Source: a virus
IMG/VR virus record: IMGVR_UViG_3300045988_143931
Span: 96,001-160,000 of that record
Length of the DNA: 64,000 nt
Direction: 5' to 3' (one strand)
The notes under the pieces were generated by a model. That model did not search any database and was not told the DNA's origin. It saw nothing but the letters and a program-made list of their open reading frames with translations. This document shows, in pieces, positions 1 to 64,000 of the stretch (the stretch's first letter is position 1; each line of letters opens with the position of its first letter). Made by a program: the position numbers and the translations under genes.

Positions 1-312
1 AATGTAATAGGAATTGGTTGTAATACAATTAAAACGCATCCTATTCAAAAATATTATAACAGATATAGAAATTCATGGAATAAGAATGGTATTAAACCGA
101 CTTTACATGCTGAAATCAATTGTCTTAATTCTATCCGTCATCTGGATATAAATTTCCAAAAAGTAAAATTATATATTTTTAGAACGAGATTAGACAGAGA
201 ATTTGGTATGTGTCGTCCATGTCCAAGTTGTATGGCAGCGATTAAAGATTTAGGGATAAAACATATTTACTATACAAGCAACGATGGATATTCCTATGAA
301 TGTATAAATTAA
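1..312 (+). CDS. cytidine/deoxycytidylate deaminase-family protein, C-terminal part (5' end outside window)
   Basis: Frame 1 is open from base 1 to TAA 310-312. Translation contains HAEINCL and PCPSCMAAI, the H-A-E ... P-C-x-x-C zinc/catalytic signature of this fold. Confidence 0.7.
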   Translation, partial: NVIGIGCNTIKTHPIQKYYNRYRNSWNKNGIKPTLHAEINCLNSIRHLDINFQKVKLYIFRTRLDREFGMCRPCPSCMAAIKDLGIKHIYYTSNDGYSYECIN

Positions 313-329
313 AAAGAGAGGTTATATGT

Positions 330-569
330 ATGTGCAACATTTGTGGCAATAATCCTTGTCTTATAAGATGTCCAAACTTTCATCAGAAATATAATTACTT
401 ATGTTGCTATTGTGGTGGGGGTATTTTAAGTGGACAAGATTATCTGAGAAATTCAGAAGGACAATATATACATAGAGACTGTATTCCATGTACTGATTAT
501 CTTATAGATTGGTTGGGATATCGTGTCGAAACAATGGACGAGGAGGATTATAAAGATGAGAATTATTGA
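330..569 (+). CDS. small cysteine-rich protein (79 aa), function unknown
   Basis: ORF track 300..569. The internal ATG at 330 lies 8 nt after AGAGAGG. Paired Cys motifs: CNICGNNPC, CCYCGGG, CIPC. Confidence 0.5.
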   Translation: MCNICGNNPCLIRCPNFHQKYNYLCCYCGGGILSGQDYLRNSEGQYIHRDCIPCTDYLIDWLGYRVETMDEEDYKDENY

Positions 570-831
570 TAGACTGAAAATATTTTTTGATATTGATTAC
601 AGTTCAAATAAGGAATATTGGATTCCAATTAATGAGATTAAAATTAGAGAAGAATTTCTTGCTACTCCACCCAATTACAGAAAATTCAGGAAGAAAGAAA
701 ATACATTCATCAAGTATGGTGAACTGGGGAAGATTATAATTGACAGAAATTATGAATTGATAGACGGATATTGTTCGTATCTTATTTGCAAGAAATATGA
801 CATAGGTAAAGCTCCTGTGTGGTTTGAATAA
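556..831 (+). CDS. hypothetical protein with ParB N-terminal-domain-like motif
   Basis: ORF track 523..831. ATG 556 follows GAGGAGGA (540-547). YELIDGYCSYLICKKYDIGKAPVWF resembles the ParB/Srx 'lidG..R....k.lg...pv' segment. Weak. Confidence 0.4.
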   Translation: MRIIDRLKIFFDIDYSSNKEYWIPINEIKIREEFLATPPNYRKFRKKENTFIKYGELGKIIIDRNYELIDGYCSYLICKKYDIGKAPVWFE

Positions 832-881
832 TTGTAAATAGAAATTTCATTTAGAGAATATATAAGTGGAGGTAAATTTAT

Positions 882-1097
882 ATGAATAATAATTTTGACA
901 ATGTTGAAGAAATGAAAGAATTGATTATAGATGAACTTTCGGAATGTGAATTTGACAGCAATTTCAGATGTGAAGAATGTTCTGAATTGGAGCAATGTTA
1001 TTGCAAAGCATCTATAAAATCATCTCATGAATTCGCAGAGAGCTTAGATTATGGTGGATATGATTCTGAAGATGAATTTTGGGAGAATTTAGATTAA
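882..1097 (+). CDS. small acidic hypothetical protein
   Basis: ORF track. GGAGG-type site upstream (GTGGAGG 868-874). No recognisable motif. Confidence 0.45.
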   Translation: MNNNFDNVEEMKELIIDELSECEFDSNFRCEECSELEQCYCKASIKSSHEFAESLDYGGYDSEDEFWENLD

Positions 1098-1114
1098 ATA
1101 TGGAGGTATAACTA

Positions 1115-3982
1115 TTGGATAATACAGGAATTTACATACCATCTATTGATGCAAAGGATATTTATTTATCAGCACATTACATTGAGGAAAATCCAGAAGG
1201 ATATAATTTAAAACTCAAAGATGGACAGTATAATTTACGAAAATTTATTAATACACTTGATTACAGTTTGGATCTTATAGAATTAAAAGATATTTATTAT
1301 AGGAAATTTAGAAAACATGATTTTTCATTTAGAATTAAAAAGCACGATTATTCTGTGAATGTAATTAATCTCACATTTAAGTATTCCGTTAAAGAATGGA
1401 ATCAGATGAACAAAAACACTTTTGTAAGACTTGGATATGATTACAGAGAACTTACATTTGAAGATGGAATTGCTAAAAATAGCGAAGGTGAAATTGTTGG
1501 GATTAAGACGAATGAAAAAATTGAAGATCCGATTGATATACCAAAACCATTTGTTAAAAAGCAGGTAAACATCTACGACAAAAAAGATAAATCTATTGTC
1601 AAAGAGATTCAAACTCAGTATCACAAAAAGGGTGAACCAAAGACTATAAAGACAAATGCAGAACTTAGAACTGAGTTGTATAAAGATGGATTTATATGTA
1701 ATGGTATTAAATATTGTCGTATGAAACGTTCTACTGGTTCAGCAAGAGTTGGTAAATGTCTCTTTATCAGAGAAGATTTATATGAATCAATTTTAAAGTT
1801 CAGTTCAGGTAGTCTTAAATACAATCAAGGCGATCCAATTGACTTAGCTGCATATGAGGGATATATTGCTCTTCCATCTAGTAGTATTATTGATACAATT
1901 TCAATTAAACCAGAAAATATTCTTTTAATTGATGACTATGATAGCATATTTAATGAGGATGTAATCGAGACTCACGATGAAGATGGATGGCTTAAAACCA
2001 CTGAAAAGAATTGTAAAATCACAAATACAATTTGGGATGGTCAGTCTCTTATGGATATATCATTATTTGGTGATTATTCAGAATATGGTATGCTTCTGCT
2101 TAGAAATCTAATGTTCAAGTCTTGTTGTTTTAACTGCAATATCCAACAATGGTTCAAAGATAATAATATAACAGATGTATCTCAGCTCAATGGTAAAACA
2201 AGAGCTACACGCATTGAAGATGTAAAGCTAATTACCACACCTAACAGTATTAAATATTTGAAATTTAGTACATGGGACGAATGGCTTGACCACTTATATT
2301 CTGATTTTGGTGTTGTAAAGCATGATAAGAAAACTCACTTCTTTGGTGGTCGTTTGGTACAGACTCATTATCAATTACTCAATACTCTTCAGATGTCAAA
2401 AGATGAAGTAAGGGAATTTTTGCAGGAATCACTCGACTTTGCACAAATGCTTAGAGATAGACCAGAAGTTGTGCGCTATTACATTAAATATCCTGATATT
2501 GATGAAATGTCACCTATGGATAAACCTATGAGTAGTAAGAATGATGTAGTTTATAACTTAATGTGTGTGAATGATAATTTTACAAAAACAAAATACTATC
2601 AAGAATTTCTTATTGACTTACTTCGTTCATATTACAAAAATCTCAAAAATGGACATATTTATGTAAATGGTAATTACTCTACTCTTCTTGGCAATCCAAT
2701 AGAAATGCTACAACAATCAATCGGTAAGTTTGAAGGAAAAAGTCAAATTGGAATTGGCAACATACATAGTACACGTTTTGAATATAACAAAACTCTTCTT
2801 GCTAGTCGTTCACCTCATGTTACAATTGGAAACATTTGGCTTCCATATAATACGGAGAATAAATTGATAGATTGTTATCTTAATCTTACAAATGAGATTG
2901 TGTGTATTAATTCTATTGGAGAAAATGTATTGCAGAGACTATCGGGTGCTGATTTTGATAGTGATACAGTAATGTTAACAGATAATGAAAAACTCATTCG
3001 TGCAGCTAAAAGAAATTATCATATATTCAAAACACCAACATCGTTTGTTAGTTCAACAAAAGTTAAAAGATATTATACACCTGAACAACAGGCAGATCTT
3101 GATATTAAAACATCTGTAAATAAAATCGGTGAAATTGTTAATCTATCACAAGAATTAAATTCTTTACTTTGGGATAAGATGTATCATGGTGCTACTTATG
3201 ATGATATTAAGGAATTGTATTATGATATATGTCAGTTAGATGTTATGTCTGGAATTGAAATTGATAAAGCAAAGAAAGAATTTATTATCAACAATGGTAA
3301 GGAGTTAGACAAGTTACGTGAAAAGTATGATGAGTTTGTGCGTGAATATGAAGAAAATGAAGAAGGCGAATTAGTAAGAGGCAAAAAGCGTATGCCACAC
3401 TTCTTCTCTCATATCTCTAAACAAAAAGGATATTACAATCCCGACAAGAAACATTATTGTAAATGTCACACTTCGATGGATTATTTGCAGACTATTATTA
3501 ATGGATTTAAAATTAAGAATCCTTATAAAAAGGATTGGCTTCCATTTGTATCTATATTAGATAACTCTTTATTTAGGACATCTAGTATAAATCAAAAACA
3601 GATAAATCGAATTTATAGTATTTTAAAGAAATACATAAATGAAAGGAAGAATATATTCGCCATTGATTCCGACTCAAAAGAAGAACGAAATGATAAAGCA
3701 AATAAGCTTAAAGTTGATTTAATTGCAGATATTGAATCAGAAACAATTGGTTTTTCAACATTATATCGTTTACTTTCTTCTCTTGAGGATAAAGAAAATT
3801 CTCAAATCAAAAATCTTTTATTAGAAGTTTTGTATCTTTGTGGTAATGATAGCTTTAATAAAGCTATTATCCAATCTAAAAATGAAATTCTCCAATTAGA
3901 AGGTAATGGATCTGATATTAAATTATTTAATATTGGGTTTAAAATTACAAAAAAACAAGTAAATTCGGAAATTGACAGCTAA
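1115..3982 (+). CDS. candidate single-subunit double-psi-beta-barrel RNA polymerase (YonO / RDR-like)
   Basis: 955-aa ORF with TTG start 9 nt after TGGAGG. LSGADFDSDTVML (GAT TTT GAT AGT GAT at 2950-2964) resembles the NADFDGD metal-binding loop of RNAP beta' and the DxDxD loop of YonO/QDE-1-type enzymes. Size fits YonO-like proteins. Confidence 0.5.
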   Translation: MDNTGIYIPSIDAKDIYLSAHYIEENPEGYNLKLKDGQYNLRKFINTLDYSLDLIELKDIYYRKFRKHDFSFRIKKHDYSVNVINLTFKYSVKEWNQMNKNTFVRLGYDYRELTFEDGIAKNSEGEIVGIKTNEKIEDPIDIPKPFVKKQVNIYDKKDKSIVKEIQTQYHKKGEPKTIKTNAELRTELYKDGFICNGIKYCRMKRSTGSARVGKCLFIREDLYESILKFSSGSLKYNQGDPIDLAAYEGYIALPSSSIIDTISIKPENILLIDDYDSIFNEDVIETHDEDGWLKTTEKNCKITNTIWDGQSLMDISLFGDYSEYGMLLLRNLMFKSCCFNCNIQQWFKDNNITDVSQLNGKTRATRIEDVKLITTPNSIKYLKFSTWDEWLDHLYSDFGVVKHDKKTHFFGGRLVQTHYQLLNTLQMSKDEVREFLQESLDFAQMLRDRPEVVRYYIKYPDIDEMSPMDKPMSSKNDVVYNLMCVNDNFTKTKYYQEFLIDLLRSYYKNLKNGHIYVNGNYSTLLGNPIEMLQQSIGKFEGKSQIGIGNIHSTRFEYNKTLLASRSPHVTIGNIWLPYNTENKLIDCYLNLTNEIVCINSIGENVLQRLSGADFDSDTVMLTDNEKLIRAAKRNYHIFKTPTSFVSSTKVKRYYTPEQQADLDIKTSVNKIGEIVNLSQELNSLLWDKMYHGATYDDIKELYYDICQLDVMSGIEIDKAKKEFIINNGKELDKLREKYDEFVREYEENEEGELVRGKKRMPHFFSHISKQKGYYNPDKKHYCKCHTSMDYLQTIINGFKIKNPYKKDWLPFVSILDNSLFRTSSINQKQINRIYSILKKYINERKNIFAIDSDSKEERNDKANKLKVDLIADIESETIGFSTLYRLLSSLEDKENSQIKNLLLEVLYLCGNDSFNKAIIQSKNEILQLEGNGSDIKLFNIGFKITKKQVNSEIDS

Positions 3983-4108
3983 TTACAGTTCTCATATGAG
4001 AGCGAAATTAAAGTTACATAGGAGAGGGTAGTTTTCTACTTATTACTTTTATGATTACTGCCCTACTCTATTGTAAAATTCTATAAATGCGATTATAGCA
4101 AAGGAGGA

Positions 4109-4429
4109 ATTACAATACAACAAGGAAAAAAATATTATAATCAAAATGATATTGCAAATGAAATTCGTAATAGGATTGATTGTTCATCAATAGATGTACT
4201 TCGTGTACTTAATTCGTTAGGTGATGTGGTAAAGGATAAATTTAGTGATAGTGATGAATATGTTGAATTAAAAATATTTCCTGGACTAAAAGTAACTTCA
4301 AGATATATACCACTTGAACAATCTAAATCTAATCTTAATTTAAAAAATAATTCTATTTTATCTATTACTTCAGTGTTCACTGATGATTTTCGTAAAAAAG
4401 TTAGAGAATTACATAATAATTTAGAATGA
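4109..4429 (+). CDS. HU/IHF-like DNA-binding protein (second copy), apparently with non-canonical start
   Basis: Frame is open from 4055. AAGGAGG at 4101-4107 is followed in frame by ATT 4109 and ATA 4115. The first canonical start is GTG 4226. The full translation (NDIANEIRNRIDCSSIDVLRVLNSLGDVVKDKF...VELKIFPGLKVTSRYIP...SITSVFTDDFRKKV) has HU-fold spacing only if it starts upstream of 4226. Confidence 0.5.
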   Translation: MTIQQGKKYYNQNDIANEIRNRIDCSSIDVLRVLNSLGDVVKDKFSDSDEYVELKIFPGLKVTSRYIPLEQSKSNLNLKNNSILSITSVFTDDFRKKVRELHNNLE

Positions 4430-4513
4430 AATCAGCTTTTCTTAATATCCTGCCCTATAGGGGCATTACATAATATTAAAAGTTTATCTCATAAGCTAAC
4501 CTCTCTTTCTTAT

Positions 4514-4554
4514 ATCGGTGGTTACATTATTTTGATAATGGTGTAATCACTGAT
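4514..4554 (+). promoter_or_regulatory. long imperfect hairpin immediately upstream of tRNA-Asn
   Basis: ATCGGTGGTTACATTAT ... ATAATGGTGTAATCACTGAT pairs over ~17 positions with G:T wobbles. Function unknown (processing or regulatory stem). Confidence 0.3.
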
Positions 4555-4559
4555 ACTCT

Positions 4560-4631
4560 TCCCATATAGTTCAATGGTAGAGCAACGGACTGTTAATCCG
4601 TAAGTTACAGGTTCGAATCCTGTTGTGGGAG
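4560..4631 (+). tRNA. tRNA-Asn(GUU): tRNA-Asn (anticodon GTT)
   Basis: Manual cloverleaf: acceptor TCCCATA/TGTGGGA, anticodon stem ACGGA/TCCGT with loop CTGTTAA, T arm ACAGG-TTCGAAT-CCTGT. Confidence 0.9.
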
Positions 4632-5458
4632 TTATCCTATTTTTATAGGACTGGTCGGTTTCGGATCAGAGAATATTAAATTCTAAAATAAGCATGGTGA
4701 CATGTATAAAGTGGTTCTTATCGCATTATAAGGCTGCGACTGTAGTGATACAGTTTGACGGAAAACACATAGGATTTATACCTAACCTAAAATCAGAGGG
4801 CTACTGCTAATGATATGGTTCGGTAGGTGTCATGAAAAAGGCACTGTTAATTAACACAGAAATGTGGGGATAATCCGTGTATGGTTGGTGGAAATACCGC
4901 AAGTATAACTGCTAGTCATATTTTGGTAATATCTCTTAAGTTGAAAAACAGGGATAGAATCAAAAAGCAAGGAGATCGCAATCCAAGCAGGATGGTGATG
5001 ATTGGGCGGTACTCAAAAGGTACTGATGGTCAAATATACACCTCATCGTCCAAAATTTAATTACATACTTTTAAATTGGTCAAATAATAGAAAAGATAGA
5101 TTATTTAAAGAAAATAACAAGCAAAAGTGTGTATGACCGCAAAGAGAAAAACAACTTATTGTCCTGTAATATGGACACATATAACACTCGCAAGGTGTTA
5201 TGTGAGAAAGTACAAGTATATGCAACTCTAATAGGCTGCAACCTATGAATCTCGCAAGGAAGAATGTGTAAAAAGAAAATCTATAATGCTTTGTGGTAAG
5301 AGTTTGCCAGTTATGTCAAAACTGGTGTTGTTGCTACCTACTGTCTAATCGACAGTGTGATAAATTGTGTCCAACCGCAATAGATGGTAGTGTATTGAGT
5401 CAATATCTCAGCTCATATTAAGTAAGAGTCTCATACTTCGGTATGGGATTTTTTATTT
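4632..5458 (+). ncRNA. large (~830 nt) ORF-free structured RNA candidate between two tRNAs (GOLLD/ROOL-class context)
   Basis: No ORF of 60 aa or more in any frame across 4430-5714. Many local hairpins, several with GNRA-type caps: CATG-GTGA-CATG 4693-4704, CTGTA-GTGA-TACAG 4740-4753, TAACAC..CGCAA..GTGTTA 5182-5200. CGCAA occurs six times. Ends in a UUCG-capped intrinsic terminator. Confidence 0.55.
5430..5458 (+). terminator. intrinsic terminator closing the large RNA
   Basis: CTCATAC-TTCG-GTATGGG stem-loop followed by ATTTTTTATTTT. Confidence 0.75.
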
Positions 5459-5533
5459 TGGGAATTAGTTCAGTTTGGTTAGAACGCCTGATTTGGGTTC
5501 AGGAGGTCGTGGGTTCAAATCCTACATTTCCAA
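5459..5533 (+). tRNA. tRNA-Pro(UGG): tRNA-Pro (anticodon TGG)
   Basis: Manual cloverleaf: acceptor TGGGAAT/ATTTCCA, D stem GTTC/GAAC, anticodon stem CCTGA/TCAGG with loop TTTGGGT, T arm GTGGG-TTCAAAT-CCTAC. Confidence 0.85.
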
Positions 5534-5571
5534 CTACTATTCTACTTTGTAGGAAATAAATCAAGAAAGAA

Positions 5572-5718
5572 GTGAAAATTATTAAGTACATTTCAAAAAA
5601 TGAAATTGAAAAATTATTATTCGAAGGTGTAATTAGAAACACAAGACGAGGATATGTAGATCGCAGAGGCGAACATATTGGATATTACAAGACTTGCTTA
5701 AGTAGGTTCTGCTTATGA
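5572..5718 (+). CDS. small hypothetical protein (48 aa), below ORF-track cutoff
   Basis: GTG 5572 after GAAAGAAG. Translation is VKIIKYISKNEIEKLLFEGVIRNTRRGYVDRRGEHIGYYKTCLSRFCL. Its TGA overlaps the next ATG (ATGA at 5715-5718), suggesting coupling. Confidence 0.35.
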   Translation: MKIIKYISKNEIEKLLFEGVIRNTRRGYVDRRGEHIGYYKTCLSRFCL

Positions 5719-6026
5719 AAAATCGAATTGAATATAAAGGTTTTTATATTGACAAGACTGAAAATGGCTATCGTATCTGTAGACAAGAAGATACAGAAAA
5801 GCATACTCATCTCTCGAATCTTAATCCGTCATATAGACTTATAGACAATGTGTTATCAAATAAAATTCCTACTCGTTGTGGATGTTATTATTTAGAGTCA
5901 CATATTCGTTTGAGTTATGATGAAGATTATATCAGAAAGATTCGTGAGTATATCAAAGTAAAACAGAATAAAACGAAACAAATGTATTTTAATCCTGGCA
6001 GAAAGCGTTCTGGTGGGAATTTTTAA
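5715..6026 (+). CDS. hypothetical protein (103 aa)
   Basis: ORF track. ATG start overlaps the upstream small ORF. No motif recognised. Confidence 0.5.
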   Translation: MKNRIEYKGFYIDKTENGYRICRQEDTEKHTHLSNLNPSYRLIDNVLSNKIPTRCGCYYLESHIRLSYDEDYIRKIREYIKVKQNKTKQMYFNPGRKRSGGNF

Positions 6027-6044
6027 TTTATGGAGGAAAAGGAA

Positions 6045-6272
6045 ATGGCAGCTAGTAAATTAAAATTTACAAGAACAACTACAGATAAATTAACAGTAAA
6101 GGCAGGTACACTCTCAGAGGATTGTACTACTATTACATACACTGATGAGAATGATATGGAGCAGGAAGTAAAAGTAGCCGATCTGCTTACTTCATTTAAG
6201 AATCAGGTAATTGATTTTACTGTTGCATTAAAGACAGATGAGGAGCTGGATGTTCCGTCTGATGAAGAGTAA
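6045..6272 (+). CDS. small acidic hypothetical protein
   Basis: ORF track 6030..6272. ATG 6045 is better spaced (8 nt) from GGAGG 6032-6036 than ATG 6030. Confidence 0.5.
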   Translation: MAASKLKFTRTTTDKLTVKAGTLSEDCTTITYTDENDMEQEVKVADLLTSFKNQVIDFTVALKTDEELDVPSDEE

Positions 6273-6277
6273 GGAGT

Positions 6278-7486
6278 GTGATTATCATAACTTCTTATAA
6301 AAGATTTGAAAATGAGACAGACGAAGAACTTATCTACAGAGTTTGTTCAGACAAAGATCTTATTGGCTCGTGGCAAAATGTGGCTGATATATTAAATGAG
6401 TTGCTTGGTACAGAGTATACGGAATCAAAATTTCGCAAACAGTTTCAAGCTTTTAACAAAATGTTAAGTGCTAATAGAAGTAAATTTACCGATTCTGATG
6501 AACAGATTAAGGAGATTGAAGTTCAAAAGCGTGAGTTGGAAAAAGAACGCAAAAAGCTTCAAAGCGAAAAGATTGAATATAACAAATGGTTGCGTGAAGA
6601 AGCTAGGGATGAATTAATTGCAGAGAAAATTTGTGAAGCAATTACTTCTCTTGATAAATATTCTTCTCCTGTGCGCATATCTCCATCATCTAACAAAAAA
6701 TCATGGATATTGGCAATTTCAGATTGTCATTATGGTTGTGAATATGAAATTAAAGATTTTTATGGTGGTATTATAAACGCTTACTCTCCCGAAATCTTTG
6801 AGGAAAGAATGACTATTTTATTTAATAAAGTTGTAGATAAAATTGAGGATCTTGGCATAAAAGAGCTTTCTATCATTGAACTTGGAGATGGTATTGATGG
6901 TGTTCTTAGAATGTCTCAGTTAATGCGCCTTAGATATGGAGTTATTGAATCAAGTATTCGTTATGCTGATTATTTAGCGAATTGGTTGAATGAATTGAGT
7001 AAATATGTCTCGATTAAGTTTCAAATGGTTTATGACTCAAACCATAATCAACTTAGACTTTTAGATGGAAAGAAAAATACCTTTCCAGATGAAAATGTAA
7101 GTAAAATTATGATGGCTCTTATTAAAGAGCGATTAAAAGATAATGAAAATATTGTTATCTTAGAAAATCCAACAGGTATGACATATTCAATAATGTCTAC
7201 ATACTGTGTTGTTGGATTTCATGGTGAAAAGAAAAATCTTAAAAATAATCTTTTAGAAATGTCTCGTACTTATGGAGTTCATATAGATTACACAATTTCT
7301 GGACATATTCATCATGATAGTATGGCTGAAATCGGATTGGATTCTGCTGTATTATCTGTCGGTTCAGTAATTGGTATAGATCCATATAGTATGACATTAA
7401 ATGCAGCTTCCAATGCCTCATGTTCTATGTTTGAGTTTATACAAGGAGAAGGAAGAACTGCTGAATATGTTTTTAAATTGAATTAA
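6278..7486 (+). CDS. calcineurin-like metallophosphoesterase (Mre11/SbcD-type fold) with N-terminal extension
   Basis: Ordered motifs ISDCHYG, ELGDGIDG, DSNHNQ, GFHGEK, SGHIHHD match D-x-H / GD-x-x-D / GNH / H / GH-x-H. The start is uncertain: GTG 6278 is only 1 nt from AAGGAG. Confidence 0.8.
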   Translation: MIIITSYKRFENETDEELIYRVCSDKDLIGSWQNVADILNELLGTEYTESKFRKQFQAFNKMLSANRSKFTDSDEQIKEIEVQKRELEKERKKLQSEKIEYNKWLREEARDELIAEKICEAITSLDKYSSPVRISPSSNKKSWILAISDCHYGCEYEIKDFYGGIINAYSPEIFEERMTILFNKVVDKIEDLGIKELSIIELGDGIDGVLRMSQLMRLRYGVIESSIRYADYLANWLNELSKYVSIKFQMVYDSNHNQLRLLDGKKNTFPDENVSKIMMALIKERLKDNENIVILENPTGMTYSIMSTYCVVGFHGEKKNLKNNLLEMSRTYGVHIDYTISGHIHHDSMAEIGLDSAVLSVGSVIGIDPYSMTLNAASNASCSMFEFIQGEGRTAEYVFKLN

Positions 7487-7507
7487 GTGTAGAAATACTA
7501 ATTTCAA

Positions 7508-7536
7508 GACCAAGTACGAGTGACTTGGCTTTTATA
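7508..7536 (+). terminator. intrinsic terminator after phosphoesterase gene
   Basis: CCAAGT-ACGAGTG-ACTTGG stem followed by CTTTTAT. Confidence 0.6.
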
Positions 7537-7600
7537 TTATGCATAAGTAACTATGAAAATTGGGCTAATTTTCTACTTTTAATTAGTCCGATTGTATAGA

Positions 7601-7624
7601 AATTGTGATGTTACTGTCACAATT
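7601..7624. promoter_or_regulatory. 8-bp perfect palindrome (operator-like) upstream of HU gene
   Basis: AATTGTGA-N8-TCACAATT. TGTGA/TCACA half-sites, but with 8-nt rather than CRP-like 6-nt spacing. Confidence 0.35.
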
Positions 7625-7713
7625 GTAAGTTATGAGGGAGTGTACTCAAATGAGACGCTACCCTCTTTTATATTACAAAATAAAATTAAGGAAAATAAAG
7701 GAGAAAATTAAAA

Positions 7714-7998
7714 ATGGTAAAGAACGAATTAGTAAGTGCAATCGCAGAAAGAATTGAAGGAGCTAAAAAAGGTGATATTGCTCTTATACTTGATACATAC
7801 GCAGAGGTTATTACAGATACATTAAAGGCTGATGCTACGGAATCTGTTCCTGTAGGTAAACTTGGTAAGTTTAAGGTTAAGGATGTACCTAAGAGAACAG
7901 GCAAGATTATGTTAGGTGACAGAAAAGGTGAGGAATATATAACTCCTGCCCATCAGGAAATCACATTTAAGATGAATAAGTCAGCAAAGCAGCTTTAA
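7714..7998 (+). CDS. HU/IHF-family DNA-binding protein
   Basis: 94 aa. ATG after AAAGGAGA. KNELVSAIAE...GDIALILDTYAEVITDTL...VGKLGKFKVKDVPKRTGKIM...GEEYITPAHQEITFKMNKSAK matches the HU fold (helices, beta-arm, Pro in arm). Confidence 0.85.
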   Translation: MVKNELVSAIAERIEGAKKGDIALILDTYAEVITDTLKADATESVPVGKLGKFKVKDVPKRTGKIMLGDRKGEEYITPAHQEITFKMNKSAKQL

Positions 7999-8010
7999 TT
8001 CTGAAGGGAC

Positions 8011-8670
8011 GTGATTACTATAGATACAATAATTATAAATGATATACATGAATTAGCTGATTGGGCTAATTCAATGTATCATAATGTAGTTTCTTATGAT
8101 AATTTAAACAGTATAGCAATTGTTGCCAAGTATTATGAAGCAAAGACATTAATCGAAACTCTTATTGCTGAAAGAGGTTTTGAAATTTCAAGTATTAAAG
8201 AACTCGGCGATTCTAATGTCAATGGATATACAGATGAATATATTATCACATTATTTGTTGGTGACATTGGTTGTGAGCCTGCAAAAGATAATAATGGATA
8301 TAAGGATATATGCGGAGAAGCCGTTTATGTTCTTGAGAATTGCAATTCTAAGATAATGTCGCATGTTTATGGTGAGAATATATTTGAAGTGTATATTGAT
8401 AATATCAAAGATACTGATGATGACTACGATGGCGATTGTGAGAATTGCGATTGTTGTGGTAATGATACTTATTATTTTGATGTAAAATCTGGAACTTATG
8501 AGATTAATGGTAAAAAGGTATCTAAGAAAGAATTGTTAGATTATTTAGGTGAGAAAATTGATGAAATGTCTGAATGGAATAAGAGCTTTTCTTCTATAGT
8601 TTCTGAATATGAAGCAATTCATAATAGTATTAAAAGAATCTATAAACTTGATGATTTGTTAAGATTTTAA
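8011..8670 (+). CDS. hypothetical acidic protein with Cys cluster (DGDCENCDCCGND)
   Basis: ORF track. GTG 8011 is 1 nt from GAAGGGA, with in-frame ATT 8014 and ATA 8020, so the start codon is ambiguous. Confidence 0.55.
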   Translation: MITIDTIIINDIHELADWANSMYHNVVSYDNLNSIAIVAKYYEAKTLIETLIAERGFEISSIKELGDSNVNGYTDEYIITLFVGDIGCEPAKDNNGYKDICGEAVYVLENCNSKIMSHVYGENIFEVYIDNIKDTDDDYDGDCENCDCCGNDTYYFDVKSGTYEINGKKVSKKELLDYLGEKIDEMSEWNKSFSSIVSEYEAIHNSIKRIYKLDDLLRF

Positions 8671-8707
8671 TTAGCAATATGTTGCTAGTTAATAATTAAA
8701 TATATTT

Positions 8708-8742
8708 GGAGTGTGCAATTATTGGTTGCACACTCCTTTATT
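8708..8742 (+). terminator. intrinsic terminator
   Basis: GGAGTGTGCAA-TTATTGG-TTGCACACTCC (11-bp stem) followed by TTTATT. Confidence 0.75.
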
Positions 8743-8744
8743 AT

Positions 8745-8827
8745 GGGTAGGTATGCAAGTGGTTAAAGTAGGCAGACTGTAAATCTGTTGGCGAAAGCCT
8801 TCGAAAGTCCGAATCTTTCCCTGCCCA
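8745..8827 (+). tRNA. tRNA-Tyr(GUA): tRNA-Tyr (anticodon GTA), class II with long variable arm; unusual T-loop TCCGAAT
   Basis: Aligns position by position with bacterial tRNA-Tyr architecture: GGGTAGG...GCAGA-CTGTAAA-TCTGT-long variable arm-GAAAG-TCCGAAT-CTTTC-CCTGCCC-A. Confidence 0.85.
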
Positions 8828-8857
8828 CTAAAATAATTAAAATAAATAAAATATTAC

Positions 8858-8897
8858 AAGAAGTAGCTTAGTTTACCACTATCCTACTTCTTTTTTA
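8858..8897 (+). terminator. intrinsic terminator after tRNA-Tyr
   Basis: AAGAAGTAG ... CTACTTCTT (9-bp stem) followed by TTTTTAT. Confidence 0.6.
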
Positions 8898-8918
8898 TAT
8901 GTGAAAGGAAGTGATTTA

Positions 8919-9947
8919 GTGGCACATGTAACAAGGGTAAAATATTTTACCAAGGATAAGGAGAAATTCATAAATCCTGATAACTTGAAGAAATATAAAA
9001 AATATCTCCAATCAAATATTATAAAAAATCAGGATGTTAAAGATACAACATATAAAAGATATGAGGGATTGTTTCGTCATTTTCTTATGTGGCTAGGTGA
9101 AAACTATGGTGATTTAGATTTATATTCAAATGAGTTTATGGAGAATGCCGTTGATATTATGGAGAATTATATTATGTTCTGCCAGGAAATACTTCTGAAT
9201 CATAAAAAGATTATCAACATGAAAATCTCTGCTATTAGTTCATTCTATATTTGGTCTATGAAACGTGGTTTTGTTAAATACCATCCTTTTGATGGGAAAC
9301 TTGATAGAATGAAGAAAGCTAATGAGGAACATATTTTAAATTCGTATTTCCTTACAGAAGAACAAGTTCAGACAATCCGTAGAGAATTATCTGAAAATGA
9401 TAAGTATTCAATTCAAGATCAAATTTTATTTGAAGTAAGTTTTGACTCAGCAAATAGAATTGGTGCATTGTTAAGATTGCAGTTATCCAAACTTGATTTA
9501 GAGAACAATATGTTTGTAGATATAAGGGAAAAAGAAGGATACCGTACACAGGTAGTTTTCGGGGATGTTGCAAAAGAGCTTATTCAAGAGTGGCTTGAAA
9601 TGCGAAAGAATGATTATGACCACTTGGAATGTGATTCATTGTTGATCACAAAATACAATGGAGAATATAAACCTATGGGTGACAGTGCAATCAGAGATAG
9701 AATGAAGAAATATGGCGAAATTATTGGAATTTCTGACTATAGACCTCATTGCCAGCGTAAGACTAGGCTAAATCTTGTATATGAGGAAACTGGTGATTTA
9801 GCATTAGCAGCCGAGCTTGCCAATCATCGATCCACTGAAACAACTAGAGAATTTTACTGCCGCAAGCAGACCAAAGCAGAGGTTATGAATAAAATCAATG
9901 CTCTAAGAAGCAAAAATTCTAATGTTGCTGACGAAGAGAATAAATAA
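8919..9947 (+). CDS. tyrosine recombinase (phage-integrase/Xer family), second copy in window
   Basis: ORF track 8901..9947. GTG 8919 is 7 nt after AAAGGAAG. Catalytic signature in order: ANRIGALLRL (Arg), HCQRKT (H-x-x-R), LANHRSTETTREFY (His...Tyr). Confidence 0.8.
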   Translation: MAHVTRVKYFTKDKEKFINPDNLKKYKKYLQSNIIKNQDVKDTTYKRYEGLFRHFLMWLGENYGDLDLYSNEFMENAVDIMENYIMFCQEILLNHKKIINMKISAISSFYIWSMKRGFVKYHPFDGKLDRMKKANEEHILNSYFLTEEQVQTIRRELSENDKYSIQDQILFEVSFDSANRIGALLRLQLSKLDLENNMFVDIREKEGYRTQVVFGDVAKELIQEWLEMRKNDYDHLECDSLLITKYNGEYKPMGDSAIRDRMKKYGEIIGISDYRPHCQRKTRLNLVYEETGDLALAAELANHRSTETTREFYCRKQTKAEVMNKINALRSKNSNVADEENK

Positions 9948-10013
9948 TCCTTCCGAAACCACTCAGATATATGTTATCCGTGAAGATACTGAGGATGCCG
10001 ATGAAGCTTTCGT

Positions 10014-10661
10014 CTAACACTTCTTTTTATTCCAACACTTCTTCACATAACAACCAAATTTAATAATTTTAACCCCTAGAATATCTATCCCTTTAATTAT
10101 AATCTTAATAAGAAAAATAACTAAGAATACCTCTCCACATACAAATGCATATTTGTAGACCATACCTTCATTATTAAATAAAGCTGCAATTATAAATGAC
10201 ATATAAATAATTAGTCCATCTACTCCACAGAAAAATATGAACTTATCGTCTTTAGATGAATACATAACACTCTGTATAAAATTAGGTTCAAGATATCCTA
10301 ATCTTCTGCGTAGATATGAATTTCTATCATATATGTTATTTTTGAAATTATTGTAGTTATATTTATTATGATTGTCTTTTAATATTATATATGTTTTATG
10401 AGTGGATCTGTCAATATATTTGATATTATAATCATTCATATAAGTTGATATATGATTTATAATATCATTTATAGTATTTTCGTTATATTCCTTATTATTG
10501 CTTAAAATTTTATACAAGGGATAATAAATTTGATTATATGCAATTTTCATATTATCTAATGGAATATTCTTATTATAATTATATTTGGTTACAATAAAGG
10601 TAAATATACCTGTTATAAGTGCAGGAAGAATTATTTTTAATATTTCTATAAATGATTTCAT
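10014..10661 (-). CDS. multi-pass membrane protein, function unknown (moron-like)
   Basis: 215 aa. One N-terminal and several C-terminal hydrophobic segments. Asn/Tyr/Lys-rich and very AT-rich coding sequence. Confidence 0.55.
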   Translation of the reverse strand: MKSFIEILKIILPALITGIFTFIVTKYNYNKNIPLDNMKIAYNQIYYPLYKILSNNKEYNENTINDIINHISTYMNDYNIKYIDRSTHKTYIILKDNHNKYNYNNFKNNIYDRNSYLRRRLGYLEPNFIQSVMYSSKDDKFIFFCGVDGLIIYMSFIIAALFNNEGMVYKYAFVCGEVFLVIFLIKIIIKGIDILGVKIIKFGCYVKKCWNKKKC

Positions 10662-10685
10662 AATTTTACCTCATTATATTTTTAC

Positions 10686-10714
10686 TTGCATCAGCTAATT
10701 ATATGTGTTACAAT
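10686..10714 (+). promoter_or_regulatory. near-consensus sigma-A type promoter for a small antisense RNA
   Basis: TTGCAT (10686-10691), 17-nt spacer, TGtTACAAT extended -10 (TACAAT at 10709-10714). Confidence 0.65.
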
Positions 10715-10720
10715 ACAAAC

Positions 10721-10840
10721 CAAAAGAAACAAGCAATTATCCGTTAGACGGTTGAGCCAATATAATCAACAATGGCTAAATAAATATAATATTCAACACA
10801 TTAATGACCGTGCTTTGGCGAGTGGCGGTCATTTTTGTGT
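10721..10840 (+). ncRNA. ~120-nt sRNA candidate, antisense to the 3' part of the small toxin-like ORF
   Basis: Bounded by the promoter above and a terminator (ATGACCG...CGGTCAT then TTTTTGTGTTT, 10804-10842). Internal hairpins CCGT-TAGA-CGG and AGCCA...TGGCT. Only a 3-codon ORF inside. Confidence 0.5.
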
Positions 10841-10929
10841 TTATCAAGAACTCTAACTAGGTATGTAGAGCAAATTCCGCTTACTATACCAGTTACTAAT
10901 GTAAAAATTAGTAAACCACAAAATGTCAC
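10801..10929 (-). CDS. 42-aa hydrophobic peptide, type I toxin-like
   Basis: GTG at 10929, 6 nt after GGAGGA (complement of 10936-10941). Translation is MTFCGLLIFTLVTGIVSGICSTYLVRVLDKHKNDRHSPKHGH: one TM helix plus a charged tail. TAA at 10803-10801. Below ORF-track cutoff. Confidence 0.5.
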   Translation of the reverse strand: MTFCGLLIFTLVTGIVSGICSTYLVRVLDKHKNDRHSPKHGH

Positions 10930-11453
10930 GTATTATCCTCCTTTGTAAGTATTTCCTACATGATGTCACGAGGATATTTATATAACAGAACATCACTGCT
11001 CTGACGTGACTCAAACACCTAACCATCTCTATCTAGCCAAACAAAGATGTTTGAATAACCGCTTGTCCTTTACATTATAAATCATATGACATTTTCTGTC
11101 AAAATATTCCAAAAAAAGAGAATAATATAACATATAAATCAATCAGAGAATATAAAAGTATCTTAAAAAGAATTTCTTTTGTATGGGTTGAGTCTAATTT
11201 GATCCTAGTTTTCTTAATTCTATCGACATCTAGGATAATCGGTTAATTTCAACCTTAGAAATGAGAAGATGTTCGTGCCTCTCTGCGTTAATGAGAATCC
11301 TTAATTGACGGATAAGAGTCATTAAATCTTATCAATTGATCTTTACTCCGAAGACCGAAAATATATAGAGAATAATCAGTAAGCATGGATACCTTGTGTG
11401 TCTTAGGGTACTTAGTTTGTACCTGAATAATAAAGTGGGTGATACCCACATTA

Positions 11454-11526
11454 GATCTGTTCGTCTAGTGGTCTAGGACATCGCCCTTTCACGGCGGCAA
11501 CAGGAGTCCGAATCTCCTACAGATCA
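11454..11526 (+). tRNA. tRNA-Glu(UUC): tRNA-Glu (anticodon TTC); unusual T-loop TCCGAAT
   Basis: GATCTGT-TC-GTCTAGTGGTCTAGGAC-A-TCGCC-CTTTCAC-GGCGG-CAAC-AGGAG-TCCGAAT-CTCCT-ACAGATC-A. Collinear with the canonical bacterial tRNA-Glu pattern. Confidence 0.85.
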
Positions 11527-11764
11527 TTATGCGGTAAACCTGATGTGAAAACCTATTTTTTGGATGCATACGAAACTTAGGCGTGTAAGCTCAACACTTA
11601 CTACCGCCCTTATGTTTTTTATAACTTTTTAGTTATTATAACAACATATTCTATTTAAACTTTTTCTTAGATATTTTCGATCAGCATATGGAGAGATATA
11701 TAAAAAAAGTTGTTCAAATCCTTTTTTATTATGATATACTGTATATCAAAAAAGGAGAAAAATT

Positions 11765-12469
11765 ATGGAAAATTTACTCAAAAAGTTTAATATATTTGAT
11801 TTATTTACTATGCTTATTCCAGGTGTGATTATTTTAACTTTATCCTGTATTTCATTATCATTCGAATATTATGACAGGTGGACAAATTGGGAAAAGGAAA
11901 AATATGTAATCTTTTTTGTAATTAGTTACTTGTTAGGTATAGTTTTTCAACAGCTTGGAAATATAGTTGATCAAAAATGGATATATAGACATGTATATGG
12001 TGGAAGCCCTAGAGAAATTTTTCTTTTAAAAGATAAATATATGAAAATACTAAATAATGAATTGGCTTATAAGGACGCATTAAATATAAAAAAGTATTTA
12101 ATTGATTATTTTGATATAGATACCAAAAATATTAGAAATATTGAACAACAAAAGCAATTAAACGCAAGAATATTTTCATATTGTTTAAACATTGTAGAAA
12201 TAAATGGGTTATCATTCAAGGCTGATAAAATGCTTGTTATTTCTGAAATGAGTAGATCATTGTCGTTAGGGTTTATATCTATAATTTTATTAAATCTGCT
12301 TATGATTCTATTTTTTCATTTTCATTATGTATTTTTTCTTATGGAAAATATTATATTATTATTTTTAGCTTATATATTTTTTGATAGAAAAAAACAATAT
12401 GAAAAGTATAGATATATAATTATTTTACGAATGTTTTCAATATATATGAGAGATAAAGAAATTAAATAA
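11765..12469 (+). CDS. multi-pass membrane protein, function unknown (moron-like)
   Basis: 234 aa. ATG after AAAGGAGAAAA. Hydrophobic N- and C-terminal segments flank a soluble middle. Preceded by TGaTATACT extended -10. Confidence 0.55.
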   Translation: MENLLKKFNIFDLFTMLIPGVIILTLSCISLSFEYYDRWTNWEKEKYVIFFVISYLLGIVFQQLGNIVDQKWIYRHVYGGSPREIFLLKDKYMKILNNELAYKDALNIKKYLIDYFDIDTKNIRNIEQQKQLNARIFSYCLNIVEINGLSFKADKMLVISEMSRSLSLGFISIILLNLLMILFFHFHYVFFLMENIILLFLAYIFFDRKKQYEKYRYIIILRMFSIYMRDKEIK

Positions 12470-12477
12470 AATAGTAA

Positions 12478-12510
12478 AGAGTCATTTCCTTTGGAGGTGG
12501 CTCTTTTGTT
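12478..12510 (+). terminator. intrinsic terminator (12-bp stem)
   Basis: AGAGTCATTTCC-TTT-GGAGGTGGCTCT followed by TTTGTT. Confidence 0.7.
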
Positions 12511-12512
12511 AT

Positions 12513-12600
12513 GTAGTATTGGCAGAGTTGGTATTGCACCTGATTGCTAATCAGAGGTCATCGTTTATTCGGTGCATAGGTTCAAGTCCTATATACTACG
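12513..12600 (+). tRNA. tRNA-Ser(GCU): tRNA-Ser (anticodon GCT), class II
   Basis: Acceptor GTAGTAT/ATACTAC, anticodon loop TTGCTAA, long variable arm, T arm ATAGG-TTCAAGT-CCTAT. One C:A mismatch at the top of the anticodon stem. Confidence 0.8.
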
Positions 12601-12605
12601 CTCAT

Positions 12606-12689
12606 GCCGTGTGTCCGATTGGTCGAGGGTGCTGTCTTGAAAACAGTCTGGATGTAAAAGTCTTTAGGGTTCGAATCCCTAACACGGCG
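12606..12689 (+). tRNA. tRNA-Ser(UGA): tRNA-Ser (anticodon TGA), class II
   Basis: Acceptor GCCGTGT/ACACGGC, anticodon loop CTTGAAA, long variable arm, T arm TAGGG-TTCGAAT-CCCTA. Confidence 0.85.
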
Positions 12690-12738
12690 TTCTAAATAAA
12701 TTGCACTTTCATTGGAAATTTAATATTGGAAATTATGA

Positions 12739-12770
12739 GAAGTTATTTCGTATGAGGTGGCTTCTTTTTT
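12739..12770 (+). terminator. intrinsic terminator, sequence-related to the one at 12478
   Basis: GAAGTTATTTC-GTAT-GAGGTGGCTTC followed by TTTTTT. Confidence 0.7.
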
Positions 12771-12788
12771 ATATTGAAATAAAAGGAG

Positions 12789-14114
12789 GTGGTCGTTAGT
12801 TTGGCTACGACAAAAGAGACACAGCCTACAAAATTAACGGCTGCACAATTAAAGAAGAAAATTGAAACACAGGAAGAGAAAATCAAGTCACTTAAAGAGG
12901 GTGCTTGGTGTTACATGTGTGATACTCATAAAGCTAAAGATAAATTTTATGTAAGTACAGATCCTATGAGTAAAAGTGGTCTTACTCCAATTTGTAAAGA
13001 CTGTGCAAAAAAGATAGCCCTTAAAATTGGGAAGGACAAGGTTGAACATGAGCCTGATAAGAACTCTGTAATCGAAACAATGAGGTATCTTAATAAGCCT
13101 TTTTTGTCAAAATTATGGGATGCTAGTATTCAAGAATCGGAAAATTTAGCTTTAGGCAAAGTTCGTTCTAATGGTTATTATTCATATATAAAGAATGTGG
13201 CTATGGGACAATATAACACCATGACATTTAAAGATTCGGATATTTTTGATAATCACGCAGTCGAGGACGAGACACCAAAGGAACAAACAACCGAGGAGGA
13301 ACTTATTGAGTCTCACGCAGGATTGGATACATATGATAGTTTCTTAAAAAATAAGAATGATGTTATTCGATTACTCAGCTATGATCCTTTTGAAAAAGAG
13401 GATATAGCCGACCAACCATTTTTATATTCTCAGTTATTAGGTCTATTAGATTCTAGTGAAGATGCAAATGAAGACATGATGCGTACCTCTTCCGCTATCT
13501 CTATTGTTCGTGGATTCTTACAACAATCTAAAATTGATGATACCATATCAAAATTAATGTGTGATATTTCTAATATTGAACGCAATTCTGCAACAATTAA
13601 ATCCCTACAAGAAAGTAAAGGAAAAATAACTTCGGTCATTACAAGTCTTGCTCAAGACAGTTGTATTTCATTAAAGCACAATAAAAATGCTAAAAAAGGT
13701 GAAAATACTTGGACTGGTAAAATCAAAAAAATTAAGAGTCTTAACCTACGAAGTGGTGAAGTCAATGGTTTTGACATTGATACTTGTAGAGGTATGCAAC
13801 AAGTTCAGGAAATTAGCGATGCTTCTATTATGAAGCAATTGGCACTTGACGAATCTGAATGGTCAGATATGGTTTCTGAAATGCGTGTTGTAAATACTGG
13901 TCTTCGTAAAGAAAAGGATGCTTATCAAGAAATTAATAGAATCTTATTGAGAGAAAATCTTGATTTGAGGGATACATTAAAAGAAAATAATTTACTAAAC
14001 GAAGAACAGTTAAAAGATTTAAAAGATGTTTATTCTGTTTTTGCGGAATTTGACGAAGAGAAAGAATCTCCTGATGAAGAATCAAAGGAGGTTGTTGAAA
14101 ATGAATCAGAATAA
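12789..14114 (+). CDS. hypothetical protein upstream of terminase (possible small-terminase/DNA-recognition role), N-terminal zinc-ribbon-like CxxC...CxxC
   Basis: 441 aa. Position immediately 5' of, and overlapping, terL. CYMCDTHK...PICKDC. Acidic C-terminus. GTG 12789 abuts the SD, so the true start may be TTG 12801. Function is positional inference only. Confidence 0.3.
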   Translation: MVVSLATTKETQPTKLTAAQLKKKIETQEEKIKSLKEGAWCYMCDTHKAKDKFYVSTDPMSKSGLTPICKDCAKKIALKIGKDKVEHEPDKNSVIETMRYLNKPFLSKLWDASIQESENLALGKVRSNGYYSYIKNVAMGQYNTMTFKDSDIFDNHAVEDETPKEQTTEEELIESHAGLDTYDSFLKNKNDVIRLLSYDPFEKEDIADQPFLYSQLLGLLDSSEDANEDMMRTSSAISIVRGFLQQSKIDDTISKLMCDISNIERNSATIKSLQESKGKITSVITSLAQDSCISLKHNKNAKKGENTWTGKIKKIKSLNLRSGEVNGFDIDTCRGMQQVQEISDASIMKQLALDESEWSDMVSEMRVVNTGLRKEKDAYQEINRILLRENLDLRDTLKENNLLNEEQLKDLKDVYSVFAEFDEEKESPDEESKEVVENESE

Positions 14115-16155
14115 ACAAATGATTATGAATTACTATCAGAATGAAATTCTTGATTATGATAAGGATTTTTATAATCAATACGGAATATATGTAAAACCAC
14201 ATGGTTACTCTATTTCTTCTCGTAAAATTGAATCTTATATTCAAATCGCTGAAATCCAAAAATATCTGCAATGCAACCCAGTAAAAGCTATAGATCTCTT
14301 TTTCAATATAGAGCTTTTAGATGGGCAAGCACTTCTTGTACAAAGAAGTTGGGTTTGCCCAAATGTACTTGCAGTATGTACTCGTGGATATGGTAAAAGT
14401 ACAGTTATTGACCTTGAGATTATGTCTAAAGATATGTGTTTTTGTAATGTATGGACATATATTGCAAGCGGTACAGGTGGTCAGGCTGAACAAACTTTCA
14501 CTACTTTGGAACGACTTGCCAATGATAACATTGATACATTTTACGGTTCAACTGGTTCTTTATTTAAGAACGAGATTGAAATTAAAAATGCAGCAGGTGA
14601 TGGATTTTCACACTCGTCCAATGGTTTTTCCTATTCATGTTATAACGGATCTATGACTAGGACATTGAACGGAAATATAGATGCAAAAAGAGGTATGCGA
14701 GGAACAGTAATTTTTGACGAAAGTGGTTTCTTGTCTGATGAAATGATGAATGTATATGGTGCATTCGCTGTTGTAAATAAAAGTTTAAAAACTGGTAAAG
14801 ATATTGATGGTAATTCAATTGATCCTATCCGTCAAAGATGCTTACCAAGAGATTTATCTTATCAAAAATATTATATTAGTTCTGCTTCGTCAACAGATAC
14901 ACAATTTTGGAGATTATATAGAGATTTTTCAAAACAGCAGATTATGGGAAATCCTGACTATTGTGTATTGCATATAGATTGTGAACAAGCATTTAAACCA
15001 ACTCTTAGAGGAGAATTAGTCACTCCTCTTCTATCTCGTAATACGGTTGAATCCGAAATGAGAACAAATCCAGAAAAAGCTAGGCGTGAGTATTATTGTA
15101 TTTTTACTACAGATGCTGGTACTGACGCAATTATTCGTAGAGGTGTTATTACACGTAACGAAGAAACTAGAAAACCACTTCTATATAACGATACAGGTGA
15201 TAAAAAATTCGTCATCACATATGATCCTGCTAGAAGTCGAGATAATTCAGTCATTCTTGTTGGAGAAATTTATGAATACGAACAGGTAGACGGAAGCATT
15301 GATACAAGAATGAGATTGGTAAACTGTATTAATCTTATTGATGTTGGTAAAAAAATCAAATCTCCTATGCAGACACCAGATCAGATTGAATATTTAAAAA
15401 AAGTAATTCTTGATTATAACGGTGGAGCTGACGCATATGGAAATATTGTTGGTGTATACATTGATGCAGGTAGCGGTGGATCTGGTGTTAATATAGCTGA
15501 TTATTTAATGCCAGATTGGACAGACTCTGCTGGCATTGTTCATAGAGGCTTAATAGATAAAGAATACTCTGCCGATTATGTTAAGAAATTTCCAAATGCA
15601 GTAGACAAAGTACATCTTATGTCCCCTGCTGGTTACAAATCTGAAATGTATGAAGCAATGATAGAATTGATGAATCAGGATAAAATCAGTTTTACAGCAC
15701 AATATGACCATAAAGGCTATCTCACTGTTTTTGATGTTGATGAGAAAAAATTGGCTAAAGAAAAAGAACGAATTTCTGCTGAACTCAGAAAACAAAAAGT
15801 TAATGAAAAGGAATTTGAAACTAAGCTCAATGAAGAATTAGAGAAAATTGAATCCGTTAATACAAAAACTATAAAACTTGATTGGCAGGATGAAATTGCT
15901 CTTGCTAACATTGATGCTTTAAAAGAAGAACTTGTAAATATGGTTCGTAAGAAAAGAGATTCTGGAAAAGATTCATTTGAACTTACGCCTGAAAAAGCCA
16001 ATAAGCTCCACGATGATCGTGCGTATACGGCGTGTATGGCTTCTTACGCCCTCATGTGTGAACGTAGAAAAGCTATTACAAATAGAAAACGTCCAACCGA
16101 AGATGCCACAAGTTTCATAAATAAACTTACAATTCGTAAAGCAAAATACAATTAA
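14101..16155 (+). CDS. terL: terminase large subunit
   Basis: ATG 14101 follows AAGGAGG (14084-14090), whereas ORF-track start 14026 lies inside the upstream gene. Walker A VCTRGYGKST, Walker B-like VIFDESGF, C-terminal nuclease-like DDRAYTACMA. Confidence 0.85.
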   Translation: MNQNKQMIMNYYQNEILDYDKDFYNQYGIYVKPHGYSISSRKIESYIQIAEIQKYLQCNPVKAIDLFFNIELLDGQALLVQRSWVCPNVLAVCTRGYGKSTVIDLEIMSKDMCFCNVWTYIASGTGGQAEQTFTTLERLANDNIDTFYGSTGSLFKNEIEIKNAAGDGFSHSSNGFSYSCYNGSMTRTLNGNIDAKRGMRGTVIFDESGFLSDEMMNVYGAFAVVNKSLKTGKDIDGNSIDPIRQRCLPRDLSYQKYYISSASSTDTQFWRLYRDFSKQQIMGNPDYCVLHIDCEQAFKPTLRGELVTPLLSRNTVESEMRTNPEKARREYYCIFTTDAGTDAIIRRGVITRNEETRKPLLYNDTGDKKFVITYDPARSRDNSVILVGEIYEYEQVDGSIDTRMRLVNCINLIDVGKKIKSPMQTPDQIEYLKKVILDYNGGADAYGNIVGVYIDAGSGGSGVNIADYLMPDWTDSAGIVHRGLIDKEYSADYVKKFPNAVDKVHLMSPAGYKSEMYEAMIELMNQDKISFTAQYDHKGYLTVFDVDEKKLAKEKERISAELRKQKVNEKEFETKLNEELEKIESVNTKTIKLDWQDEIALANIDALKEELVNMVRKKRDSGKDSFELTPEKANKLHDDRAYTACMASYALMCERRKAITNRKRPTEDATSFINKLTIRKAKYN

Positions 16156-16173
16156 GGAGGTGCATTATCAAAT

Positions 16174-17751
16174 ATGCCAAGACCTAAGAAAGTAGATGCA
16201 AATTCTAATGCACCTGCTAAAATAAATAATTCACAGAAGAAAACCACTTCTTCTACTCCAAAACAGCCAACCACAAATGAAATGCGTGAATGGTATGAGA
16301 AAAATAAAAGTAGACTTGAACATTATGAAGACGCAACAAGTGCAATTACAAGTCTTCGAGACATTCAGAAATCATCCAGATATACGTCAATCAGTAACTA
16401 CTCAAAGGAAGATGTAAAAACATACATAAAGAATATCTCTTCTAATGAAAAGAATCTACGAAGCTTATCTCGTTATCTTTATTATCGTTCAGAAATCTAT
16501 TATCGTCTTTGTAAATATTATGCAAATCAGATTGATCTGACAATTCGTAATATAGTTCCCCCTTTTATAATCTCAGGTGAAAACGATATACAATCCACTT
16601 TACAAAAGTATCAAGAAACAGTTGATATAGTTGACACTCTAGGATTGAATTATGAATTTCGTAAAGCTGCGTCTATCACTTTAAGAGAAGATGTATTTTA
16701 TGGATGTGCTTATTATACAGAAGGACAAGGAATGTTTGTTCTTCCATTAGATCCAGATTATATGAAAATAGCAGGTATGTTTCCTGATGGTTCATTTGCA
16801 GGAGCTATGGATATGAGTTATTTCCGTAGTCATCAGGAACTTCTTGAATATTGGGGAGAGCCATTCAATAGTATGTGGAACACATATCAGAGCACAAATG
16901 AAAAATATCAGCTAATTCCAGAAGAATATAATGTATGTATTAAATTTAGGTCTGAAGACTGGGAAACCATCGTTCCCGTGCTTACACCTATATTTTTATC
17001 ATTGATTGATCTTATGGACGCTTCTGATTATCAAGCAGTTCAACAGGCAGCTAATATTTATAAATTAGTGTGGCTTGAAATGAAGACAATGGGTAATGAT
17101 GTAGATGATTGGGCTGTAAATCCAGATATAATGATTCAATATTTTAATCGTATGCTTGAAGAAGCTTTACCACCTTATATCTCTGCTGCTATTGTTCCTG
17201 GTGAATTACATGAAATTAGTTTCCCAGATGATGCTACTGGTGATGTAACAAAGGTTGAAAAAGCAACAAAAGAAATTCTTAATACGGCTGGTGGTGCTCA
17301 GATATTAAATTTAAACTCCGCTTCTAACTCTACTGCCTTTACATATGGCGTACTTGCAGATTCTACATTTTCTATTTCAACTCTTATTCCACAGATTCAA
17401 GCGATTGTAAATCGACTTTTATCTAGTTGGATATCTGAACCTTGTAAAGTTAAATTCTTTGATGTTTCTATTTATCAGAAGGATGATTTTAAAAAATCAA
17501 TCTTGGAATCATGCACTAATGGATTACCAAACAAAATTCTTTATAACACATTGAATGGTGTGTCTGAAAAAGATACGTTATCTATGAACTTTTTGGAAGA
17601 AGACTGTTTGCAACTTAGTTCAAAATTCAAACCACTATCTAGCACTTATACTCAGACAGGTAATAATAAAGGCGGTGGTCAAGAGAAGGATGATTCGGAA
17701 CTTACAGATGCTGGGCTTCGTACAAGAGACGAGAATTTAAATGATAAATAG
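16174..17751 (+). CDS. portal protein (positional call)
   Basis: 525 aa, directly after terL with AAGGAGG upstream. Size and position are typical of portals. No motif verified. Confidence 0.55.
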   Translation: MPRPKKVDANSNAPAKINNSQKKTTSSTPKQPTTNEMREWYEKNKSRLEHYEDATSAITSLRDIQKSSRYTSISNYSKEDVKTYIKNISSNEKNLRSLSRYLYYRSEIYYRLCKYYANQIDLTIRNIVPPFIISGENDIQSTLQKYQETVDIVDTLGLNYEFRKAASITLREDVFYGCAYYTEGQGMFVLPLDPDYMKIAGMFPDGSFAGAMDMSYFRSHQELLEYWGEPFNSMWNTYQSTNEKYQLIPEEYNVCIKFRSEDWETIVPVLTPIFLSLIDLMDASDYQAVQQAANIYKLVWLEMKTMGNDVDDWAVNPDIMIQYFNRMLEEALPPYISAAIVPGELHEISFPDDATGDVTKVEKATKEILNTAGGAQILNLNSASNSTAFTYGVLADSTFSISTLIPQIQAIVNRLLSSWISEPCKVKFFDVSIYQKDDFKKSILESCTNGLPNKILYNTLNGVSEKDTLSMNFLEEDCLQLSSKFKPLSSTYTQTGNNKGGGQEKDDSELTDAGLRTRDENLNDK

Positions 17752-17762
17752 GAGTTGATGGA

Positions 17763-17942
17763 ATGAACCAAAAATTTATACAAACGCAAGATGCACCTAC
17801 TGCTACTCTCCTATCTCAATTAGGATATCAACAGGTGCAAAATTCTAATGGTATTTATGTATTTTTGAATACTGATACCCTTCGGTTTTCAGAAAATATA
17901 GATATAAATAAATTAAAGTATACAAATATGCTTACATTTTAG
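17763..17942 (+). CDS. small hypothetical protein (59 aa), below ORF-track cutoff
   Basis: ATG 17763 after AGGAG. Translation is MNQKFIQTQDAPTATLLSQLGYQQVQNSNGIYVFLNTDTLRFSENIDINKLKYTNMLTF. Followed by hairpin AGTCG...CGACT plus TTTTATT. Confidence 0.4.
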   Translation: MNQKFIQTQDAPTATLLSQLGYQQVQNSNGIYVFLNTDTLRFSENIDINKLKYTNMLTF

Positions 17943-17996
17943 TCGTCTTCCTTGGGCGACTTTTATTATGTCAGAAAGGAGGAAAAGACTAAGTAG

Positions 17997-19694
17997 ATGC
18001 CAAAGGTTATTAAAAAGAAAATTTTAACTGAAGATGATTTACTAAAATTCTGTCAAGAGCAGAAATTTGCAAAATTTAGTTCTAAAGATACTGGCTATCA
18101 GTTGGCTTTAAAAGTACCTACTACTTTTGAGATAGATGATACCGTAGATGAAAATCATCGTGGAATGATGCGTCTTAAATTCAGAATTTTTCATACAGGA
18201 CTTAACAGAAATAAGAGTTATGTATCAAAAGATGCTGCTGAGAAAGCAATGAATACAATTGCTGACAGACCCGTGTTGGCTGCAATCCATCAGCTTGCAG
18301 ACGGAACTTGGGATTTCGAAGGTCATGAGATGGAAATTGTTAAAGACGAAAAAGGTAATGAAGAACTTAGATATATTGAATCTCAAGTTGGCTCTTTCTC
18401 ATCTGAACCTGCGTTTTGGGAACATGATGATAATTTAGATAAAGATTATGTATGTGCTTATGCTTATATAAGTGAAGAATATACAAAGGCTTGTGAGATT
18501 ATTCGTGCCAAACAAGGTTCAAAAAATAGTTGCGAGCTTTTCATTGATGAACTCTCCTACAACGCCAAGGAGAAGTATCTTGACTTAAACGATTTCTATG
18601 TAAATGCTTCTACTTTATTAGGAAGTCATGATGACGGCACAGAAATTCAGGAAGGTATGGAAGGTTCTCGTGCCGATATTGCGGATTTTAGTGTAAATAA
18701 CAATTCAGTAAAATTTGACAAAGATGAAAAAATGATTGAACTCTTAGAAAATCTTAACAAGACACTTTCTAATTTCAATAAAGAACAGACTTCTGTTCAA
18801 ACACAATCAAAGGAAGGAGGAGCAAATAATAAAATGACAAAATTTGAAGAGTTACTTGCCAAATATGGTAAGACTGCTGAAGATGTAACATTCGACTATG
18901 CAGAAATGTCAGATGAGGAACTTGAAGCAAAATTCGCTGAGATGTTCGATAATGACAATTCAGACGGAGACAATTCAGATAACGGAGAATCTGGTGAGCC
19001 TTCCAATGATGGAGAAGGTGATGGCGAAGAAGCTTCAGAACCAGAAGGCGATGAAGGTGGAAGTCAGACTTTTGAAAAGATTGTTCGTACATATGAAATT
19101 TCTCATGAAGATACAAGATATGCGCTCTATAATCTGTTAGCACCATATGAAGAGTCAGATAATGATTATTACTACATCTCAAATGTATTTGATTCTTATT
19201 TTGTATATGAGGGTTGGTGTACTGATAAAATCTACCGCCAGAACTATACGAAAGATGGTGACAATGTTGCATTTGATGGTGAACGTATTGAATTATTCCG
19301 TGAGCTTTTAACAGCAAGTGAGAAGGCTGAACTTGAATCCATGCGTTCAAATTACGCTGCCCTCAAAGAGTTTAAAGAGACAGCAGAAAAGAATGAACTT
19401 CATACACAGAAAGAAGCCATTATCAATGCTGATAACTATTCTGTTCTTACAAAGAAAGATTCAGAGGGAAATTATGTAAATGCTGATTTCGCTGAATTAG
19501 TAAAGACTATGGATAATTATTCCGTAGAAGATTTTGAAACAAAGGTAAAAGTTATGCATTCAGATTATATGTCTGCACATGCAAACTTCTCTTCTACTGG
19601 CACAAAGAAAAACACAAATTCAGTTAAGATGTTTATGAATGTGAATAGCACAAAAAAGAAAAATAGTCGCTATGGAAATTTAAAGTTTAATTAA
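17997..19694 (+). CDS. head morphogenesis protein (scaffold and/or prohead-protease-like), with acidic low-complexity tract
   Basis: 565 aa between portal and capsid genes. D/E/G/S-rich stretch DNDNSDGDNSDNGESGEPSNDGEGDGEEASEPEGDEGG. Functional call is positional. Confidence 0.35.
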   Translation: MPKVIKKKILTEDDLLKFCQEQKFAKFSSKDTGYQLALKVPTTFEIDDTVDENHRGMMRLKFRIFHTGLNRNKSYVSKDAAEKAMNTIADRPVLAAIHQLADGTWDFEGHEMEIVKDEKGNEELRYIESQVGSFSSEPAFWEHDDNLDKDYVCAYAYISEEYTKACEIIRAKQGSKNSCELFIDELSYNAKEKYLDLNDFYVNASTLLGSHDDGTEIQEGMEGSRADIADFSVNNNSVKFDKDEKMIELLENLNKTLSNFNKEQTSVQTQSKEGGANNKMTKFEELLAKYGKTAEDVTFDYAEMSDEELEAKFAEMFDNDNSDGDNSDNGESGEPSNDGEGDGEEASEPEGDEGGSQTFEKIVRTYEISHEDTRYALYNLLAPYEESDNDYYYISNVFDSYFVYEGWCTDKIYRQNYTKDGDNVAFDGERIELFRELLTASEKAELESMRSNYAALKEFKETAEKNELHTQKEAIINADNYSVLTKKDSEGNYVNADFAELVKTMDNYSVEDFETKVKVMHSDYMSAHANFSSTGTKKNTNSVKMFMNVNSTKKKNSRYGNLKFN

Positions 19695-19722
19695 AAACTT
19701 AATACAACTAACAATCAACATG

Positions 19723-19750
19723 CTCGTTGCTTTTTTGCAACGAGTTTTTT
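19723..19750 (+). terminator. intrinsic terminator
   Basis: CTCGTTGC-TTTTTT-GCAACGAG followed by TTTTTT. Confidence 0.7.
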
Positions 19751-19780
19751 AATGAAAAAATTTTAAGGAGGAATTTTATT

Positions 19781-20257
19781 ATGGCAAATATGTCAATTAA
19801 GTATGAAATTGCCAAACATGCAACTGCTAATCCTTCTAATGTTTTAGCAGCAAATTATGGCGAGCATATGTTTTCTGTTGAACTTACAACAGATACCGAT
19901 AATGGTAATTTAATCGCAATCGGAGATTGGAAGAGTCTCGATCTTTATAAAGAAGCTGCTGTAACTACTTTTACAGGAAAAATCGTACAGCAGATGAGCA
20001 ATGGCAATTATCTTGTACTCGTTACCGATCCTGGAGATGCAGTTTTAGTATATTCCGTTCCTGTTGGGGCTGAAGATTGGACTAATACATGGAAGAAAGA
20101 GTCAAACCTTTACAATCTGGCTGGCGACAGAGTTCGTTGCTATGGTTTACACAAATATGACACTTTTGAACTTTCTACTGAAGGATTCGATGGAAAACCA
20201 GAGGTAGGAAAGGCAATCACAGGCGTAAGTGCTAAGAAACTTACCGTTGAAGTTTAA
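19781..20257 (+). CDS. head-associated protein (decoration/scaffold-like, positional)
   Basis: ATG 19781 after AAGGAGG. ORF-track start 19727 lies inside the terminator. 158 aa. Confidence 0.4.
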   Translation: MANMSIKYEIAKHATANPSNVLAANYGEHMFSVELTTDTDNGNLIAIGDWKSLDLYKEAAVTTFTGKIVQQMSNGNYLVLVTDPGDAVLVYSVPVGAEDWTNTWKKESNLYNLAGDRVRCYGLHKYDTFELSTEGFDGKPEVGKAITGVSAKKLTVEV

Positions 20258-20281
20258 TTATGGAAGGAGGTTTAAAATAAT

Positions 20282-21391
20282 ATGTTAGTATTTTCTGATA
20301 ATTTAAAAAGAGTATTCTCTAAACCAGAGAATGATTTCGAAGGCTTTAGAAAGCTTTTCTATGATTATACACATGGTATAACAGTATATGATGAGGACGG
20401 AAACGAAGTTCCTAAGAATGCTGTAAACGCAAAAATTAACAGTGTTTGTTTCGATATTTTAGGATTAGATCCTACACAGAAATATTCAAAGAGAGATATT
20501 AAAAGAGCAATGAAGAGAAACGGTCTTGAACTTATGGAGGTTCTTGAGGATACTCTTGATATTAAGGTTACAACTGGTTTACAGGAAAATGAATTCTTTA
20601 ATCAGTTTGTTGAGTCAAAGAATATTTCTCAGGGAGATAAAAATGAGTTCTGGACAGATAAGGATGTAATTCTTACTGTTGCTAAAGTATCTGGGGATCA
20701 TCATGACTTATCAATGCAGAAACTTGCAGAGGGTGAATCTTTCTCAGTAAAGACATCCAACTACGCAATCAAGGTTGGTATGGATATTGATGTATATCTT
20801 ACAGGTCGCAAAGATTGGTCTAAGTTTGTTGATGCTGTATCAATCGCTATGCAGGAAGAAGTTCAGAATGATATGCTTACAGAGGTAATGTCTGTAGGTG
20901 ATAAAATTCCTGCACAGGAAGTATTCCATGTAACAAAGGAGATTACTGCTTCTAACAAGGAATCTTTTGATCAGTTACTTGATGATGTTTCTGCTGCTAA
21001 TGGTGGAGTTGATGTAACAGTATTCGGTTTAAAGACAGACCTTAAAAAGCTTAATGCATTTACAGATGTTGATTGGGCTACAGATGCTCAGAAAGAGGAT
21101 ATGGCAAAACTTGGTAGACTTGGTACATACGAGACTACTACTCTTGTCGAAATCCCACAGAGATTTGTTAAGAATGATGTTACAAAGAAACTCATCAAGC
21201 CTGGTACTCTTCTTATTGTTCCTAATGTTGACAATAAGTTCTGCAAGTTTGTAGATGTTGGAGAAACAGAAATTGTTGAGGTTACTGAAAAGGCTGATAG
21301 AGCTGACGACTTCATGACATACGAAGTACAGAGAGAAATGGGCATCGCATGTATCTTTGATAGATACTTTGGTGTTTGGACTATTGCCTAA
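20282..21391 (+). CDS. major capsid protein (positional call)
   Basis: 369 aa. GGAAGGAGG upstream. Followed by a strong terminator, typical of a highly expressed capsid gene. Confidence 0.5.
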   Translation: MLVFSDNLKRVFSKPENDFEGFRKLFYDYTHGITVYDEDGNEVPKNAVNAKINSVCFDILGLDPTQKYSKRDIKRAMKRNGLELMEVLEDTLDIKVTTGLQENEFFNQFVESKNISQGDKNEFWTDKDVILTVAKVSGDHHDLSMQKLAEGESFSVKTSNYAIKVGMDIDVYLTGRKDWSKFVDAVSIAMQEEVQNDMLTEVMSVGDKIPAQEVFHVTKEITASNKESFDQLLDDVSAANGGVDVTVFGLKTDLKKLNAFTDVDWATDAQKEDMAKLGRLGTYETTTLVEIPQRFVKNDVTKKLIKPGTLLIVPNVDNKFCKFVDVGETEIVEVTEKADRADDFMTYEVQREMGIACIFDRYFGVWTIA

Positions 21392-21411
21392 ATAAAAAAA
21401 ACAGAAGTTAT

Positions 21412-21443
21412 AAGAGGTTGGTATAATCCAGCCTCTTATTTTT
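21412..21443 (+). terminator. intrinsic terminator
   Basis: AAGAGGTTGG-TATAAT-CCAGCCTCTT followed by ATTTTT. Confidence 0.7.
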
Positions 21444-21464
21444 ATGGAACGAAAGGATTATAAA

Positions 21465-22007
21465 ATGGCTTATACAAAGAAAACAACAACTCCAAAGACG
21501 GAGAATAAAGAAGAAAAAGAATCTACAGTTAAAAAGGAAGTTAGAAAGTTTGATGCAACAGATGCCATTGAATGTAAATCAATTGTTTCTGGATGTCTTG
21601 GTATGATTGGAATTAAATCAGGTGTGAATTATGAATGGGCTGGTCGTGGCGATGTTACAGAGGTGGAGTATCAGGATCTTGTAGCTGCTATTCGTTCAGG
21701 TAAGAGACATATTACAGAACCTTTCTTTATCATTCAGGACGAAGATTTTCTTGCAGAATTTCCGCAGGTTCAGAAAATTTATACAACTATGTATTCAGTT
21801 GGCGACTTAGAAGATTTGTTAATTAACCCAGATGCAGATACCATGATTGCGACAATTGAAACACTTCCAGATGGTGCAAAAGAATCAATTAAAAATATTG
21901 CAGCAACTTTGATAGCAAACGGACGTGTTGATAGCGTAAAGAAAATAAAAGCACTTGATGCATTTTATGGGACGAATTTTACACTGATGTCTGAATTATT
22001 TGAATAG
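21465..22007 (+). CDS. hypothetical virion/head-completion protein
   Basis: ATG 21465 after GAAAGGA. ORF-track start 21444 sits in the terminator T-tract. Confidence 0.45.
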   Translation: MAYTKKTTTPKTENKEEKESTVKKEVRKFDATDAIECKSIVSGCLGMIGIKSGVNYEWAGRGDVTEVEYQDLVAAIRSGKRHITEPFFIIQDEDFLAEFPQVQKIYTTMYSVGDLEDLLINPDADTMIATIETLPDGAKESIKNIAATLIANGRVDSVKKIKALDAFYGTNFTLMSELFE

Positions 22008-22022
22008 TAAGGGAGGCTCACA

Positions 22023-22478
22023 ATGACGCTTCCATACGAAACAATTTTTTCACGAACAAGAGGACGAATTTCAGATCCGAAAGAACTTTATCTTGACGAA
22101 AACGATTTGCTTGAAATATATACAGAAAGATTGCATAACGTAATCTCCAATCCAAGAGTGCGTAGACTATTCTCTTCTCTTACACTCGATGACGAAATTC
22201 AACAGTTGTATTTTACGCTGAATAATTCAGTAGACGAAACGGCTGATATGAATTTTGTTGTAGGAATTCTTGTACTTGGAATGACGATTGAGTGGTTACA
22301 ACCACAGGTTGATTCTATTATGCACACATCAGTAATGATAGGTGGTAAAGAAGAAAAGAAGATACTTGATAATCATAAAAATATGATTGACCGTCTTGAT
22401 TCCATGAAAACTGAATTGAACAAACGCATTCGTGATTACGGATATATGTACAATTCTTATATCAATACGGAGTCCTAA
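22023..22478 (+). CDS. head-tail connector-region protein (positional)
   Basis: 151 aa. GGGAGG upstream. Tightly packed with neighbours. Confidence 0.4.
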   Translation: MTLPYETIFSRTRGRISDPKELYLDENDLLEIYTERLHNVISNPRVRRLFSSLTLDDEIQQLYFTLNNSVDETADMNFVVGILVLGMTIEWLQPQVDSIMHTSVMIGGKEEKKILDNHKNMIDRLDSMKTELNKRIRDYGYMYNSYINTES

Positions 22479-22479
22479 T

Positions 22480-22845
22480 ATGCAATACATATATGGCAAC
22501 TTTACAGACAAGCAAATCAATGAAGCAGTTCGTGCAATGCATGGCGACATTCACAAACTACTGCTCTATAAAGACAAAACAATTGAAGAGAAAATATTTG
22601 AAGATGATGAAGCATTTCTCGTTTTCTTTGAAAACGTTATGTTTAAATTAGGTGGTACAAAAAATTTATTTAACGACAACGGACTTATGGTAACTCTTAT
22701 GGCAACTTTACAAGGTGCTATGGATAATTTCAAGAGTGACCATTTTAGTTACAAAAAATTCCGTAGGGCAATCTTAGATTCTCACGGATATATTAAGCAG
22801 ATGTTTGAGGGAGGTGTAAGCGATGCCGAGTCTACAAACAGCTAG
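22480..22845 (+). CDS. head-tail connector-region protein (positional)
   Basis: ATG 22480 lies 1 nt after the upstream stop. 121 aa. Confidence 0.4.
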   Translation: MQYIYGNFTDKQINEAVRAMHGDIHKLLLYKDKTIEEKIFEDDEAFLVFFENVMFKLGGTKNLFNDNGLMVTLMATLQGAMDNFKSDHFSYKKFRRAILDSHGYIKQMFEGGVSDAESTNS

Positions 22846-24088
22846 GCGTGTCGCAAACGCCAAGAACAACGGTGCTAAAACTATTGGTCAGATTTATAAG
22901 GAACAGTCTGACGACATGATGAATTGGACTTGGGACAATGATAAGCAGAGTAAAAAATGCTATATCTATGATTGGAAACATGACGATTCGCCAGATATAA
23001 ATGTTGGTATGACATATGAGAATACCACAAAGACACCGATTGATGCAAAGATACTTGTAAGTAAGTATGGTTCTATTGATAAGGACTCTCCTACTTTACA
23101 GTGTCAGTTTAGACCAAAACAGAAAGAATACTTTACAGAAGATGATGAGCTATTCTATATGGAAGAATACAGAAAGAAGTACCAATTAGTTGATATTTTT
23201 GTGGGGATGTTTTTGGATATTCCAGATAAAGATGGACTTTATCATAAACACTTAATCTGTATGAAAGATGTTGAACAGGACTTTCAGAAGTATTTCATTT
23301 TACCTTGCGATTATCTCTTGCAGTGGATTCAAACAAAAGCAGATAAAAGATATAAGAGAAGTATGTGGTGCGTTTTAAAATCACAGTCTAGTTACAACTC
23401 AGGAATTTGGGTAGATAACGTGACTGCAAGCCAACAGAATCAGGAACTTCTGTTTATTCCAACAAATGAAATATCTGATACCATCTATTATGTTTCTGAA
23501 GATAACAATAATAATCAACGACTCATTGTAGATATTCCAAATTACTCAATTGAAAATTGGACACCTAATACATGGGTGGTCAGCAAGGTGGAACGAGTAA
23601 ATGTTCGAGGAAGGACAAAACTTACTCTATATCAGAAACCATTCAACAACAATACTGATTACATCGAAAAAGATGAAAATGGTATTATAACAGGTCTTTG
23701 GGCTAACTATTTTGGTGGCACTGCCCCAATAGATCCATCTACTCCAATTACTCCCCCATCTTCTATCACAGCAAGAATTTCAGCATCCACTTCAACAATC
23801 AAAGTTGGTGGCAGCTATAAAAATCTCACAGTAAATCTATTCAATGATTCCAATGAAGATATTACAACTGAATATGCTGATGCAATCTTTACATGGACTT
23901 GCTCTATTGACGATGAAGATTGGACTGATAAAGTAACATGGCGAGCTGGTACACAGTATAACCAAAAGAAAGTAAAGTTTCATAATGACACTTTTACTAT
24001 CGGCAAAATACTGTCTGTTAAGTGCGAGATTATTAAGGATAACTTACCGATTGAATCTGAGATTTTGCCATTAGAATTAACTGAATAG
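22823..24088 (+). CDS. virion structural protein with C-terminal Ig-like-looking domain
   Basis: 421 aa. ATG after GAGGGAGGTG. The C-terminal ~100 aa (SITARISASTSTIKVGGSYKNLTVNLFN...) looks like a bacterial Ig-like repeat. Confidence 0.4.
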   Translation: MPSLQTARRVANAKNNGAKTIGQIYKEQSDDMMNWTWDNDKQSKKCYIYDWKHDDSPDINVGMTYENTTKTPIDAKILVSKYGSIDKDSPTLQCQFRPKQKEYFTEDDELFYMEEYRKKYQLVDIFVGMFLDIPDKDGLYHKHLICMKDVEQDFQKYFILPCDYLLQWIQTKADKRYKRSMWCVLKSQSSYNSGIWVDNVTASQQNQELLFIPTNEISDTIYYVSEDNNNNQRLIVDIPNYSIENWTPNTWVVSKVERVNVRGRTKLTLYQKPFNNNTDYIEKDENGIITGLWANYFGGTAPIDPSTPITPPSSITARISASTSTIKVGGSYKNLTVNLFNDSNEDITTEYADAIFTWTCSIDDEDWTDKVTWRAGTQYNQKKVKFHNDTFTIGKILSVKCEIIKDNLPIESEILPLELTE

Positions 24089-24098
24089 GAGGTGTTTT

Positions 24099-24761
24099 AT
24101 GGCAGAAAAATTAGTTACAAAGAATGACCTGTTAAATAAACTTCGTGCATATAACAACACTCCTGACGATGAAAATATTTTATATAAAAAAAAAATAGAA
24201 AAGGCTTTGTTATCAAACCCTTGTTTACTTTATGCACTCAATGAAAAAACGTTAGAGTCTGAACTTTTTGATGATGATGGCAATATCAATTGGGAATGGA
24301 ATGAAGAAAAGAAGGAATACGAGCCTCTTGGAGAATGGGATAGATATTTTTCAGATACAGCAGGTGATGGAAATATACTTCCGTATTTATTTATTCCAGA
24401 CACTCAGACAAAAGTACGAAATTATATTTGTTATCAAGTAAGTTTTCAAGACACAGTTAGATATCAACCTGGATTAAAAGAAACGTTGGTTACTTTTACT
24501 ATTTTTGTTCATGGCAATGATAGGATGGATAAATTAACAGGTATTCCAAGACACGATCTTATTGCTTCTATTATAAGAGAACGATTTGCATGGTCAAATG
24601 TATTTGGGATGCAAACGCACATTATATCAAATCGTGAATCTACTACGGATAACAATTACGTTGTACGTACTCTTGTGTTCCAACTTACAGATTTAAATAG
24701 TAAGGTTCAGACACCTTATGGTGGACAATCACAGATGATGAACTATCAGTTAAGGCGGTGA
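24099..24761 (+). CDS. hypothetical tail/neck module protein
   Basis: 220 aa. AGGAGGTG upstream. Confidence 0.4.
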   Translation: MAEKLVTKNDLLNKLRAYNNTPDDENILYKKKIEKALLSNPCLLYALNEKTLESELFDDDGNINWEWNEEKKEYEPLGEWDRYFSDTAGDGNILPYLFIPDTQTKVRNYICYQVSFQDTVRYQPGLKETLVTFTIFVHGNDRMDKLTGIPRHDLIASIIRERFAWSNVFGMQTHIISNRESTTDNNYVVRTLVFQLTDLNSKVQTPYGGQSQMMNYQLRR

Positions 24762-24765
24762 TATT

Positions 24766-25602
24766 ATGGCACAGCAAGATACTGATATGTTAGACGGGCT
24801 TCAAGCTGCTGTCATAGCCGAAGCCCAAAAGAAAAAAGAGAATACACAAGAATATAAATTTGATTCACTTAAAATGTATTTTAAAGAAGATTACTTTGTT
24901 AAGGGTATTCGCATTGTGCAACCGACTATAGGCAATATTCTCAATATCGGTGAGTCAAAATTTTATTCTGGTCTTTCGCCTTTTCTGTACAATTCTACTT
25001 CTATTCGTGTAATGTTATGGGATTTACCTCAACGAATAGATTGGTGTAAAGTAAAAGATATCGAAGTGTTTGGAATGTTAAAAAGCACAACAAATACTGA
25101 TAATTCTGCAATTCAATTATTATTTCCAGATTATAGAATTGAACATATGCAGTTAATGCAGTTTCAAGAAAAAGATTCTGACAAACCTCAGTTATGCTTA
25201 TATGATTCTGAAAATAATTTTATTTTAAAAGAATCTGAATATATGGAAATAGCAGAATATATTAGAACTCTGCTTAATATACACCCAAAAATAGAAAAAG
25301 CAAAAGGTAAAACAACAAAACAATGGATGATAGATGAAGATAGAATGAATATGGCACAGCAAGAAGTTAAAAATTCTTCTACTCTTTTACCTCTTATATC
25401 AGCGTGTATCAATCATCCTGGTTTTAAGTATAAATTACAGGAATTAAGAGATGTTGGGATTTATGAATTTATGGATTCTGTTCAAAGATTGCAGATATAT
25501 GAATCTACCCATGCACTTATGAGTGGAATGTATAGCGGTTTTTGTGATACATCTAAAATTTCAAAAGAACAATTTAATTTCATGCGTGAAATACATGAAT
25601 AA
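24766..25602 (+). CDS. hypothetical tail/neck module protein
   Basis: 278 aa. Followed by terminator AGAGCGAT-TTGT-ATCGCTCT plus TTTTTT. Confidence 0.4.
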   Translation: MAQQDTDMLDGLQAAVIAEAQKKKENTQEYKFDSLKMYFKEDYFVKGIRIVQPTIGNILNIGESKFYSGLSPFLYNSTSIRVMLWDLPQRIDWCKVKDIEVFGMLKSTTNTDNSAIQLLFPDYRIEHMQLMQFQEKDSDKPQLCLYDSENNFILKESEYMEIAEYIRTLLNIHPKIEKAKGKTTKQWMIDEDRMNMAQQEVKNSSTLLPLISACINHPGFKYKLQELRDVGIYEFMDSVQRLQIYESTHALMSGMYSGFCDTSKISKEQFNFMREIHE

Positions 25603-25673
25603 ACAAGATTAGAGCGATTTGTATCGCTCTTTTTTAATACAAAAAAAATAAAATTTAAGGAGGAATTTAGATT

Positions 25674-26465
25674 ATGGCATTTAAGTTAGGTGACGTAATT
25701 ATTGACCGTCTTCAGTTCGGTTATGGTGCTACAAAGACTAAAGCTCTTTATGCACTGACACAGTTGACAAATGCAACTATTGATATCACTGCTGATTCAA
25801 CAGATATCAAAGATAAAGATGGTAACTTGATTTATAGAAAGTATTCAGGTAAGAGTGGTGAAGTTACTGCTACTAATGCATTCATGAACCTTTCTGTAAT
25901 TGAAGCTATTTCTGCTCAAGATGCTGAGATTGCTTCTGATTCTAATACAATTGTTATGCCTATTTTTAAGATTGTAAAAGCAGGTGAAACACTTGATATT
26001 ACAGATGCTGTTGAGGATTCATTTATTGTAAATGCACTTTCAGCGAATGGTTCACTTGGAAAGGCTTATACAAAAGGTTCTGCTGTTTCTGCGACAGAAT
26101 TCAAAGTAGACACAGAAACAGAACACAAACTTACACCACCATCAGATCCAGAGGAAACACAGTATCTTATTAAGTTCAAGAAAAATGTTAAGAGTGGTGC
26201 TAAACTTACAATTTCTGGTGATAAATATCCAAAGGCACATGAGTTATACTTCAAGGCTCTTGCGGTTGATAAATGTGAAATTGGAAGCTATCGTGGTTGT
26301 ATTATTCATATTTCATCATTCATGCCAAGTCCAGAAGTAAGTCTTGCACTTCAGGGTGGAGATTCACAGACAATGGATTATAAGGGTGCAATCCTTACAA
26401 ATGCATGTTCTACATCTCAGGATATGGTTGAAATCTACTTTGTAGACGAAGAAGAGGAAGTCTAA
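25674..26465 (+). CDS. major tail (tube) protein (positional and compositional call)
   Basis: 263 aa. AAGGAGG upstream and its own terminator. Thr/Ala/Ser-rich beta-type sequence typical of siphovirus tube proteins. Confidence 0.5.
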   Translation: MAFKLGDVIIDRLQFGYGATKTKALYALTQLTNATIDITADSTDIKDKDGNLIYRKYSGKSGEVTATNAFMNLSVIEAISAQDAEIASDSNTIVMPIFKIVKAGETLDITDAVEDSFIVNALSANGSLGKAYTKGSAVSATEFKVDTETEHKLTPPSDPEETQYLIKFKKNVKSGAKLTISGDKYPKAHELYFKALAVDKCEIGSYRGCIIHISSFMPSPEVSLALQGGDSQTMDYKGAILTNACSTSQDMVEIYFVDEEEEV

Positions 26466-26535
26466 TCTTTATACAACCAAAACATATTTAGAAGAGTGGT
26501 CTTCCACTCTTCTATTATATTAAGGAGATGAATGA

Positions 26536-26913
26536 ATGAGCAAGAATGATTTAAGAATGTGCTGCGTTTGTCATGAGGAGTATTCATTTTGCCCAGTTTG
26601 TAATCCAGAAGACAGATTAAAACCCACATGGCATTTTGCTTATTGTAGTGAAAATTGCAAAGACATTTACAATATTACTTCTTCATTTGAAGATGGACGC
26701 ATGACAGATATTGAAGCAAAAGCAAAATTAGAAAAACTCGATTTAAGCAAAAAAGAATATTTGGGTGAAAGTTATCAAAATTCTATTGCTTCAATTATGA
26801 AGGCAAAAACACAAGTTATTAAGAAAGAAAATAAAAAGGCAGAAGTTAAATCTGTCAAAAAGGATATTGTTACGAAAGTCGAAAACGAGGCTGAAAGTGA
26901 TGTTGAACAGTGA
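26536..26913 (+). CDS. small zinc-ribbon protein
   Basis: CCVCHEEYSFCPVCN...YCSENC. Lys-rich tail. Followed by an 11-bp-stem terminator AGGGGAATATA...TATATTCCCCT. Confidence 0.45.
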   Translation: MSKNDLRMCCVCHEEYSFCPVCNPEDRLKPTWHFAYCSENCKDIYNITSSFEDGRMTDIEAKAKLEKLDLSKKEYLGESYQNSIASIMKAKTQVIKKENKKAEVKSVKKDIVTKVENEAESDVEQ

Positions 26914-27003
26914 TTTTGAAAACTCTATAGGGGAATATAACATTACTGTTTAATGCTATATTCCCCTATTTTTTACGAATATTGTATGGAATGAAAGGAT
27001 AAT

Positions 27004-27225
27004 ATGGTTAAAACAAATTTAAAACCGAGGGATTATTTACCACATGAGGCAGTTAGAATTGTTAATCCCAAACAGTCTCTTCTTTATATAAAGAATGGTG
27101 TGTATCCTATAGATATGTATGTAAGTATTGATGATAAAACAAATAATTCAATTCTTGCAATGGTATTTTTAAAAGAAGACACCGCTGATGTATATAAAAA
27201 GTGGTGCAATTATGAATTAGATTAG
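27004..27225 (+). CDS. hypothetical protein (73 aa)
   Basis: ORF track. GAAAGGA upstream. Confidence 0.4.
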   Translation: MVKTNLKPRDYLPHEAVRIVNPKQSLLYIKNGVYPIDMYVSIDDKTNNSILAMVFLKEDTADVYKKWCNYELD

Positions 27226-27236
27226 GTGGTGATTGA

Positions 27237-28343
27237 ATGTATTTAGATAATGCAGCGACAACTCCATTAAAATCGGAAGTTAAGGATTATATTATATCTC
27301 TTTTTGACACATACCAGAATCCATCGTCAATGTATCAATCTGGTGTTAATGTAAAACAAATAATTACCACAGCACGAAATAATGTCGCCAAATTCATCAA
27401 TGCAAATCCAGAAAATATTATTTTTACATCGGGCGGTTCAGCCAACAATACGCTTTTTATTAAAGGTTATACTCAGAGAAATGAATGTAGAGTGTTATAC
27501 TCTCCTACTTCACATAAATCGGTGCTGAAGTGTGTAGAATCACTTAAATATAAGTGTTCACTTAAAGTTGATTATACAGGAAAAATTGATCTTCAAGATC
27601 TTAAAGAATGTTTATCTATAGATACAATGAAGAAGCTTGTAGTTATAGAACATGCTAACTCTGAGATTGGAACAATTCAAGATATAAAACAGATTATTGA
27701 AATGTGTCATTTTTATAACGCAATAGTCTATGTAGATTGTACAGGTTCTATTAGTCAAATCCCTGTAGATATAAGAACTTTAGATGTTGATGGTTTGGGG
27801 TTTTCCGCACATAAGCTTTCAGCTCTAAAGGGCGTAGGTATTTTATATAAGAAGAAACATATCGAACTTGAACCACTTATATATGGTTCACAAGAACAAG
27901 GGTTGTTTGGTGGTACTGAAAATGTAATAGGTATAGCCGCACTTGGTAAGGCAGTTGAGAATTATGATTACTCTTCTATTACATCTAATAATCGTAATTA
28001 TATCTATAATAACATTAAAAATAATATTCCAGATTCATATTTGGTTGGAGCTGATTTGAAGCATAGATTACCACATAATCTATACATATGTTTTAAAGGA
28101 ATACAAGCTGAATCATTGATGATATTACTTGATATGAATGGGTATCAAGTATCAACTGGAAGTGCTTGTACAAGTGGCGATTTAACACCATCTTCTACTC
28201 TATTGGCTATTAAAATGAATAATGGAGATATAAATAGTTGTATAAGAATTACATTAAGTGGTAAAGAAGAGATTACTGAACTGAATACGTTTTGTGAAGT
28301 ATTGAAGAGGTGTATAGAAACATTAAGACAAATGAATAAATAA
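27237..28343 (+). CDS. cysteine desulfurase (NifS/IscS-like class V aminotransferase)
   Basis: PLP-lysine motif SAHKLSALKGVGILY, GGTENV, and active-site loop STGSACTSG. 368 aa is the right size. Confidence 0.8.
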   Translation: MYLDNAATTPLKSEVKDYIISLFDTYQNPSSMYQSGVNVKQIITTARNNVAKFINANPENIIFTSGGSANNTLFIKGYTQRNECRVLYSPTSHKSVLKCVESLKYKCSLKVDYTGKIDLQDLKECLSIDTMKKLVVIEHANSEIGTIQDIKQIIEMCHFYNAIVYVDCTGSISQIPVDIRTLDVDGLGFSAHKLSALKGVGILYKKKHIELEPLIYGSQEQGLFGGTENVIGIAALGKAVENYDYSSITSNNRNYIYNNIKNNIPDSYLVGADLKHRLPHNLYICFKGIQAESLMILLDMNGYQVSTGSACTSGDLTPSSTLLAIKMNNGDINSCIRITLSGKEEITELNTFCEVLKRCIETLRQMNK

Positions 28344-28363
28344 AAATAAGGAGGAAATAAATT

Positions 28364-28735
28364 ATGAAGGAAGTTTTTCAAAATATAAATTGGTTAGAAC
28401 TTTTATCTGCAATCTGGACAATTGTTCTTGTTCCAATATTAACAAAAATATATTCTTATTTTAAAGATAAGAAACTTGATAAGTATGTAGATATTCTTTA
28501 TAGCGAAGTAAAGAAGGCTGTTAAATCTGTATATGAAACAGAAGTTAAAGATATTAAGGGTACTGCCGATTGGACACCCGAAAAACAGGCAGAAGTTAAG
28601 GCTGTTGCCAAGGAAAAGGCTATTCAAGCACTTAATACGATAGTATACAAGACACTTAAGGAAGCTAATACAGATTTTGATTCATATTTAGATAGTCTCA
28701 TAGGTACGGCTTTATACGATGTAAAGCACGAATAA
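28364..28735 (+). CDS. holin-like protein (LL-H-type architecture)
   Basis: N-terminal TM WLELLSAIWTIVLVPILTKIY followed by a charged helical tail. Lies near the endolysin. Confidence 0.45.
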   Translation: MKEVFQNINWLELLSAIWTIVLVPILTKIYSYFKDKKLDKYVDILYSEVKKAVKSVYETEVKDIKGTADWTPEKQAEVKAVAKEKAIQALNTIVYKTLKEANTDFDSYLDSLIGTALYDVKHE

Positions 28736-28749
28736 AGGAGACTATATGA

Positions 28750-29223
28750 ATGGGAGCAATAGAAAGATTAGCTGATATAGATTATGTATTAGTAATACTT
28801 GGATTTTTTGCTGTGCTATTTGCGGCAAAGGAAATTATAGAAATATTTGGTTATTTTAAGAAGAAATGGCGTATTAAGACTGGGATTGAACAAGATAAAG
28901 AAACATTAGAAAGCAGAATAAAAACACTTGAAAAACATGATAATTGGCAGTATCAAGAAATTCAGAAAATATCTAAAGGTATTGATGATATTAAAGATAA
29001 TCTTGTAAAAAGAGAACTAAAGGATAAAGAAGAAACAGTTGCTACTCTTAGAGGACAATTATATGGACTTCATGAAAAATTTGTAACGAAGGGATTTATT
29101 GATAAATCTGGATTAAAAACATTTATTGAGCTTGGTAAAATATATGAAGCTGCTGGAGGCGATGATATTTACCATGATAAGTTATATCCTGAAATTATGG
29201 CTTTGCCAATTAAAGAAGATTAA
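28750..29223 (+). CDS. membrane-anchored coiled-coil protein (possible lysis accessory)
   Basis: N-terminal TM YVLVILGFFAVLFAA, then a charged helical region. Confidence 0.35.
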   Translation: MGAIERLADIDYVLVILGFFAVLFAAKEIIEIFGYFKKKWRIKTGIEQDKETLESRIKTLEKHDNWQYQEIQKISKGIDDIKDNLVKRELKDKEETVATLRGQLYGLHEKFVTKGFIDKSGLKTFIELGKIYEAAGGDDIYHDKLYPEIMALPIKED

Positions 29224-29310
29224 TTTTTATAATATCACATATTTGGTAAACTTTGCTTAACATATATTTATGTATAATACTCATATAAAATAAATTATTG
29301 GAAATACTTT

Positions 29311-29514
29311 ATGTATATGAAGAACAAAGTTGATGAATATCGTTGTAAACAAAATATGACATTACAGCAATTATCAGAAAGAACAGGTATTTCAAGAACC
29401 ACTCTTTCAAAAATTGTAAATAATCAAACAAATGATATTTTATTAAGTCATGCAATCACCTTATCTCGTGTACTTAAAGTAAATCTATATGAATTATTCT
29501 GTATACAGAAATAA
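29311..29514 (+). CDS. XRE/Cro-type helix-turn-helix regulator
   Basis: MTLQQLSERTGISRTTLSKIVNNQ is a typical HTH_3 core. 65-67 aa. Confidence 0.7.
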   Translation: MYMKNKVDEYRCKQNMTLQQLSERTGISRTTLSKIVNNQTNDILLSHAITLSRVLKVNLYELFCIQK

Positions 29515-29527
29515 TGGAGGAATGTTT

Positions 29528-29698
29528 ATGACATATTTTAATTTAATTTGCGAAGAATTATGTATAACTGGAGGAAAGGTTATATATATTGATACCAATG
29601 TTAGAACTCTTGAAGAAGTACATAAGATAGTAACTGATAATGCTGAAAAATATCCAAAAGGAAAATGGGAATTATACCCTATGCAAATAATAATTTAA
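29528..29698 (+). CDS. small hypothetical protein (56 aa)
   Basis: ATG 29528 is 6 nt after GGAGGA. ORF-track start 29489 overlaps the XRE gene. Confidence 0.4.
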   Translation: MTYFNLICEELCITGGKVIYIDTNVRTLEEVHKIVTDNAEKYPKGKWELYPMQIII

Positions 29699-29785
29699 TA
29701 ACAAACAATTAAATAGAAACATTTAATAAGAACGAGCTAAATTTTGACTCGTTCTTTTATTTTGTCTAAAAATAAAGGAGGAACT

Positions 29786-31129
29786 ATGGCTTATAGAATT
29801 ATAGATGTATCAGATAATAATGGACAGCTTGATTGGGATACAATTAAGTCAAGTATTAATGGTGCAATTATCAGAATTGGGTTTGGTTCAGATTATGAAA
29901 ATCAGGATGATTCACAGGCTATTAGAAATATGCAGGAATGTGAAAGACTTGGCATCCCTTATGGTGTGTACATATATTCTTATTGTCTTAATATAGAAGA
30001 AACAAGAAGTGAAGCAGCTCATATATTAAGAATAATTCAGGGATTTAATCCTGTTCTTGGTGTATGGTTCGACATGGAAGACGCTGATGGGTATAAAAGA
30101 AATCATGGTCTTGTTCCCGAACAAAATGGTGAACTTCTCACAGATTTTTGTGTAGATTTCATGCAGATTGTTAAGGATGCAGGATACAAAACGGGTGTTT
30201 ACGCAAATTATAGTTATTTTACCAATGTATTAAACGATGGTAAATTAATGTCTTTTGAAGGATTTAACAGATGGCTTGCACATTGGGGAATAGATGAACC
30301 TTCGATGGATTGTCTGTTGTGGCAATATACATCAGATGGTTATATTGAGGGAATTTCATACTATACAGAAACACCTGTATATGATGATAATGGTGTTCCA
30401 ACAGGTGAGACGACAACAGAACTTCATCATAGATTTGATATGAATTATTATTATGGAGAATTACCTAATGTTGAACCAGTTATTCCATCTGAACCAACTG
30501 AAGATAACTCGGAATCAGATGATATTGAAACAAAATATCATGTAGGAGATTATGTGTCATATCATACAATTTATGCGTCTTCTACTTCCGAAAATGGATT
30601 AACACCTTCAATTACAGAAGGCACAATTACTAATATCATTGCATCTGCAAGAAATCCATATCTTATTAACGATGGTACAGGATGGATTAATGATAATTGT
30701 ATTGTTGAAAATAATGATAAAAATACTTCTGAACCAGAATCTCCTGATATAAAAGAATCTACAGGTCTTGCTCATTCTATTGGCGAATATGTCACATATT
30801 CAGCACTCTTTGCTTCTTCAGCTTCCGAAGAACCACTTAATCCACTTTATACAGATGGAACTATTACAGCTATCGCTGAAGGTGCGAGAAATCCATATCT
30901 TATTGAAAATGGTAGGGGTTGGGTAAATGACTCTGTTATTAATGGTAGTTCTACGCCAGAAGACAATTATGAAGAACCATCTTATGATACATATGAAGTT
31001 GAAAGCGGAGATTGTCTTTCAGCCATTGGTGATAAGCTTGGTGTAGATTGGTATTCTATTGCAGAAGCTAATGGTATCGGAGAACCATATACTATTTATC
31101 CAGGTCAATCTCTTATTATACCTAGATAG
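29786..31129 (+). CDS. endolysin: GH25 muramidase + two SH3-like repeats + C-terminal LysM
   Basis: ATG 29786 after AAAGGAGG. N-terminus IIDVSDNNGQLDWDTIKSSINGAIIRIGFG...DMEDADG is GH25-like. Two ~60-aa repeats (GDYVSYHTIYASS...NPYLINDGTGWIND and GEYVTYSALFASS...NPYLIENGRGWVND). LysM segment YEVESGDCLSAIGDKLGVDWYSIAEANGI...PGQSLIIP. Confidence 0.85.
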   Translation: MAYRIIDVSDNNGQLDWDTIKSSINGAIIRIGFGSDYENQDDSQAIRNMQECERLGIPYGVYIYSYCLNIEETRSEAAHILRIIQGFNPVLGVWFDMEDADGYKRNHGLVPEQNGELLTDFCVDFMQIVKDAGYKTGVYANYSYFTNVLNDGKLMSFEGFNRWLAHWGIDEPSMDCLLWQYTSDGYIEGISYYTETPVYDDNGVPTGETTTELHHRFDMNYYYGELPNVEPVIPSEPTEDNSESDDIETKYHVGDYVSYHTIYASSTSENGLTPSITEGTITNIIASARNPYLINDGTGWINDNCIVENNDKNTSEPESPDIKESTGLAHSIGEYVTYSALFASSASEEPLNPLYTDGTITAIAEGARNPYLIENGRGWVNDSVINGSSTPEDNYEEPSYDTYEVESGDCLSAIGDKLGVDWYSIAEANGIGEPYTIYPGQSLIIPR

Positions 31130-31260
31130 TATACTAATAATAAAGAAAGTGTGGTTTCATAGTAATTTTTGAAGCCACACTTATTTTTCAAAAAATTATA
31201 AATACACATTCAAAATGTCTTTACTACTATCTAGCCATGTAGTAAGGGCATTTTATTTAT

Positions 31261-31755
31261 ATGGAGAGTGTGTGGCTAGACCACTCTCCTGCCCCCTTAA
31301 TTAAGAAAGGAATGAAAGATATAGAAATTATTGATTTGATTTTAAACCAAGATGTATTGGAGAAATATAATAAATATTATTTCAAACAACATCCTAAAGC
31401 AAGGAAAATTCCTATTGAAAGACCAATGCACCCCTCGATCAACACATGGATGATATTACCAAGAATACAGATGAATCAACTTAAACAAAAATGGAAAGAT
31501 TTTATTGTTTTTTGGATAAAGGACTTAGGTTTACAAGATAAACACTTAGAGTCTTTTGAGATGATATTTACCACTTATATGCCGACAAAAAGGCGTGTGG
31601 ATTGTGATAACACAGTTCCTAAATTTATCCTAGATGGATTTAGTGAATCAGGTTTTATTATTGATGACGATGGGAAGCATTTACATTCTCTTACATTAAA
31701 AACAGGATATGATAAGGATAATCCAAGAACGGAAATAAAAATTATAGTGAAATAA
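31261..31755 (+). CDS. rusA: RusA-family Holliday-junction resolvase
   Basis: RRVDCDNTVPKFILDGFSESGFIIDDDGKHL matches the RusA catalytic Asp cluster. The true start may be ATG 31312, because 31262-31290 forms a hairpin. Confidence 0.65.
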   Translation: MESVWLDHSPAPLIKKGMKDIEIIDLILNQDVLEKYNKYYFKQHPKARKIPIERPMHPSINTWMILPRIQMNQLKQKWKDFIVFWIKDLGLQDKHLESFEMIFTTYMPTKRRVDCDNTVPKFILDGFSESGFIIDDDGKHLHSLTLKTGYDKDNPRTEIKIIVK

Positions 31756-31771
31756 AGGAGAATATTAAGAT

Positions 31772-32167
31772 ATGAACAAAACATTAAAGGTATATCAGAT
31801 AATTAATGTCAATGCAAGAATTAAAAATGTAATTGAAGGTGACTCAGCAATTAATGCTGCATTTAAGTTTAAACTACTCAGATTATATTCAGAAATTCAG
31901 GGAGTTGTAAAGGATTTTGAAATGACCAAAGACTCTCTTGTTAATAAGTATGGTAAAGATGTTGTTGACGAAAAGGGGGAAGTTGTTCCAAATCAGAAGA
32001 GAATTAGTCCTGAAGATGAAAATTGGAAAGAATTTATTAAGGAAATTAATGCAGTAAGTGATTCTGATGTAGATGTTAATTTCACACCTATCAGTGCGGA
32101 AAAATTGTTTAGTATGGGGTTAGATACTGATGCTTGTGCTGATTTAATACCTATTGTAGAAGAATAA
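31772..32167 (+). CDS. hypothetical protein (131 aa)
   Basis: ORF track. AAGGAGA upstream. Confidence 0.45.
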   Translation: MNKTLKVYQIINVNARIKNVIEGDSAINAAFKFKLLRLYSEIQGVVKDFEMTKDSLVNKYGKDVVDEKGEVVPNQKRISPEDENWKEFIKEINAVSDSDVDVNFTPISAEKLFSMGLDTDACADLIPIVEE

Positions 32168-32192
32168 AATTATAAAGGAGATAAAAGGAATT

Positions 32193-32837
32193 ATGAATAA
32201 GATAACAGTTAAAGAATTTGTTGAGGGATATAATAAGTGTGTAGATTCATTAAAGAATAGATATATACAGGAAAAGTTAAGCATTATATCTTACTTACCT
32301 GTAAATATTAAAGATGCTATTGCAATAATCATTACAGATAGAACTATGTTTGAACAGGAAAAATATACTGACGAAAATGGTGAAATAAAATTTCGTAAGA
32401 CTGATAATGTACATGTTAATTCATTTGTTCAGTATATGTTATTTGTTAGAGAAGTTATTGAAAAGTATACAAATCTTGTTTGGAGTAATGACGGTAATTA
32501 TACAGCGGATTATGATTTATTAAAATCTTCTGGACTTCTTGATAAATTAATGATTGGAGAAATTGTGAATGGAAAAGAAATTCCACCACTTATTCCAGCA
32601 AGTGAAATATCTGAAATAAGAACTCTTATTGATATGCATAAATCTGATATTATGCAAAATGTATATGAACCACACGCATATATTAGTCGTCAGGTTGAAA
32701 GGTTTGGGACACTTGCAAATATAACCATAGAACCACTTATAAAGCTTATTGAACAGAAGATACAGGGAATTCCACAGGAAGATATTACTAAGGTCGTTGA
32801 GCTTGTAAGAACTGGTGATTTTAAGGAAGTAGAATAA
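32193..32837 (+). CDS. hypothetical protein (214 aa)
   Basis: ORF track. AAGGAGA upstream. Confidence 0.45.
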   Translation: MNKITVKEFVEGYNKCVDSLKNRYIQEKLSIISYLPVNIKDAIAIIITDRTMFEQEKYTDENGEIKFRKTDNVHVNSFVQYMLFVREVIEKYTNLVWSNDGNYTADYDLLKSSGLLDKLMIGEIVNGKEIPPLIPASEISEIRTLIDMHKSDIMQNVYEPHAYISRQVERFGTLANITIEPLIKLIEQKIQGIPQEDITKVVELVRTGDFKEVE

Positions 32838-32840
32838 AAA

Positions 32841-33047
32841 AGCAGTACTATATTTTACATATAATACTGCTTAAATGTCCTTAATTGAGTGAAGATATAT
32901 GTCGGAAATTCAATTAAGGACTGACAATTATTTTCACTTGTTAAATATATCATTACAATTAAATATTGTCAATATTTTAGGCTCTATGCGTGTCACAGCG
33001 TATAGAGCTTTTCTTATGGAGAGTGGTAATACTGCTCTCCTATTTTA
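32841..33047 (+). terminator. cluster of four strong hairpins (tandem terminators/insulator) before the tape-measure operon
   Basis: Hairpins at 32841-32871 (12 bp, 1 mismatch), 32877-32921 (12-bp perfect GTCCTTAATTGA/TCAATTAAGGAC), 32981-33008 plus TTTTCTT, and 33018-33040 plus TATTTTA. Confidence 0.55.
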
Positions 33048-33094
33048 GTGTAAAAATAGTGAAATTATAGTGAATATTTTGGAGGTGATGATAG

Positions 33095-33571
33095 ATGGGT
33101 TCATTTAGACTAGATCAGAATTTTATAAATAAGATAGAAAAACAATGTCAAGAAAAAGCAAAAAATTTAGCACATGAGGCTTCTGAAAAATTAACAAATC
33201 ATTATATTACATTGCTTGATTGGTATTATGCCGATTATCAACCAAAACTGAATAAATACGATGAACCATATTATATTCGTACCTTCAATTTATATAAATC
33301 AGCTCACAAATATTATAAAAATGGAACTGATAGATTTTATGGTGGTGTTCGTATTGATGGTTCTACTATGAAAGATTATTCAGGAATTAGAAATGCTTCA
33401 ATATCTGGACAGGATTTATTGAGTACATATATCTATAATCCATCTGGTACATGGCATGGTGGTGATTGGTATGGTGGTTATGGAGTTACGGCGAGTTTTA
33501 ACATTTATAACGAAATGCAAAAATATAAAAATAAATTAATAAAAGACATGCAGAATAGATGCAAAATCTAA
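33095..33571 (+). CDS. hypothetical protein preceding tape measure (possible chaperone position)
   Basis: 158 aa. GGAGGTG upstream. Confidence 0.4.
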   Translation: MGSFRLDQNFINKIEKQCQEKAKNLAHEASEKLTNHYITLLDWYYADYQPKLNKYDEPYYIRTFNLYKSAHKYYKNGTDRFYGGVRIDGSTMKDYSGIRNASISGQDLLSTYIYNPSGTWHGGDWYGGYGVTASFNIYNEMQKYKNKLIKDMQNRCKI

Positions 33572-33585
33572 TAAGGAGGAATAAA

Positions 33586-36500
33586 ATGGCAAAAGATGGT
33601 ATAGTAAGTATTGCTATTGATTATAAAAACGAGCTTAATCAAATGATTCGTGATTATGAATCTGCTTTAACTAAGATGGCTTCAAATGATAAGTTATCAA
33701 AAGGAATGAAAGCACAATTTGATAATACAATTGCTGAGTTAAAGCGTTTTAAGGCAGATATGGAAAAATCTTTTTCTGATTTAAGTATCGGAAAAGTGGA
33801 TAAAAACAGTTTTAAAGCTTTTAAACAAACTGTTAATAAGAATTTTGAATCTGTTCGTGCAGAAATTGATAGATTAGATTTAGCTGTTTCAACTATAAAT
33901 TCACAGATAAAAATACTTGGAAATGGTGTTGATATAAGTAAGATAAGTAGTCAATTTAAAGATTTTCAAGATTATGTACAGAATACAAATAATGCTATTG
34001 ATACAATGATTAAAAAACTTGATGGTCAAGGCATTTCATTAATATCATTTGATGATAGCGCAATAAATCAAGCAAAGTCTCAGATAAAAGAAATTAATAA
34101 ATTACTTAAAAGTACAGATGAGTTCAGCGATGCAAAAGGCTCAAAATATGAATTATTTGATACAGAACAAGCTCAAGCAGAACTAGATGTTCTTGCCAAA
34201 GATTTAAAAAATACTCTTGAATTAATTGAAAAATCTGAATCGGAACTTTCAAATTTTGATAAAAATAGCATCGGTTTTGAAAAAACTATTAACCAAATCA
34301 ATATATTGAAATTAAAAGCTGCCGATTTACACGATTCTATTCAACAGTTAATAGATATTCCCGATAAAACAGGAGAATATACATTTGGTGATTCAATACT
34401 TATTTCTGATGACAATGTTGATAAAAAAGTATCTGAATATGAAAAAATTGTAAAAGGAACTTTAGATGAAATTCGTGAATCTGCCATCAAAACTCGTGAA
34501 GAGTTAGATAAAATCGTAACACCTACCTCTTCCAAAACAGCTTCTGCAAAAATATCAGATAAACTCAACCCAAATTCAGCAGAATTAGTAACTGGTGTAA
34601 CAATTGAAACCACTTCATCTGAATTATGGAAAAAGTTATCTCCTATTATTGAAGATTTACAAAATATCCTTAATAAAAATCCCGTTGTTGCTCCTGTAAA
34701 ACTTGTAGTAGCACCAAATGCAGTATCTTCTGAAAAAAATGGTGAAGTTGGCACTATTAGCAAATCTTATTCGAAGAAGTATCAAAGAGAATTAGCAAAA
34801 ACTGGTGAAGATGCAGTTATTGATTTAGAGGGTGTTTATAAGAAAACATTTACTTCTATAATGGATGAAGCCGTTTCTTATTCTAAGGAAACAATTTCTA
34901 AAATTCAAAATATCTTTGAATCTTCTCCTATTAAATTACATTTTGATTTTAATGAAGAAGAATTTAAGAAAATATCAGATGCACTTCTCTCTTCTGATTC
35001 TGATAAAAAGATTGACATTACAGATCAGATTGCAGAATCAAAAAAGGAGGTTAATGAACTTGCTGAAAAACTTGCCGAAGTTAATGAATTATTAAATTCA
35101 GCAGATTCAAAGGATTTTAGTTTTAAAGGGTTTGATAAATTCGCAGAAGAAATTTCAAAAAGCCTTGGTCAATTAGTCGAATTACAGTCAATGTTAAAGA
35201 CATTACAGAATATAGAATCTACTCTCGCTAGAGCATCAGGTGTAAGTAGTGTCACTGATATTGAAACACAGTGGCAGAATGTATCTAAGTTAATTGAGAA
35301 TTCTATTAAGTTAGATGGTACTTTTAGAAAAAATGCAAATGTAGATAAACTTGCTTCAGAATATAACAAGTATCTCAATATGGGTGGTACTAATGAGTTA
35401 TCATTTATTGGAAAGGTTGGGAAACTTGAAAATAGCAAGAATATTATGGAAGCTATTTTTTCAAAAGCTAAAGAGCTAAATTCTCAAAAAGTAGATACAT
35501 CTTCTGTAGATAAAGCAGATGATGAATTGAAATCAGTATCTTCTACTCTCGATGACGTTATCTCTCGTCTTGACCATATGATAAATTTGACAAGAGATAT
35601 TGGTAATACATTTTATAAAATGTTCAAAGACACTTCTGTTAGTGATATAGATAAACAGTGGTCTTCTATCGAATCTAAGTTCAAATCTATTGCTGATGAA
35701 TCTGGCAAAATAAATCTCTCTAAACAGAAAAAAGATATTCAAGAATTAGTTGAAATGTACCAAAAGTATGCAAATACTGGTGGTATGAAAACTCCTTTTG
35801 ATTTAACAGATAATGCAGAAACCATTAAAAAAATAAATAAAGTCTATGAACAGATGAATTCAAAAAAAAATAGAACTTCTGTTACGAATGAGTCAAAGAA
35901 TTTCATTAAAGTAGAGGATTCTGTTAATAGTCTCACTTCTGCTATTAATACAAAGACTGAAGCTATTAAAACAGAAGCTAATACAATGGAATTAGCTGCA
36001 AGAGCTGAAGTCAAATCTATTCAGAAGATTATTGATGCATTAAATCCATTAATTGAGAGAATAGAAAGTATTCCTGAATTAAAGATACCAAAAGAAGATA
36101 CTATTCTTCCACATAAGGAATCGAATATTTCATCTGGAAAGAAAGACGCATTTCCCTCTAATGAAGAAGTAAAACAGAAAGAAAAGTTAGCTGAAGCAAC
36201 TAGAAAACTTCGTCAAGAAGAAAAACAGTCAAGTCAAGATTCTGTTAATTCTGCGTTAAAAGATCAAGTTTCTGCATGGAAACAGATTCAATCTATTCGT
36301 GAAAAAATAGCAAAGGTTGATAATCCAGATGTTATTAACCAACTTCAAGAAACTAAAAGATATTACCAGCAACAGTATTTAGATGCAACTAAAATTCTAA
36401 AATCTAATCAAGATTTATACGATGCACAAGGACAGTTAAATAGGCTTAAACAAATTGAGTTAGAAACAACTGCAAAAATTAGTCAATATCAAAGTAAAAA

Positions 36501-38196
36501 TACTGAAAGTGTTTCAAAGTATAATCAATCTCTTAAAGATAATGCAACTCAAAAATTATCTAATTATAATAACACTTCTAAATATACTCCTGAATTTATT
36601 GAACGAGTTAATTCAAAAATCTCTGAAATTGGACAACTTGATATTACGAAACCAGAAGATGTTGCTAGATTAAAAACAATTGACAGTGAAGTTCAGAAAA
36701 TTGTCGATGATTCAAAGTTATTAGAGAATAAACTTGTTAAACAAGATTCTAAGATTGCTGACATTATATCACAGATGAAGATTTTTAGGTCACAAAATAC
36801 TAATATGTCTTCATCACAAAAACAAGCATTAGATGATGTAATTAATTATGCCGAAAAACTTGCAAATACTGGTAAGGTAACTGCCCAACAAATAGAAAAG
36901 ATAAAAATATCATTTTCTGGATTAAAAGCTGTAGTTGCATCAAGTGGTAATATGGGTAAAAACTTCTTTAGTCAAATCGGTAATCGTCTTACTGATATGA
37001 ACAGCAAATTTGTTGCTCAGTTTTTGAGTTGGCAAGATTGGATAAGATATATTCAGCAAGGCGTAAATACTATTCGTGAACTTGATACAGCGATGACTGA
37101 AGTTAAAAAAGTATCGGATGCAACAGAAACACAATATTCATCATTTAGAGACACTATTTCTTCTACTGCAAAAGAGATTGCAACAACAAATAAAGAATTG
37201 CTTAATTCTAGTGCAGATTTCTTAAGATTAGGATATAGTCTTGATCAAGCAAGCGATCTTGCTAAAAACGCCACATTATTTGTTAATGTCGGTGATGGTG
37301 TTGATATTACAGAAGCTACCGAAGACATGATTACAGCTATGAAAGCTTTTGATATCCAAGCTGAAGATAGCATTAAAATTGTTGATGATTATAACCAGAT
37401 TGGCAACCAGTTTGCGCTCTCTGCTTCTGATATTGGTGAAGCAATGAAACGTTCTGCATCTGCTCTTGAAACAGGTAATAATAGTTTTGAACAAAGTATC
37501 GGTCTTATTACTGCTATGAATGAAATTGTTCAAAATAGTGAAAACACAGGTAACTCTCTTAAGGTTTTAAGCCTGCGTTTAAGAGGTGCAAAGGCAGAAT
37601 TAGAGGATATGCAGGAAGACACAGATGGTCTTTGTGATTCAACCTCTAAGCTTCGTGAACAAATTAAATCTTTGACTGGTGTTGATATTATGTTAGATGA
37701 CAATACATTTAAATCAACAACAGACATTATTAAAGAATTAGGTGCTGTTTGGGATAAATTATCCGATTCTTCACAAGCTGCAACTCTTGAACTTATAGCT
37801 GGAAAATCAAGGGCGAATAATGTAGCGGCGTTACTTAAAAACTATCAAAGAATTGATGAAGTTATGGAAAGCCTTGGTGATGCCGAGGGTTCAGCAATGC
37901 GTGAAAATGAAGCTATAGTTGATTCAATCGATGGACGAATTAAGAAACTATCTGCTTCTATGGAAGATTTTTGGCAAAAAGCAATAAATACAGATTTTGT
38001 AAAAAATATTGTATCATCACTTGATACCATATTAAATCTATTAACAAAAATCATTGATCAGTTCGGTTTACTTCCAACTATTATTGGTGTTGGTGGTGCT
38101 GGTACAGGTATCTTTAAGTTTATTAAGAATTTTGATTGGGTTTTAAAACCTTACACAAAAAACTCTCTCCAACAGTTTTTAGTTGGTCAATCATAG
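33586..38196 (+). CDS. tail tape-measure protein, N-terminal half (1,536 aa) including TP901-type core region
   Basis: ATG 33586 after AAGGAGG. ~1,150 aa of coiled-coil-type sequence, then TEATEDMITAMKAFDIQAEDSIKIVDDYNQIGNQFALSASDIGEAMKRSASALE...LKVLSLRLRG (TMP core). A Gly/Ala hydrophobic segment follows (IIGVGGAGTGIF). TAG at 38194-38196. Confidence 0.8.
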   Translation: MAKDGIVSIAIDYKNELNQMIRDYESALTKMASNDKLSKGMKAQFDNTIAELKRFKADMEKSFSDLSIGKVDKNSFKAFKQTVNKNFESVRAEIDRLDLAVSTINSQIKILGNGVDISKISSQFKDFQDYVQNTNNAIDTMIKKLDGQGISLISFDDSAINQAKSQIKEINKLLKSTDEFSDAKGSKYELFDTEQAQAELDVLAKDLKNTLELIEKSESELSNFDKNSIGFEKTINQINILKLKAADLHDSIQQLIDIPDKTGEYTFGDSILISDDNVDKKVSEYEKIVKGTLDEIRESAIKTREELDKIVTPTSSKTASAKISDKLNPNSAELVTGVTIETTSSELWKKLSPIIEDLQNILNKNPVVAPVKLVVAPNAVSSEKNGEVGTISKSYSKKYQRELAKTGEDAVIDLEGVYKKTFTSIMDEAVSYSKETISKIQNIFESSPIKLHFDFNEEEFKKISDALLSSDSDKKIDITDQIAESKKEVNELAEKLAEVNELLNSADSKDFSFKGFDKFAEEISKSLGQLVELQSMLKTLQNIESTLARASGVSSVTDIETQWQNVSKLIENSIKLDGTFRKNANVDKLASEYNKYLNMGGTNELSFIGKVGKLENSKNIMEAIFSKAKELNSQKVDTSSVDKADDELKSVSSTLDDVISRLDHMINLTRDIGNTFYKMFKDTSVSDIDKQWSSIESKFKSIADESGKINLSKQKKDIQELVEMYQKYANTGGMKTPFDLTDNAETIKKINKVYEQMNSKKNRTSVTNESKNFIKVEDSVNSLTSAINTKTEAIKTEANTMELAARAEVKSIQKIIDALNPLIERIESIPELKIPKEDTILPHKESNISSGKKDAFPSNEEVKQKEKLAEATRKLRQEEKQSSQDSVNSALKDQVSAWKQIQSIREKIAKVDNPDVINQLQETKRYYQQQYLDATKILKSNQDLYDAQGQLNRLKQIELETTAKISQYQSKNTESVSKYNQSLKDNATQKLSNYNNTSKYTPEFIERVNSKISEIGQLDITKPEDVARLKTIDSEVQKIVDDSKLLENKLVKQDSKIADIISQMKIFRSQNTNMSSSQKQALDDVINYAEKLANTGKVTAQQIEKIKISFSGLKAVVASSGNMGKNFFSQIGNRLTDMNSKFVAQFLSWQDWIRYIQQGVNTIRELDTAMTEVKKVSDATETQYSSFRDTISSTAKEIATTNKELLNSSADFLRLGYSLDQASDLAKNATLFVNVGDGVDITEATEDMITAMKAFDIQAEDSIKIVDDYNQIGNQFALSASDIGEAMKRSASALETGNNSFEQSIGLITAMNEIVQNSENTGNSLKVLSLRLRGAKAELEDMQEDTDGLCDSTSKLREQIKSLTGVDIMLDDNTFKSTTDIIKELGAVWDKLSDSSQAATLELIAGKSRANNVAALLKNYQRIDEVMESLGDAEGSAMRENEAIVDSIDGRIKKLSASMEDFWQKAINTDFVKNIVSSLDTILNLLTKIIDQFGLLPTIIGVGGAGTGIFKFIKNFDWVLKPYTKNSLQQFLVGQS
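38165..38185. repeat. left arm of 21-bp inverted repeat bracketing the insert
   Basis: CTCTCCAACAGTTTTTAGTTG is the reverse complement of 43657-43677 (19 Watson-Crick + 2 G:T; the outer 12 nt are perfect). Confidence 0.9.
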
Positions 38197-38859
38197 ATAA
38201 GAGAATAACATAATGGCGTTGTAATCAAGTCTATGGATACATGGGATTCTTAATAAAAAACTCTGCAAACACTTTAGCGGAGTATAAACTTTACATGGAG
38301 GAATAAATGCTTGAATGCTTGGTAGCTTAACAAACTACCCACGGATCACATAACAAACCATAATCCATATAGTTATATTGGATGAGGTTGCGAAAGTAGA
38401 AAAAATTGTATATGTGGATATATGAGAATATCAAGGAGACTTGATAGGTGTCTAAGTATCATTAACAACGGGCAACGAGCAGGACGGTACTCTACATTTT
38501 ATAATGTTGACCATATATAGAAATGAAAGGTCATATATAGAGAATAACTATATAAGAGAGCAATCCCCAACGACATACCCATCCTCTAAGTGAGTCATCG
38601 CCTTAAGTATGACATTCGCTTATAATGCATAGTGTACATTGCGATTTCGGAATTCAGTAATGTACTTGAGTGTGTGTTTCACTCAACTAGGAAATTCCAA
38701 AAATAACTTATAAATAAAATAAATTTTACGGAGGTTTTATTATAGTAAAATATGAAGAAAGAAATTGGTAATTTAATATAAAAAAATAATAAAATAGAGA
38801 GTAGGAAAATCTACTCTCTTATGTAAAAATGATAATAATATTCCCACCAGATTCAATAA

Positions 38860-38940
38860 TTAAAAACATAATTTAATGACAATAAACAACGCTATAAGCG
38901 CAATAACAAAAGACGTGCTCATTCTAATATGGCAATTCAT
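38860..38940 (-). CDS. 26-aa hydrophobic peptide with strong SD, long leader and own terminator
   Basis: ATG at 38940, 8 nt after GGAGGA (complement of 38949-38954). Translation is MNCHIRMSTSFVIALIALFIVIKLCF. Minus-strand terminator AGAGAGTAG/CTACTCTCT at 38796-38819 followed by a T-run. Confidence 0.45.
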   Translation of the reverse strand: MNCHIRMSTSFVIALIALFIVIKLCF

Positions 38941-39109
38941 AATGTCGTTCCTCCTTTTATTAGTTTCTTCTGCTTTGTATACAACAGAAACACTGAAGGG
39001 GTTTATTGCCCAAGCAATACCTGCTCGGCGACCGACTATATTTTTAATTATATATTATCTGGCTCCCTTACGCTTACCTTTTGGATAAGTATGCCTCCCA
39101 GATATTTTT

Positions 39110-39137
39110 ATTATATCATTATATCATATTTTTACAA
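39110..39137 (-). promoter_or_regulatory. sigma-A type promoter driving the 26-aa peptide transcript
   Basis: On the minus strand: TTGTAA (39137-39132), 16-nt spacer, TATAAT (39115-39110). A second overlapping TATAAT lies 8 nt upstream. Confidence 0.5.
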
Positions 39138-39294
39138 TTCAGAACATAGGTTTTGAGGAAAATGTATAGTATTAAAGAGTCTTTTTATGCATATTGACAT
39201 GATCATAAGATTAGTGATTAATAATAAAATAGGACTGTCGTGAAACAGCCCCTACTATTGAAGTAAAGGAGAATAAATATATAAATGAAGAACA

Positions 39295-39480
39295 TTAATG
39301 ATGAAGATTGATATTGATATCCTTAGAAGTCATTTCTGCTAAACTTCCAGTTTTGGAATCACTGTAGTCTTTGCAGATTTTAGCGATGTAACATTTGCCA
39401 ACGATTGAAGCTATGTGGCATATTACATAACATATTCCAAGAATTACTGAACCGATTATCTCGGCATATAATATATTCAA
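39295..39480 (-). CDS. 61-aa small membrane protein (toxin/holin-like)
   Basis: TTG start 10 nt after GGGAGGTG. N-terminal TM IIGSVILGICYVICHIASIV then a polar tail. Minus-strand terminator at ~39232-39256. Confidence 0.5.
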   Translation of the reverse strand: MNILYAEIIGSVILGICYVICHIASIVGKCYIAKICKDYSDSKTGSLAEMTSKDININLHH

Positions 39481-39691
39481 TATGTATTTTCACCTCCCTT
39501 CTTAGTAAGAATATAAATAAGTAGGGAATATTCTTTTAGCCCAGAATGGGCAGATATTTATTCCGACTGCCATAAAAATAGACATTGGGACAACCTTCGG
39601 TTATAGAGTGTTATGGCACACATCTATGTTGTTTCTCCAATGTCTATATTTTACCATTGTATTTAATTCAATACAATCCAGAACAATAGTT

Positions 39692-39868
39692 CTAATTTTG
39701 TAATTGTGAGTTAATATACTCTTCTCTTTCGGATTCCGTCATTGAGAAGAATTTTTCAAATTCTATATCAAGATTTTTGCATTCAATGTTGCATGTTCTG
39801 CATATACATTTAATATAATGCGTGTATGTGATTCTATGACAATTAGGACAGTAATGAATTTTTAACAT
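39692..39868 (-). CDS. 58-aa zinc-ribbon protein
   Basis: ATG 39868 is 6 nt after AGAGG. MLKIHYCPNCHRITYTHYIKCICRTCNIEC. The ORF-track start 39943 would overlap the divergent promoter. Confidence 0.5.
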   Translation of the reverse strand: MLKIHYCPNCHRITYTHYIKCICRTCNIECKNLDIEFEKFFSMTESEREEYINSQLQN

Positions 39869-39964
39869 ATGTAACCTCTGTTTCTCATTGATATAATTGC
39901 AAAAATATTTTATATGTGATATGTTATATGAAAATATTAACATATATGGGAGGTATAATAAAGT

Positions 39965-40939
39965 ATGGATTATACATCTAAAACTCGCTCTTTACAATCA
40001 CTTGTAAAGGATATGAATAAGGGGACAATTAATCTTTCTCATAAATTACAGCGACCAGAGGGACAATGGAATCGTAAGCAAAAATCAGATTTGATTGATT
40101 CACTACTTCGCCATTATCCAATTAATCCAACATATGCAATTGTAGAAGAAGACGGAACTCTATCGGTTATTGACGGTGTTCAGCGTTTATCTACTATAAG
40201 AGATTATATTGAGAATATATTTGCTTTATCAAAGGATATGAATGGTATTATTATTAACGGTGAAGAAAAGAATTTATCAGGTTTAAAATTTGACAAACTT
40301 GATGAAGATGTTAAATCTGAAATTCTTAATGCTGAATTGCAGATTTATAGAATGACCGATTGTACAGAAACAGATATCCGTGAACTTTTCCGAAGACAGA
40401 ATGCAGGGAAACCTCTGTCAAATAAGCTTTTGCGTGTGGTGCATGAATCAGATGAATTTAGTGAAGTGGTCTACTCTCTCGCCAATCATCCATTCATGGA
40501 TAAACTTATGTCACCTACACAAAGAAAGAATGGTACAGATAGAGATATAATTATCCAGGCAATGATGCTTATTTCTTCTAATCAGGAACAGGAATTTACA
40601 TCTTTTAGAACAAAAGATATTGATACTTATGTAACTGATTATGCGGATCAGTATCTTGGTAGAGCTGATACATTAAAAGAGGCTATGGATAGATTCGATG
40701 AATCATTTGATGAAATTAAAATTCCTGTTACCTCTATCCCACAAATATTATATTCAGGTTATCGTATTATTAAAGATAAGAAGTCGTTTACAAAACTTGT
40801 TGATAAGGTTGCCGACTTCTGTATTAATTATGATTCTAATAGTGAGTATAAGCAATTTGTTCAGAATGGAACAGGCTCTAAAGAAAATGTTCGAGGAAGA
40901 TTTGAATATTGGCGAGCAATTGTTAAGACATTACAGTAA
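39965..40939 (+). CDS. DUF262 / ParB-like nuclease-superfamily protein (GmrSD N-terminal-domain type), stand-alone
   Basis: LQRPEGQWNRKQKSDLIDSLLRHYPINP...VIDGVQRLSTIRDY matches the DUF262 'QR..vW...LIDSil.g.P...DGqQRltT' core. No His-Me/DUF1524-like C-terminal motif seen. TGaTATAAT promoter at 39889-39897. Terminator at 40946-40974. Confidence 0.75.
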   Translation: MDYTSKTRSLQSLVKDMNKGTINLSHKLQRPEGQWNRKQKSDLIDSLLRHYPINPTYAIVEEDGTLSVIDGVQRLSTIRDYIENIFALSKDMNGIIINGEEKNLSGLKFDKLDEDVKSEILNAELQIYRMTDCTETDIRELFRRQNAGKPLSNKLLRVVHESDEFSEVVYSLANHPFMDKLMSPTQRKNGTDRDIIIQAMMLISSNQEQEFTSFRTKDIDTYVTDYADQYLGRADTLKEAMDRFDESFDEIKIPVTSIPQILYSGYRIIKDKKSFTKLVDKVADFCINYDSNSEYKQFVQNGTGSKENVRGRFEYWRAIVKTLQ

Positions 40940-41078
40940 TGTTTCAGAGAGTAGTCATTAATTGGCTACTCTTTTATTAAAATAAACAAATGTTCTGATG
41001 GAAATATTTGTAAATATATTTTATAATCATAATAGAAATAAACTTAAGAAGTTTATTATTATGTTATTGGAGAAAAAT

Positions 41079-41390
41079 ATGAGGAACAAATTTTTCATTG
41101 ACAAAAAATTAGTGAAGAAAATTGAAAAAGACTTAAAGAAGCGATGTTCTATCGAAGAAGATTTAAATAAAGATTTAGAACTTTTTAATGAAGAAATAGA
41201 TGATAAAACTGTTCTTTCTATATTTAAATATATTGAAGATTATGGGAATAAGAAGCAAAAAGGTTATTTAGTAGAAATACAAAGTAGATATGAGAATTCT
41301 ACATTACTCATTGATGATACTTTAAAACTTGCTGATTGGTATGATAAAATGTGTAATTTCTATAATAATATCGATGGAATGGATTTATAA
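41079..41390 (+). CDS. hypothetical protein (103 aa)
   Basis: ATG 41079 after GGAGAAAAAT. Lys/Asp/Glu-rich. Confidence 0.4.
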   Translation: MRNKFFIDKKLVKKIEKDLKKRCSIEEDLNKDLELFNEEIDDKTVLSIFKYIEDYGNKKQKGYLVEIQSRYENSTLLIDDTLKLADWYDKMCNFYNNIDGMDL

Positions 41391-41395
41391 GAAAA

Positions 41396-41611
41396 ATGAA
41401 TAAATATATAGTGTTAAGTAAAAAGAAAAATCTTAGTCAATTATATTGTATTATTAAAGATTTAAAGTTGAAGAATACATTGAAAAATAAAAGAACTTCG
41501 ATATGGGAAAATAATGATTTGGAAATTAGTATTGACAAATACATAATTAGAATAACAATTTATTCAAATGAAGATGTTCAATATTATACTAATTATATTT
41601 TACAAAGGTGA
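41396..41611 (+). CDS. hypothetical protein (71 aa)
   Basis: ORF track. Weak RBS. Confidence 0.3.
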   Translation: MNKYIVLSKKKNLSQLYCIIKDLKLKNTLKNKRTSIWENNDLEISIDKYIIRITIYSNEDVQYYTNYILQR

Positions 41612-41615
41612 TAAT

Positions 41616-42092
41616 ATGGAAAAAAAAGAAAGATTAAAGATGATTAATTTTTTAAGCGACATTTTAAGTAAATCAAATATATCAGATTTTAAACATATTG
41701 AGTTAGAAAATGATAAAGATGTTAATTTTTTAATTAGTCCAAAAATTAAATACAAAAACAAAGAGGAAAATATACAACTACAATTAATGATTTATTGTTC
41801 TGACAATGAAAGCTTAAGTATATATTGTCCGTTATTGTATAAATTGTTAGATAAAGATAGCTTGGTATACACTCTATCATCAATTAATGAAGTTAATAGC
41901 AAAGTTGCTATTGGTAAAATTTATATGAATAAAGATAATAATTCTGTGATAAGTTATATTTATAGAGCTTTATTTAATAATATTTATGAAGAATTAACAC
42001 CTCAATTAATTAATGACTATATAGATGCATTTCTATTAACTTCTATTGAGTTTTATTCGAAAATGAAAGAGGTTGTTGATGAAGACAAATAA
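41616..42092 (+). CDS. hypothetical protein (158 aa)
   Basis: ATG 41616 after AAGGTGATAAT. ORF-track start 41568 overlaps the upstream gene. Confidence 0.4.
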   Translation: MEKKERLKMINFLSDILSKSNISDFKHIELENDKDVNFLISPKIKYKNKEENIQLQLMIYCSDNESLSIYCPLLYKLLDKDSLVYTLSSINEVNSKVAIGKIYMNKDNNSVISYIYRALFNNIYEELTPQLINDYIDAFLLTSIEFYSKMKEVVDEDK

Positions 42093-42495
42093 TAATGGTC
42101 ATTTTATTTTATTGTTAGGAGTTTTTATTTTTGCGGCTTTTATTCGCACAATATTGAATTCTAGTAAAAATATAGTTAGTATAATTGCAAGTATTAACAT
42201 TGTATCGTTATGGTTTGTGATATATTTAATTCTTGAAAATGCTCAAAACAAGTTTTATATTAGGCTTAAAAATAATACTGTTTTAGGAAGGCAAACAAAA
42301 ATAAAAAAGAATAATTATTTCAAAAAAGTTATAAAATGGATAGAAATTGTTATATTTATTTTAGGCATTTCTTATGTAATATTTTTTGCGAATAGTATTA
42401 TAAACGATATTATTGGATCTTTCTCATTATTTTTATCTATTGAAGAAGAATATATTTATAATTTAGTTCAAGATATTTTTTATAAAAAGAAATAA
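42079..42495 (+). CDS. membrane protein (3-4 TM segments), function unknown
   Basis: ATG 42079 is 6 nt after AAAGAGG. Hydrophobic segments FILLLGVFIFAAFI, IVSLWFVIYLIL, IVIFILGISYVIFFA. Confidence 0.45.
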   Translation: MKTNNNGHFILLLGVFIFAAFIRTILNSSKNIVSIIASINIVSLWFVIYLILENAQNKFYIRLKNNTVLGRQTKIKKNNYFKKVIKWIEIVIFILGISYVIFFANSIINDIIGSFSLFLSIEEEYIYNLVQDIFYKKK

Positions 42496-42496
42496 T

Positions 42497-42528
42497 AAAA
42501 AGAGCAGGACTAATCTCCTGCTCTTTTA
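42497..42528. terminator. bidirectional intrinsic terminator between convergent island genes
   Basis: AGAGCAGGA-CTAATC-TCCTGCTCT flanked by an A-run upstream and a T-run downstream. Confidence 0.7.
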
Positions 42529-42554
42529 TATTACTCTTCTTTTCTTCTATCCTA

Positions 42555-42674
42555 TCAGTCTTTATCTTCAGATCCGCTACATTCGTCACTGTGTTCACAG
42601 AATTCACAATAACATTCATCTGTATAATCACCTGTTTGCCAACATAGTTCTGTTGGAGACATATCATTGTTCAT
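42555..42674 (-). CDS. 39-aa acidic cysteine-rich peptide
   Basis: ATG 42674 is ~10 nt after AGGAG. Translation is MNNDMSPTELCWQTGDYTDECYCEFCEHSDECSGSEDKD. It stops before the terminator, unlike ORF-track 42437..42667, which reads through it. Confidence 0.4.
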   Translation of the reverse strand: MNNDMSPTELCWQTGDYTDECYCEFCEHSDECSGSEDKD

Positions 42675-42756
42675 AAACTCACCACTCCTCTGCTTAAAAA
42701 TATCTTAATTATACACTTGTTATTTTATCAAATTATTATATGTGAGGTGAATCAAT

Positions 42757-42885
42757 ATGAAATTATCTATAAAGATTAAAATAAATGAAATACGAGAACT
42801 GAAACCAATTGTTGAGTATATAAAGAACTTGGAGAATAATTCTCCCGAACTCAATACAGAGATAGAAATTGAGCTGGGAGAATAA
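42757..42885 (+). CDS. 42-aa hypothetical peptide
   Basis: ATG 42757 is 6 nt after GAGGTGA. Translation is MKLSIKIKINEIRELKPIVEYIKNLENNSPELNTEIEIELGE. Confidence 0.35.
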   Translation: MKLSIKIKINEIRELKPIVEYIKNLENNSPELNTEIEIELGE

Positions 42886-42888
42886 TTA

Positions 42889-43116
42889 TTAGTTTTCTTT
42901 TATAACTTCAATAATTGAAATTTCTGACTTAGAGATGGTAAATGCATTAGTGTCAGAATATAAATGTAAATCATATCCAACTGAATAATGATGATTAAAT
43001 ATTTCTTCATTTTCAAGATTGTATTCTAATACGCCTTTATGACCATAATAGACCTTATTGATATGGTTGTATTCTTGCACTTTACCATCTTTGTTTTTAA
43101 TTTTAAATGTATACAT
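42889..43116 (-). CDS. hypothetical protein (75 aa)
   Basis: ORF track. GAGGAGGA upstream on the minus strand (complement of 43124-43131). Confidence 0.45.
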   Translation of the reverse strand: MYTFKIKNKDGKVQEYNHINKVYYGHKGVLEYNLENEEIFNHHYSVGYDLHLYSDTNAFTISKSEISIIEVIKEN

Positions 43117-43194
43117 AGTATCCTCCTCTGTAATTTGATATTACTATCATACTACATTAAGGAATATTTTACCATTCGGAACATTAGTTCTTAC

Positions 43195-43605
43195 TTAAAA
43201 ATCACTCTTACAATTATTACAGTGCCATTGTTTTTTTACCTTTTGTGAGAATATACCGAACATCGCTACTGATGTTGCTTTTGATACTCCTGATATTTTC
43301 TTACAATTTGTTGAATTACAATATGGACAATGAACTTTATTTAACCAATCTTGTGCTTGGGCGTTAGCTTGGGCGATTTGCTGTGGGGTAAGGTCGGGAA
43401 TCGCAGGATTGTTTTCTTTAGTTCCATATTGTTTACTTAATTCACACCATAGTTGTTGAGCATCGTCATCTGAACAATTTGTTAATTCTTGAATAAACTT
43501 TATTCCTTTTAATGTTTGATTTTGAGCAATTATCACCAACATTTTTGTTGCTTCCGTGCTTTCAATTTGATTATCAAAATAATATTTTGCTTCTTCGTAA
43601 TTCAT
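43195..43605 (-). CDS. hypothetical protein with C-terminal zinc ribbon (136 aa)
   Basis: ATG 43605 is 5 nt after AAAGGGGGG. CPYCNSTNC...CNNCKSDF. ORF-track start 43659 would lie in its own promoter. Confidence 0.5.
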   Translation of the reverse strand: MNYEEAKYYFDNQIESTEATKMLVIIAQNQTLKGIKFIQELTNCSDDDAQQLWCELSKQYGTKENNPAIPDLTPQQIAQANAQAQDWLNKVHCPYCNSTNCKKISGVSKATSVAMFGIFSQKVKKQWHCNNCKSDF

Positions 43606-43630
43606 AATAACCCCCCTTTTTTTTGTTTTT

Positions 43631-43659
43631 ATTATATCAGACAACTCATAAATACGCAA
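43631..43659 (-). promoter_or_regulatory. near-consensus promoter reading into the island from its right end
   Basis: On the minus strand: TTGCGT (43659-43654), 17-nt spacer, TGaTATAAT (TATAAT at 43636-43631). The -35 overlaps the inner end of the right repeat arm. Confidence 0.6.
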
Positions 43660-52680: not shown

Positions 52681-55600
52681 TGCAAATTAAAATTCTATCA
52701 TCTTGCGGTAATACATTGTTATTTGGACAGACTGCTACTTTAGCAGTTCAATTATATGATGATAATGATAATATTATAAATGATACTTCTACTTATCATT
52801 ATGTATGGAAAAAATATCATGAAGGTCGAGAGGTTAAATGGGACGCATTTGGACAAACAATAACAATTATATCAGATGAATGTGGTAATGTGGTATATAA
52901 AGTTTTTGTTATGGATGAAAATAGTCTTACAAATTTTTCAGGAAATTTGATTACGGACAATGAAGATAATATATATACAGCATATTTTTCTTTTGATTCT
53001 ATTTTGACCGAAATATACAACGGTTCTTCTGATATACCACCATATTCTAAAGATTTAACAATAATCTTAGCTTCAAGGAATTTAAAGCTACTTGGACAAA
53101 TAGTTAATATAGATTCTGATAGTATATCTTACAAGAATTCTCTTAATGCAGCAAATGAATTGTCTTTTACTGTACATAAGAATCTTGACAATATAATTGA
53201 ACCTTTATGGGATAAGATAACCGATCTAAAATTAGCTTATGTTAAAGAGCTAAATCAATATTATCAAATATCTGTTACTATTAATGATACATCTGATGAT
53301 ATAACAAAGGTAATATCTGCTACTTCTTTATGCGAAGCGGAATTGAGTCAGAAATATATTCATAATACGGAAATCAATACAGAGAATGATATTACTAGAG
53401 ATGATTATACAATTACAAAATTTTATAGCCTTACTGATAAAAAAGCTTCTTTGTTAGATAGAATATTGTCGTTTGCTCCAAATTATAAGATTGGACATGT
53501 TGATGATACTCTTGTCGATCTACAAAGAAGTTTTTCTATTGATGGAACAAGTATATATGATTTCTTAATTGGTGATTGCTCTGAGCAATTTGGATGTTTA
53601 TTTCAATTCGATTCTACCTCAAGAACAATTAATGTATATGATTTATATACAAATTGTTTAAATCCTGAATGCGGATACCGTGGAGAATTTAATGATACTT
53701 GCCCCGAATGTGGAAATACTAATCTTTCATATTTTGGCGAAGATACTTTTATTTATATTGATAAGGACAACTTAACAGATTCTATTGAATTTACAACAGA
53801 TATTAATTCTGTAAAGAACTGTTTTAAAGTTGTGGGTGGAGACGATGATATCAACGCTGCTATTCATAATGTCAATCCTAATGGTTCAGATATTATATAT
53901 AGAATAACGGACGAACAAAAAGATGATATGTCTTCTGAACTTGTAGAGAAATTATCTGATTATGATGAATTATGTGACTTTTATAAAAGTACTTATAAAT
54001 CAATCAATATTGATATCTATAATGCTATGGATAAAATATTGTATTATACTTCATCTATGATGCCGACAGTTGAGCATGAAGAAGTTACGGCATCTACCGA
54101 AGCAGCAAAACTTACCTCTGCTAAATTAAGTCCACTAGGATTACAAAAAGTAACTACTTCTACTTCTGTTGCCACAGTGAACACGGCACTGAAGATGTTA
54201 GCAAGGGTGTTTGTTAAATCAGGATATGTCAAGGTTGAAGTTGATACAGATAACACAAATACATTTACCTATGTTGGTATAGATGAACAGCATAATCATT
54301 ATGGTACTTGGTATGGTCGATTTAAAGTTACCAATTATAGCAACGAAAAAGATATTGTATACACTAATTATATGGAAATTAAGGTATACGACTTATATGA
54401 AGAATATCTTGATCAAAAAATTAAGAAAAACATCGTAAGTAATGATAAAGATGGTGAAGGTAATCTATTCAATGTATTATCTATTGAAGACTTATCACAA
54501 TTTAAGAATGCATTAACTTATTACTGTTTGAATAGACTTACATCATTTTATTCTGCTATTGAAGGATGTATGAACATACTTATTGAAGCTGATCAAGCAA
54601 AACAAGGTGCAGATTTATATGAGAAGTTCTATTTAAAGTATTATAACATGCTTCAGGCATGTCAGGACGAAATTGATACTCGTAATGCAACAATAACCGA
54701 ATGGAATGGTAAGTATGATTCATATGTTAATCAGCGAAACATAATTCAAGATAAACTTAATTTTGAAAAGTATCTTGGTAAGGAATTATATAATGAATTT
54801 ATATCATATATTAGAGAAGATACTTATACTAATGATAATTATATATCCGATGGATTGACCAATGAAGAACTGTTAAATAAAGCCGAGGAATTGTTGAATA
54901 CGGCTAAATTAGAATTATTCAAGTCAAGTGAAAGACAACACAGTATATCTTCGACTTTGTATAATTTGTTGCAGATGAAAGAATTTTCTGAAATTATTGA
55001 TAAGTTCCAATTAGGTAATTGGATAAGAGTCAAAGTCGATAATAATATATATAGATTAAGACTTGTATCTTATGAAGTAAATAATAGTGGTATAGAAAAT
55101 ATTAATGTTGAATTTTCTGATGTTACACAAACTTTAAATGGTCAAAATGATACAAAAAGTATCATCAGTAAAGCTCAACAGATGGCTACTAATTATAGTT
55201 ATGTAAGTACTCAAGCAAAGAAAGGTGAACAAGCACAGAATTCTATTGCTTCTCTTCTTACTAATGGTTTTAATACGGCTATAACCGCAATAAAAAATGC
55301 TGATACAGAAGATATTATTATTAATAAAAATGGTATATCTGCTAGAGCATTAAATGATATAGAGTCTGCGTATGAACCTAAACAACTTAAGATTATTCAT
55401 AATATGATTGTATTCACCGAAGATAACTGGCTTACAGCTTCTACAGCGATTGGTGAGATAAAATATACATTAGACGGACAAGAGTTTTCATCTTATGGAA
55501 TAATTGCTAAGAGTATGATATCTGGAATAATAATTGCAGGACACATATATTCAGCTAATTATTCTTCTACAAATAAGACAGGGACTCATATTGATCTTGA

Positions 55601-56567
55601 CTCAGGTTCATTTTCTTTAGCTGGTGATAAGATTATTTATTCAGCAGGAGGAAATAAACTTACACTTAAAGATGTGCTTGTTGAGTATACGACTGAAGAT
55701 GATAAGGGTGAAAAAACACAAATTGTTACAGGTCTTGATACTGTTGCGATTAAGGTAGATACAATTAATTCAAAATATATCAGTACAGATAATTTTTCTG
55801 CTAAGTTTGCAGAGATAGACATTGTAAAAATTAATGAGTTGTATGCAAATTCTGCTTTTATTACTTCTCTTAATTCTTATACATCTAATTCTATTAATTC
55901 TACAGTTAATACCGAGTTTGTTAAAACTCTTATTGCTGGTCATGCTACTCTTAATGATTTATTTACAAGTAATTTTACAATAGGTTCTGATGATTGTGGT
56001 TATGTTCTTATGAACGGTTCTACAATGCAATTTAAAGACAAAAACGGTAATGTATATGTTCAGATAGGCACAGACAAATCTGGTGGACATTCTATTATTA
56101 TTAATGATAGTAATGGAACTGCTATTATGAATGGTTCAGGTATTACTGCTAATGCTATTGCAGATGGTTTAATTGTGGACAAAATGGTTAAGAAGAAAGA
56201 TACAACTTATAATGGTATCTCAGGTGATAAGCTTAATATAGATTCTGTTGTAACAAGTATTAATGAGGGTAATAAAACCATTAAATCTTCTCTCATTTAT
56301 TTTGATGAAGATAAACAAACGCTTGATACCAAATTGGGTAAAATGGTGGAAACAGACACTACGATAAGTAACAGTCTTAATACAATTAAAAATTCAGTCG
56401 ATGAGAACACCTCTGCAATTACACAAGTTACTATGTCTGCGAATGGTAATAATATATTAAGAAATTCTGATACATTGATATTTGATGATTATATAATTGG
56501 TTCAAAACTTATTGATGCAAGCAATAATATTCTTGTTGATAGAAACGGTTATATATTAGTCGGTTAA
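52680..56567 (+). CDS. tail-associated (Tal-like) minor structural protein / fibre, 1,295 aa
   Basis: Size and position after the Dit-like gene. Contains an inserted zinc ribbon CLNPECGYRGEFNDTCPECG. Repetitive beta-rich C-terminus. Confidence 0.5.
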   Translation: MQIKILSSCGNTLLFGQTATLAVQLYDDNDNIINDTSTYHYVWKKYHEGREVKWDAFGQTITIISDECGNVVYKVFVMDENSLTNFSGNLITDNEDNIYTAYFSFDSILTEIYNGSSDIPPYSKDLTIILASRNLKLLGQIVNIDSDSISYKNSLNAANELSFTVHKNLDNIIEPLWDKITDLKLAYVKELNQYYQISVTINDTSDDITKVISATSLCEAELSQKYIHNTEINTENDITRDDYTITKFYSLTDKKASLLDRILSFAPNYKIGHVDDTLVDLQRSFSIDGTSIYDFLIGDCSEQFGCLFQFDSTSRTINVYDLYTNCLNPECGYRGEFNDTCPECGNTNLSYFGEDTFIYIDKDNLTDSIEFTTDINSVKNCFKVVGGDDDINAAIHNVNPNGSDIIYRITDEQKDDMSSELVEKLSDYDELCDFYKSTYKSINIDIYNAMDKILYYTSSMMPTVEHEEVTASTEAAKLTSAKLSPLGLQKVTTSTSVATVNTALKMLARVFVKSGYVKVEVDTDNTNTFTYVGIDEQHNHYGTWYGRFKVTNYSNEKDIVYTNYMEIKVYDLYEEYLDQKIKKNIVSNDKDGEGNLFNVLSIEDLSQFKNALTYYCLNRLTSFYSAIEGCMNILIEADQAKQGADLYEKFYLKYYNMLQACQDEIDTRNATITEWNGKYDSYVNQRNIIQDKLNFEKYLGKELYNEFISYIREDTYTNDNYISDGLTNEELLNKAEELLNTAKLELFKSSERQHSISSTLYNLLQMKEFSEIIDKFQLGNWIRVKVDNNIYRLRLVSYEVNNSGIENINVEFSDVTQTLNGQNDTKSIISKAQQMATNYSYVSTQAKKGEQAQNSIASLLTNGFNTAITAIKNADTEDIIINKNGISARALNDIESAYEPKQLKIIHNMIVFTEDNWLTASTAIGEIKYTLDGQEFSSYGIIAKSMISGIIIAGHIYSANYSSTNKTGTHIDLDSGSFSLAGDKIIYSAGGNKLTLKDVLVEYTTEDDKGEKTQIVTGLDTVAIKVDTINSKYISTDNFSAKFAEIDIVKINELYANSAFITSLNSYTSNSINSTVNTEFVKTLIAGHATLNDLFTSNFTIGSDDCGYVLMNGSTMQFKDKNGNVYVQIGTDKSGGHSIIINDSNGTAIMNGSGITANAIADGLIVDKMVKKKDTTYNGISGDKLNIDSVVTSINEGNKTIKSSLIYFDEDKQTLDTKLGKMVETDTTISNSLNTIKNSVDENTSAITQVTMSANGNNILRNSDTLIFDDYIIGSKLIDASNNILVDRNGYILVG

Positions 56568-56570
56568 TTA

Positions 56571-56601
56571 AGGGCTGAGAAATCAGCTCTTTTATTTTTT
56601 T
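56571..56601 (+). terminator. intrinsic terminator
   Basis: AGGGCTGA-GAAA-TCAGCTCT followed by TTTATTTTTTT. Confidence 0.7.
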
Positions 56602-56624
56602 AAAGAAAGGAAATAAAAAAAAAT

Positions 56625-57476
56625 ATGGCAAATAAAAAAATAACAGATGCTACTCAGATAAGCACTATGTCTGGTAGTGATAAATTATTCGTTAATTCAG
56701 GTGATGATTTAAAGCAAATCACACTAGATCAAGCTGTCGCAGCATCAACACCAGTTCAACAACTAAACAACAATATAGAATTTTCCACTTTGGTAAAAAA
56801 AGCAAAAAATTTAGAACCAAACACAGACTTAAATACCATAACTACATCTGGAATATATTATCTTCTAAACGCAGAAACATGGGGCAATGCTCCAAATACC
56901 AAAGTAACAAATAGTTATCTTATAGTGATTGCGGTTAACACAAAAAGATGTACACAGATACTTCTTCCCGGAAATGACACTGCAATTTACATTCGTTCTA
57001 CTTATACTGATAACACACTTTGGACTAATTGGAAATCTAATAATACAGACATAGAAATAAAAAACTGTTTTTGCAAAAATATTGCAAGTGTAGATGGTAC
57101 TCTTGAAGGTTATGGCTATAATTATTGTTATTATAATAAATCTACTAAAATAGGAATATTACACTTTGCGTCTCGAATTGAAACACCAGATTCTACATTA
57201 AATAATTTTTCTGGCTATTATGATGTGACAACAGTTCTTGAAAATATGGGTATTACTAGCTTTAATAAAATATTGGAAAGCAATTATACTCCATACGATT
57301 CCACAGGTGTAGTTCGAGCAAAGTTGATAGGCTATGGAACAACATTATTATATAGCTCTGCAAGTCAACATTATGCTTTTGCTCGATATTATACAAAAGA
57401 TGGAGAGAAAGGCGCATGGGCAACAAGCGAATTCCAAAAGGGTGATTATATTACAGGTTCGCTTATATTTAGTTAA
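56625..57476 (+). CDS. hypothetical tail-tip/receptor-binding candidate (283 aa)
   Basis: Last plus-strand late gene. Followed by terminator GGAGAAT...ATTCTCC plus TTTTTT at ~57560-57596. Confidence 0.35.
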   Translation: MANKKITDATQISTMSGSDKLFVNSGDDLKQITLDQAVAASTPVQQLNNNIEFSTLVKKAKNLEPNTDLNTITTSGIYYLLNAETWGNAPNTKVTNSYLIVIAVNTKRCTQILLPGNDTAIYIRSTYTDNTLWTNWKSNNTDIEIKNCFCKNIASVDGTLEGYGYNYCYYNKSTKIGILHFASRIETPDSTLNNFSGYYDVTTVLENMGITSFNKILESNYTPYDSTGVVRAKLIGYGTTLLYSSASQHYAFARYYTKDGEKGAWATSEFQKGDYITGSLIFS

Positions 57477-57879
57477 CTTTCAGAGACTGCTTTAGTAATT
57501 ACACCATCGTATTTAATATTATTACTGTTTAATTGTAATATTTATATTTCTTTTCAATAGGAGAATCTTTAATTGCATTCTCCAATTTTTTACAAAAAAC
57601 TTCACATGAAATACCGATTTCTTAATACAGCTATATACAAGGGGTAAATCGCTTGTATTTGACCAAATTAAGGCTTTTATATAATTATATGATAAATTGA
57701 CGGTGTATTTTATATTTAAGTCAATTTGAGCCATATATAAGCGATTTTATATAGGCGTATAGACATAAACAAAAAATTTTTTAGGGAACATTCCTGGTTA
57801 TATTAATCAGAAGTGTTCCCTATTTTTTACGATTTTAATATGGTATAATTATTTCAGTTGATATTTGTGGAGGTATATT

Positions 57880-58110
57880 ATGAAAGAGGGAATTGAAGCT
57901 TATATTATTGAGAGTAATTTGAAGGTTAGAAAGGTAACTGTCGCTCATGTTACTGGTAATCTTGCTACTGTACGATTTGAAGAAGGCGGTGGAATCAGAG
58001 TGCCTATTAATAGACTATATGGATCTGAAGAGGAAGCCACAAAGGAATTAAGATATAAAACCGAAATAAAAAAACCGCCTCATAATTATTTAAATGGACA
58101 ATTATTATAA
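57880..58110 (+). CDS. small hypothetical protein (76 aa)
   Basis: ATG 57880 after GTGGAGG. TGgTATAAT extended -10 at 57840-57848. Terminator at ~58120-58152. Confidence 0.45.
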   Translation: MKEGIEAYIIESNLKVRKVTVAHVTGNLATVRFEEGGGIRVPINRLYGSEEEATKELRYKTEIKKPPHNYLNGQLL

Positions 58111-58287
58111 AAAAATTTAAAGGAGATGTATTTTATTATACACCTCCTTTTTCTTAAAATGTAGAATGTAGACAAATTTGGAGTAAATCTACATTCTGTT
58201 TAATTCAATATATAAGATTCGAACTTATATTTTAAACACCGACTGTTTATTGACTTAGATAAAAATATAATTATACTACCCTTATTT

Positions 58288-58514
58288 TTGACGACACTTT
58301 TGACGACACTTTTTTCGTACTATGACGACCTAAAACGGTCTAAAATGATACTTTTTGAAAATCCTCAATCTTCTAAGTCCGCATAAACACTGGATTTCTG
58401 TGGTGTTGTAGTAATGGACTAGAGGGGAGTCGAACCTTTCGTCAAACTCTTGTATCCCTTGATTTTACTGACTTCCCAATGTATTATTTTGTTTTGACGA
58501 CACTTTGACGACAC
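58288..58514. other. attP: attP-like recombination region: 2+2 direct TTGACGACAC arm repeats flanking a tRNA 3'-end-like core
   Basis: TTGACGACAC at 58288-58297, 58300-58309, 58494-58503 and 58505-58514, plus degenerate ATGACGACC at 58322-58330. Minus-strand GGTTCGACTCCCCTCTAGTCCA (58436-58415) looks like a tRNA T-arm and acceptor 3' half. Immediately 3' of int. Confidence 0.6.
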
Positions 58515-58517
58515 TAT

Positions 58518-59714
58518 TTAGCAAACTTTTACCATATTCATTGCTATTGCTTCTTGCTCTTTAATTACATGAATATACTTATTATATGTGATGGTTATAT
58601 TAGCATGTCCTAATAGCTTACTTACAACTTCAATTCCTACACCATTTCTTAATAATGTTGAACCAAATGTGTGTCTTAAAGTGTGTAATGTTATATGTTC
58701 GTCCGATTTAATATTTCGTGTTAATCTATCAAGACTACGTTGAAGATTCCTTGCACATTGTCTTGTGTTATTTTTACAACAACAAAAATAATCACTATTT
58801 ATGTTGTTTCTTTTGTCGTATTGTTTTAGTTCTTGAATATAATACAAAGTATTTTCGTTAAGTTTTAGATATCTTTCACCTGCAACAGTTTTTGTGGAAT
58901 TTTTTAAAGCTAAACTCTGTTTTTTACATTGCGAATCTAATGCAACTTTTGTCTGTATTGTTTTATTAATTTTAACTATATTATTTTTAAAATTAAAATC
59001 ATCCCATGTTAATGCAAGTACCTCGCCTGTTCTCAACCCTAGATTCAACATAATAATTAAAACTAAGAAGTCTCTTCCTTTATATTCATCTATCGTTTTG
59101 TATTTGGATACAGCTTCTTTTTTAAATTGTTCTAACTGGTTATCTGTTAGAGAAAACTGTTCTTTAGTTTTAATAACAAGATAACTTTCTGTCGGTAGTT
59201 TAATGTCACTACATGGATTGTTAAATATAATTTTTTCTTTAATTGCTGTTTCGAAACATGGGTTTAATAATTGTATGATTTTTTTTAATCCAGACAAAGC
59301 CAATGGTTTTTTTCCTGATTTTAATGGAGGATTGGCAAATTCCTTAATAAAAACATCTATGTCTTGTGATGTAATATCACAGATATATTTATTGCCGATA
59401 TAAGGTTTAATTTGATGTTGATAAACACTGTATAACCTAGTGTAACTAGAGCCTTCAATTGTTCCAAATTTATAATTACTTAGCCAATATTCTACATAAT
59501 CATTCAGCTTGATTTTTTTTGTTTCTTTAAACCCATTATTAATTTTTTGAAGATAGGATTTAACCTTATTTTTTACTTCTACTTTTGTATTACCATAAAA
59601 GCTTTTTCTAATACCATTGATTGTAATTTTAGCCTCAAACCTATCATCTTTTCGTTGCATTATATTCATATTATTAATAGTTGCCGATATATTGATACTA
59701 TTTATAATTATCAC
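58518..59714 (-). CDS. int: tyrosine integrase
   Basis: 398 aa. GLRTGEVLALTWDDF (Arg), TLHTLRHTFGSTLL (H-x-x-R), LLGHANITITYNKYIH (His...Tyr). N-terminal SAM-like/arm-binding region. The start codon is ambiguous: GTG 59714 is 1 nt from AAAGG. Confidence 0.85.
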   Translation of the reverse strand: MIIINSINISATINNMNIMQRKDDRFEAKITINGIRKSFYGNTKVEVKNKVKSYLQKINNGFKETKKIKLNDYVEYWLSNYKFGTIEGSSYTRLYSVYQHQIKPYIGNKYICDITSQDIDVFIKEFANPPLKSGKKPLALSGLKKIIQLLNPCFETAIKEKIIFNNPCSDIKLPTESYLVIKTKEQFSLTDNQLEQFKKEAVSKYKTIDEYKGRDFLVLIIMLNLGLRTGEVLALTWDDFNFKNNIVKINKTIQTKVALDSQCKKQSLALKNSTKTVAGERYLKLNENTLYYIQELKQYDKRNNINSDYFCCCKNNTRQCARNLQRSLDRLTRNIKSDEHITLHTLRHTFGSTLLRNGVGIEVVSKLLGHANITITYNKYIHVIKEQEAIAMNMVKVC

Positions 59715-59790
59715 ACCTTTCTTTTACATCAATATAAGGGCAGTACAATTATGAGTTAATCATAATATGTCTGCCCTATTTTTTCAATGA

Positions 59791-59976
59791 TTAATAATAT
59801 ATTTCTTCATTGATATGTTCCTTGATCCATTCTTCTAATATAGAAAATGTTGTTATATAATCATTGCCAATTTTCATTAATGGTAATTCTCCTGATTTTA
59901 TTAGTTGTTTTATCTTAGTTTTTCCAAAAGGAAGAATGTCATATAAATCTTTTTGGCTTAAAACCTTATTTTCCAT
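59791..59976 (-). CDS. xis: excisionase-family / MerR-like HTH DNA-binding protein
   Basis: 61 aa. LSQKDLYDILPFGKTKIKQLIKSGELPLMKIGNDYI fits the HTH_17 excisionase pattern. Adjacent to int. Confidence 0.6.
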   Translation of the reverse strand: MENKVLSQKDLYDILPFGKTKIKQLIKSGELPLMKIGNDYITTFSILEEWIKEHINEEIYY

Positions 59977-59978
59977 AT

Positions 59979-60428
59979 TTATGCCTTTCCTGAACTACCA
60001 AAGCCACCATTTCCTCTAACTGTATCACTGAGATTTTCTTTCACATTAAATCCAAACTGTTCTACTGGCTGAATAATAATCTGTGCAATTCTATCACCTT
60101 CAGATACCGTTCTTACTTCATTACTCTGATTATATAGTGCAACCATAATATTACCTCGATAGTCTGAATCAATCACTCCGACCTTATTGGCAGGAGCTAA
60201 ACCCTGTTTACAAGCTAATCCGCTTCTGGCATAAATAAGACCGACATATCCTTCTGGAATCTCCATAGCAATCCCAGTATCAACAAAAGCTGTTTCGCCA
60301 GGAAGAATCTCTACCTTATTTTCTTCATTATGTATTACCGCATATAAATCTGCGCCTGCTGCAAATTCACTACCATATGTAGGGATTTTTGCATTCTCAT
60401 CTGTTTTCTTAATATTAATTATTTTCAT
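59979..60428 (-). CDS. dut: dUTP diphosphatase (trimeric dUTPase)
   Basis: All five motifs in order: AAGADLYA, GLIYARSGLA, GVIDSDYRGNI, DRIAQ, RGNGGFGSSG. Confidence 0.9.
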   Translation of the reverse strand: MKIINIKKTDENAKIPTYGSEFAAGADLYAVIHNEENKVEILPGETAFVDTGIAMEIPEGYVGLIYARSGLACKQGLAPANKVGVIDSDYRGNIMVALYNQSNEVRTVSEGDRIAQIIIQPVEQFGFNVKENLSDTVRGNGGFGSSGKA

Positions 60429-60744
60429 ACGCTTTTAAAATTCCTTTCTTTATAAGTTTTATAATCTCTGTGTTAATATTCTCTGTTATTATCCTATTCA
60501 CTTTACTATTTGTTTCATTATAGTATGGATAATATGTAGAGCCTTCTGATTGAATATCATAAGTAAAAATATTTTCTTCCATATTTATATAAAAATACGC
60601 ATATATGGTTGTTTTATCGTTCCATTTATATACTGGAACATATAATCTATAATCACCATTTTCCTTATATCTAAATCCGTAATCAAGCAACTTATTTTTG
60701 GTTACAGATTTATTCACTTTAATTCTTCTTACTTCACCCATCAT
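60415..60744 (-). CDS. hypothetical protein (109 aa)
   Basis: ORF track. Overlaps neighbours by a few nt (operon packing). Confidence 0.45.
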   Translation of the reverse strand: MMGEVRRIKVNKSVTKNKLLDYGFRYKENGDYRLYVPVYKWNDKTTIYAYFYINMEENIFTYDIQSEGSTYYPYYNETNSKVNRIITENINTEIIKLIKKGILKAYENN

Positions 60745-61334
60745 TACATCTCCTTAATTTCATTTTCAAGATATTTGAGATATTCGTCCCATTTGCCAAT
60801 CATGTAGATATATTCCTTACCCTTGACACATTTAAGTCTCATATCTGCTTTAATATTCTCCCACGGAGTCTTTTTTGTAACTAAAGTTTGTAAGTAAGAA
60901 TGTGTCATTCTACTTAGGGTTAAAAGCTCCTCAGGAGGAATTTTAGACACGATTTCTTTGTACTGTGTCAATTTATCATCTGGTATTTTAAAATTAGATT
61001 TTGGGAGATTTTTGGATGAAAAAGGACTTATTTGAGAGCCTGATGTTCTTGGTTTTAGTAAAGGAATAACCTTGTCTGAATTGACATATTTGAACTTAAA
61101 TAGAATTTCAGAATCCGTTTCTTCAATGTCAAATATAAGAGACGGATCAGATTGCTGAATTATTTTAATAATATTATGTCCTCTTATTAAAGAAGGAATA
61201 TATGTTTGTAAAGTATTATGTCCATAATAGAATACCTTGTTGCCATATTGACAAGATATATAACAATCAATATCTTCTAATGTGCCATTGAGCTTACGAT
61301 TAAAATCGTTTGTATCTTTATTTACAGGACACAA
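60744..61334 (-). CDS. hypothetical protein (196 aa)
   Basis: ORF track. Confidence 0.45.
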   Translation of the reverse strand: MCPVNKDTNDFNRKLNGTLEDIDCYISCQYGNKVFYYGHNTLQTYIPSLIRGHNIIKIIQQSDPSLIFDIEETDSEILFKFKYVNSDKVIPLLKPRTSGSQISPFSSKNLPKSNFKIPDDKLTQYKEIVSKIPPEELLTLSRMTHSYLQTLVTKKTPWENIKADMRLKCVKGKEYIYMIGKWDEYLKYLENEIKEM

Positions 61335-61394
61335 GATTCTATATTTTCCTTTAAACCTATCATATAAATATCCTATAGTTGTTCACCTCTCTTA

Positions 61395-61670
61395 TTAATA
61401 CTCTTCATATTCTTGTTCATCACTTATTTTAGGTGCATTTTTCTCAGCTTCTAAGACAGTATCTAAACACTCTTGTCTTGTCTTAAATATTGTCTTATCT
61501 AGCTTATTGTAAGAAAATAGATAAGCATGTTTATCACGCTTATCTGTTCCAACGAAGTAATCATCTCTAACTGTCCTTACATATAGGTCACATACTTCAT
61601 ATATTCCTACTGGCTTAAGCATCCGAGCATAATAGACCATTTTACCTTTTTGAATATCTGTTTTGTTCAT
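61395..61670 (-). CDS. hypothetical protein (91 aa)
   Basis: ORF track. AGAGGTGAAC upstream on the minus strand. Confidence 0.45.
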   Translation of the reverse strand: MNKTDIQKGKMVYYARMLKPVGIYEVCDLYVRTVRDDYFVGTDKRDKHAYLFSYNKLDKTIFKTRQECLDTVLEAEKNAPKISDEQEYEEY

Positions 61671-62017
61671 TATTTTTCCTTACCACCATTTTTTACAAAT
61701 TCTAATGCATTATAAATACCTACCGCATATCCTTTAACACGATCAAACTGCAAAGGATTTTCTTTAACAGTTCTTTCCTCTACATCTTCAGCAAGCTTTA
61801 ACTCTTTTTTTAATCTTTCAATAACCCTTTTATGGCTTTCGAGTGACTGTATTGCTGATTCAATAGCTTCAATATGTTCACCTGTAGTTCCCTGCATATA
61901 ACATAAATCGCAGTTGTCACACTTCTTATTATTACAATCTTCATGAACACCCTTAACCTGTCTTTTCTGGCATTTAAGATATGCTTTTAATTTTTCTAAC
62001 GCTTCTTTATCATTCAT
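61670..62017 (-). CDS. hypothetical protein (115 aa) with CxxC pair
   Basis: ORF track. CDNCDLC motif. Confidence 0.45.
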   Translation of the reverse strand: MNDKEALEKLKAYLKCQKRQVKGVHEDCNNKKCDNCDLCYMQGTTGEHIEAIESAIQSLESHKRVIERLKKELKLAEDVEERTVKENPLQFDRVKGYAVGIYNALEFVKNGGKEK

Positions 62018-62042
62018 AATTATTCTTTAATTACTCCTTAAA

Positions 62043-62594
62043 TTAATCACAATATAAAACCATTTTATTCTGAGCGAGAGACTGTTTTACATCAATCACT
62101 CGTTGGTTTTTTGAACCTCTGAATTTTAATGATAGGTCTTTCTGCTCATCTATATATTCTCCATCAACAAGTACATCTACATTGGAAATTATCTCCCATC
62201 GTGTAAGCCACTCATCTGCATTTGCTGCAAATGGAGTATATTTATATTCATTATATTTGGAATTTAAAAGATCAAAATTATATCCTGTATACAACCAGAT
62301 AGTTTTCTCAGGAAAGGAATTACGGATTAGTTTGATTAGAGATAAGATTTCATCTAGATTCTGTTCAGCTAAACACTCACCACCAAGGAAAGATATTCGC
62401 TTAATATATGGTCTATTAATAAGTTTTATGAATTTGTCTTTTGCTTTTTCTGTCCATTCCTTACCGCCATTAAAGTCCCATGTATCAGAATTAAAACAAC
62501 CAAAACAGTGAAATGGGCAACCTTGAACGAAGAGGGAGACTCCTACTCCCTCTCCATTAGAAATATCAAGGTTACGCATACTTGAATATCTCAT
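62043..62594 (-). CDS. nrdG: anaerobic ribonucleotide reductase activating protein (radical SAM)
   Basis: ATG 62594 after GAGGAGGA. VSLFVQGCPFHCFGCFN carries the CxxxCxxC cluster of NrdG-type activases. Directly downstream of nrdD. Confidence 0.85.
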   Translation of the reverse strand: MRYSSMRNLDISNGEGVGVSLFVQGCPFHCFGCFNSDTWDFNGGKEWTEKAKDKFIKLINRPYIKRISFLGGECLAEQNLDEILSLIKLIRNSFPEKTIWLYTGYNFDLLNSKYNEYKYTPFAANADEWLTRWEIISNVDVLVDGEYIDEQKDLSLKFRGSKNQRVIDVKQSLAQNKMVLYCD

Positions 62595-62595
62595 A

Positions 62596-64000: not shown

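Follow-up and report, generated by a model that had tools for sequence, protein, structure and literature searches.

A divergent GOLLD RNA flanked by tRNA genes in an uncultured large phage

Known cage-forming RNAs and the phage locus

Few natural RNAs are known to form large cages without protein, and GOLLD is one of them. The GOLLD RNA env-38, from a marine metagenome, was resolved by cryo-EM as a 14-mer cage (PDB entry 9MEE), whose interior holds the linker equivalent to J13/15 as a disordered loop (Kretsch et al. 2025, PMC12286853). The GOLLD RNA of S. agalactiae forms a 12-mer (PDB entry 9L0R). ROOL forms an RNA-only cage, as a 6-mer and an 8-mer, with an internal disordered loop. Mycobacterial GOLLD RNAs lie within tRNA arrays and carry a tRNA or pseudo-tRNA inside J13/15, as given by Morgado 2020 in the form cited in PMC12990946, and by PMC6582537. 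The only published functional lead for GOLLD in the sources drawn on here is a rise in expression during phage-induced lysis.

The window, which is the whole 64-kb stretch of DNA analysed here, is phage DNA with terminase, portal, endolysin and integrase-like genes. A blastn search in distant mode against 50,697 GenBank phage records returned no match, and there is thus no cultured relative; on the basis of two genome-bin matches, the host may belong to Lachnospiraceae. Six tRNAs are found in the window by ARAGORN, within 4.5–12.7 kb. A tRNA-Asn(GTT) without an encoded CCA (positions 4559–4632; Rfam 72.4 bits) and a tRNA-Pro(TGG) (5459–5534; Rfam 65.6 bits) border a non-coding, highly structured gap of 826 nt at 4633–5458. 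These and all features described below lie on the plus strand. The first-pass annotation had placed the gap correctly between these two tRNAs, and its start directly after the tRNA-Asn discriminator base is borne out (the tRNA ends at 4632 and its 3′ end directly adjoins the first base of the RNA at 4633); its length of 827 nt, counted from 4632, becomes 826 nt from 4633. We conclude with high confidence that positions 4633–5458 hold a divergent GOLLD RNA of approximately 826 nt, scoring below the threshold of Rfam family RF02032 and located in the tRNA island of its carrier, a large uncultured phage that may infect gut Lachnospiraceae.

The closest described counterpart is env-38, which is of similar length (833 versus 826 nt), has two domains joined by an AU-rich linker and the same 3′-domain helices, and also lies directly downstream of a tRNA (tRNA-Met in env-38). 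It differs in a primary sequence too diverged for nhmmer and in its marine source, as opposed to a gut phage. The S. agalactiae RNA lacks P9, P11a–c and P21b, whereas the window RNA has both P21 hairpins. Like the window RNA, mycobacterial GOLLD RNAs are part of a tRNA cluster gained by horizontal transfer and have tRNAs to either side; the window RNA differs in having a linker without a tRNA and tRNAs that adjoin both ends. RF02032 members that score above the cut-off, such as the copies in Lactobacillales prophages, are homologous in the 3′ domain over the whole model and share the phage or prophage setting, often with tRNAs near.

Assignment to the GOLLD family

The RF02032 model matches positions 4990–5414 over its entire length (model positions 1–416 of 416). 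The match scores 100.3 bits, with E=7.7e-27 when 1.3 kb were scanned permissively and E=3.8e-25 in a scan of the whole window. This score lies below the Rfam gathering score of 150 bits, an operational cut-off rather than a biological feature, and a default scan consequently lists the tRNAs only. The permissive scan of positions 4400–5700 at E up to 10 returned GOLLD, the two tRNAs and four chance-level matches, with no match to ROOL, OLE, HEARO or raiA; nor did the whole-window scan at E up to 0.01 find anything beyond GOLLD and tRNAs, these four families included. The comparison with the GOLLD, ROOL, HEARO, OLE and raiA models that the first-pass annotation had proposed thus identifies the family as GOLLD by a full-length match. 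Its broader claim of a large ornate RNA of the GOLLD or ROOL kind in a phage tRNA context is supported, with covariation in both halves of the molecule.

The RNA is a member of a lineage. Full-length relatives are present on at least 118 metagenome contigs, in addition to approximately 45 viral ones, and many of these contigs carry a human-gut label. Lineage copies also sit on two long metagenome contigs, of 0.97 Mb and 1.86 Mb (PVMM01001146.1 and SCPN01000038.1). Two GOLLD signature motifs retrieved 118 viral loci, comprising both above-cut-off GOLLDs and members of this lineage. Seven complete lineage matches score 79–101 bits against RF02032, and the lineage with its nearest relatives spans 77–101 bits, compared with 171–305 bits for the above-cut-off GOLLDs that the same motif retrieved. 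Every complete match spans the full model, with scores descending from 305 bits via intermediate loci to 77 bits. The signature motifs of GOLLD, namely AAGCAAAAGU, the CGCAA pentaloops, the CAAAA loop and the terminal AUCUCAGC, are all present and invariant in the lineage.

Searches with nhmmer, using the single sequence or a lineage profile, gave no link to env-38 or to above-cut-off GOLLDs, even for the 3′ domain. Since such sequence-only profiles fail to detect them, the link to env-38 and to threshold-passing GOLLDs rests on structure-aware models and motifs. The gathering score misses the whole lineage, which is common in human-gut metagenomes and carried by large phages, possibly of Lachnospiraceae; surveys relying on it therefore undercount GOLLD.

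Architecture of the RNA

The 5′ domain (4633–4989) comprises approximately 13 helices with 74 pairs. It contains a 5′ module (4683–4766) that matches motifs of env-38, and the elements of the domain include a GNRA hairpin (4693–4704), a long-range helix (4767–4776 with 4872–4880), two GAAA-capped hairpins (4855–4866 and 4940–4949) and a CGCAA-capped hairpin (4883–4917). Two GUGA-capped stems had been proposed in this domain: the loop at 4697 is a conserved GNRA position, whereas the loop at 4745 is not conserved in relatives.

The 3′ domain opens with a hairpin at 4990–5051 (P13/P14 in the published numbering; Rfam model positions 1–63), whose helices covary and are 99% and 91% paired, and whose CAAAA loop (5014–5018) is invariant. 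An AU-rich linker equivalent to J13/15 follows (5052–5117), which aligns to an unstructured part of the Rfam model and varies in length and sequence across relatives. Within it, ACAUACU (5063–5069) is conserved in the lineage and could pair with AGUGUGU (5126–5132), as proposed by both the single-sequence fold and RNAalifold; both strands are nearly invariant, so covariation is uninformative here. The linker ends at the AAGCAAAAGU motif (5118–5127), which is invariant in 29 relatives.

A long-range helix of the Rfam structure (5136–5144 with 5289–5297) encloses four elements within 5136–5297. These include a hairpin at 5160–5177, the L20-equivalent CGCAA hairpin (5178–5204) and a P21-equivalent stem (5219–5270) bearing hairpins at 5231–5246 (loop CUGCAA) and 5250–5260 (loop CGCAA); helices in this region are 83–100% paired with compensatory changes. 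The remainder of the 3′ domain (5306–5415, Rfam model positions 307–416) is made up of a hairpin (5306–5326), a three-way element (5333–5391) with hairpins 5339–5357 and 5364–5381 and a junction of invariant GAUAAA sequence, and a final hairpin (5396–5415) with the invariant AUCUCAGC. The helices here are 98–100% paired, with compensatory changes in each. The loop at 5346–5350 is UAAUC, where the family consensus, and the equivalent position in env-38, is GAAA-like. If this hairpin is P24 of the literature, which is our own mapping, one published tetraloop contact may differ. All hairpins of the first-pass list exist, and two of them needed a shift of one base, to 5231–5246 and 5306–5326.

The pentamer CGCAA occurs six times, at exactly the positions first reported (4898, 4977, 5138, 5189, 5253 and 5376), and its excess is real: 2000 dinucleotide-preserving shuffles gave a mean of 0.36 and a maximum of 4. 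It forms five-nucleotide hairpin loops at 4898, 5189 and 5253, lies within an eight-nucleotide loop at 4977, and belongs to helix strands at 5138 and 5376. The initial description of these elements as GNRA-type loops was only roughly right, as they are pentaloops of the GOLLD consensus rather than classical GNRA tetraloops.

Covariation and folding

The 29 aligned relatives are 71–95% identical to the window sequence. The Rfam GOLLD structure, which was not derived from these sequences, was imposed on them, with slid registers as control. In register, 91.0% of positions assigned to pairs are paired, compared with 31–45% when slid, and 33 pairs are compensatory, compared with 2–5. Covariation supports 12 of the 14 model helices in register. 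Two model helices are weak: one (columns 722–726 with 795–799 of alignment A1) is 59% paired, and the other (columns 764–768 with 777–781) is 55% paired and is fitted better by a shifted register with a CGCAA pentaloop. In the 5′ domain the 74 pairs are 99.3% paired across the 29 relatives, with 41 compensatory pairs versus 5–8 in slid controls. Overall, 88 of the 184 predicted pairs show compensatory double changes and hardly any pairs are broken. The feature is real: it is a structured RNA with strong covariation in both halves and a member of GOLLD, not a new RNA class. Full-length homologues with compensatory base changes, the absence of which the first-pass annotation had named as evidence against its proposal, do exist. 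With this lineage, a well-sampled alignment with high covariation is available for a full-length GOLLD resembling env-38.

The folding energy of the plus strand is −213.8 kcal/mol (z = −5.3), and that of the minus strand −164.1 kcal/mol (z = −2.3). A scan for non-nested covarying runs, such as those of pseudoknots or kissing loops, gave too much noise, as the relatives belong to a few sub-lineages.

Cage-contact nucleotides compared with env-38

The env-38 sequence was machine-read from the supplement PDF, with a loss of 17 nt, and positions were mapped by local motif anchoring rather than by residue number, covering bridges B6–B10. On this mapping, equivalents of all five bridges are present in the window RNA and invariant in its relatives. 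The invariant contact sites are CAAAA (5014–5018), AAGCAAAAGU (5118–5127), CGCAA (5189–5193), CUGCAA (5236–5241), CGCAA (5253–5257), the GAUAAA junction and AUCUCAGC.

In env-38, A447 and A448 are the A-minor donors of subunit bridge B6 (Kretsch 2025, PMC12286853), and they correspond to the CAAAA loop at 5014–5018. Bridge B7 pairs G546–A547 with U617–C618, and the env-38 equivalents of the CGCAA loops make kissing contacts of 1–2 bp via GC (UC in L20), not tetraloop–receptor contacts (Kretsch 2025, PMC12286853). By analogy, the GC of AAGCAAAAGU is predicted to be the kissing partner of the CGCAA loop at 5189–5193 on a neighbouring subunit; this J13/15–L20 kiss would be GC:GC in the window RNA, as in the family consensus, and is GA:UC in env-38. 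Each of the two P21 loops carries an invariant GC dinucleotide, and these match the symmetric kissing loops B8 and B9. The two RNAs thus have in common the nucleotides of the CAAAA loop, of the J13/15–L20 kiss, of GC in both P21 loops, of a GA(U/A)A junction and of AUCUCAGC. That the contact nucleotides are invariant supports the published quaternary contacts with independent evidence from evolution.

The resemblance extends to the 5′ domain. The 5′ module shared with env-38 consists of AAAUAA, the GNRA hairpin, AUAAAGUGG, a hairpin, CUGCG, a further hairpin and UUGA. A covariance model of this module (R2) matches four threshold-passing GOLLDs (L049, L094, L042 and L020) on the correct strand, 215–331 nt upstream of the 3′ domain, with individual, roughly calibrated E-values of 0.005–0.06. 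Module and 3′ domain are 224 nt apart in the window, and 223 nt apart in both L049 and L094. A second model (R1, window positions 4826–4989) found lineage and intermediate loci and no above-cut-off GOLLD, even with filters off; the segment that it models is either specific to the lineage or has diverged beyond detection.

The tRNA-flanked unit and its proposed production

Tight wedging between two tRNAs is almost always seen in the lineage and is one of its own features. Of 45 lineage loci, 36 have the upstream tRNA adjoining the RNA, versus 8 of 61 other loci; this tRNA is Asn-GTT in 19, Met-CAT in 16 and Ser-TGA in one, and lies 0–8 nt before the RNA in full-length members. A downstream tRNA adjoins it in 37 of 42 relatives, on the same strand, versus 15 of 66 other loci; it is Pro, Lys, Thr, Asn, Phe, Ile or Glu, with two left unassigned by ARAGORN, and the gap is 2–19 nt in full-length members.

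An 18-bp hairpin (4514–4556), conserved in the lineage, precedes tRNA-Asn by 2–3 nt. RNAalifold on 22 relatives gives 18 pairs, nine with compensatory changes, and many are G–U pairs on the plus strand. Its pattern has a single occurrence in the window, where 0.03 are expected, and likewise one per locus in 22 lineage loci; it is absent from all other loci, including every above-cut-off GOLLD. The leader hairpin would be part of the transcription unit in this lineage. Tight two-sided tRNA flanking and this hairpin are accordingly much rarer or absent in above-cut-off GOLLD loci.

At the opposite end, the first-pass annotation was right about a terminator-like UUCG hairpin (5424–5453, core 5429–5448). 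A terminator scan finds the intrinsic-terminator-like element at 5429–5458, in which 5429–5436 pairs with 5441–5448 and the following U-tract reaches the first base of tRNA-Pro, which begins straight after it. Five of the eight pairs covary, and a U-rich tail follows the hairpin in 25 of 29 relatives, the four without it having tRNA-Thr next. A scan for sigma-70 promoters found 10 sites against 12.8 expected, none of them convincing.

RNase Z cuts CCA-less tRNAs of Bacillota after the discriminator base. The stereotyped order of leader hairpin, tRNA, RNA, hairpin and tRNA gives a concrete and testable model of production. The plus strand would be transcribed as one unit of leader hairpin, tRNA-Asn, GOLLD and tRNA-Pro, and the 5′ end of the RNA would be made by cutting the CCA-less tRNA-Asn after its discriminator base. 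The 3′ end could come from transcription stopping at the UUCG hairpin with its U-tract or, upon polymerase read-through, from RNase P cleavage at tRNA-Pro; an efficient terminator would leave tRNA-Pro expression unexplained. The RNA would then fold into a 5′ ‘cap’ and a 3′ ‘ring’ domain with the floppy AU-rich linker between them, and by homology with env-38 (14-mer) and the S. agalactiae GOLLD (12-mer), 10–14 copies would join, with no protein, into a closed dihedral cage that encloses the linkers.

A possible, if rather unlikely, reading of this arrangement is that the lineage forms a GOLLD subtype of its own, produced as a cassette of fixed composition (leader hairpin, tRNA-Asn or tRNA-Met, GOLLD, terminal hairpin, tRNA), in which tRNA-processing enzymes set the ends and the leader hairpin and a leaky terminator couple the cage RNA to the flanking phage tRNAs. 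If true, this link to phage tRNA supply would be the first functional handle on GOLLD cages.

It is also doubtful, though worth weighing, that this GOLLD homologue works differently, either with the tRNA–RNA–tRNA cassette and its leader hairpin as the functional point (in tRNA supply or processing, as scaffold, decoy or timing device) or as a different oligomer, the cage being secondary. The lineage-enriched tRNA adjacency on both sides and the lineage-specific leader hairpin point this way, as do the departure of loop 5346–5350 from the consensus and reports of GOLLD linkers with tRNAs inside them, interpreted as ‘inhibited storage’ (PMC12990946, a review). However, tRNA adjacency can reflect plain co-transcription (Weinberg 2017), and the invariance of all B6–B10 contact nucleotides argues that the cage is retained.

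Alternative assignments

That the RNA represents a new large ornate class unrelated to GOLLD, with only its context and some loop motifs in common, an option the first-pass annotation had left open, is very improbable. Such a class would account for the score under the gathering threshold and the silent default scan, for the lineage nhmmer profiles that miss above-cut-off GOLLDs and env-38, and for the failure of R1, which models the 3′ part of the 5′ domain, to find an above-cut-off locus; it is at odds with the full-model match, with 12 of 14 GOLLD helices covarying in register, with the descent of scores through intermediate loci, and with the shared cage-contact motifs and 5′ module.

Membership of another large RNA family (ROOL, OLE, HEARO, raiA, or a group I or II intron) retains almost no probability. 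ROOL resembles the window RNA in being large, phage-associated and near tRNAs, with phage and tRNA context and size range in common (Weinberg 2017), but it has a different fold and no sequence or structure match, and the Rfam scans returned GOLLD alone beside the tRNAs and the chance-level matches.

The first-pass statement that the gap holds no open reading frame of 60 aa or more is literally true, the longest being one of 59 aa (4881–5060). We give virtually no credence to a decayed coding remnant, which the first-pass annotation had raised as a counter-explanation, or a plain tRNA-array spacer with incidental hairpins, as the AT-rich region and this reading frame might suggest: this reading is refuted by the covariation, stop codons interrupt the frame in relatives, the plus strand folds far more stably than expected, and more than 100 contigs carry the RNA conserved over its full length.

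A structured RNA between two tRNA genes

The tRNA-Asn(GTT) gene (4559–4632, + strand) and the tRNA-Pro(TGG) gene (5459–5534, + strand), both detected by ARAGORN and Rfam, enclose a gap of 826 nt (4633–5458, +), which corresponds to the large non-coding interval described in the first-pass annotation. The gap does not look coding: as that annotation had stated, no open reading frame reaches 60 amino acids, and the longest (59 amino acids, 4881–5060) is broken by stop codons in related sequences. The six reported copies of CGCAA are all located where they had been placed, against a mean of 0.36 and a maximum of 4 in 2,000 dinucleotide-preserving shuffles. Every hairpin that had been listed exists, with the coordinates of two shifted by one base, and the terminator-like hairpin before tRNA-Pro comprises a core at 5429–5448 with a UUCG loop, followed by a U-tract reaching the first base of tRNA-Pro. 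The predicted fold of the gap has an energy of −213.8 kcal/mol (z = −5.3) on the + strand and −164.1 kcal/mol (z = −2.3) on the − strand.

A divergent lineage of GOLLD

At gathering thresholds, Rfam reports only tRNAs in the window. A permissive scan of 4400–5700 yielded a single strong match, to GOLLD (RF02032), at 4990–5414 (+), which spans model positions 1–416 of 416 and scores 100.3 bits (E = 7.7e-27), below the gathering score of 150 bits. GOLLD is the one match among the families whose models the first-pass annotation had proposed to run; ROOL, HEARO, OLE and raiA show no match in the same interval at E values up to 10. When the whole window was scanned permissively, the GOLLD match (E = 3.8e-25) was the only one. 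As only the conserved 3′ half of GOLLD is represented in the Rfam model, 4633–4989 remains as a putative 5′ domain. The RNA is almost certainly a GOLLD homolog; it represents a known RNA family in a known setting.

A blastn search of GenBank phages returned no match for the RNA. IMG/VR was scanned with a pattern of two GOLLD motifs, AAGCAAAAGT and CTCGCAAGG, separated by 40–70 nt; at least 118 loci contain the pair, and about 45 loci among the matches listed align with both halves of the window RNA (nhmmer), on contigs typically of 80–190 kb. In 25 retrieved loci scanned with Rfam, complete RF02032 matches form two score groups, each spanning the full model: GOLLDs above the Rfam cut-off (171–305 bits), and the lineage of the window RNA with its nearest relatives (77–101 bits). 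A lineage-specific pattern is present in two genome bins (Lachnospira sp. and Kineothrix sp.) and in at least 118 metagenome stretches, many of which carry a human gut label; among the matches listed, the lineage 3′ domain is present in 118 of 118 stretches and the 5′ domain in 104, with a top identity to the window of 93.5%. These loci represent a new, divergent GOLLD lineage that lies below the curated threshold and is common in the human gut.

A covarying two-domain fold

A covarying two-domain fold is supported for the window RNA by an alignment of 29 distinct full-length relatives (A1; 71–95% identity with the window). The first-pass annotation had regarded a lack of homologs with compensatory changes as evidence against a structured RNA; RNAalifold predicts 184 pairs on A1, with compensatory double changes in 88. 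To avoid circularity, the Rfam GOLLD consensus structure was transferred onto A1 through the window-to-model alignment. With this structure, 91.0% of cells are paired, compared with 31–45% when partner columns are slid, and 33 of 92 pairs show compensatory changes (2–5 when slid). Twelve of the 14 Rfam helices are supported; one of the other two, which are weak, fits better when its register is shifted to form a CGCAA pentaloop. For the 5′ domain, 13 helices hold 74 pairs; these are 99.3% paired, and 41 are compensatory (5–8 when slid). This test is less independent, since the alignment also served to derive the structure.

An additional insertion of 45–58 nt in the 5′ domain (A1 columns 195–252), absent from the window, is present in seven of the 29 relatives (L025, L029, L045, L056, L069, L073 and L079, as well as L096, which is identical to L025), and looks like an optional peripheral hairpin. 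Some relatives appear mosaic: locus L114 is window-like at its 5′ end and in its 3′ domain but closer to the L116 group in the central part of the 5′ domain, suggesting that related phages have recombined their GOLLD genes. In the linker, ACAUACU (5063–5069) is near-invariant in the lineage, although the rest of the linker varies. It is complementary to AGUGUGU (5126–5132), just 3′ of AAGCAAAAGU; the pairing would loop the linker shut and extends to 11 bp in the minimum free energy fold of the window; both strands are almost invariant. An equivalent helix is not evident in env-38, a marine metagenome GOLLD.

Comparison with the env-38 cage

The env-38 GOLLD (833 nt, downstream of tRNA-Met) assembles as a closed D7 14-mer, with caps composed of the 5′ domains, a ring of 3′ domains and a disordered linker inside (Kretsch et al. 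2025, PMC12286853). Bridge residues and the construct sequence were taken from the supplement of that paper, and motifs were anchored locally, rather than by residue number, because the machine-read env-38 sequence is 17 nt short. Judged by these motifs, the cage-contact nucleotides of env-38 are kept in the lineage. The adenines of the CAAAA loop in bridge B6 correspond to window 5014–5018. In B7, the GA of AAGAAAAAGU pairs with the UC of loop CUCAA (GC:GC in the family consensus), and the window equivalents are AAGCAAAAGU (5118–5127) and CGCAA (5189–5193). The palindromic GC of the first P21 loop (B8) and of the second (B9) correspond to CUGCAA (5236–5241) and CGCAA (5253–5257), respectively, and the adenines of the junction 3′ of the P24-equivalent hairpin (B10) correspond to GUGUGAUAAA (5355–5364). 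None of the equivalents of the B6–B10 contact nucleotides varies among the 29 relatives, and the alignment provides new, independent support for the published contacts.

The 5′ end of the window RNA has a series of elements in common with env-38, in the same order: AAAUAA, a GNRA hairpin, (G/U)AUAAAGUGG, a hairpin, CUGCG, a hairpin and UUGA. A covariance model of this 5′ module built from window 4683–4766 (R2) matches four threshold-passing GOLLDs, L049 (171 bits), L094 (174), L042 (227) and L020 (305), in each case on the correct strand and 215–331 nt upstream of the 3′ domain, with individual E-values of 0.005–0.06 for which calibration is only rough. Between module and 3′ domain, the window has 224 nt, and L049 and L094 have 223 nt each. 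Matches of a second model (R1), of the 3′ part of the 5′ domain, are limited to lineage and intermediate loci, in agreement with the published variability of the GOLLD 5′ domain (PMC12990946). With both P21 hairpins and an env-38-like length, the window RNA is nearer to env-38 than to the shorter Streptococcus agalactiae form, which does not have P21b (PMC12990946), a likeness that does not set an oligomer number.

From this comparison, the window RNA quite likely forms a cage; protein-free assembly would give a 10- to 14-mer with the AU-rich linker inside. The literature leads on a role are limited to increased GOLLD expression in phage-induced lysis (Kretsch et al. 2025, PMC12286853) and speculation on storage of linker-embedded tRNAs (PMC12990946).

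tRNA flanking, RNA ends and leader hairpin

The lineage forms a stereotyped tRNA-flanked cassette, and this tight wedging of GOLLD between two tRNAs is new. Among the matches listed, 36 of 45 lineage loci have a same-strand tRNA directly upstream (19 Asn-GTT, 16 Met-CAT and one Ser-TGA), and 37 of 42 have one directly downstream; the corresponding figures for non-lineage loci from the same motif search are 8 of 61 and 15 of 66. Gaps in full-length members are 0–8 nt upstream and 2–19 nt downstream. One lineage locus has tRNA-Ser(TGA) 19 nt 5′ of the AAGCAAAAGT motif.

The upstream tRNA has no encoded CCA, and in Bacillota RNase Z cuts such precursors after the discriminator base. The RNA would be co-transcribed with the flanking tRNAs, its ends being set by tRNA processing and termination; RNase Z cleavage after the tRNA-Asn discriminator base would place the 5′ end at 4633. 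The exact model of end formation, as proposed, may equally well prove right or wrong. The terminal hairpin covaries in A1 and is followed by a U-rich tail in 25 of 29 relatives, the other four preceding tRNA-Thr, so that the conserved element is the hairpin, usually doubling as a terminator. As there is no space for a promoter before it, tRNA-Pro probably depends on read-through for its expression.

A leader hairpin of 18 bp (4514–4556, +), a new feature of the lineage, ends 2–3 nt before tRNA-Asn and is preceded immediately by a conserved pyrimidine tract (4500–4513). Across 22 relatives, nine of its pairs are compensatory and G-U pairs on the + strand are frequent; no Rfam family matches it. 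A search with its sequence pattern gives a single match per locus in 22 lineage loci and no match in the others. It might act in 5′ stabilisation, as an RNase III site or in anti-termination.

Other tRNA arrangements were observed. A GOLLD above the Rfam cut-off (L012:1923–2362, −; 203 bits) holds a tRNA in its linker (2206–2276), an arrangement already reported for mycobacterial GOLLD (Morgado 2020, as cited in PMC12990946). On a 48.7-kb viral contig, an above-threshold tmRNA gene (L024:3113–3417, +; 64.7 bits) shares a tRNA island with an intermediate GOLLD (77 bits). Further along the window island (8745–8828, 8901–9947, 11454–11526 and 12513–12690), tRNA genes for Tyr, Glu and Ser (two) are interleaved with an integrase-like gene and an exonuclease gene (6278–7486), just upstream of the terminase/portal module. 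At 12605–12690, ARAGORN assigns tRNA-Ser(TGA); the best Rfam match is a sub-threshold tRNA-Sec-like one (37 bits).

Carrier

The window is phage DNA, with genes for the large terminase subunit, a portal protein, an endolysin, an exonuclease and an integrase-like protein; the portal has at most 29% identity with portals of large Bacillota siphoviruses. Two metagenome contigs of bacterial-chromosome size, L138 (SCPN01000038.1, 1.86 Mb) and L155 (PVMM01001146.1, 0.97 Mb), have lineage copies that match the window at about 90% identity across some 650 nt. If these copies sit in integrated prophages, the host could be named from the contigs. GOLLD is also borne by jumbo-phage-sized viral contigs: L042 (372 kb) has a copy above the Rfam cut-off (227 bits), and profile searches place the copies of L048 (412 kb) and L108 (345 kb) between the lineage and the threshold-passing GOLLDs.

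Follow-up and report, generated by a model that had tools for sequence, protein, structure and literature searches.

The window, by which we mean the whole 64,000-nt stretch of phage DNA analysed here, contains two ORFs of ~1,500 codons that flank a segment of small genes. The preliminary description placed this segment inside a tape-measure ORF, which is borne out and can be sharpened: the ORF at 33559-38196, with PF10145 at amino acids 1199-1415, is continued by an open frame at 43516-48210, and the two are halves of a single tape-measure gene. The features of this gene and of the boundaries of the intervening sequence are as follows.

33559-38136, plus strand: exon 1, encoding the tape-measure protein's N-terminal part, with the preferred end U38136 (...AAT TTT GAT, NFD)
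G38139, plus strand: alternative end of exon 1 (NFDW), given by a second P1 register
38119-38130, plus strand: exon 1 segment UUUAUUAAGAAU, second exon-1 binding site ('P1x'), perfect complement of intron 38246-38257
38137-43656, plus strand: intervening sequence (proposed intron) of 5,520 nt, in the alternative register 38140-43656, ending with the invariant G43656
38140-38714, plus strand: conserved non-coding structured RNA of ~575 nt, a ribozyme core as proposed from covariation and conservation
38165-38185, plus strand: internal guide, P10 strand CUCUCCAACAGUUUUUAGUUG, pairing with exon 2 nt 1-21 (43657-43677)
38186-38193, plus strand: P1 3' strand, with G38186 directly 3' of the guide as candidate wobble partner of U38136
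38246-38257, plus strand: intron side of the second pairing with exon 1, AUUCUUAAUAAA, opposite 38119-38130
43657-48210, plus strand: exon 2, encoding the C-terminal part (1,517 aa) of the tape-measure protein, with conservation starting at C43657

The annotated ORF of exon 1 extends to a stop codon at 38194-38196, and its tail past exon 1 is non-coding; among relatives, 1- and 4-nt indels after position 38150 break the frame in this tail. Exon 2 opens with the codons CAA UUA AAG ACU GUU GGA GAG (QLKTVGE), and in the relatives protein conservation begins exactly at its first nucleotide. The downstream half cannot be translated alone, since exon 2 has no start codon of its own and an in-frame TAG lies directly 5' of it in several relatives; only two of the distinct junctions have an ATG at the exon 2 start. 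Joined to each other, the exons are in frame (NFD/QLK) and encode 3,043 aa without a stop. In the cultured Enterocloster phage PMBT24, the tape-measure protein (1,508 aa) is uninterrupted and aligns across this junction, as does the metagenomic protein P0090, which is the only one of the 120 database homologs listed for the spliced probe to cover more than about half of it. In 25 diverged loci, neither half has lost its open frame of ~1,500 codons, which indicates that the gene is in use. A tape-measure gene killed by the insertion, leaving a defective prophage, is therefore hardly credible: nothing but the interruption itself speaks for it, and the same interruption recurs in 25 distinct, strongly diverged phage genomes.

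The 5' part of the intervening sequence (38140-38714) contains no ORF of at least 40 aa and has a median identity of 96%, versus 63-66% for the exon flanks (300 locus pairs). Our structure model comprises 144 proposed pairs (99.1% of cells pair), arranged in helices P1, P2, P2.1, P3, P4, P5, P6, P8, P9 and P9.1 plus a pseudoknot; the P5 subdomain includes a hairpin with a GAAA loop, and P6 carries three hairpins. Compensatory changes were observed at 22 pairs, versus 3.3 +/- 1.3 in shuffles (0/500) and 0-3 in slid controls. P1, P3 and P7 are invariant and P4 varies on one side at a time only, so that these core helices have no compensatory support. The helix order P3-P4-P5-P6-(P7)-P3'-P8-P9 and the Q/R-like sequence elements fit a group I intron. 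No Rfam family matched the 575-nt element, not even when a 700-nt stretch was searched at E <= 10, and no convincing P7 with a guanosine-binding G-C pair was found in it, the candidates of 4-7 bp being invariant and either weak or topologically odd.

At the right-hand boundary, a G directly precedes exon 2 in 25/25 distinct junctions, and the sequence upstream of that G is unconserved. The helix between guide and exon 2 begins at exon 2 nucleotide +1 and forms 21/21 pairs, two of which are G-U, a length reached in 0/1000 shuffles. Exon 2 polymorphisms in the relatives (C/U and G/A) sit opposite a guide G and U and are accommodated as G-C/G-U and A-U/G-U pairs. Because G-U pairs are tolerated, the complementarity appears to act at the RNA level, which argues for RNA pairing over a DNA repeat. 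A repeat search found none of the repeat arms that had been claimed at the island boundaries; what lies there instead is this inverted 21-nt complementarity. Excision of the island from the DNA by a site-specific recombinase, restoring the gene before late expression as happens with the elements excised from sporulation genes, is thus very improbable. The phage does have a tyrosine integrase at 58518-59714, which such removal could use; however, the junctions lack direct repeats, no recombinase was recognised in the island with Pfam, PHROGs or PADLOC, and the core motif is present once in each of the 41/41 IMG/VR viral contigs that carry it, with no excised junction found.

The left-hand boundary allows two registers of P1. 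In the canonical one, the G38186-U38136 wobble is followed by U38187-A38135, C38188-G38134, A38189-U38133 and A38190-U38132. The alternative register pairs UCAAUCA (38187-38193) with UGAUUGG (38133-38139) over 7 bp, ending the exon at G38139, and is thermodynamically better but not canonical. Every position of the P1 3' strand is invariant in 26 sequences, and covariation therefore cannot choose between the two. The intron nucleotides paired beside G38186 are those displaced by exon 2, and the arrangement of guide and P1 is the P10/P1 layout of group I introns. In addition, the P1x pairing is Watson-Crick at 12/12 positions, of which nine never vary in 26 sequences; a complementary run of this length was seen in 6/1000 Markov shuffles.

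The 5' structured RNA, its guides to both exon ends, the terminal G, the startless downstream half and the in-frame join replace the earlier picture of a DNA island between repeat arms. We propose that the island is probably the interior of a giant group I-type intron, which interrupts the tape-measure gene in a temperate gut phage of Lachnospiraceae. If no splicing occurred, the two halves would be separate tape-measure proteins, the island an ordinary intergenic moron hotspot, and the RNA an independent ncRNA or regulatory leader whose complementarity exerts antisense-type control of downstream translation. This would be in keeping with the lack of a ribozyme call by Rfam and with a guide that spans the first 21 nt of the downstream frame, a possible binding place for a translation regulator, and searches of IMG/VR, the JGI metagenomes and the protein collection yielded neither a spliced cDNA nor an allele lacking the intron between these flanks. 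Nevertheless, we regard it as quite improbable: besides a start codon, the downstream half lacks a ribosome-binding site, translation of the very first exon 2 codons is shown by their synonymous-type variation (CUA/UUA, AAG/AAA), and the uninterrupted homologs are one protein. Nor would it account for the G being invariant, for the exon 1 pairing next to the guide or for the exactly matching frame.

Downstream of the structured RNA, the intervening sequence carries the small genes and their candidate signals:

38860-38940, minus strand: 26-aa hydrophobic ORF, candidate gene, with a terminator-like hairpin at 38796-38819 (minus) and promoter-like 39110-39137 (minus)
39110-39137, minus strand: promoter-like TTGTAA-16-TATAAT, good by eye
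39295-39480, minus strand: 61-aa membrane-like protein, homologs in 8 distinct islands, terminator-like hairpin at 39231-39252
39692-39868, minus strand: 58-aa Cys4 zinc-finger-like protein, cluster in 24/26 distinct islands
39965-40939, plus strand: 324-aa ParB-DUF262 protein, NsnA-like (Pfam GmrSD_N, 1.8e-15)
40998-42495, plus strand: AT-rich block of four ORFs (GC 0.20-0.25)
42498-42527, listed on the minus strand by the scan: 12-bp G+C-rich hairpin, terminator-like
42555-42674, minus strand: 39-aa acidic Cys-rich ORF, candidate gene from the ORF call
42889-43116, minus strand: 75-aa protein, homologs in 9 distinct islands
43195-43605, minus strand: 136-aa protein, its N-terminal helical domain variable and its C-terminal zinc ribbon conserved
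43631-43659, minus strand: promoter-like TTGCGT-17-TGaTATAAT, read from the sequence and missed by the consensus scan rules

All twelve ORFs of the preliminary description were recovered at their places on both strands, in the order minus-minus-minus, plus x5, minus-plus-minus-minus, and with the contents described (26-aa hydrophobic, 61-aa membrane-like, 58-aa Cys4, DUF262, multi-TM, 39-aa Cys-rich and 136-aa zinc-ribbon). Conservation in the relatives backs the 58-, 61-, 75- and 136-aa and DUF262 genes, while the 26-, 39- and 42-aa ORFs are uncertain as genes. The 58-aa Cys4 protein is a near-universal resident of these islands, its gene adjoining a 93-aa XRE-type HTH gene in many of them. 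The 136-aa zinc-ribbon gene is present in 24/26 islands, always as the last gene before exon 2, and its family (663 clusters) also occurs at the right end of islands carrying other ribozyme types; the AF2 model of the protein (pLDDT 69.5) has no fold match in PDB. The AT-rich block encodes proteins of 130 aa (or 103 aa from ATG 41079), 71 aa, 158-174 aa and 138-140 aa (multi-TM), none with a significant match in Pfam, PHROGs or PADLOC, and is common only to near-identical contigs (L038, 100%; L009, 96%). The same three resources recognised no homing endonuclease in this copy of the island. A defence or anti-defence role, as had been suggested, is not established by the gene content: PADLOC gave an orphan NsnA-like protein and no complete system. 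The 324-aa DUF262 protein matches NsnA of Menshen (NsnABC) over its full length (PADLOC 2.2e-37), has the ParB-DUF262 domain and also matches phrog_2598 (2.9e-42); however, the NsnB ATPase and NsnC effector, partners that Menshen requires, are absent according to PADLOC, and the island is therefore not a Menshen system.

The segment had also been described as more AT-rich than its flanks, which applies to 40750-42500 (GC 0.20-0.25) but not to the rest of the island, where the GC content of 0.29-0.33 is similar to that of the flanks (0.28-0.36). Likewise, the suggestion that each gene has its own promoter and terminator holds in part. Terminator-like sites are enriched (7 observed versus 1.4 +/- 1.3 expected), whereas promoter-like sites are at chance level (52 versus 44.5 +/- 5.8), so that a promoter for each gene is not demonstrated. 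Of the near-consensus promoters claimed, those at 39110-39137 and 43631-43659 are good by eye; the latter is placed to drive the 136-aa gene, and its -35 hexamer straddles the junction between intron and exon 2. The hairpin at 42498-42527 has the plus-strand cargo on its left and the minus-strand genes on its right, and lies in a module conserved at 97% in many islands. It could act in both directions, as previously suggested, because a T-rich tract, found by reading, also follows it on the plus strand.

To reach the 3' splice site from the core, a transcript must pass this strong hairpin and a zone of convergent transcription, and splicing in cis would therefore need read-through or antitermination. 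The same ribozyme and guides might instead splice in trans, the tape-measure transcript ending in the island, e.g., at 42498-42527, and exon 2 starting near the right end on a separate transcript that the 21-nt guide captures. Such a mechanism would suit a strong terminator-like hairpin kept in many islands, an exon 2 pairing that is unusually long (21-26 bp, compared with a P10 of 4 bp, by hand reading, in a small upstream intron of relatives), and a 5' core and right-end module that evolve as independent mosaic pieces. We consider it unlikely, as no plus-strand promoter for exon 2 was found and the one good promoter located at the junction faces in the other direction; to our knowledge, natural trans-splicing group I introns have been reported from organelles only.

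The 25 distinct relatives share the same junctions, with intervening lengths of 2,224-5,832 nt and mosaic cargo, which upholds the description of the site as a hotspot in the sense of a variable accessory-gene site in the tape-measure gene. Across them, the cargo includes MazF-like toxin domains, an antirepressor, XRE regulators, the orphan NsnA-like DUF262 protein and zinc-ribbon proteins. As a whole, the gene set was not encountered elsewhere as an ordinary intergenic moron block. Other relatives have different element types at the same site, with weak RF00028 scores of 20.8 and 20.9 bits (E 0.007); the L010-type element repeats the layout seen here, pairing with exon 2 over 26 nt, ending in a G and joining in frame, with a U-G wobble adjoining the guide. 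In some relatives (L061-L064), the same tape-measure gene has an extra upstream interruption with a LAGLIDADG gene and a canonical group I-type junction (P1 with a U-G wobble, terminal G, in-frame join).

Phage group I introns (T4 td, nrdB and sunY; SPO1, Twort) contain one homing-endonuclease ORF in a peripheral loop. The proposed intron resembles these and the L061-L064 interruption in that a phage gene is interrupted and foreign ORFs are tolerated inside the intron, as well as in the P1 U-G wobble at the 5' splice site, the adjacent P10 strand, the terminal G and the in-frame join. In contrast to phage group I introns, the insert measures 1.6-5.2 kb, contains as many as a dozen or so ORFs, distributed over both strands, together with its own terminators, and encodes no endonuclease that could be recognised; P10 extends over 21 bp rather than a few bp, a 12-bp exon 1 pairing is added, and the core of ~575 nt is invisible to Rfam. 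IStrons, e.g., CdISt1 of Clostridioides difficile, are group I ribozymes fused 3' to an IS200/IS605 element. They share the entire catalytic core at the 5' end, the long non-ribozyme DNA module before a distant 3' splice site and Firmicutes hosts, but the present element has no TnpA or TnpB transposase, carries an accessory-gene mosaic instead of an insertion sequence and occupies one fixed site in one gene. Accessory-gene and defence hotspots are also known between conserved phage genes ('morons', P2/P4-like element hotspots), and have similarly conserved flanks, highly variable content of toxin, regulator and defence type, terminators of their own and some promoters of their own. Here, in contrast, the site lies inside coding sequence, and one of its boundaries is a ribozyme instead of a gene end. 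A literature search found no description of a hotspot inside a tape-measure ORF, in agreement with the preliminary description, nor of a cargo-carrying intron of this kind.

For the proposed intron, we hypothesize that the first ~575 nt fold into a catalytic RNA. Its internal guide would hold the last 5 nt of exon 1, with the U38136-G38186 wobble at the splice site, and a second intron segment would hold a further 12 nt. The adjoining 21 nt of guide would then pair with the start of exon 2, so that the terminal G43656 and the splice site, 5.4 kb distant, would enter the core, and ligation would yield GAU/CAA and a single 3,043-aa tape-measure protein. All that such a ribozyme needs at its 3' end is a terminal G and the long helix with the guide, which would leave the stretch from the core to the 3' splice site free to accommodate DNA. 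The hotspot, lying inside coding sequence, would thus depend on removal at the RNA level. We infer that this stretch may have become a mosaic cargo bay with exchangeable contents, in which a zinc-ribbon gene is resident and is accompanied by small regulators, proteins with toxin domains, membrane peptides and an orphan, sensor-like DUF262 protein. The cargo is probably expressed from its own signals and in part from the opposite strand.

Two large plus-strand reading frames flank the island, the gene cargo held inside the proposed intron at 38137-43656. The layout is as follows.

33559-38136, plus strand, exon 1
38140-38714, the 575-nt RNA element
38165-38185, guide within the element
43631-43659, minus strand, promoter-like site of the 136-aa gene (TTGCGT-17 nt-TATAAT), its -35 hexamer straddling the intron/exon 2 junction
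43657-48210, plus strand, exon 2

The upstream ORF (33559-38196) bears the tape-measure domain PF10145. The downstream frame (43516-48210) has no plausible start, and over its first 47 codons it shares sequence with the 136-aa gene on the minus strand and with the promoter of that gene. Conservation of the protein in relatives starts exactly at C43657, with CAA UUA AAG ACU GUU GGA GAG (QLKTVGE), and directly upstream of exon 2 several relatives carry an in-frame TAG, an ATG being present in just two. Alignments run through the junction for the metagenomic protein P0090 and for the uninterrupted 1,508-aa tape-measure protein of the cultured Enterocloster phage PMBT24. The two frames are thus the halves of one gene, because the second half is start-less, is conserved from C43657 onwards, and has homologs that span the junction. 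When the spliced probe was run against protein databases, 119 of the 120 homologs listed (all but P0090) covered about half of it or less. Just past 38150, relatives differ by 1- and 4-nt indels, and the annotated tail of the upstream ORF (VLKPYTKNSLQQFLVGQS, then stop) is therefore non-coding. Read-through from exon 1 into the intron would meet a TAG at 38194 (38194-38196) in the window frame, and at 38180 (38180-38182) in relatives with a 1- or 4-nt deletion; either would halt ribosomes in the guide/P1 region. In two relatives' loci (L026:4157-10693 and L017:4369-10729), the N-terminal half is itself in two or three ORFs (in L026 the gaps measure 545 and 24 nt), which suggests further interruptions in the tape-measure gene.

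The guide (CUCUCCAACAGUUUUUAGUUG) pairs with the first 21 nt of exon 2 at 21 of 21 positions, gap-free and with 2 G-U pairs, a match reached in 0 of 1000 Markov shuffles. The pairing begins at exon 2 position +1 and is contiguous with G38186, as in the P10 of group I introns. Relatives carry C or U at +4 and G or A at +9 of exon 2, opposite a guide G and U, and the pairing is kept; such absorption of exon polymorphism by G-U and A-U pairs is predicted by RNA pairing and would not be predicted by a DNA repeat. The last intron nucleotide, G43656, is a G in 25 of 25 distinct junctions while the sequence upstream of it is unconserved, as for an omega-G. G38186, just 3' of the guide, can form a wobble with U38136, corresponding to the U-G pair of P1, followed by four Watson-Crick pairs (A38135-U38187, G38134-C38188, U38133-A38189, U38132-A38190). 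This P1 is invariant, hence without covariation. The intron nucleotides U38137, G38138 and G38139 form wobbles with guide positions later taken by the C-A-A of exon 2. Judged from sequence, the layout of guide, P1 and exon 2 is the classical group I P1/P10 arrangement. Exon pairings in group I geometry are thus established together with the invariant terminal G and a preserved frame: joining GAU to CAA maintains the reading frame, for a product of 3,043 aa.

A competing register pairs UGAUUGG with UCAAUCA (7 bp) and places the exon end at G38139; it is in frame, stronger and non-canonical, and because all positions are invariant the data do not allow a choice between the two. The ligated RNA is predicted to read ...AAUUUUGAU joined to CAAUUAAAG, or ...GAUUGG joined to CAA... 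in the alternative register, and the 30-mer spanning the ligation point would be AAGAATTTTGATCAAYTWAARACTGTTGGA or its TGG-containing variant. Exon 1 has a second pairing with the intron, in which 12 nt (38119-38130 with 38246-38257) are perfectly complementary (p ~0.006), and which accounts for the conservation of 24 nt of exon 1 at the DNA level. The GUUGG where P10 meets P1 (38182-38186, with G38186 among its bases) has a complement in an invariant CCAAC (38567-38571, J6/7 position), either by chance or as a possible docking contact.

An alignment of 26 distinct element copies was the basis for the structure of the 575-nt RNA. The helices were drawn in the order P1, P2, P2.1, P3, P4, P5 subdomain, P4', P6, P3', P8, P9 and P9.1, with a GAAA-loop hairpin in the P5 subdomain, three hairpins in P6 and a pseudoknot between 38645-48 and 38690-93. 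Standard pairs fill 99.1% of the cells over the 144 proposed pairs. Two-sided changes affect 22 pairs, compared with 3.3 +/- 1.3 in shuffles (0 of 500 having as many) and 0-3 in slid controls, which demonstrates a conserved, structured RNA at the 5' end of the gap. The covariation was found in peripheral helices; the long-range P3 (38298-302 with 38582-86) is invariant, and P4 (38308-13 with 38476-81) and P6 vary on one side at a time. Sequence similar to the Q and R elements of group I introns is seen in ...AACGAGCAGG... and ...CCAACGACAUA.... A manual search of the element for P7 gave weak or odd candidates and no convincing helix. The invariant GACAUAC (38572-38578) can pair with GUGUGUU in the P9.1 hairpin loop (38672-38678) over 7 bp, 2 of them G-U; among candidate partners of the R-like element it is the longest, in a topology unlike a normal P7. 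Rfam was run in gathering and permissive modes on the window, the island, the 700-nt element alone and five relatives, and neither RF00028 nor any other family matched the element, even at E <= 10. Taken together, the topology, P1/P10 and the terminal G are consistent with group I, and membership of the element in that class is not established.

Other intron classes were considered. The proposed intron starts with UGGGU or GUUUU rather than the GUGYG of group II introns and ends in G rather than AY; the conserved sequence near the group II 3' end, an Rfam group II match and a reverse transcriptase are all absent. A domain-V-like hairpin with a 2-nt bulge (38587-38622) is variable and covarying instead of conserved, and domain VI is absent. 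IStrons consist of a group I core followed by a long 3' module. They carry an IS200/IS605 transposase module, whereas TnpA and TnpB were not found in the island of the window or in the cargo representatives. That the 575-nt RNA is a distinct splicing-RNA class, or is naturally bipartite and acts by trans-splicing, rather than a divergent group I ribozyme, appears unlikely to us. If it were true, some 40 nt of exon pairing (5-7 plus 12 nt of exon 1, 21 nt of exon 2) would join coding segments across kilobases of unrelated, bidirectionally transcribed genes, and the element would be a natural programmable RNA-joining device.

About 60 loci were retrieved from IMG/VR with one or the other half as query. 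Wherever a contig contains both halves, a gap separates them; 25 distinct loci share the same junction features, with gaps of 2,224-5,832 nt. No ORF lies in the initial ~575 nt of the gap (38140-38714). Over 300 locus pairs, pairwise identity of the element has a median of 96% and a minimum of 85%, the 600 nt of exon on each side being 63% and 66% identical. In IMG/VR, 41 contigs carry the core motif, each a single time, and GTDB representative genomes have zero matches to it. The element gave nothing against GenBank phages (blastn, near and distant modes), and its profile recovered no remote homologs among all fetched loci (nhmmer).

We consider it reasonably probable that the whole is a giant, cargo-bearing group I-like intron in the tape-measure gene. 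The 575-nt RNA would catalyse its splicing, and RNA polymerase would have to read through 5 kb with convergent genes and a strong terminator; otherwise exon 2 would be supplied in trans. Such trans-splicing of separately made exons we regard as rather improbable. Neither a spliced product nor an empty site was found in any collection examined, where the ligated-exon pattern is too degenerate to discriminate (96 of 96 matches were chance). Three further explanations dispense with RNA splicing. Two separate proteins with an antisense-type RNA between them seem distinctly improbable, excision at the DNA level very improbable, and a dead gene scarcely credible; all three conflict with the missing start codon, with the inverted complementarity that tolerates G-U pairs, and with two halves that are both conserved across 25 diverged phages. 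A split intein was rejected since intein motifs are absent, translational bypass since the gap is 5.5 kb, and DNA inversion since it would leave the frame unrestored.

The cargo-bearing intron is not the only interruption in the tape-measure genes of this group. In other relatives, the same codon region (…KN-F/V/M-G/D…) holds unrelated non-coding elements, behind which come islands and a second half that lacks a start, at these places in the relatives' loci:

L010:11119-15190, other element at the site
L105:~10840-11600, other element at the site
L018:11185-~11700, other element at the site
L013, L017 and L042, other elements at the site

Two of these element types score 20.9 and 20.8 bits against RF00028 (E 0.007), the gathering score being 50. 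The guide of the L010 type spans the first 26 nt of exon 2, of which 25 are paired, with one bulge; exon 2 is preceded by a G, the last nucleotide of exon 1, a U, pairs with the G that follows the guide, and KNFG is joined to IFNTFDSD in frame. In L042 the exon 2 guide is 13 bp. The same junction logic demonstrably recurs, at the sequence level, in independent element types. Several replacements of the ribozyme module appear to have taken place, with the site and the right-end zinc-ribbon gene retained. Loci L061-L064 have an extra small interruption upstream in the tape-measure gene, which is absent from the window.

L061:9013-10021 (also in L062 and L064), small upstream interruption carrying a 216-aa LAGLIDADG_2 gene

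Its P1 pairs UAGGU with GCCUA, including a U-G wobble, and its intron ends in G. The in-frame join to ...NQIGNKFALS... restores DDYNQIGNKFALSATD, in agreement with the uninterrupted counterpart in the window, DDYNQIGNQFALSASD. Its P10, read by hand, is ~4 bp, compared with 21-26 bp at the cargo-bearing site. Rfam did not detect the L061 interruption despite its canonical junction features, and the silence of Rfam on the 575-nt element thus carries little weight.

The island was previously described as a dozen small genes, each with its own promoter and terminator, between repeat arms. All twelve ORFs are present in the strand order claimed. Terminator-like hairpins are indeed enriched (7 observed, 1.4 +/- 1.3 expected), and the proposed bidirectional terminator corresponds to a 12-bp hairpin at 42498-42527, assigned to the minus strand by the scan and adjoined, as read from the sequence, by a plus-strand T-rich tract. 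A promoter for each gene finds no backing in the consensus scan, where 52 promoter-like sites against 44.5 +/- 5.8 expected amount to no enrichment, and a DNA repeat search at the island boundaries found no repeat arms. The AT-rich character attributed to the island holds for ~40750-42500 (GC 0.20-0.25) and not elsewhere, the drop being confined to that stretch; the AT-rich block of four genes (40998-42495) has no family match in Pfam, PHROGs or PADLOC. The proposed zinc-ribbon-like proteins do have Cys motifs (136 aa and 58 aa), with weak family matches only.

The stand-alone DUF262 protein was recovered as a 324-aa product (39965-40939) with a GmrSD_N/DUF262 domain (Pfam 1.8e-15), and the PADLOC model of NsnA matches it over its full length (2.2e-37). 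Menshen is a three-gene NsnABC system in which the sensor NsnA, the ABC-ATPase NsnB and the effector NsnC share one operon (PMC12065111). The island shares NsnA with it, whereas NsnB and NsnC are missing, and the ORFs downstream of the NsnA-like gene have no ATPase or nuclease match in Pfam, PHROGs or PADLOC. The suggested defence role is thus not borne out as a complete system by PADLOC, which finds the NsnA-like protein alone. The suggested accessory-gene hotspot, on the other hand, stands, with 25 distinct contents between identical boundaries, terminators being enriched and promoters not.

Across 26 distinct islands, the ORF clusters form a mosaic with two near-universal residents, the 58-aa Cys4 protein and the right-end zinc-ribbon protein (43195-43605). 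The latter varies in its N-terminal domain and is conserved at the C-terminus; where islands have ribozymes of other types, a homolog likewise adjoins exon 2. Its family counts 663 protein clusters, up to 266 contigs for one cluster, and is abundant in gut metagenomes; the metagenomic members P0121-P0240 are unnamed or labelled 'zinc-ribbon family protein [Caudoviricetes]'. Matches of the resident protein are weak in Pfam, PHROGs and PADLOC, a PDB profile search returned nothing, and its AF2 model (pLDDT 69.5) has no Foldseek structural match. The variable cargo includes a 93-aa XRE-type regulator (HTH_3, 8e-9), PemK/MazF toxin domains in two proteins (2e-5 and 6e-6, above the curated cut-off), a Bro-N plus KilAC antirepressor, DUF262, DUF3800 and membrane proteins. 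Functions of the cargo are putative.

The closest genome match is a prophage remnant in Butyribacter intestini, and one cargo homolog is from a Lachnospira MAG, pointing to human-gut Lachnospiraceae as the hosts. The window codes for a tyrosine integrase, a GH25/LysM lysin and the anaerobic ribonucleotide reductase NrdD, and the integrase and NrdD genes indicate a probably temperate phage with nucleotide-metabolism genes. The integrase (58518-59714) and NrdD (62596-63978) are both on the minus strand. Six tRNA genes (Asn, Pro, Tyr, Glu, Ser, Ser) lie among ORFs at 4559-12690, with no suppressor tRNA. A class-V, cysteine desulfurase-like aminotransferase (27237-28343, Pfam 1.7e-57) is encoded amid plus-strand ORFs some 5 kb ahead of the tape-measure gene, an auxiliary gene unusual for such a position.

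Introns within phage structural genes, tape-measure genes included, are already known from published work. In our literature search, we found neither an intron with a multi-gene, bidirectional accessory island open to exchange nor a P10 of 21-26 bp described. If splicing is confirmed, such introns are probably under-counted in metagenomic phage genomes, because Rfam misses both the core and the neighboring interruption with canonical junctions. The very long guide pairing would then suggest how a ribozyme reaches a splice site kilobases off, possibly on another RNA, and would be of practical interest for RNA-joining tools. It would also account for split or truncated tape-measure gene calls in abundant human-gut Lachnospiraceae phages. 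Overall, a self-splicing intron would then serve as a vehicle and safe harbour for multi-gene, fast-exchanged cargo inside an essential structural gene, joining mobile introns with phage moron and defence hotspots, two fields mostly kept apart.
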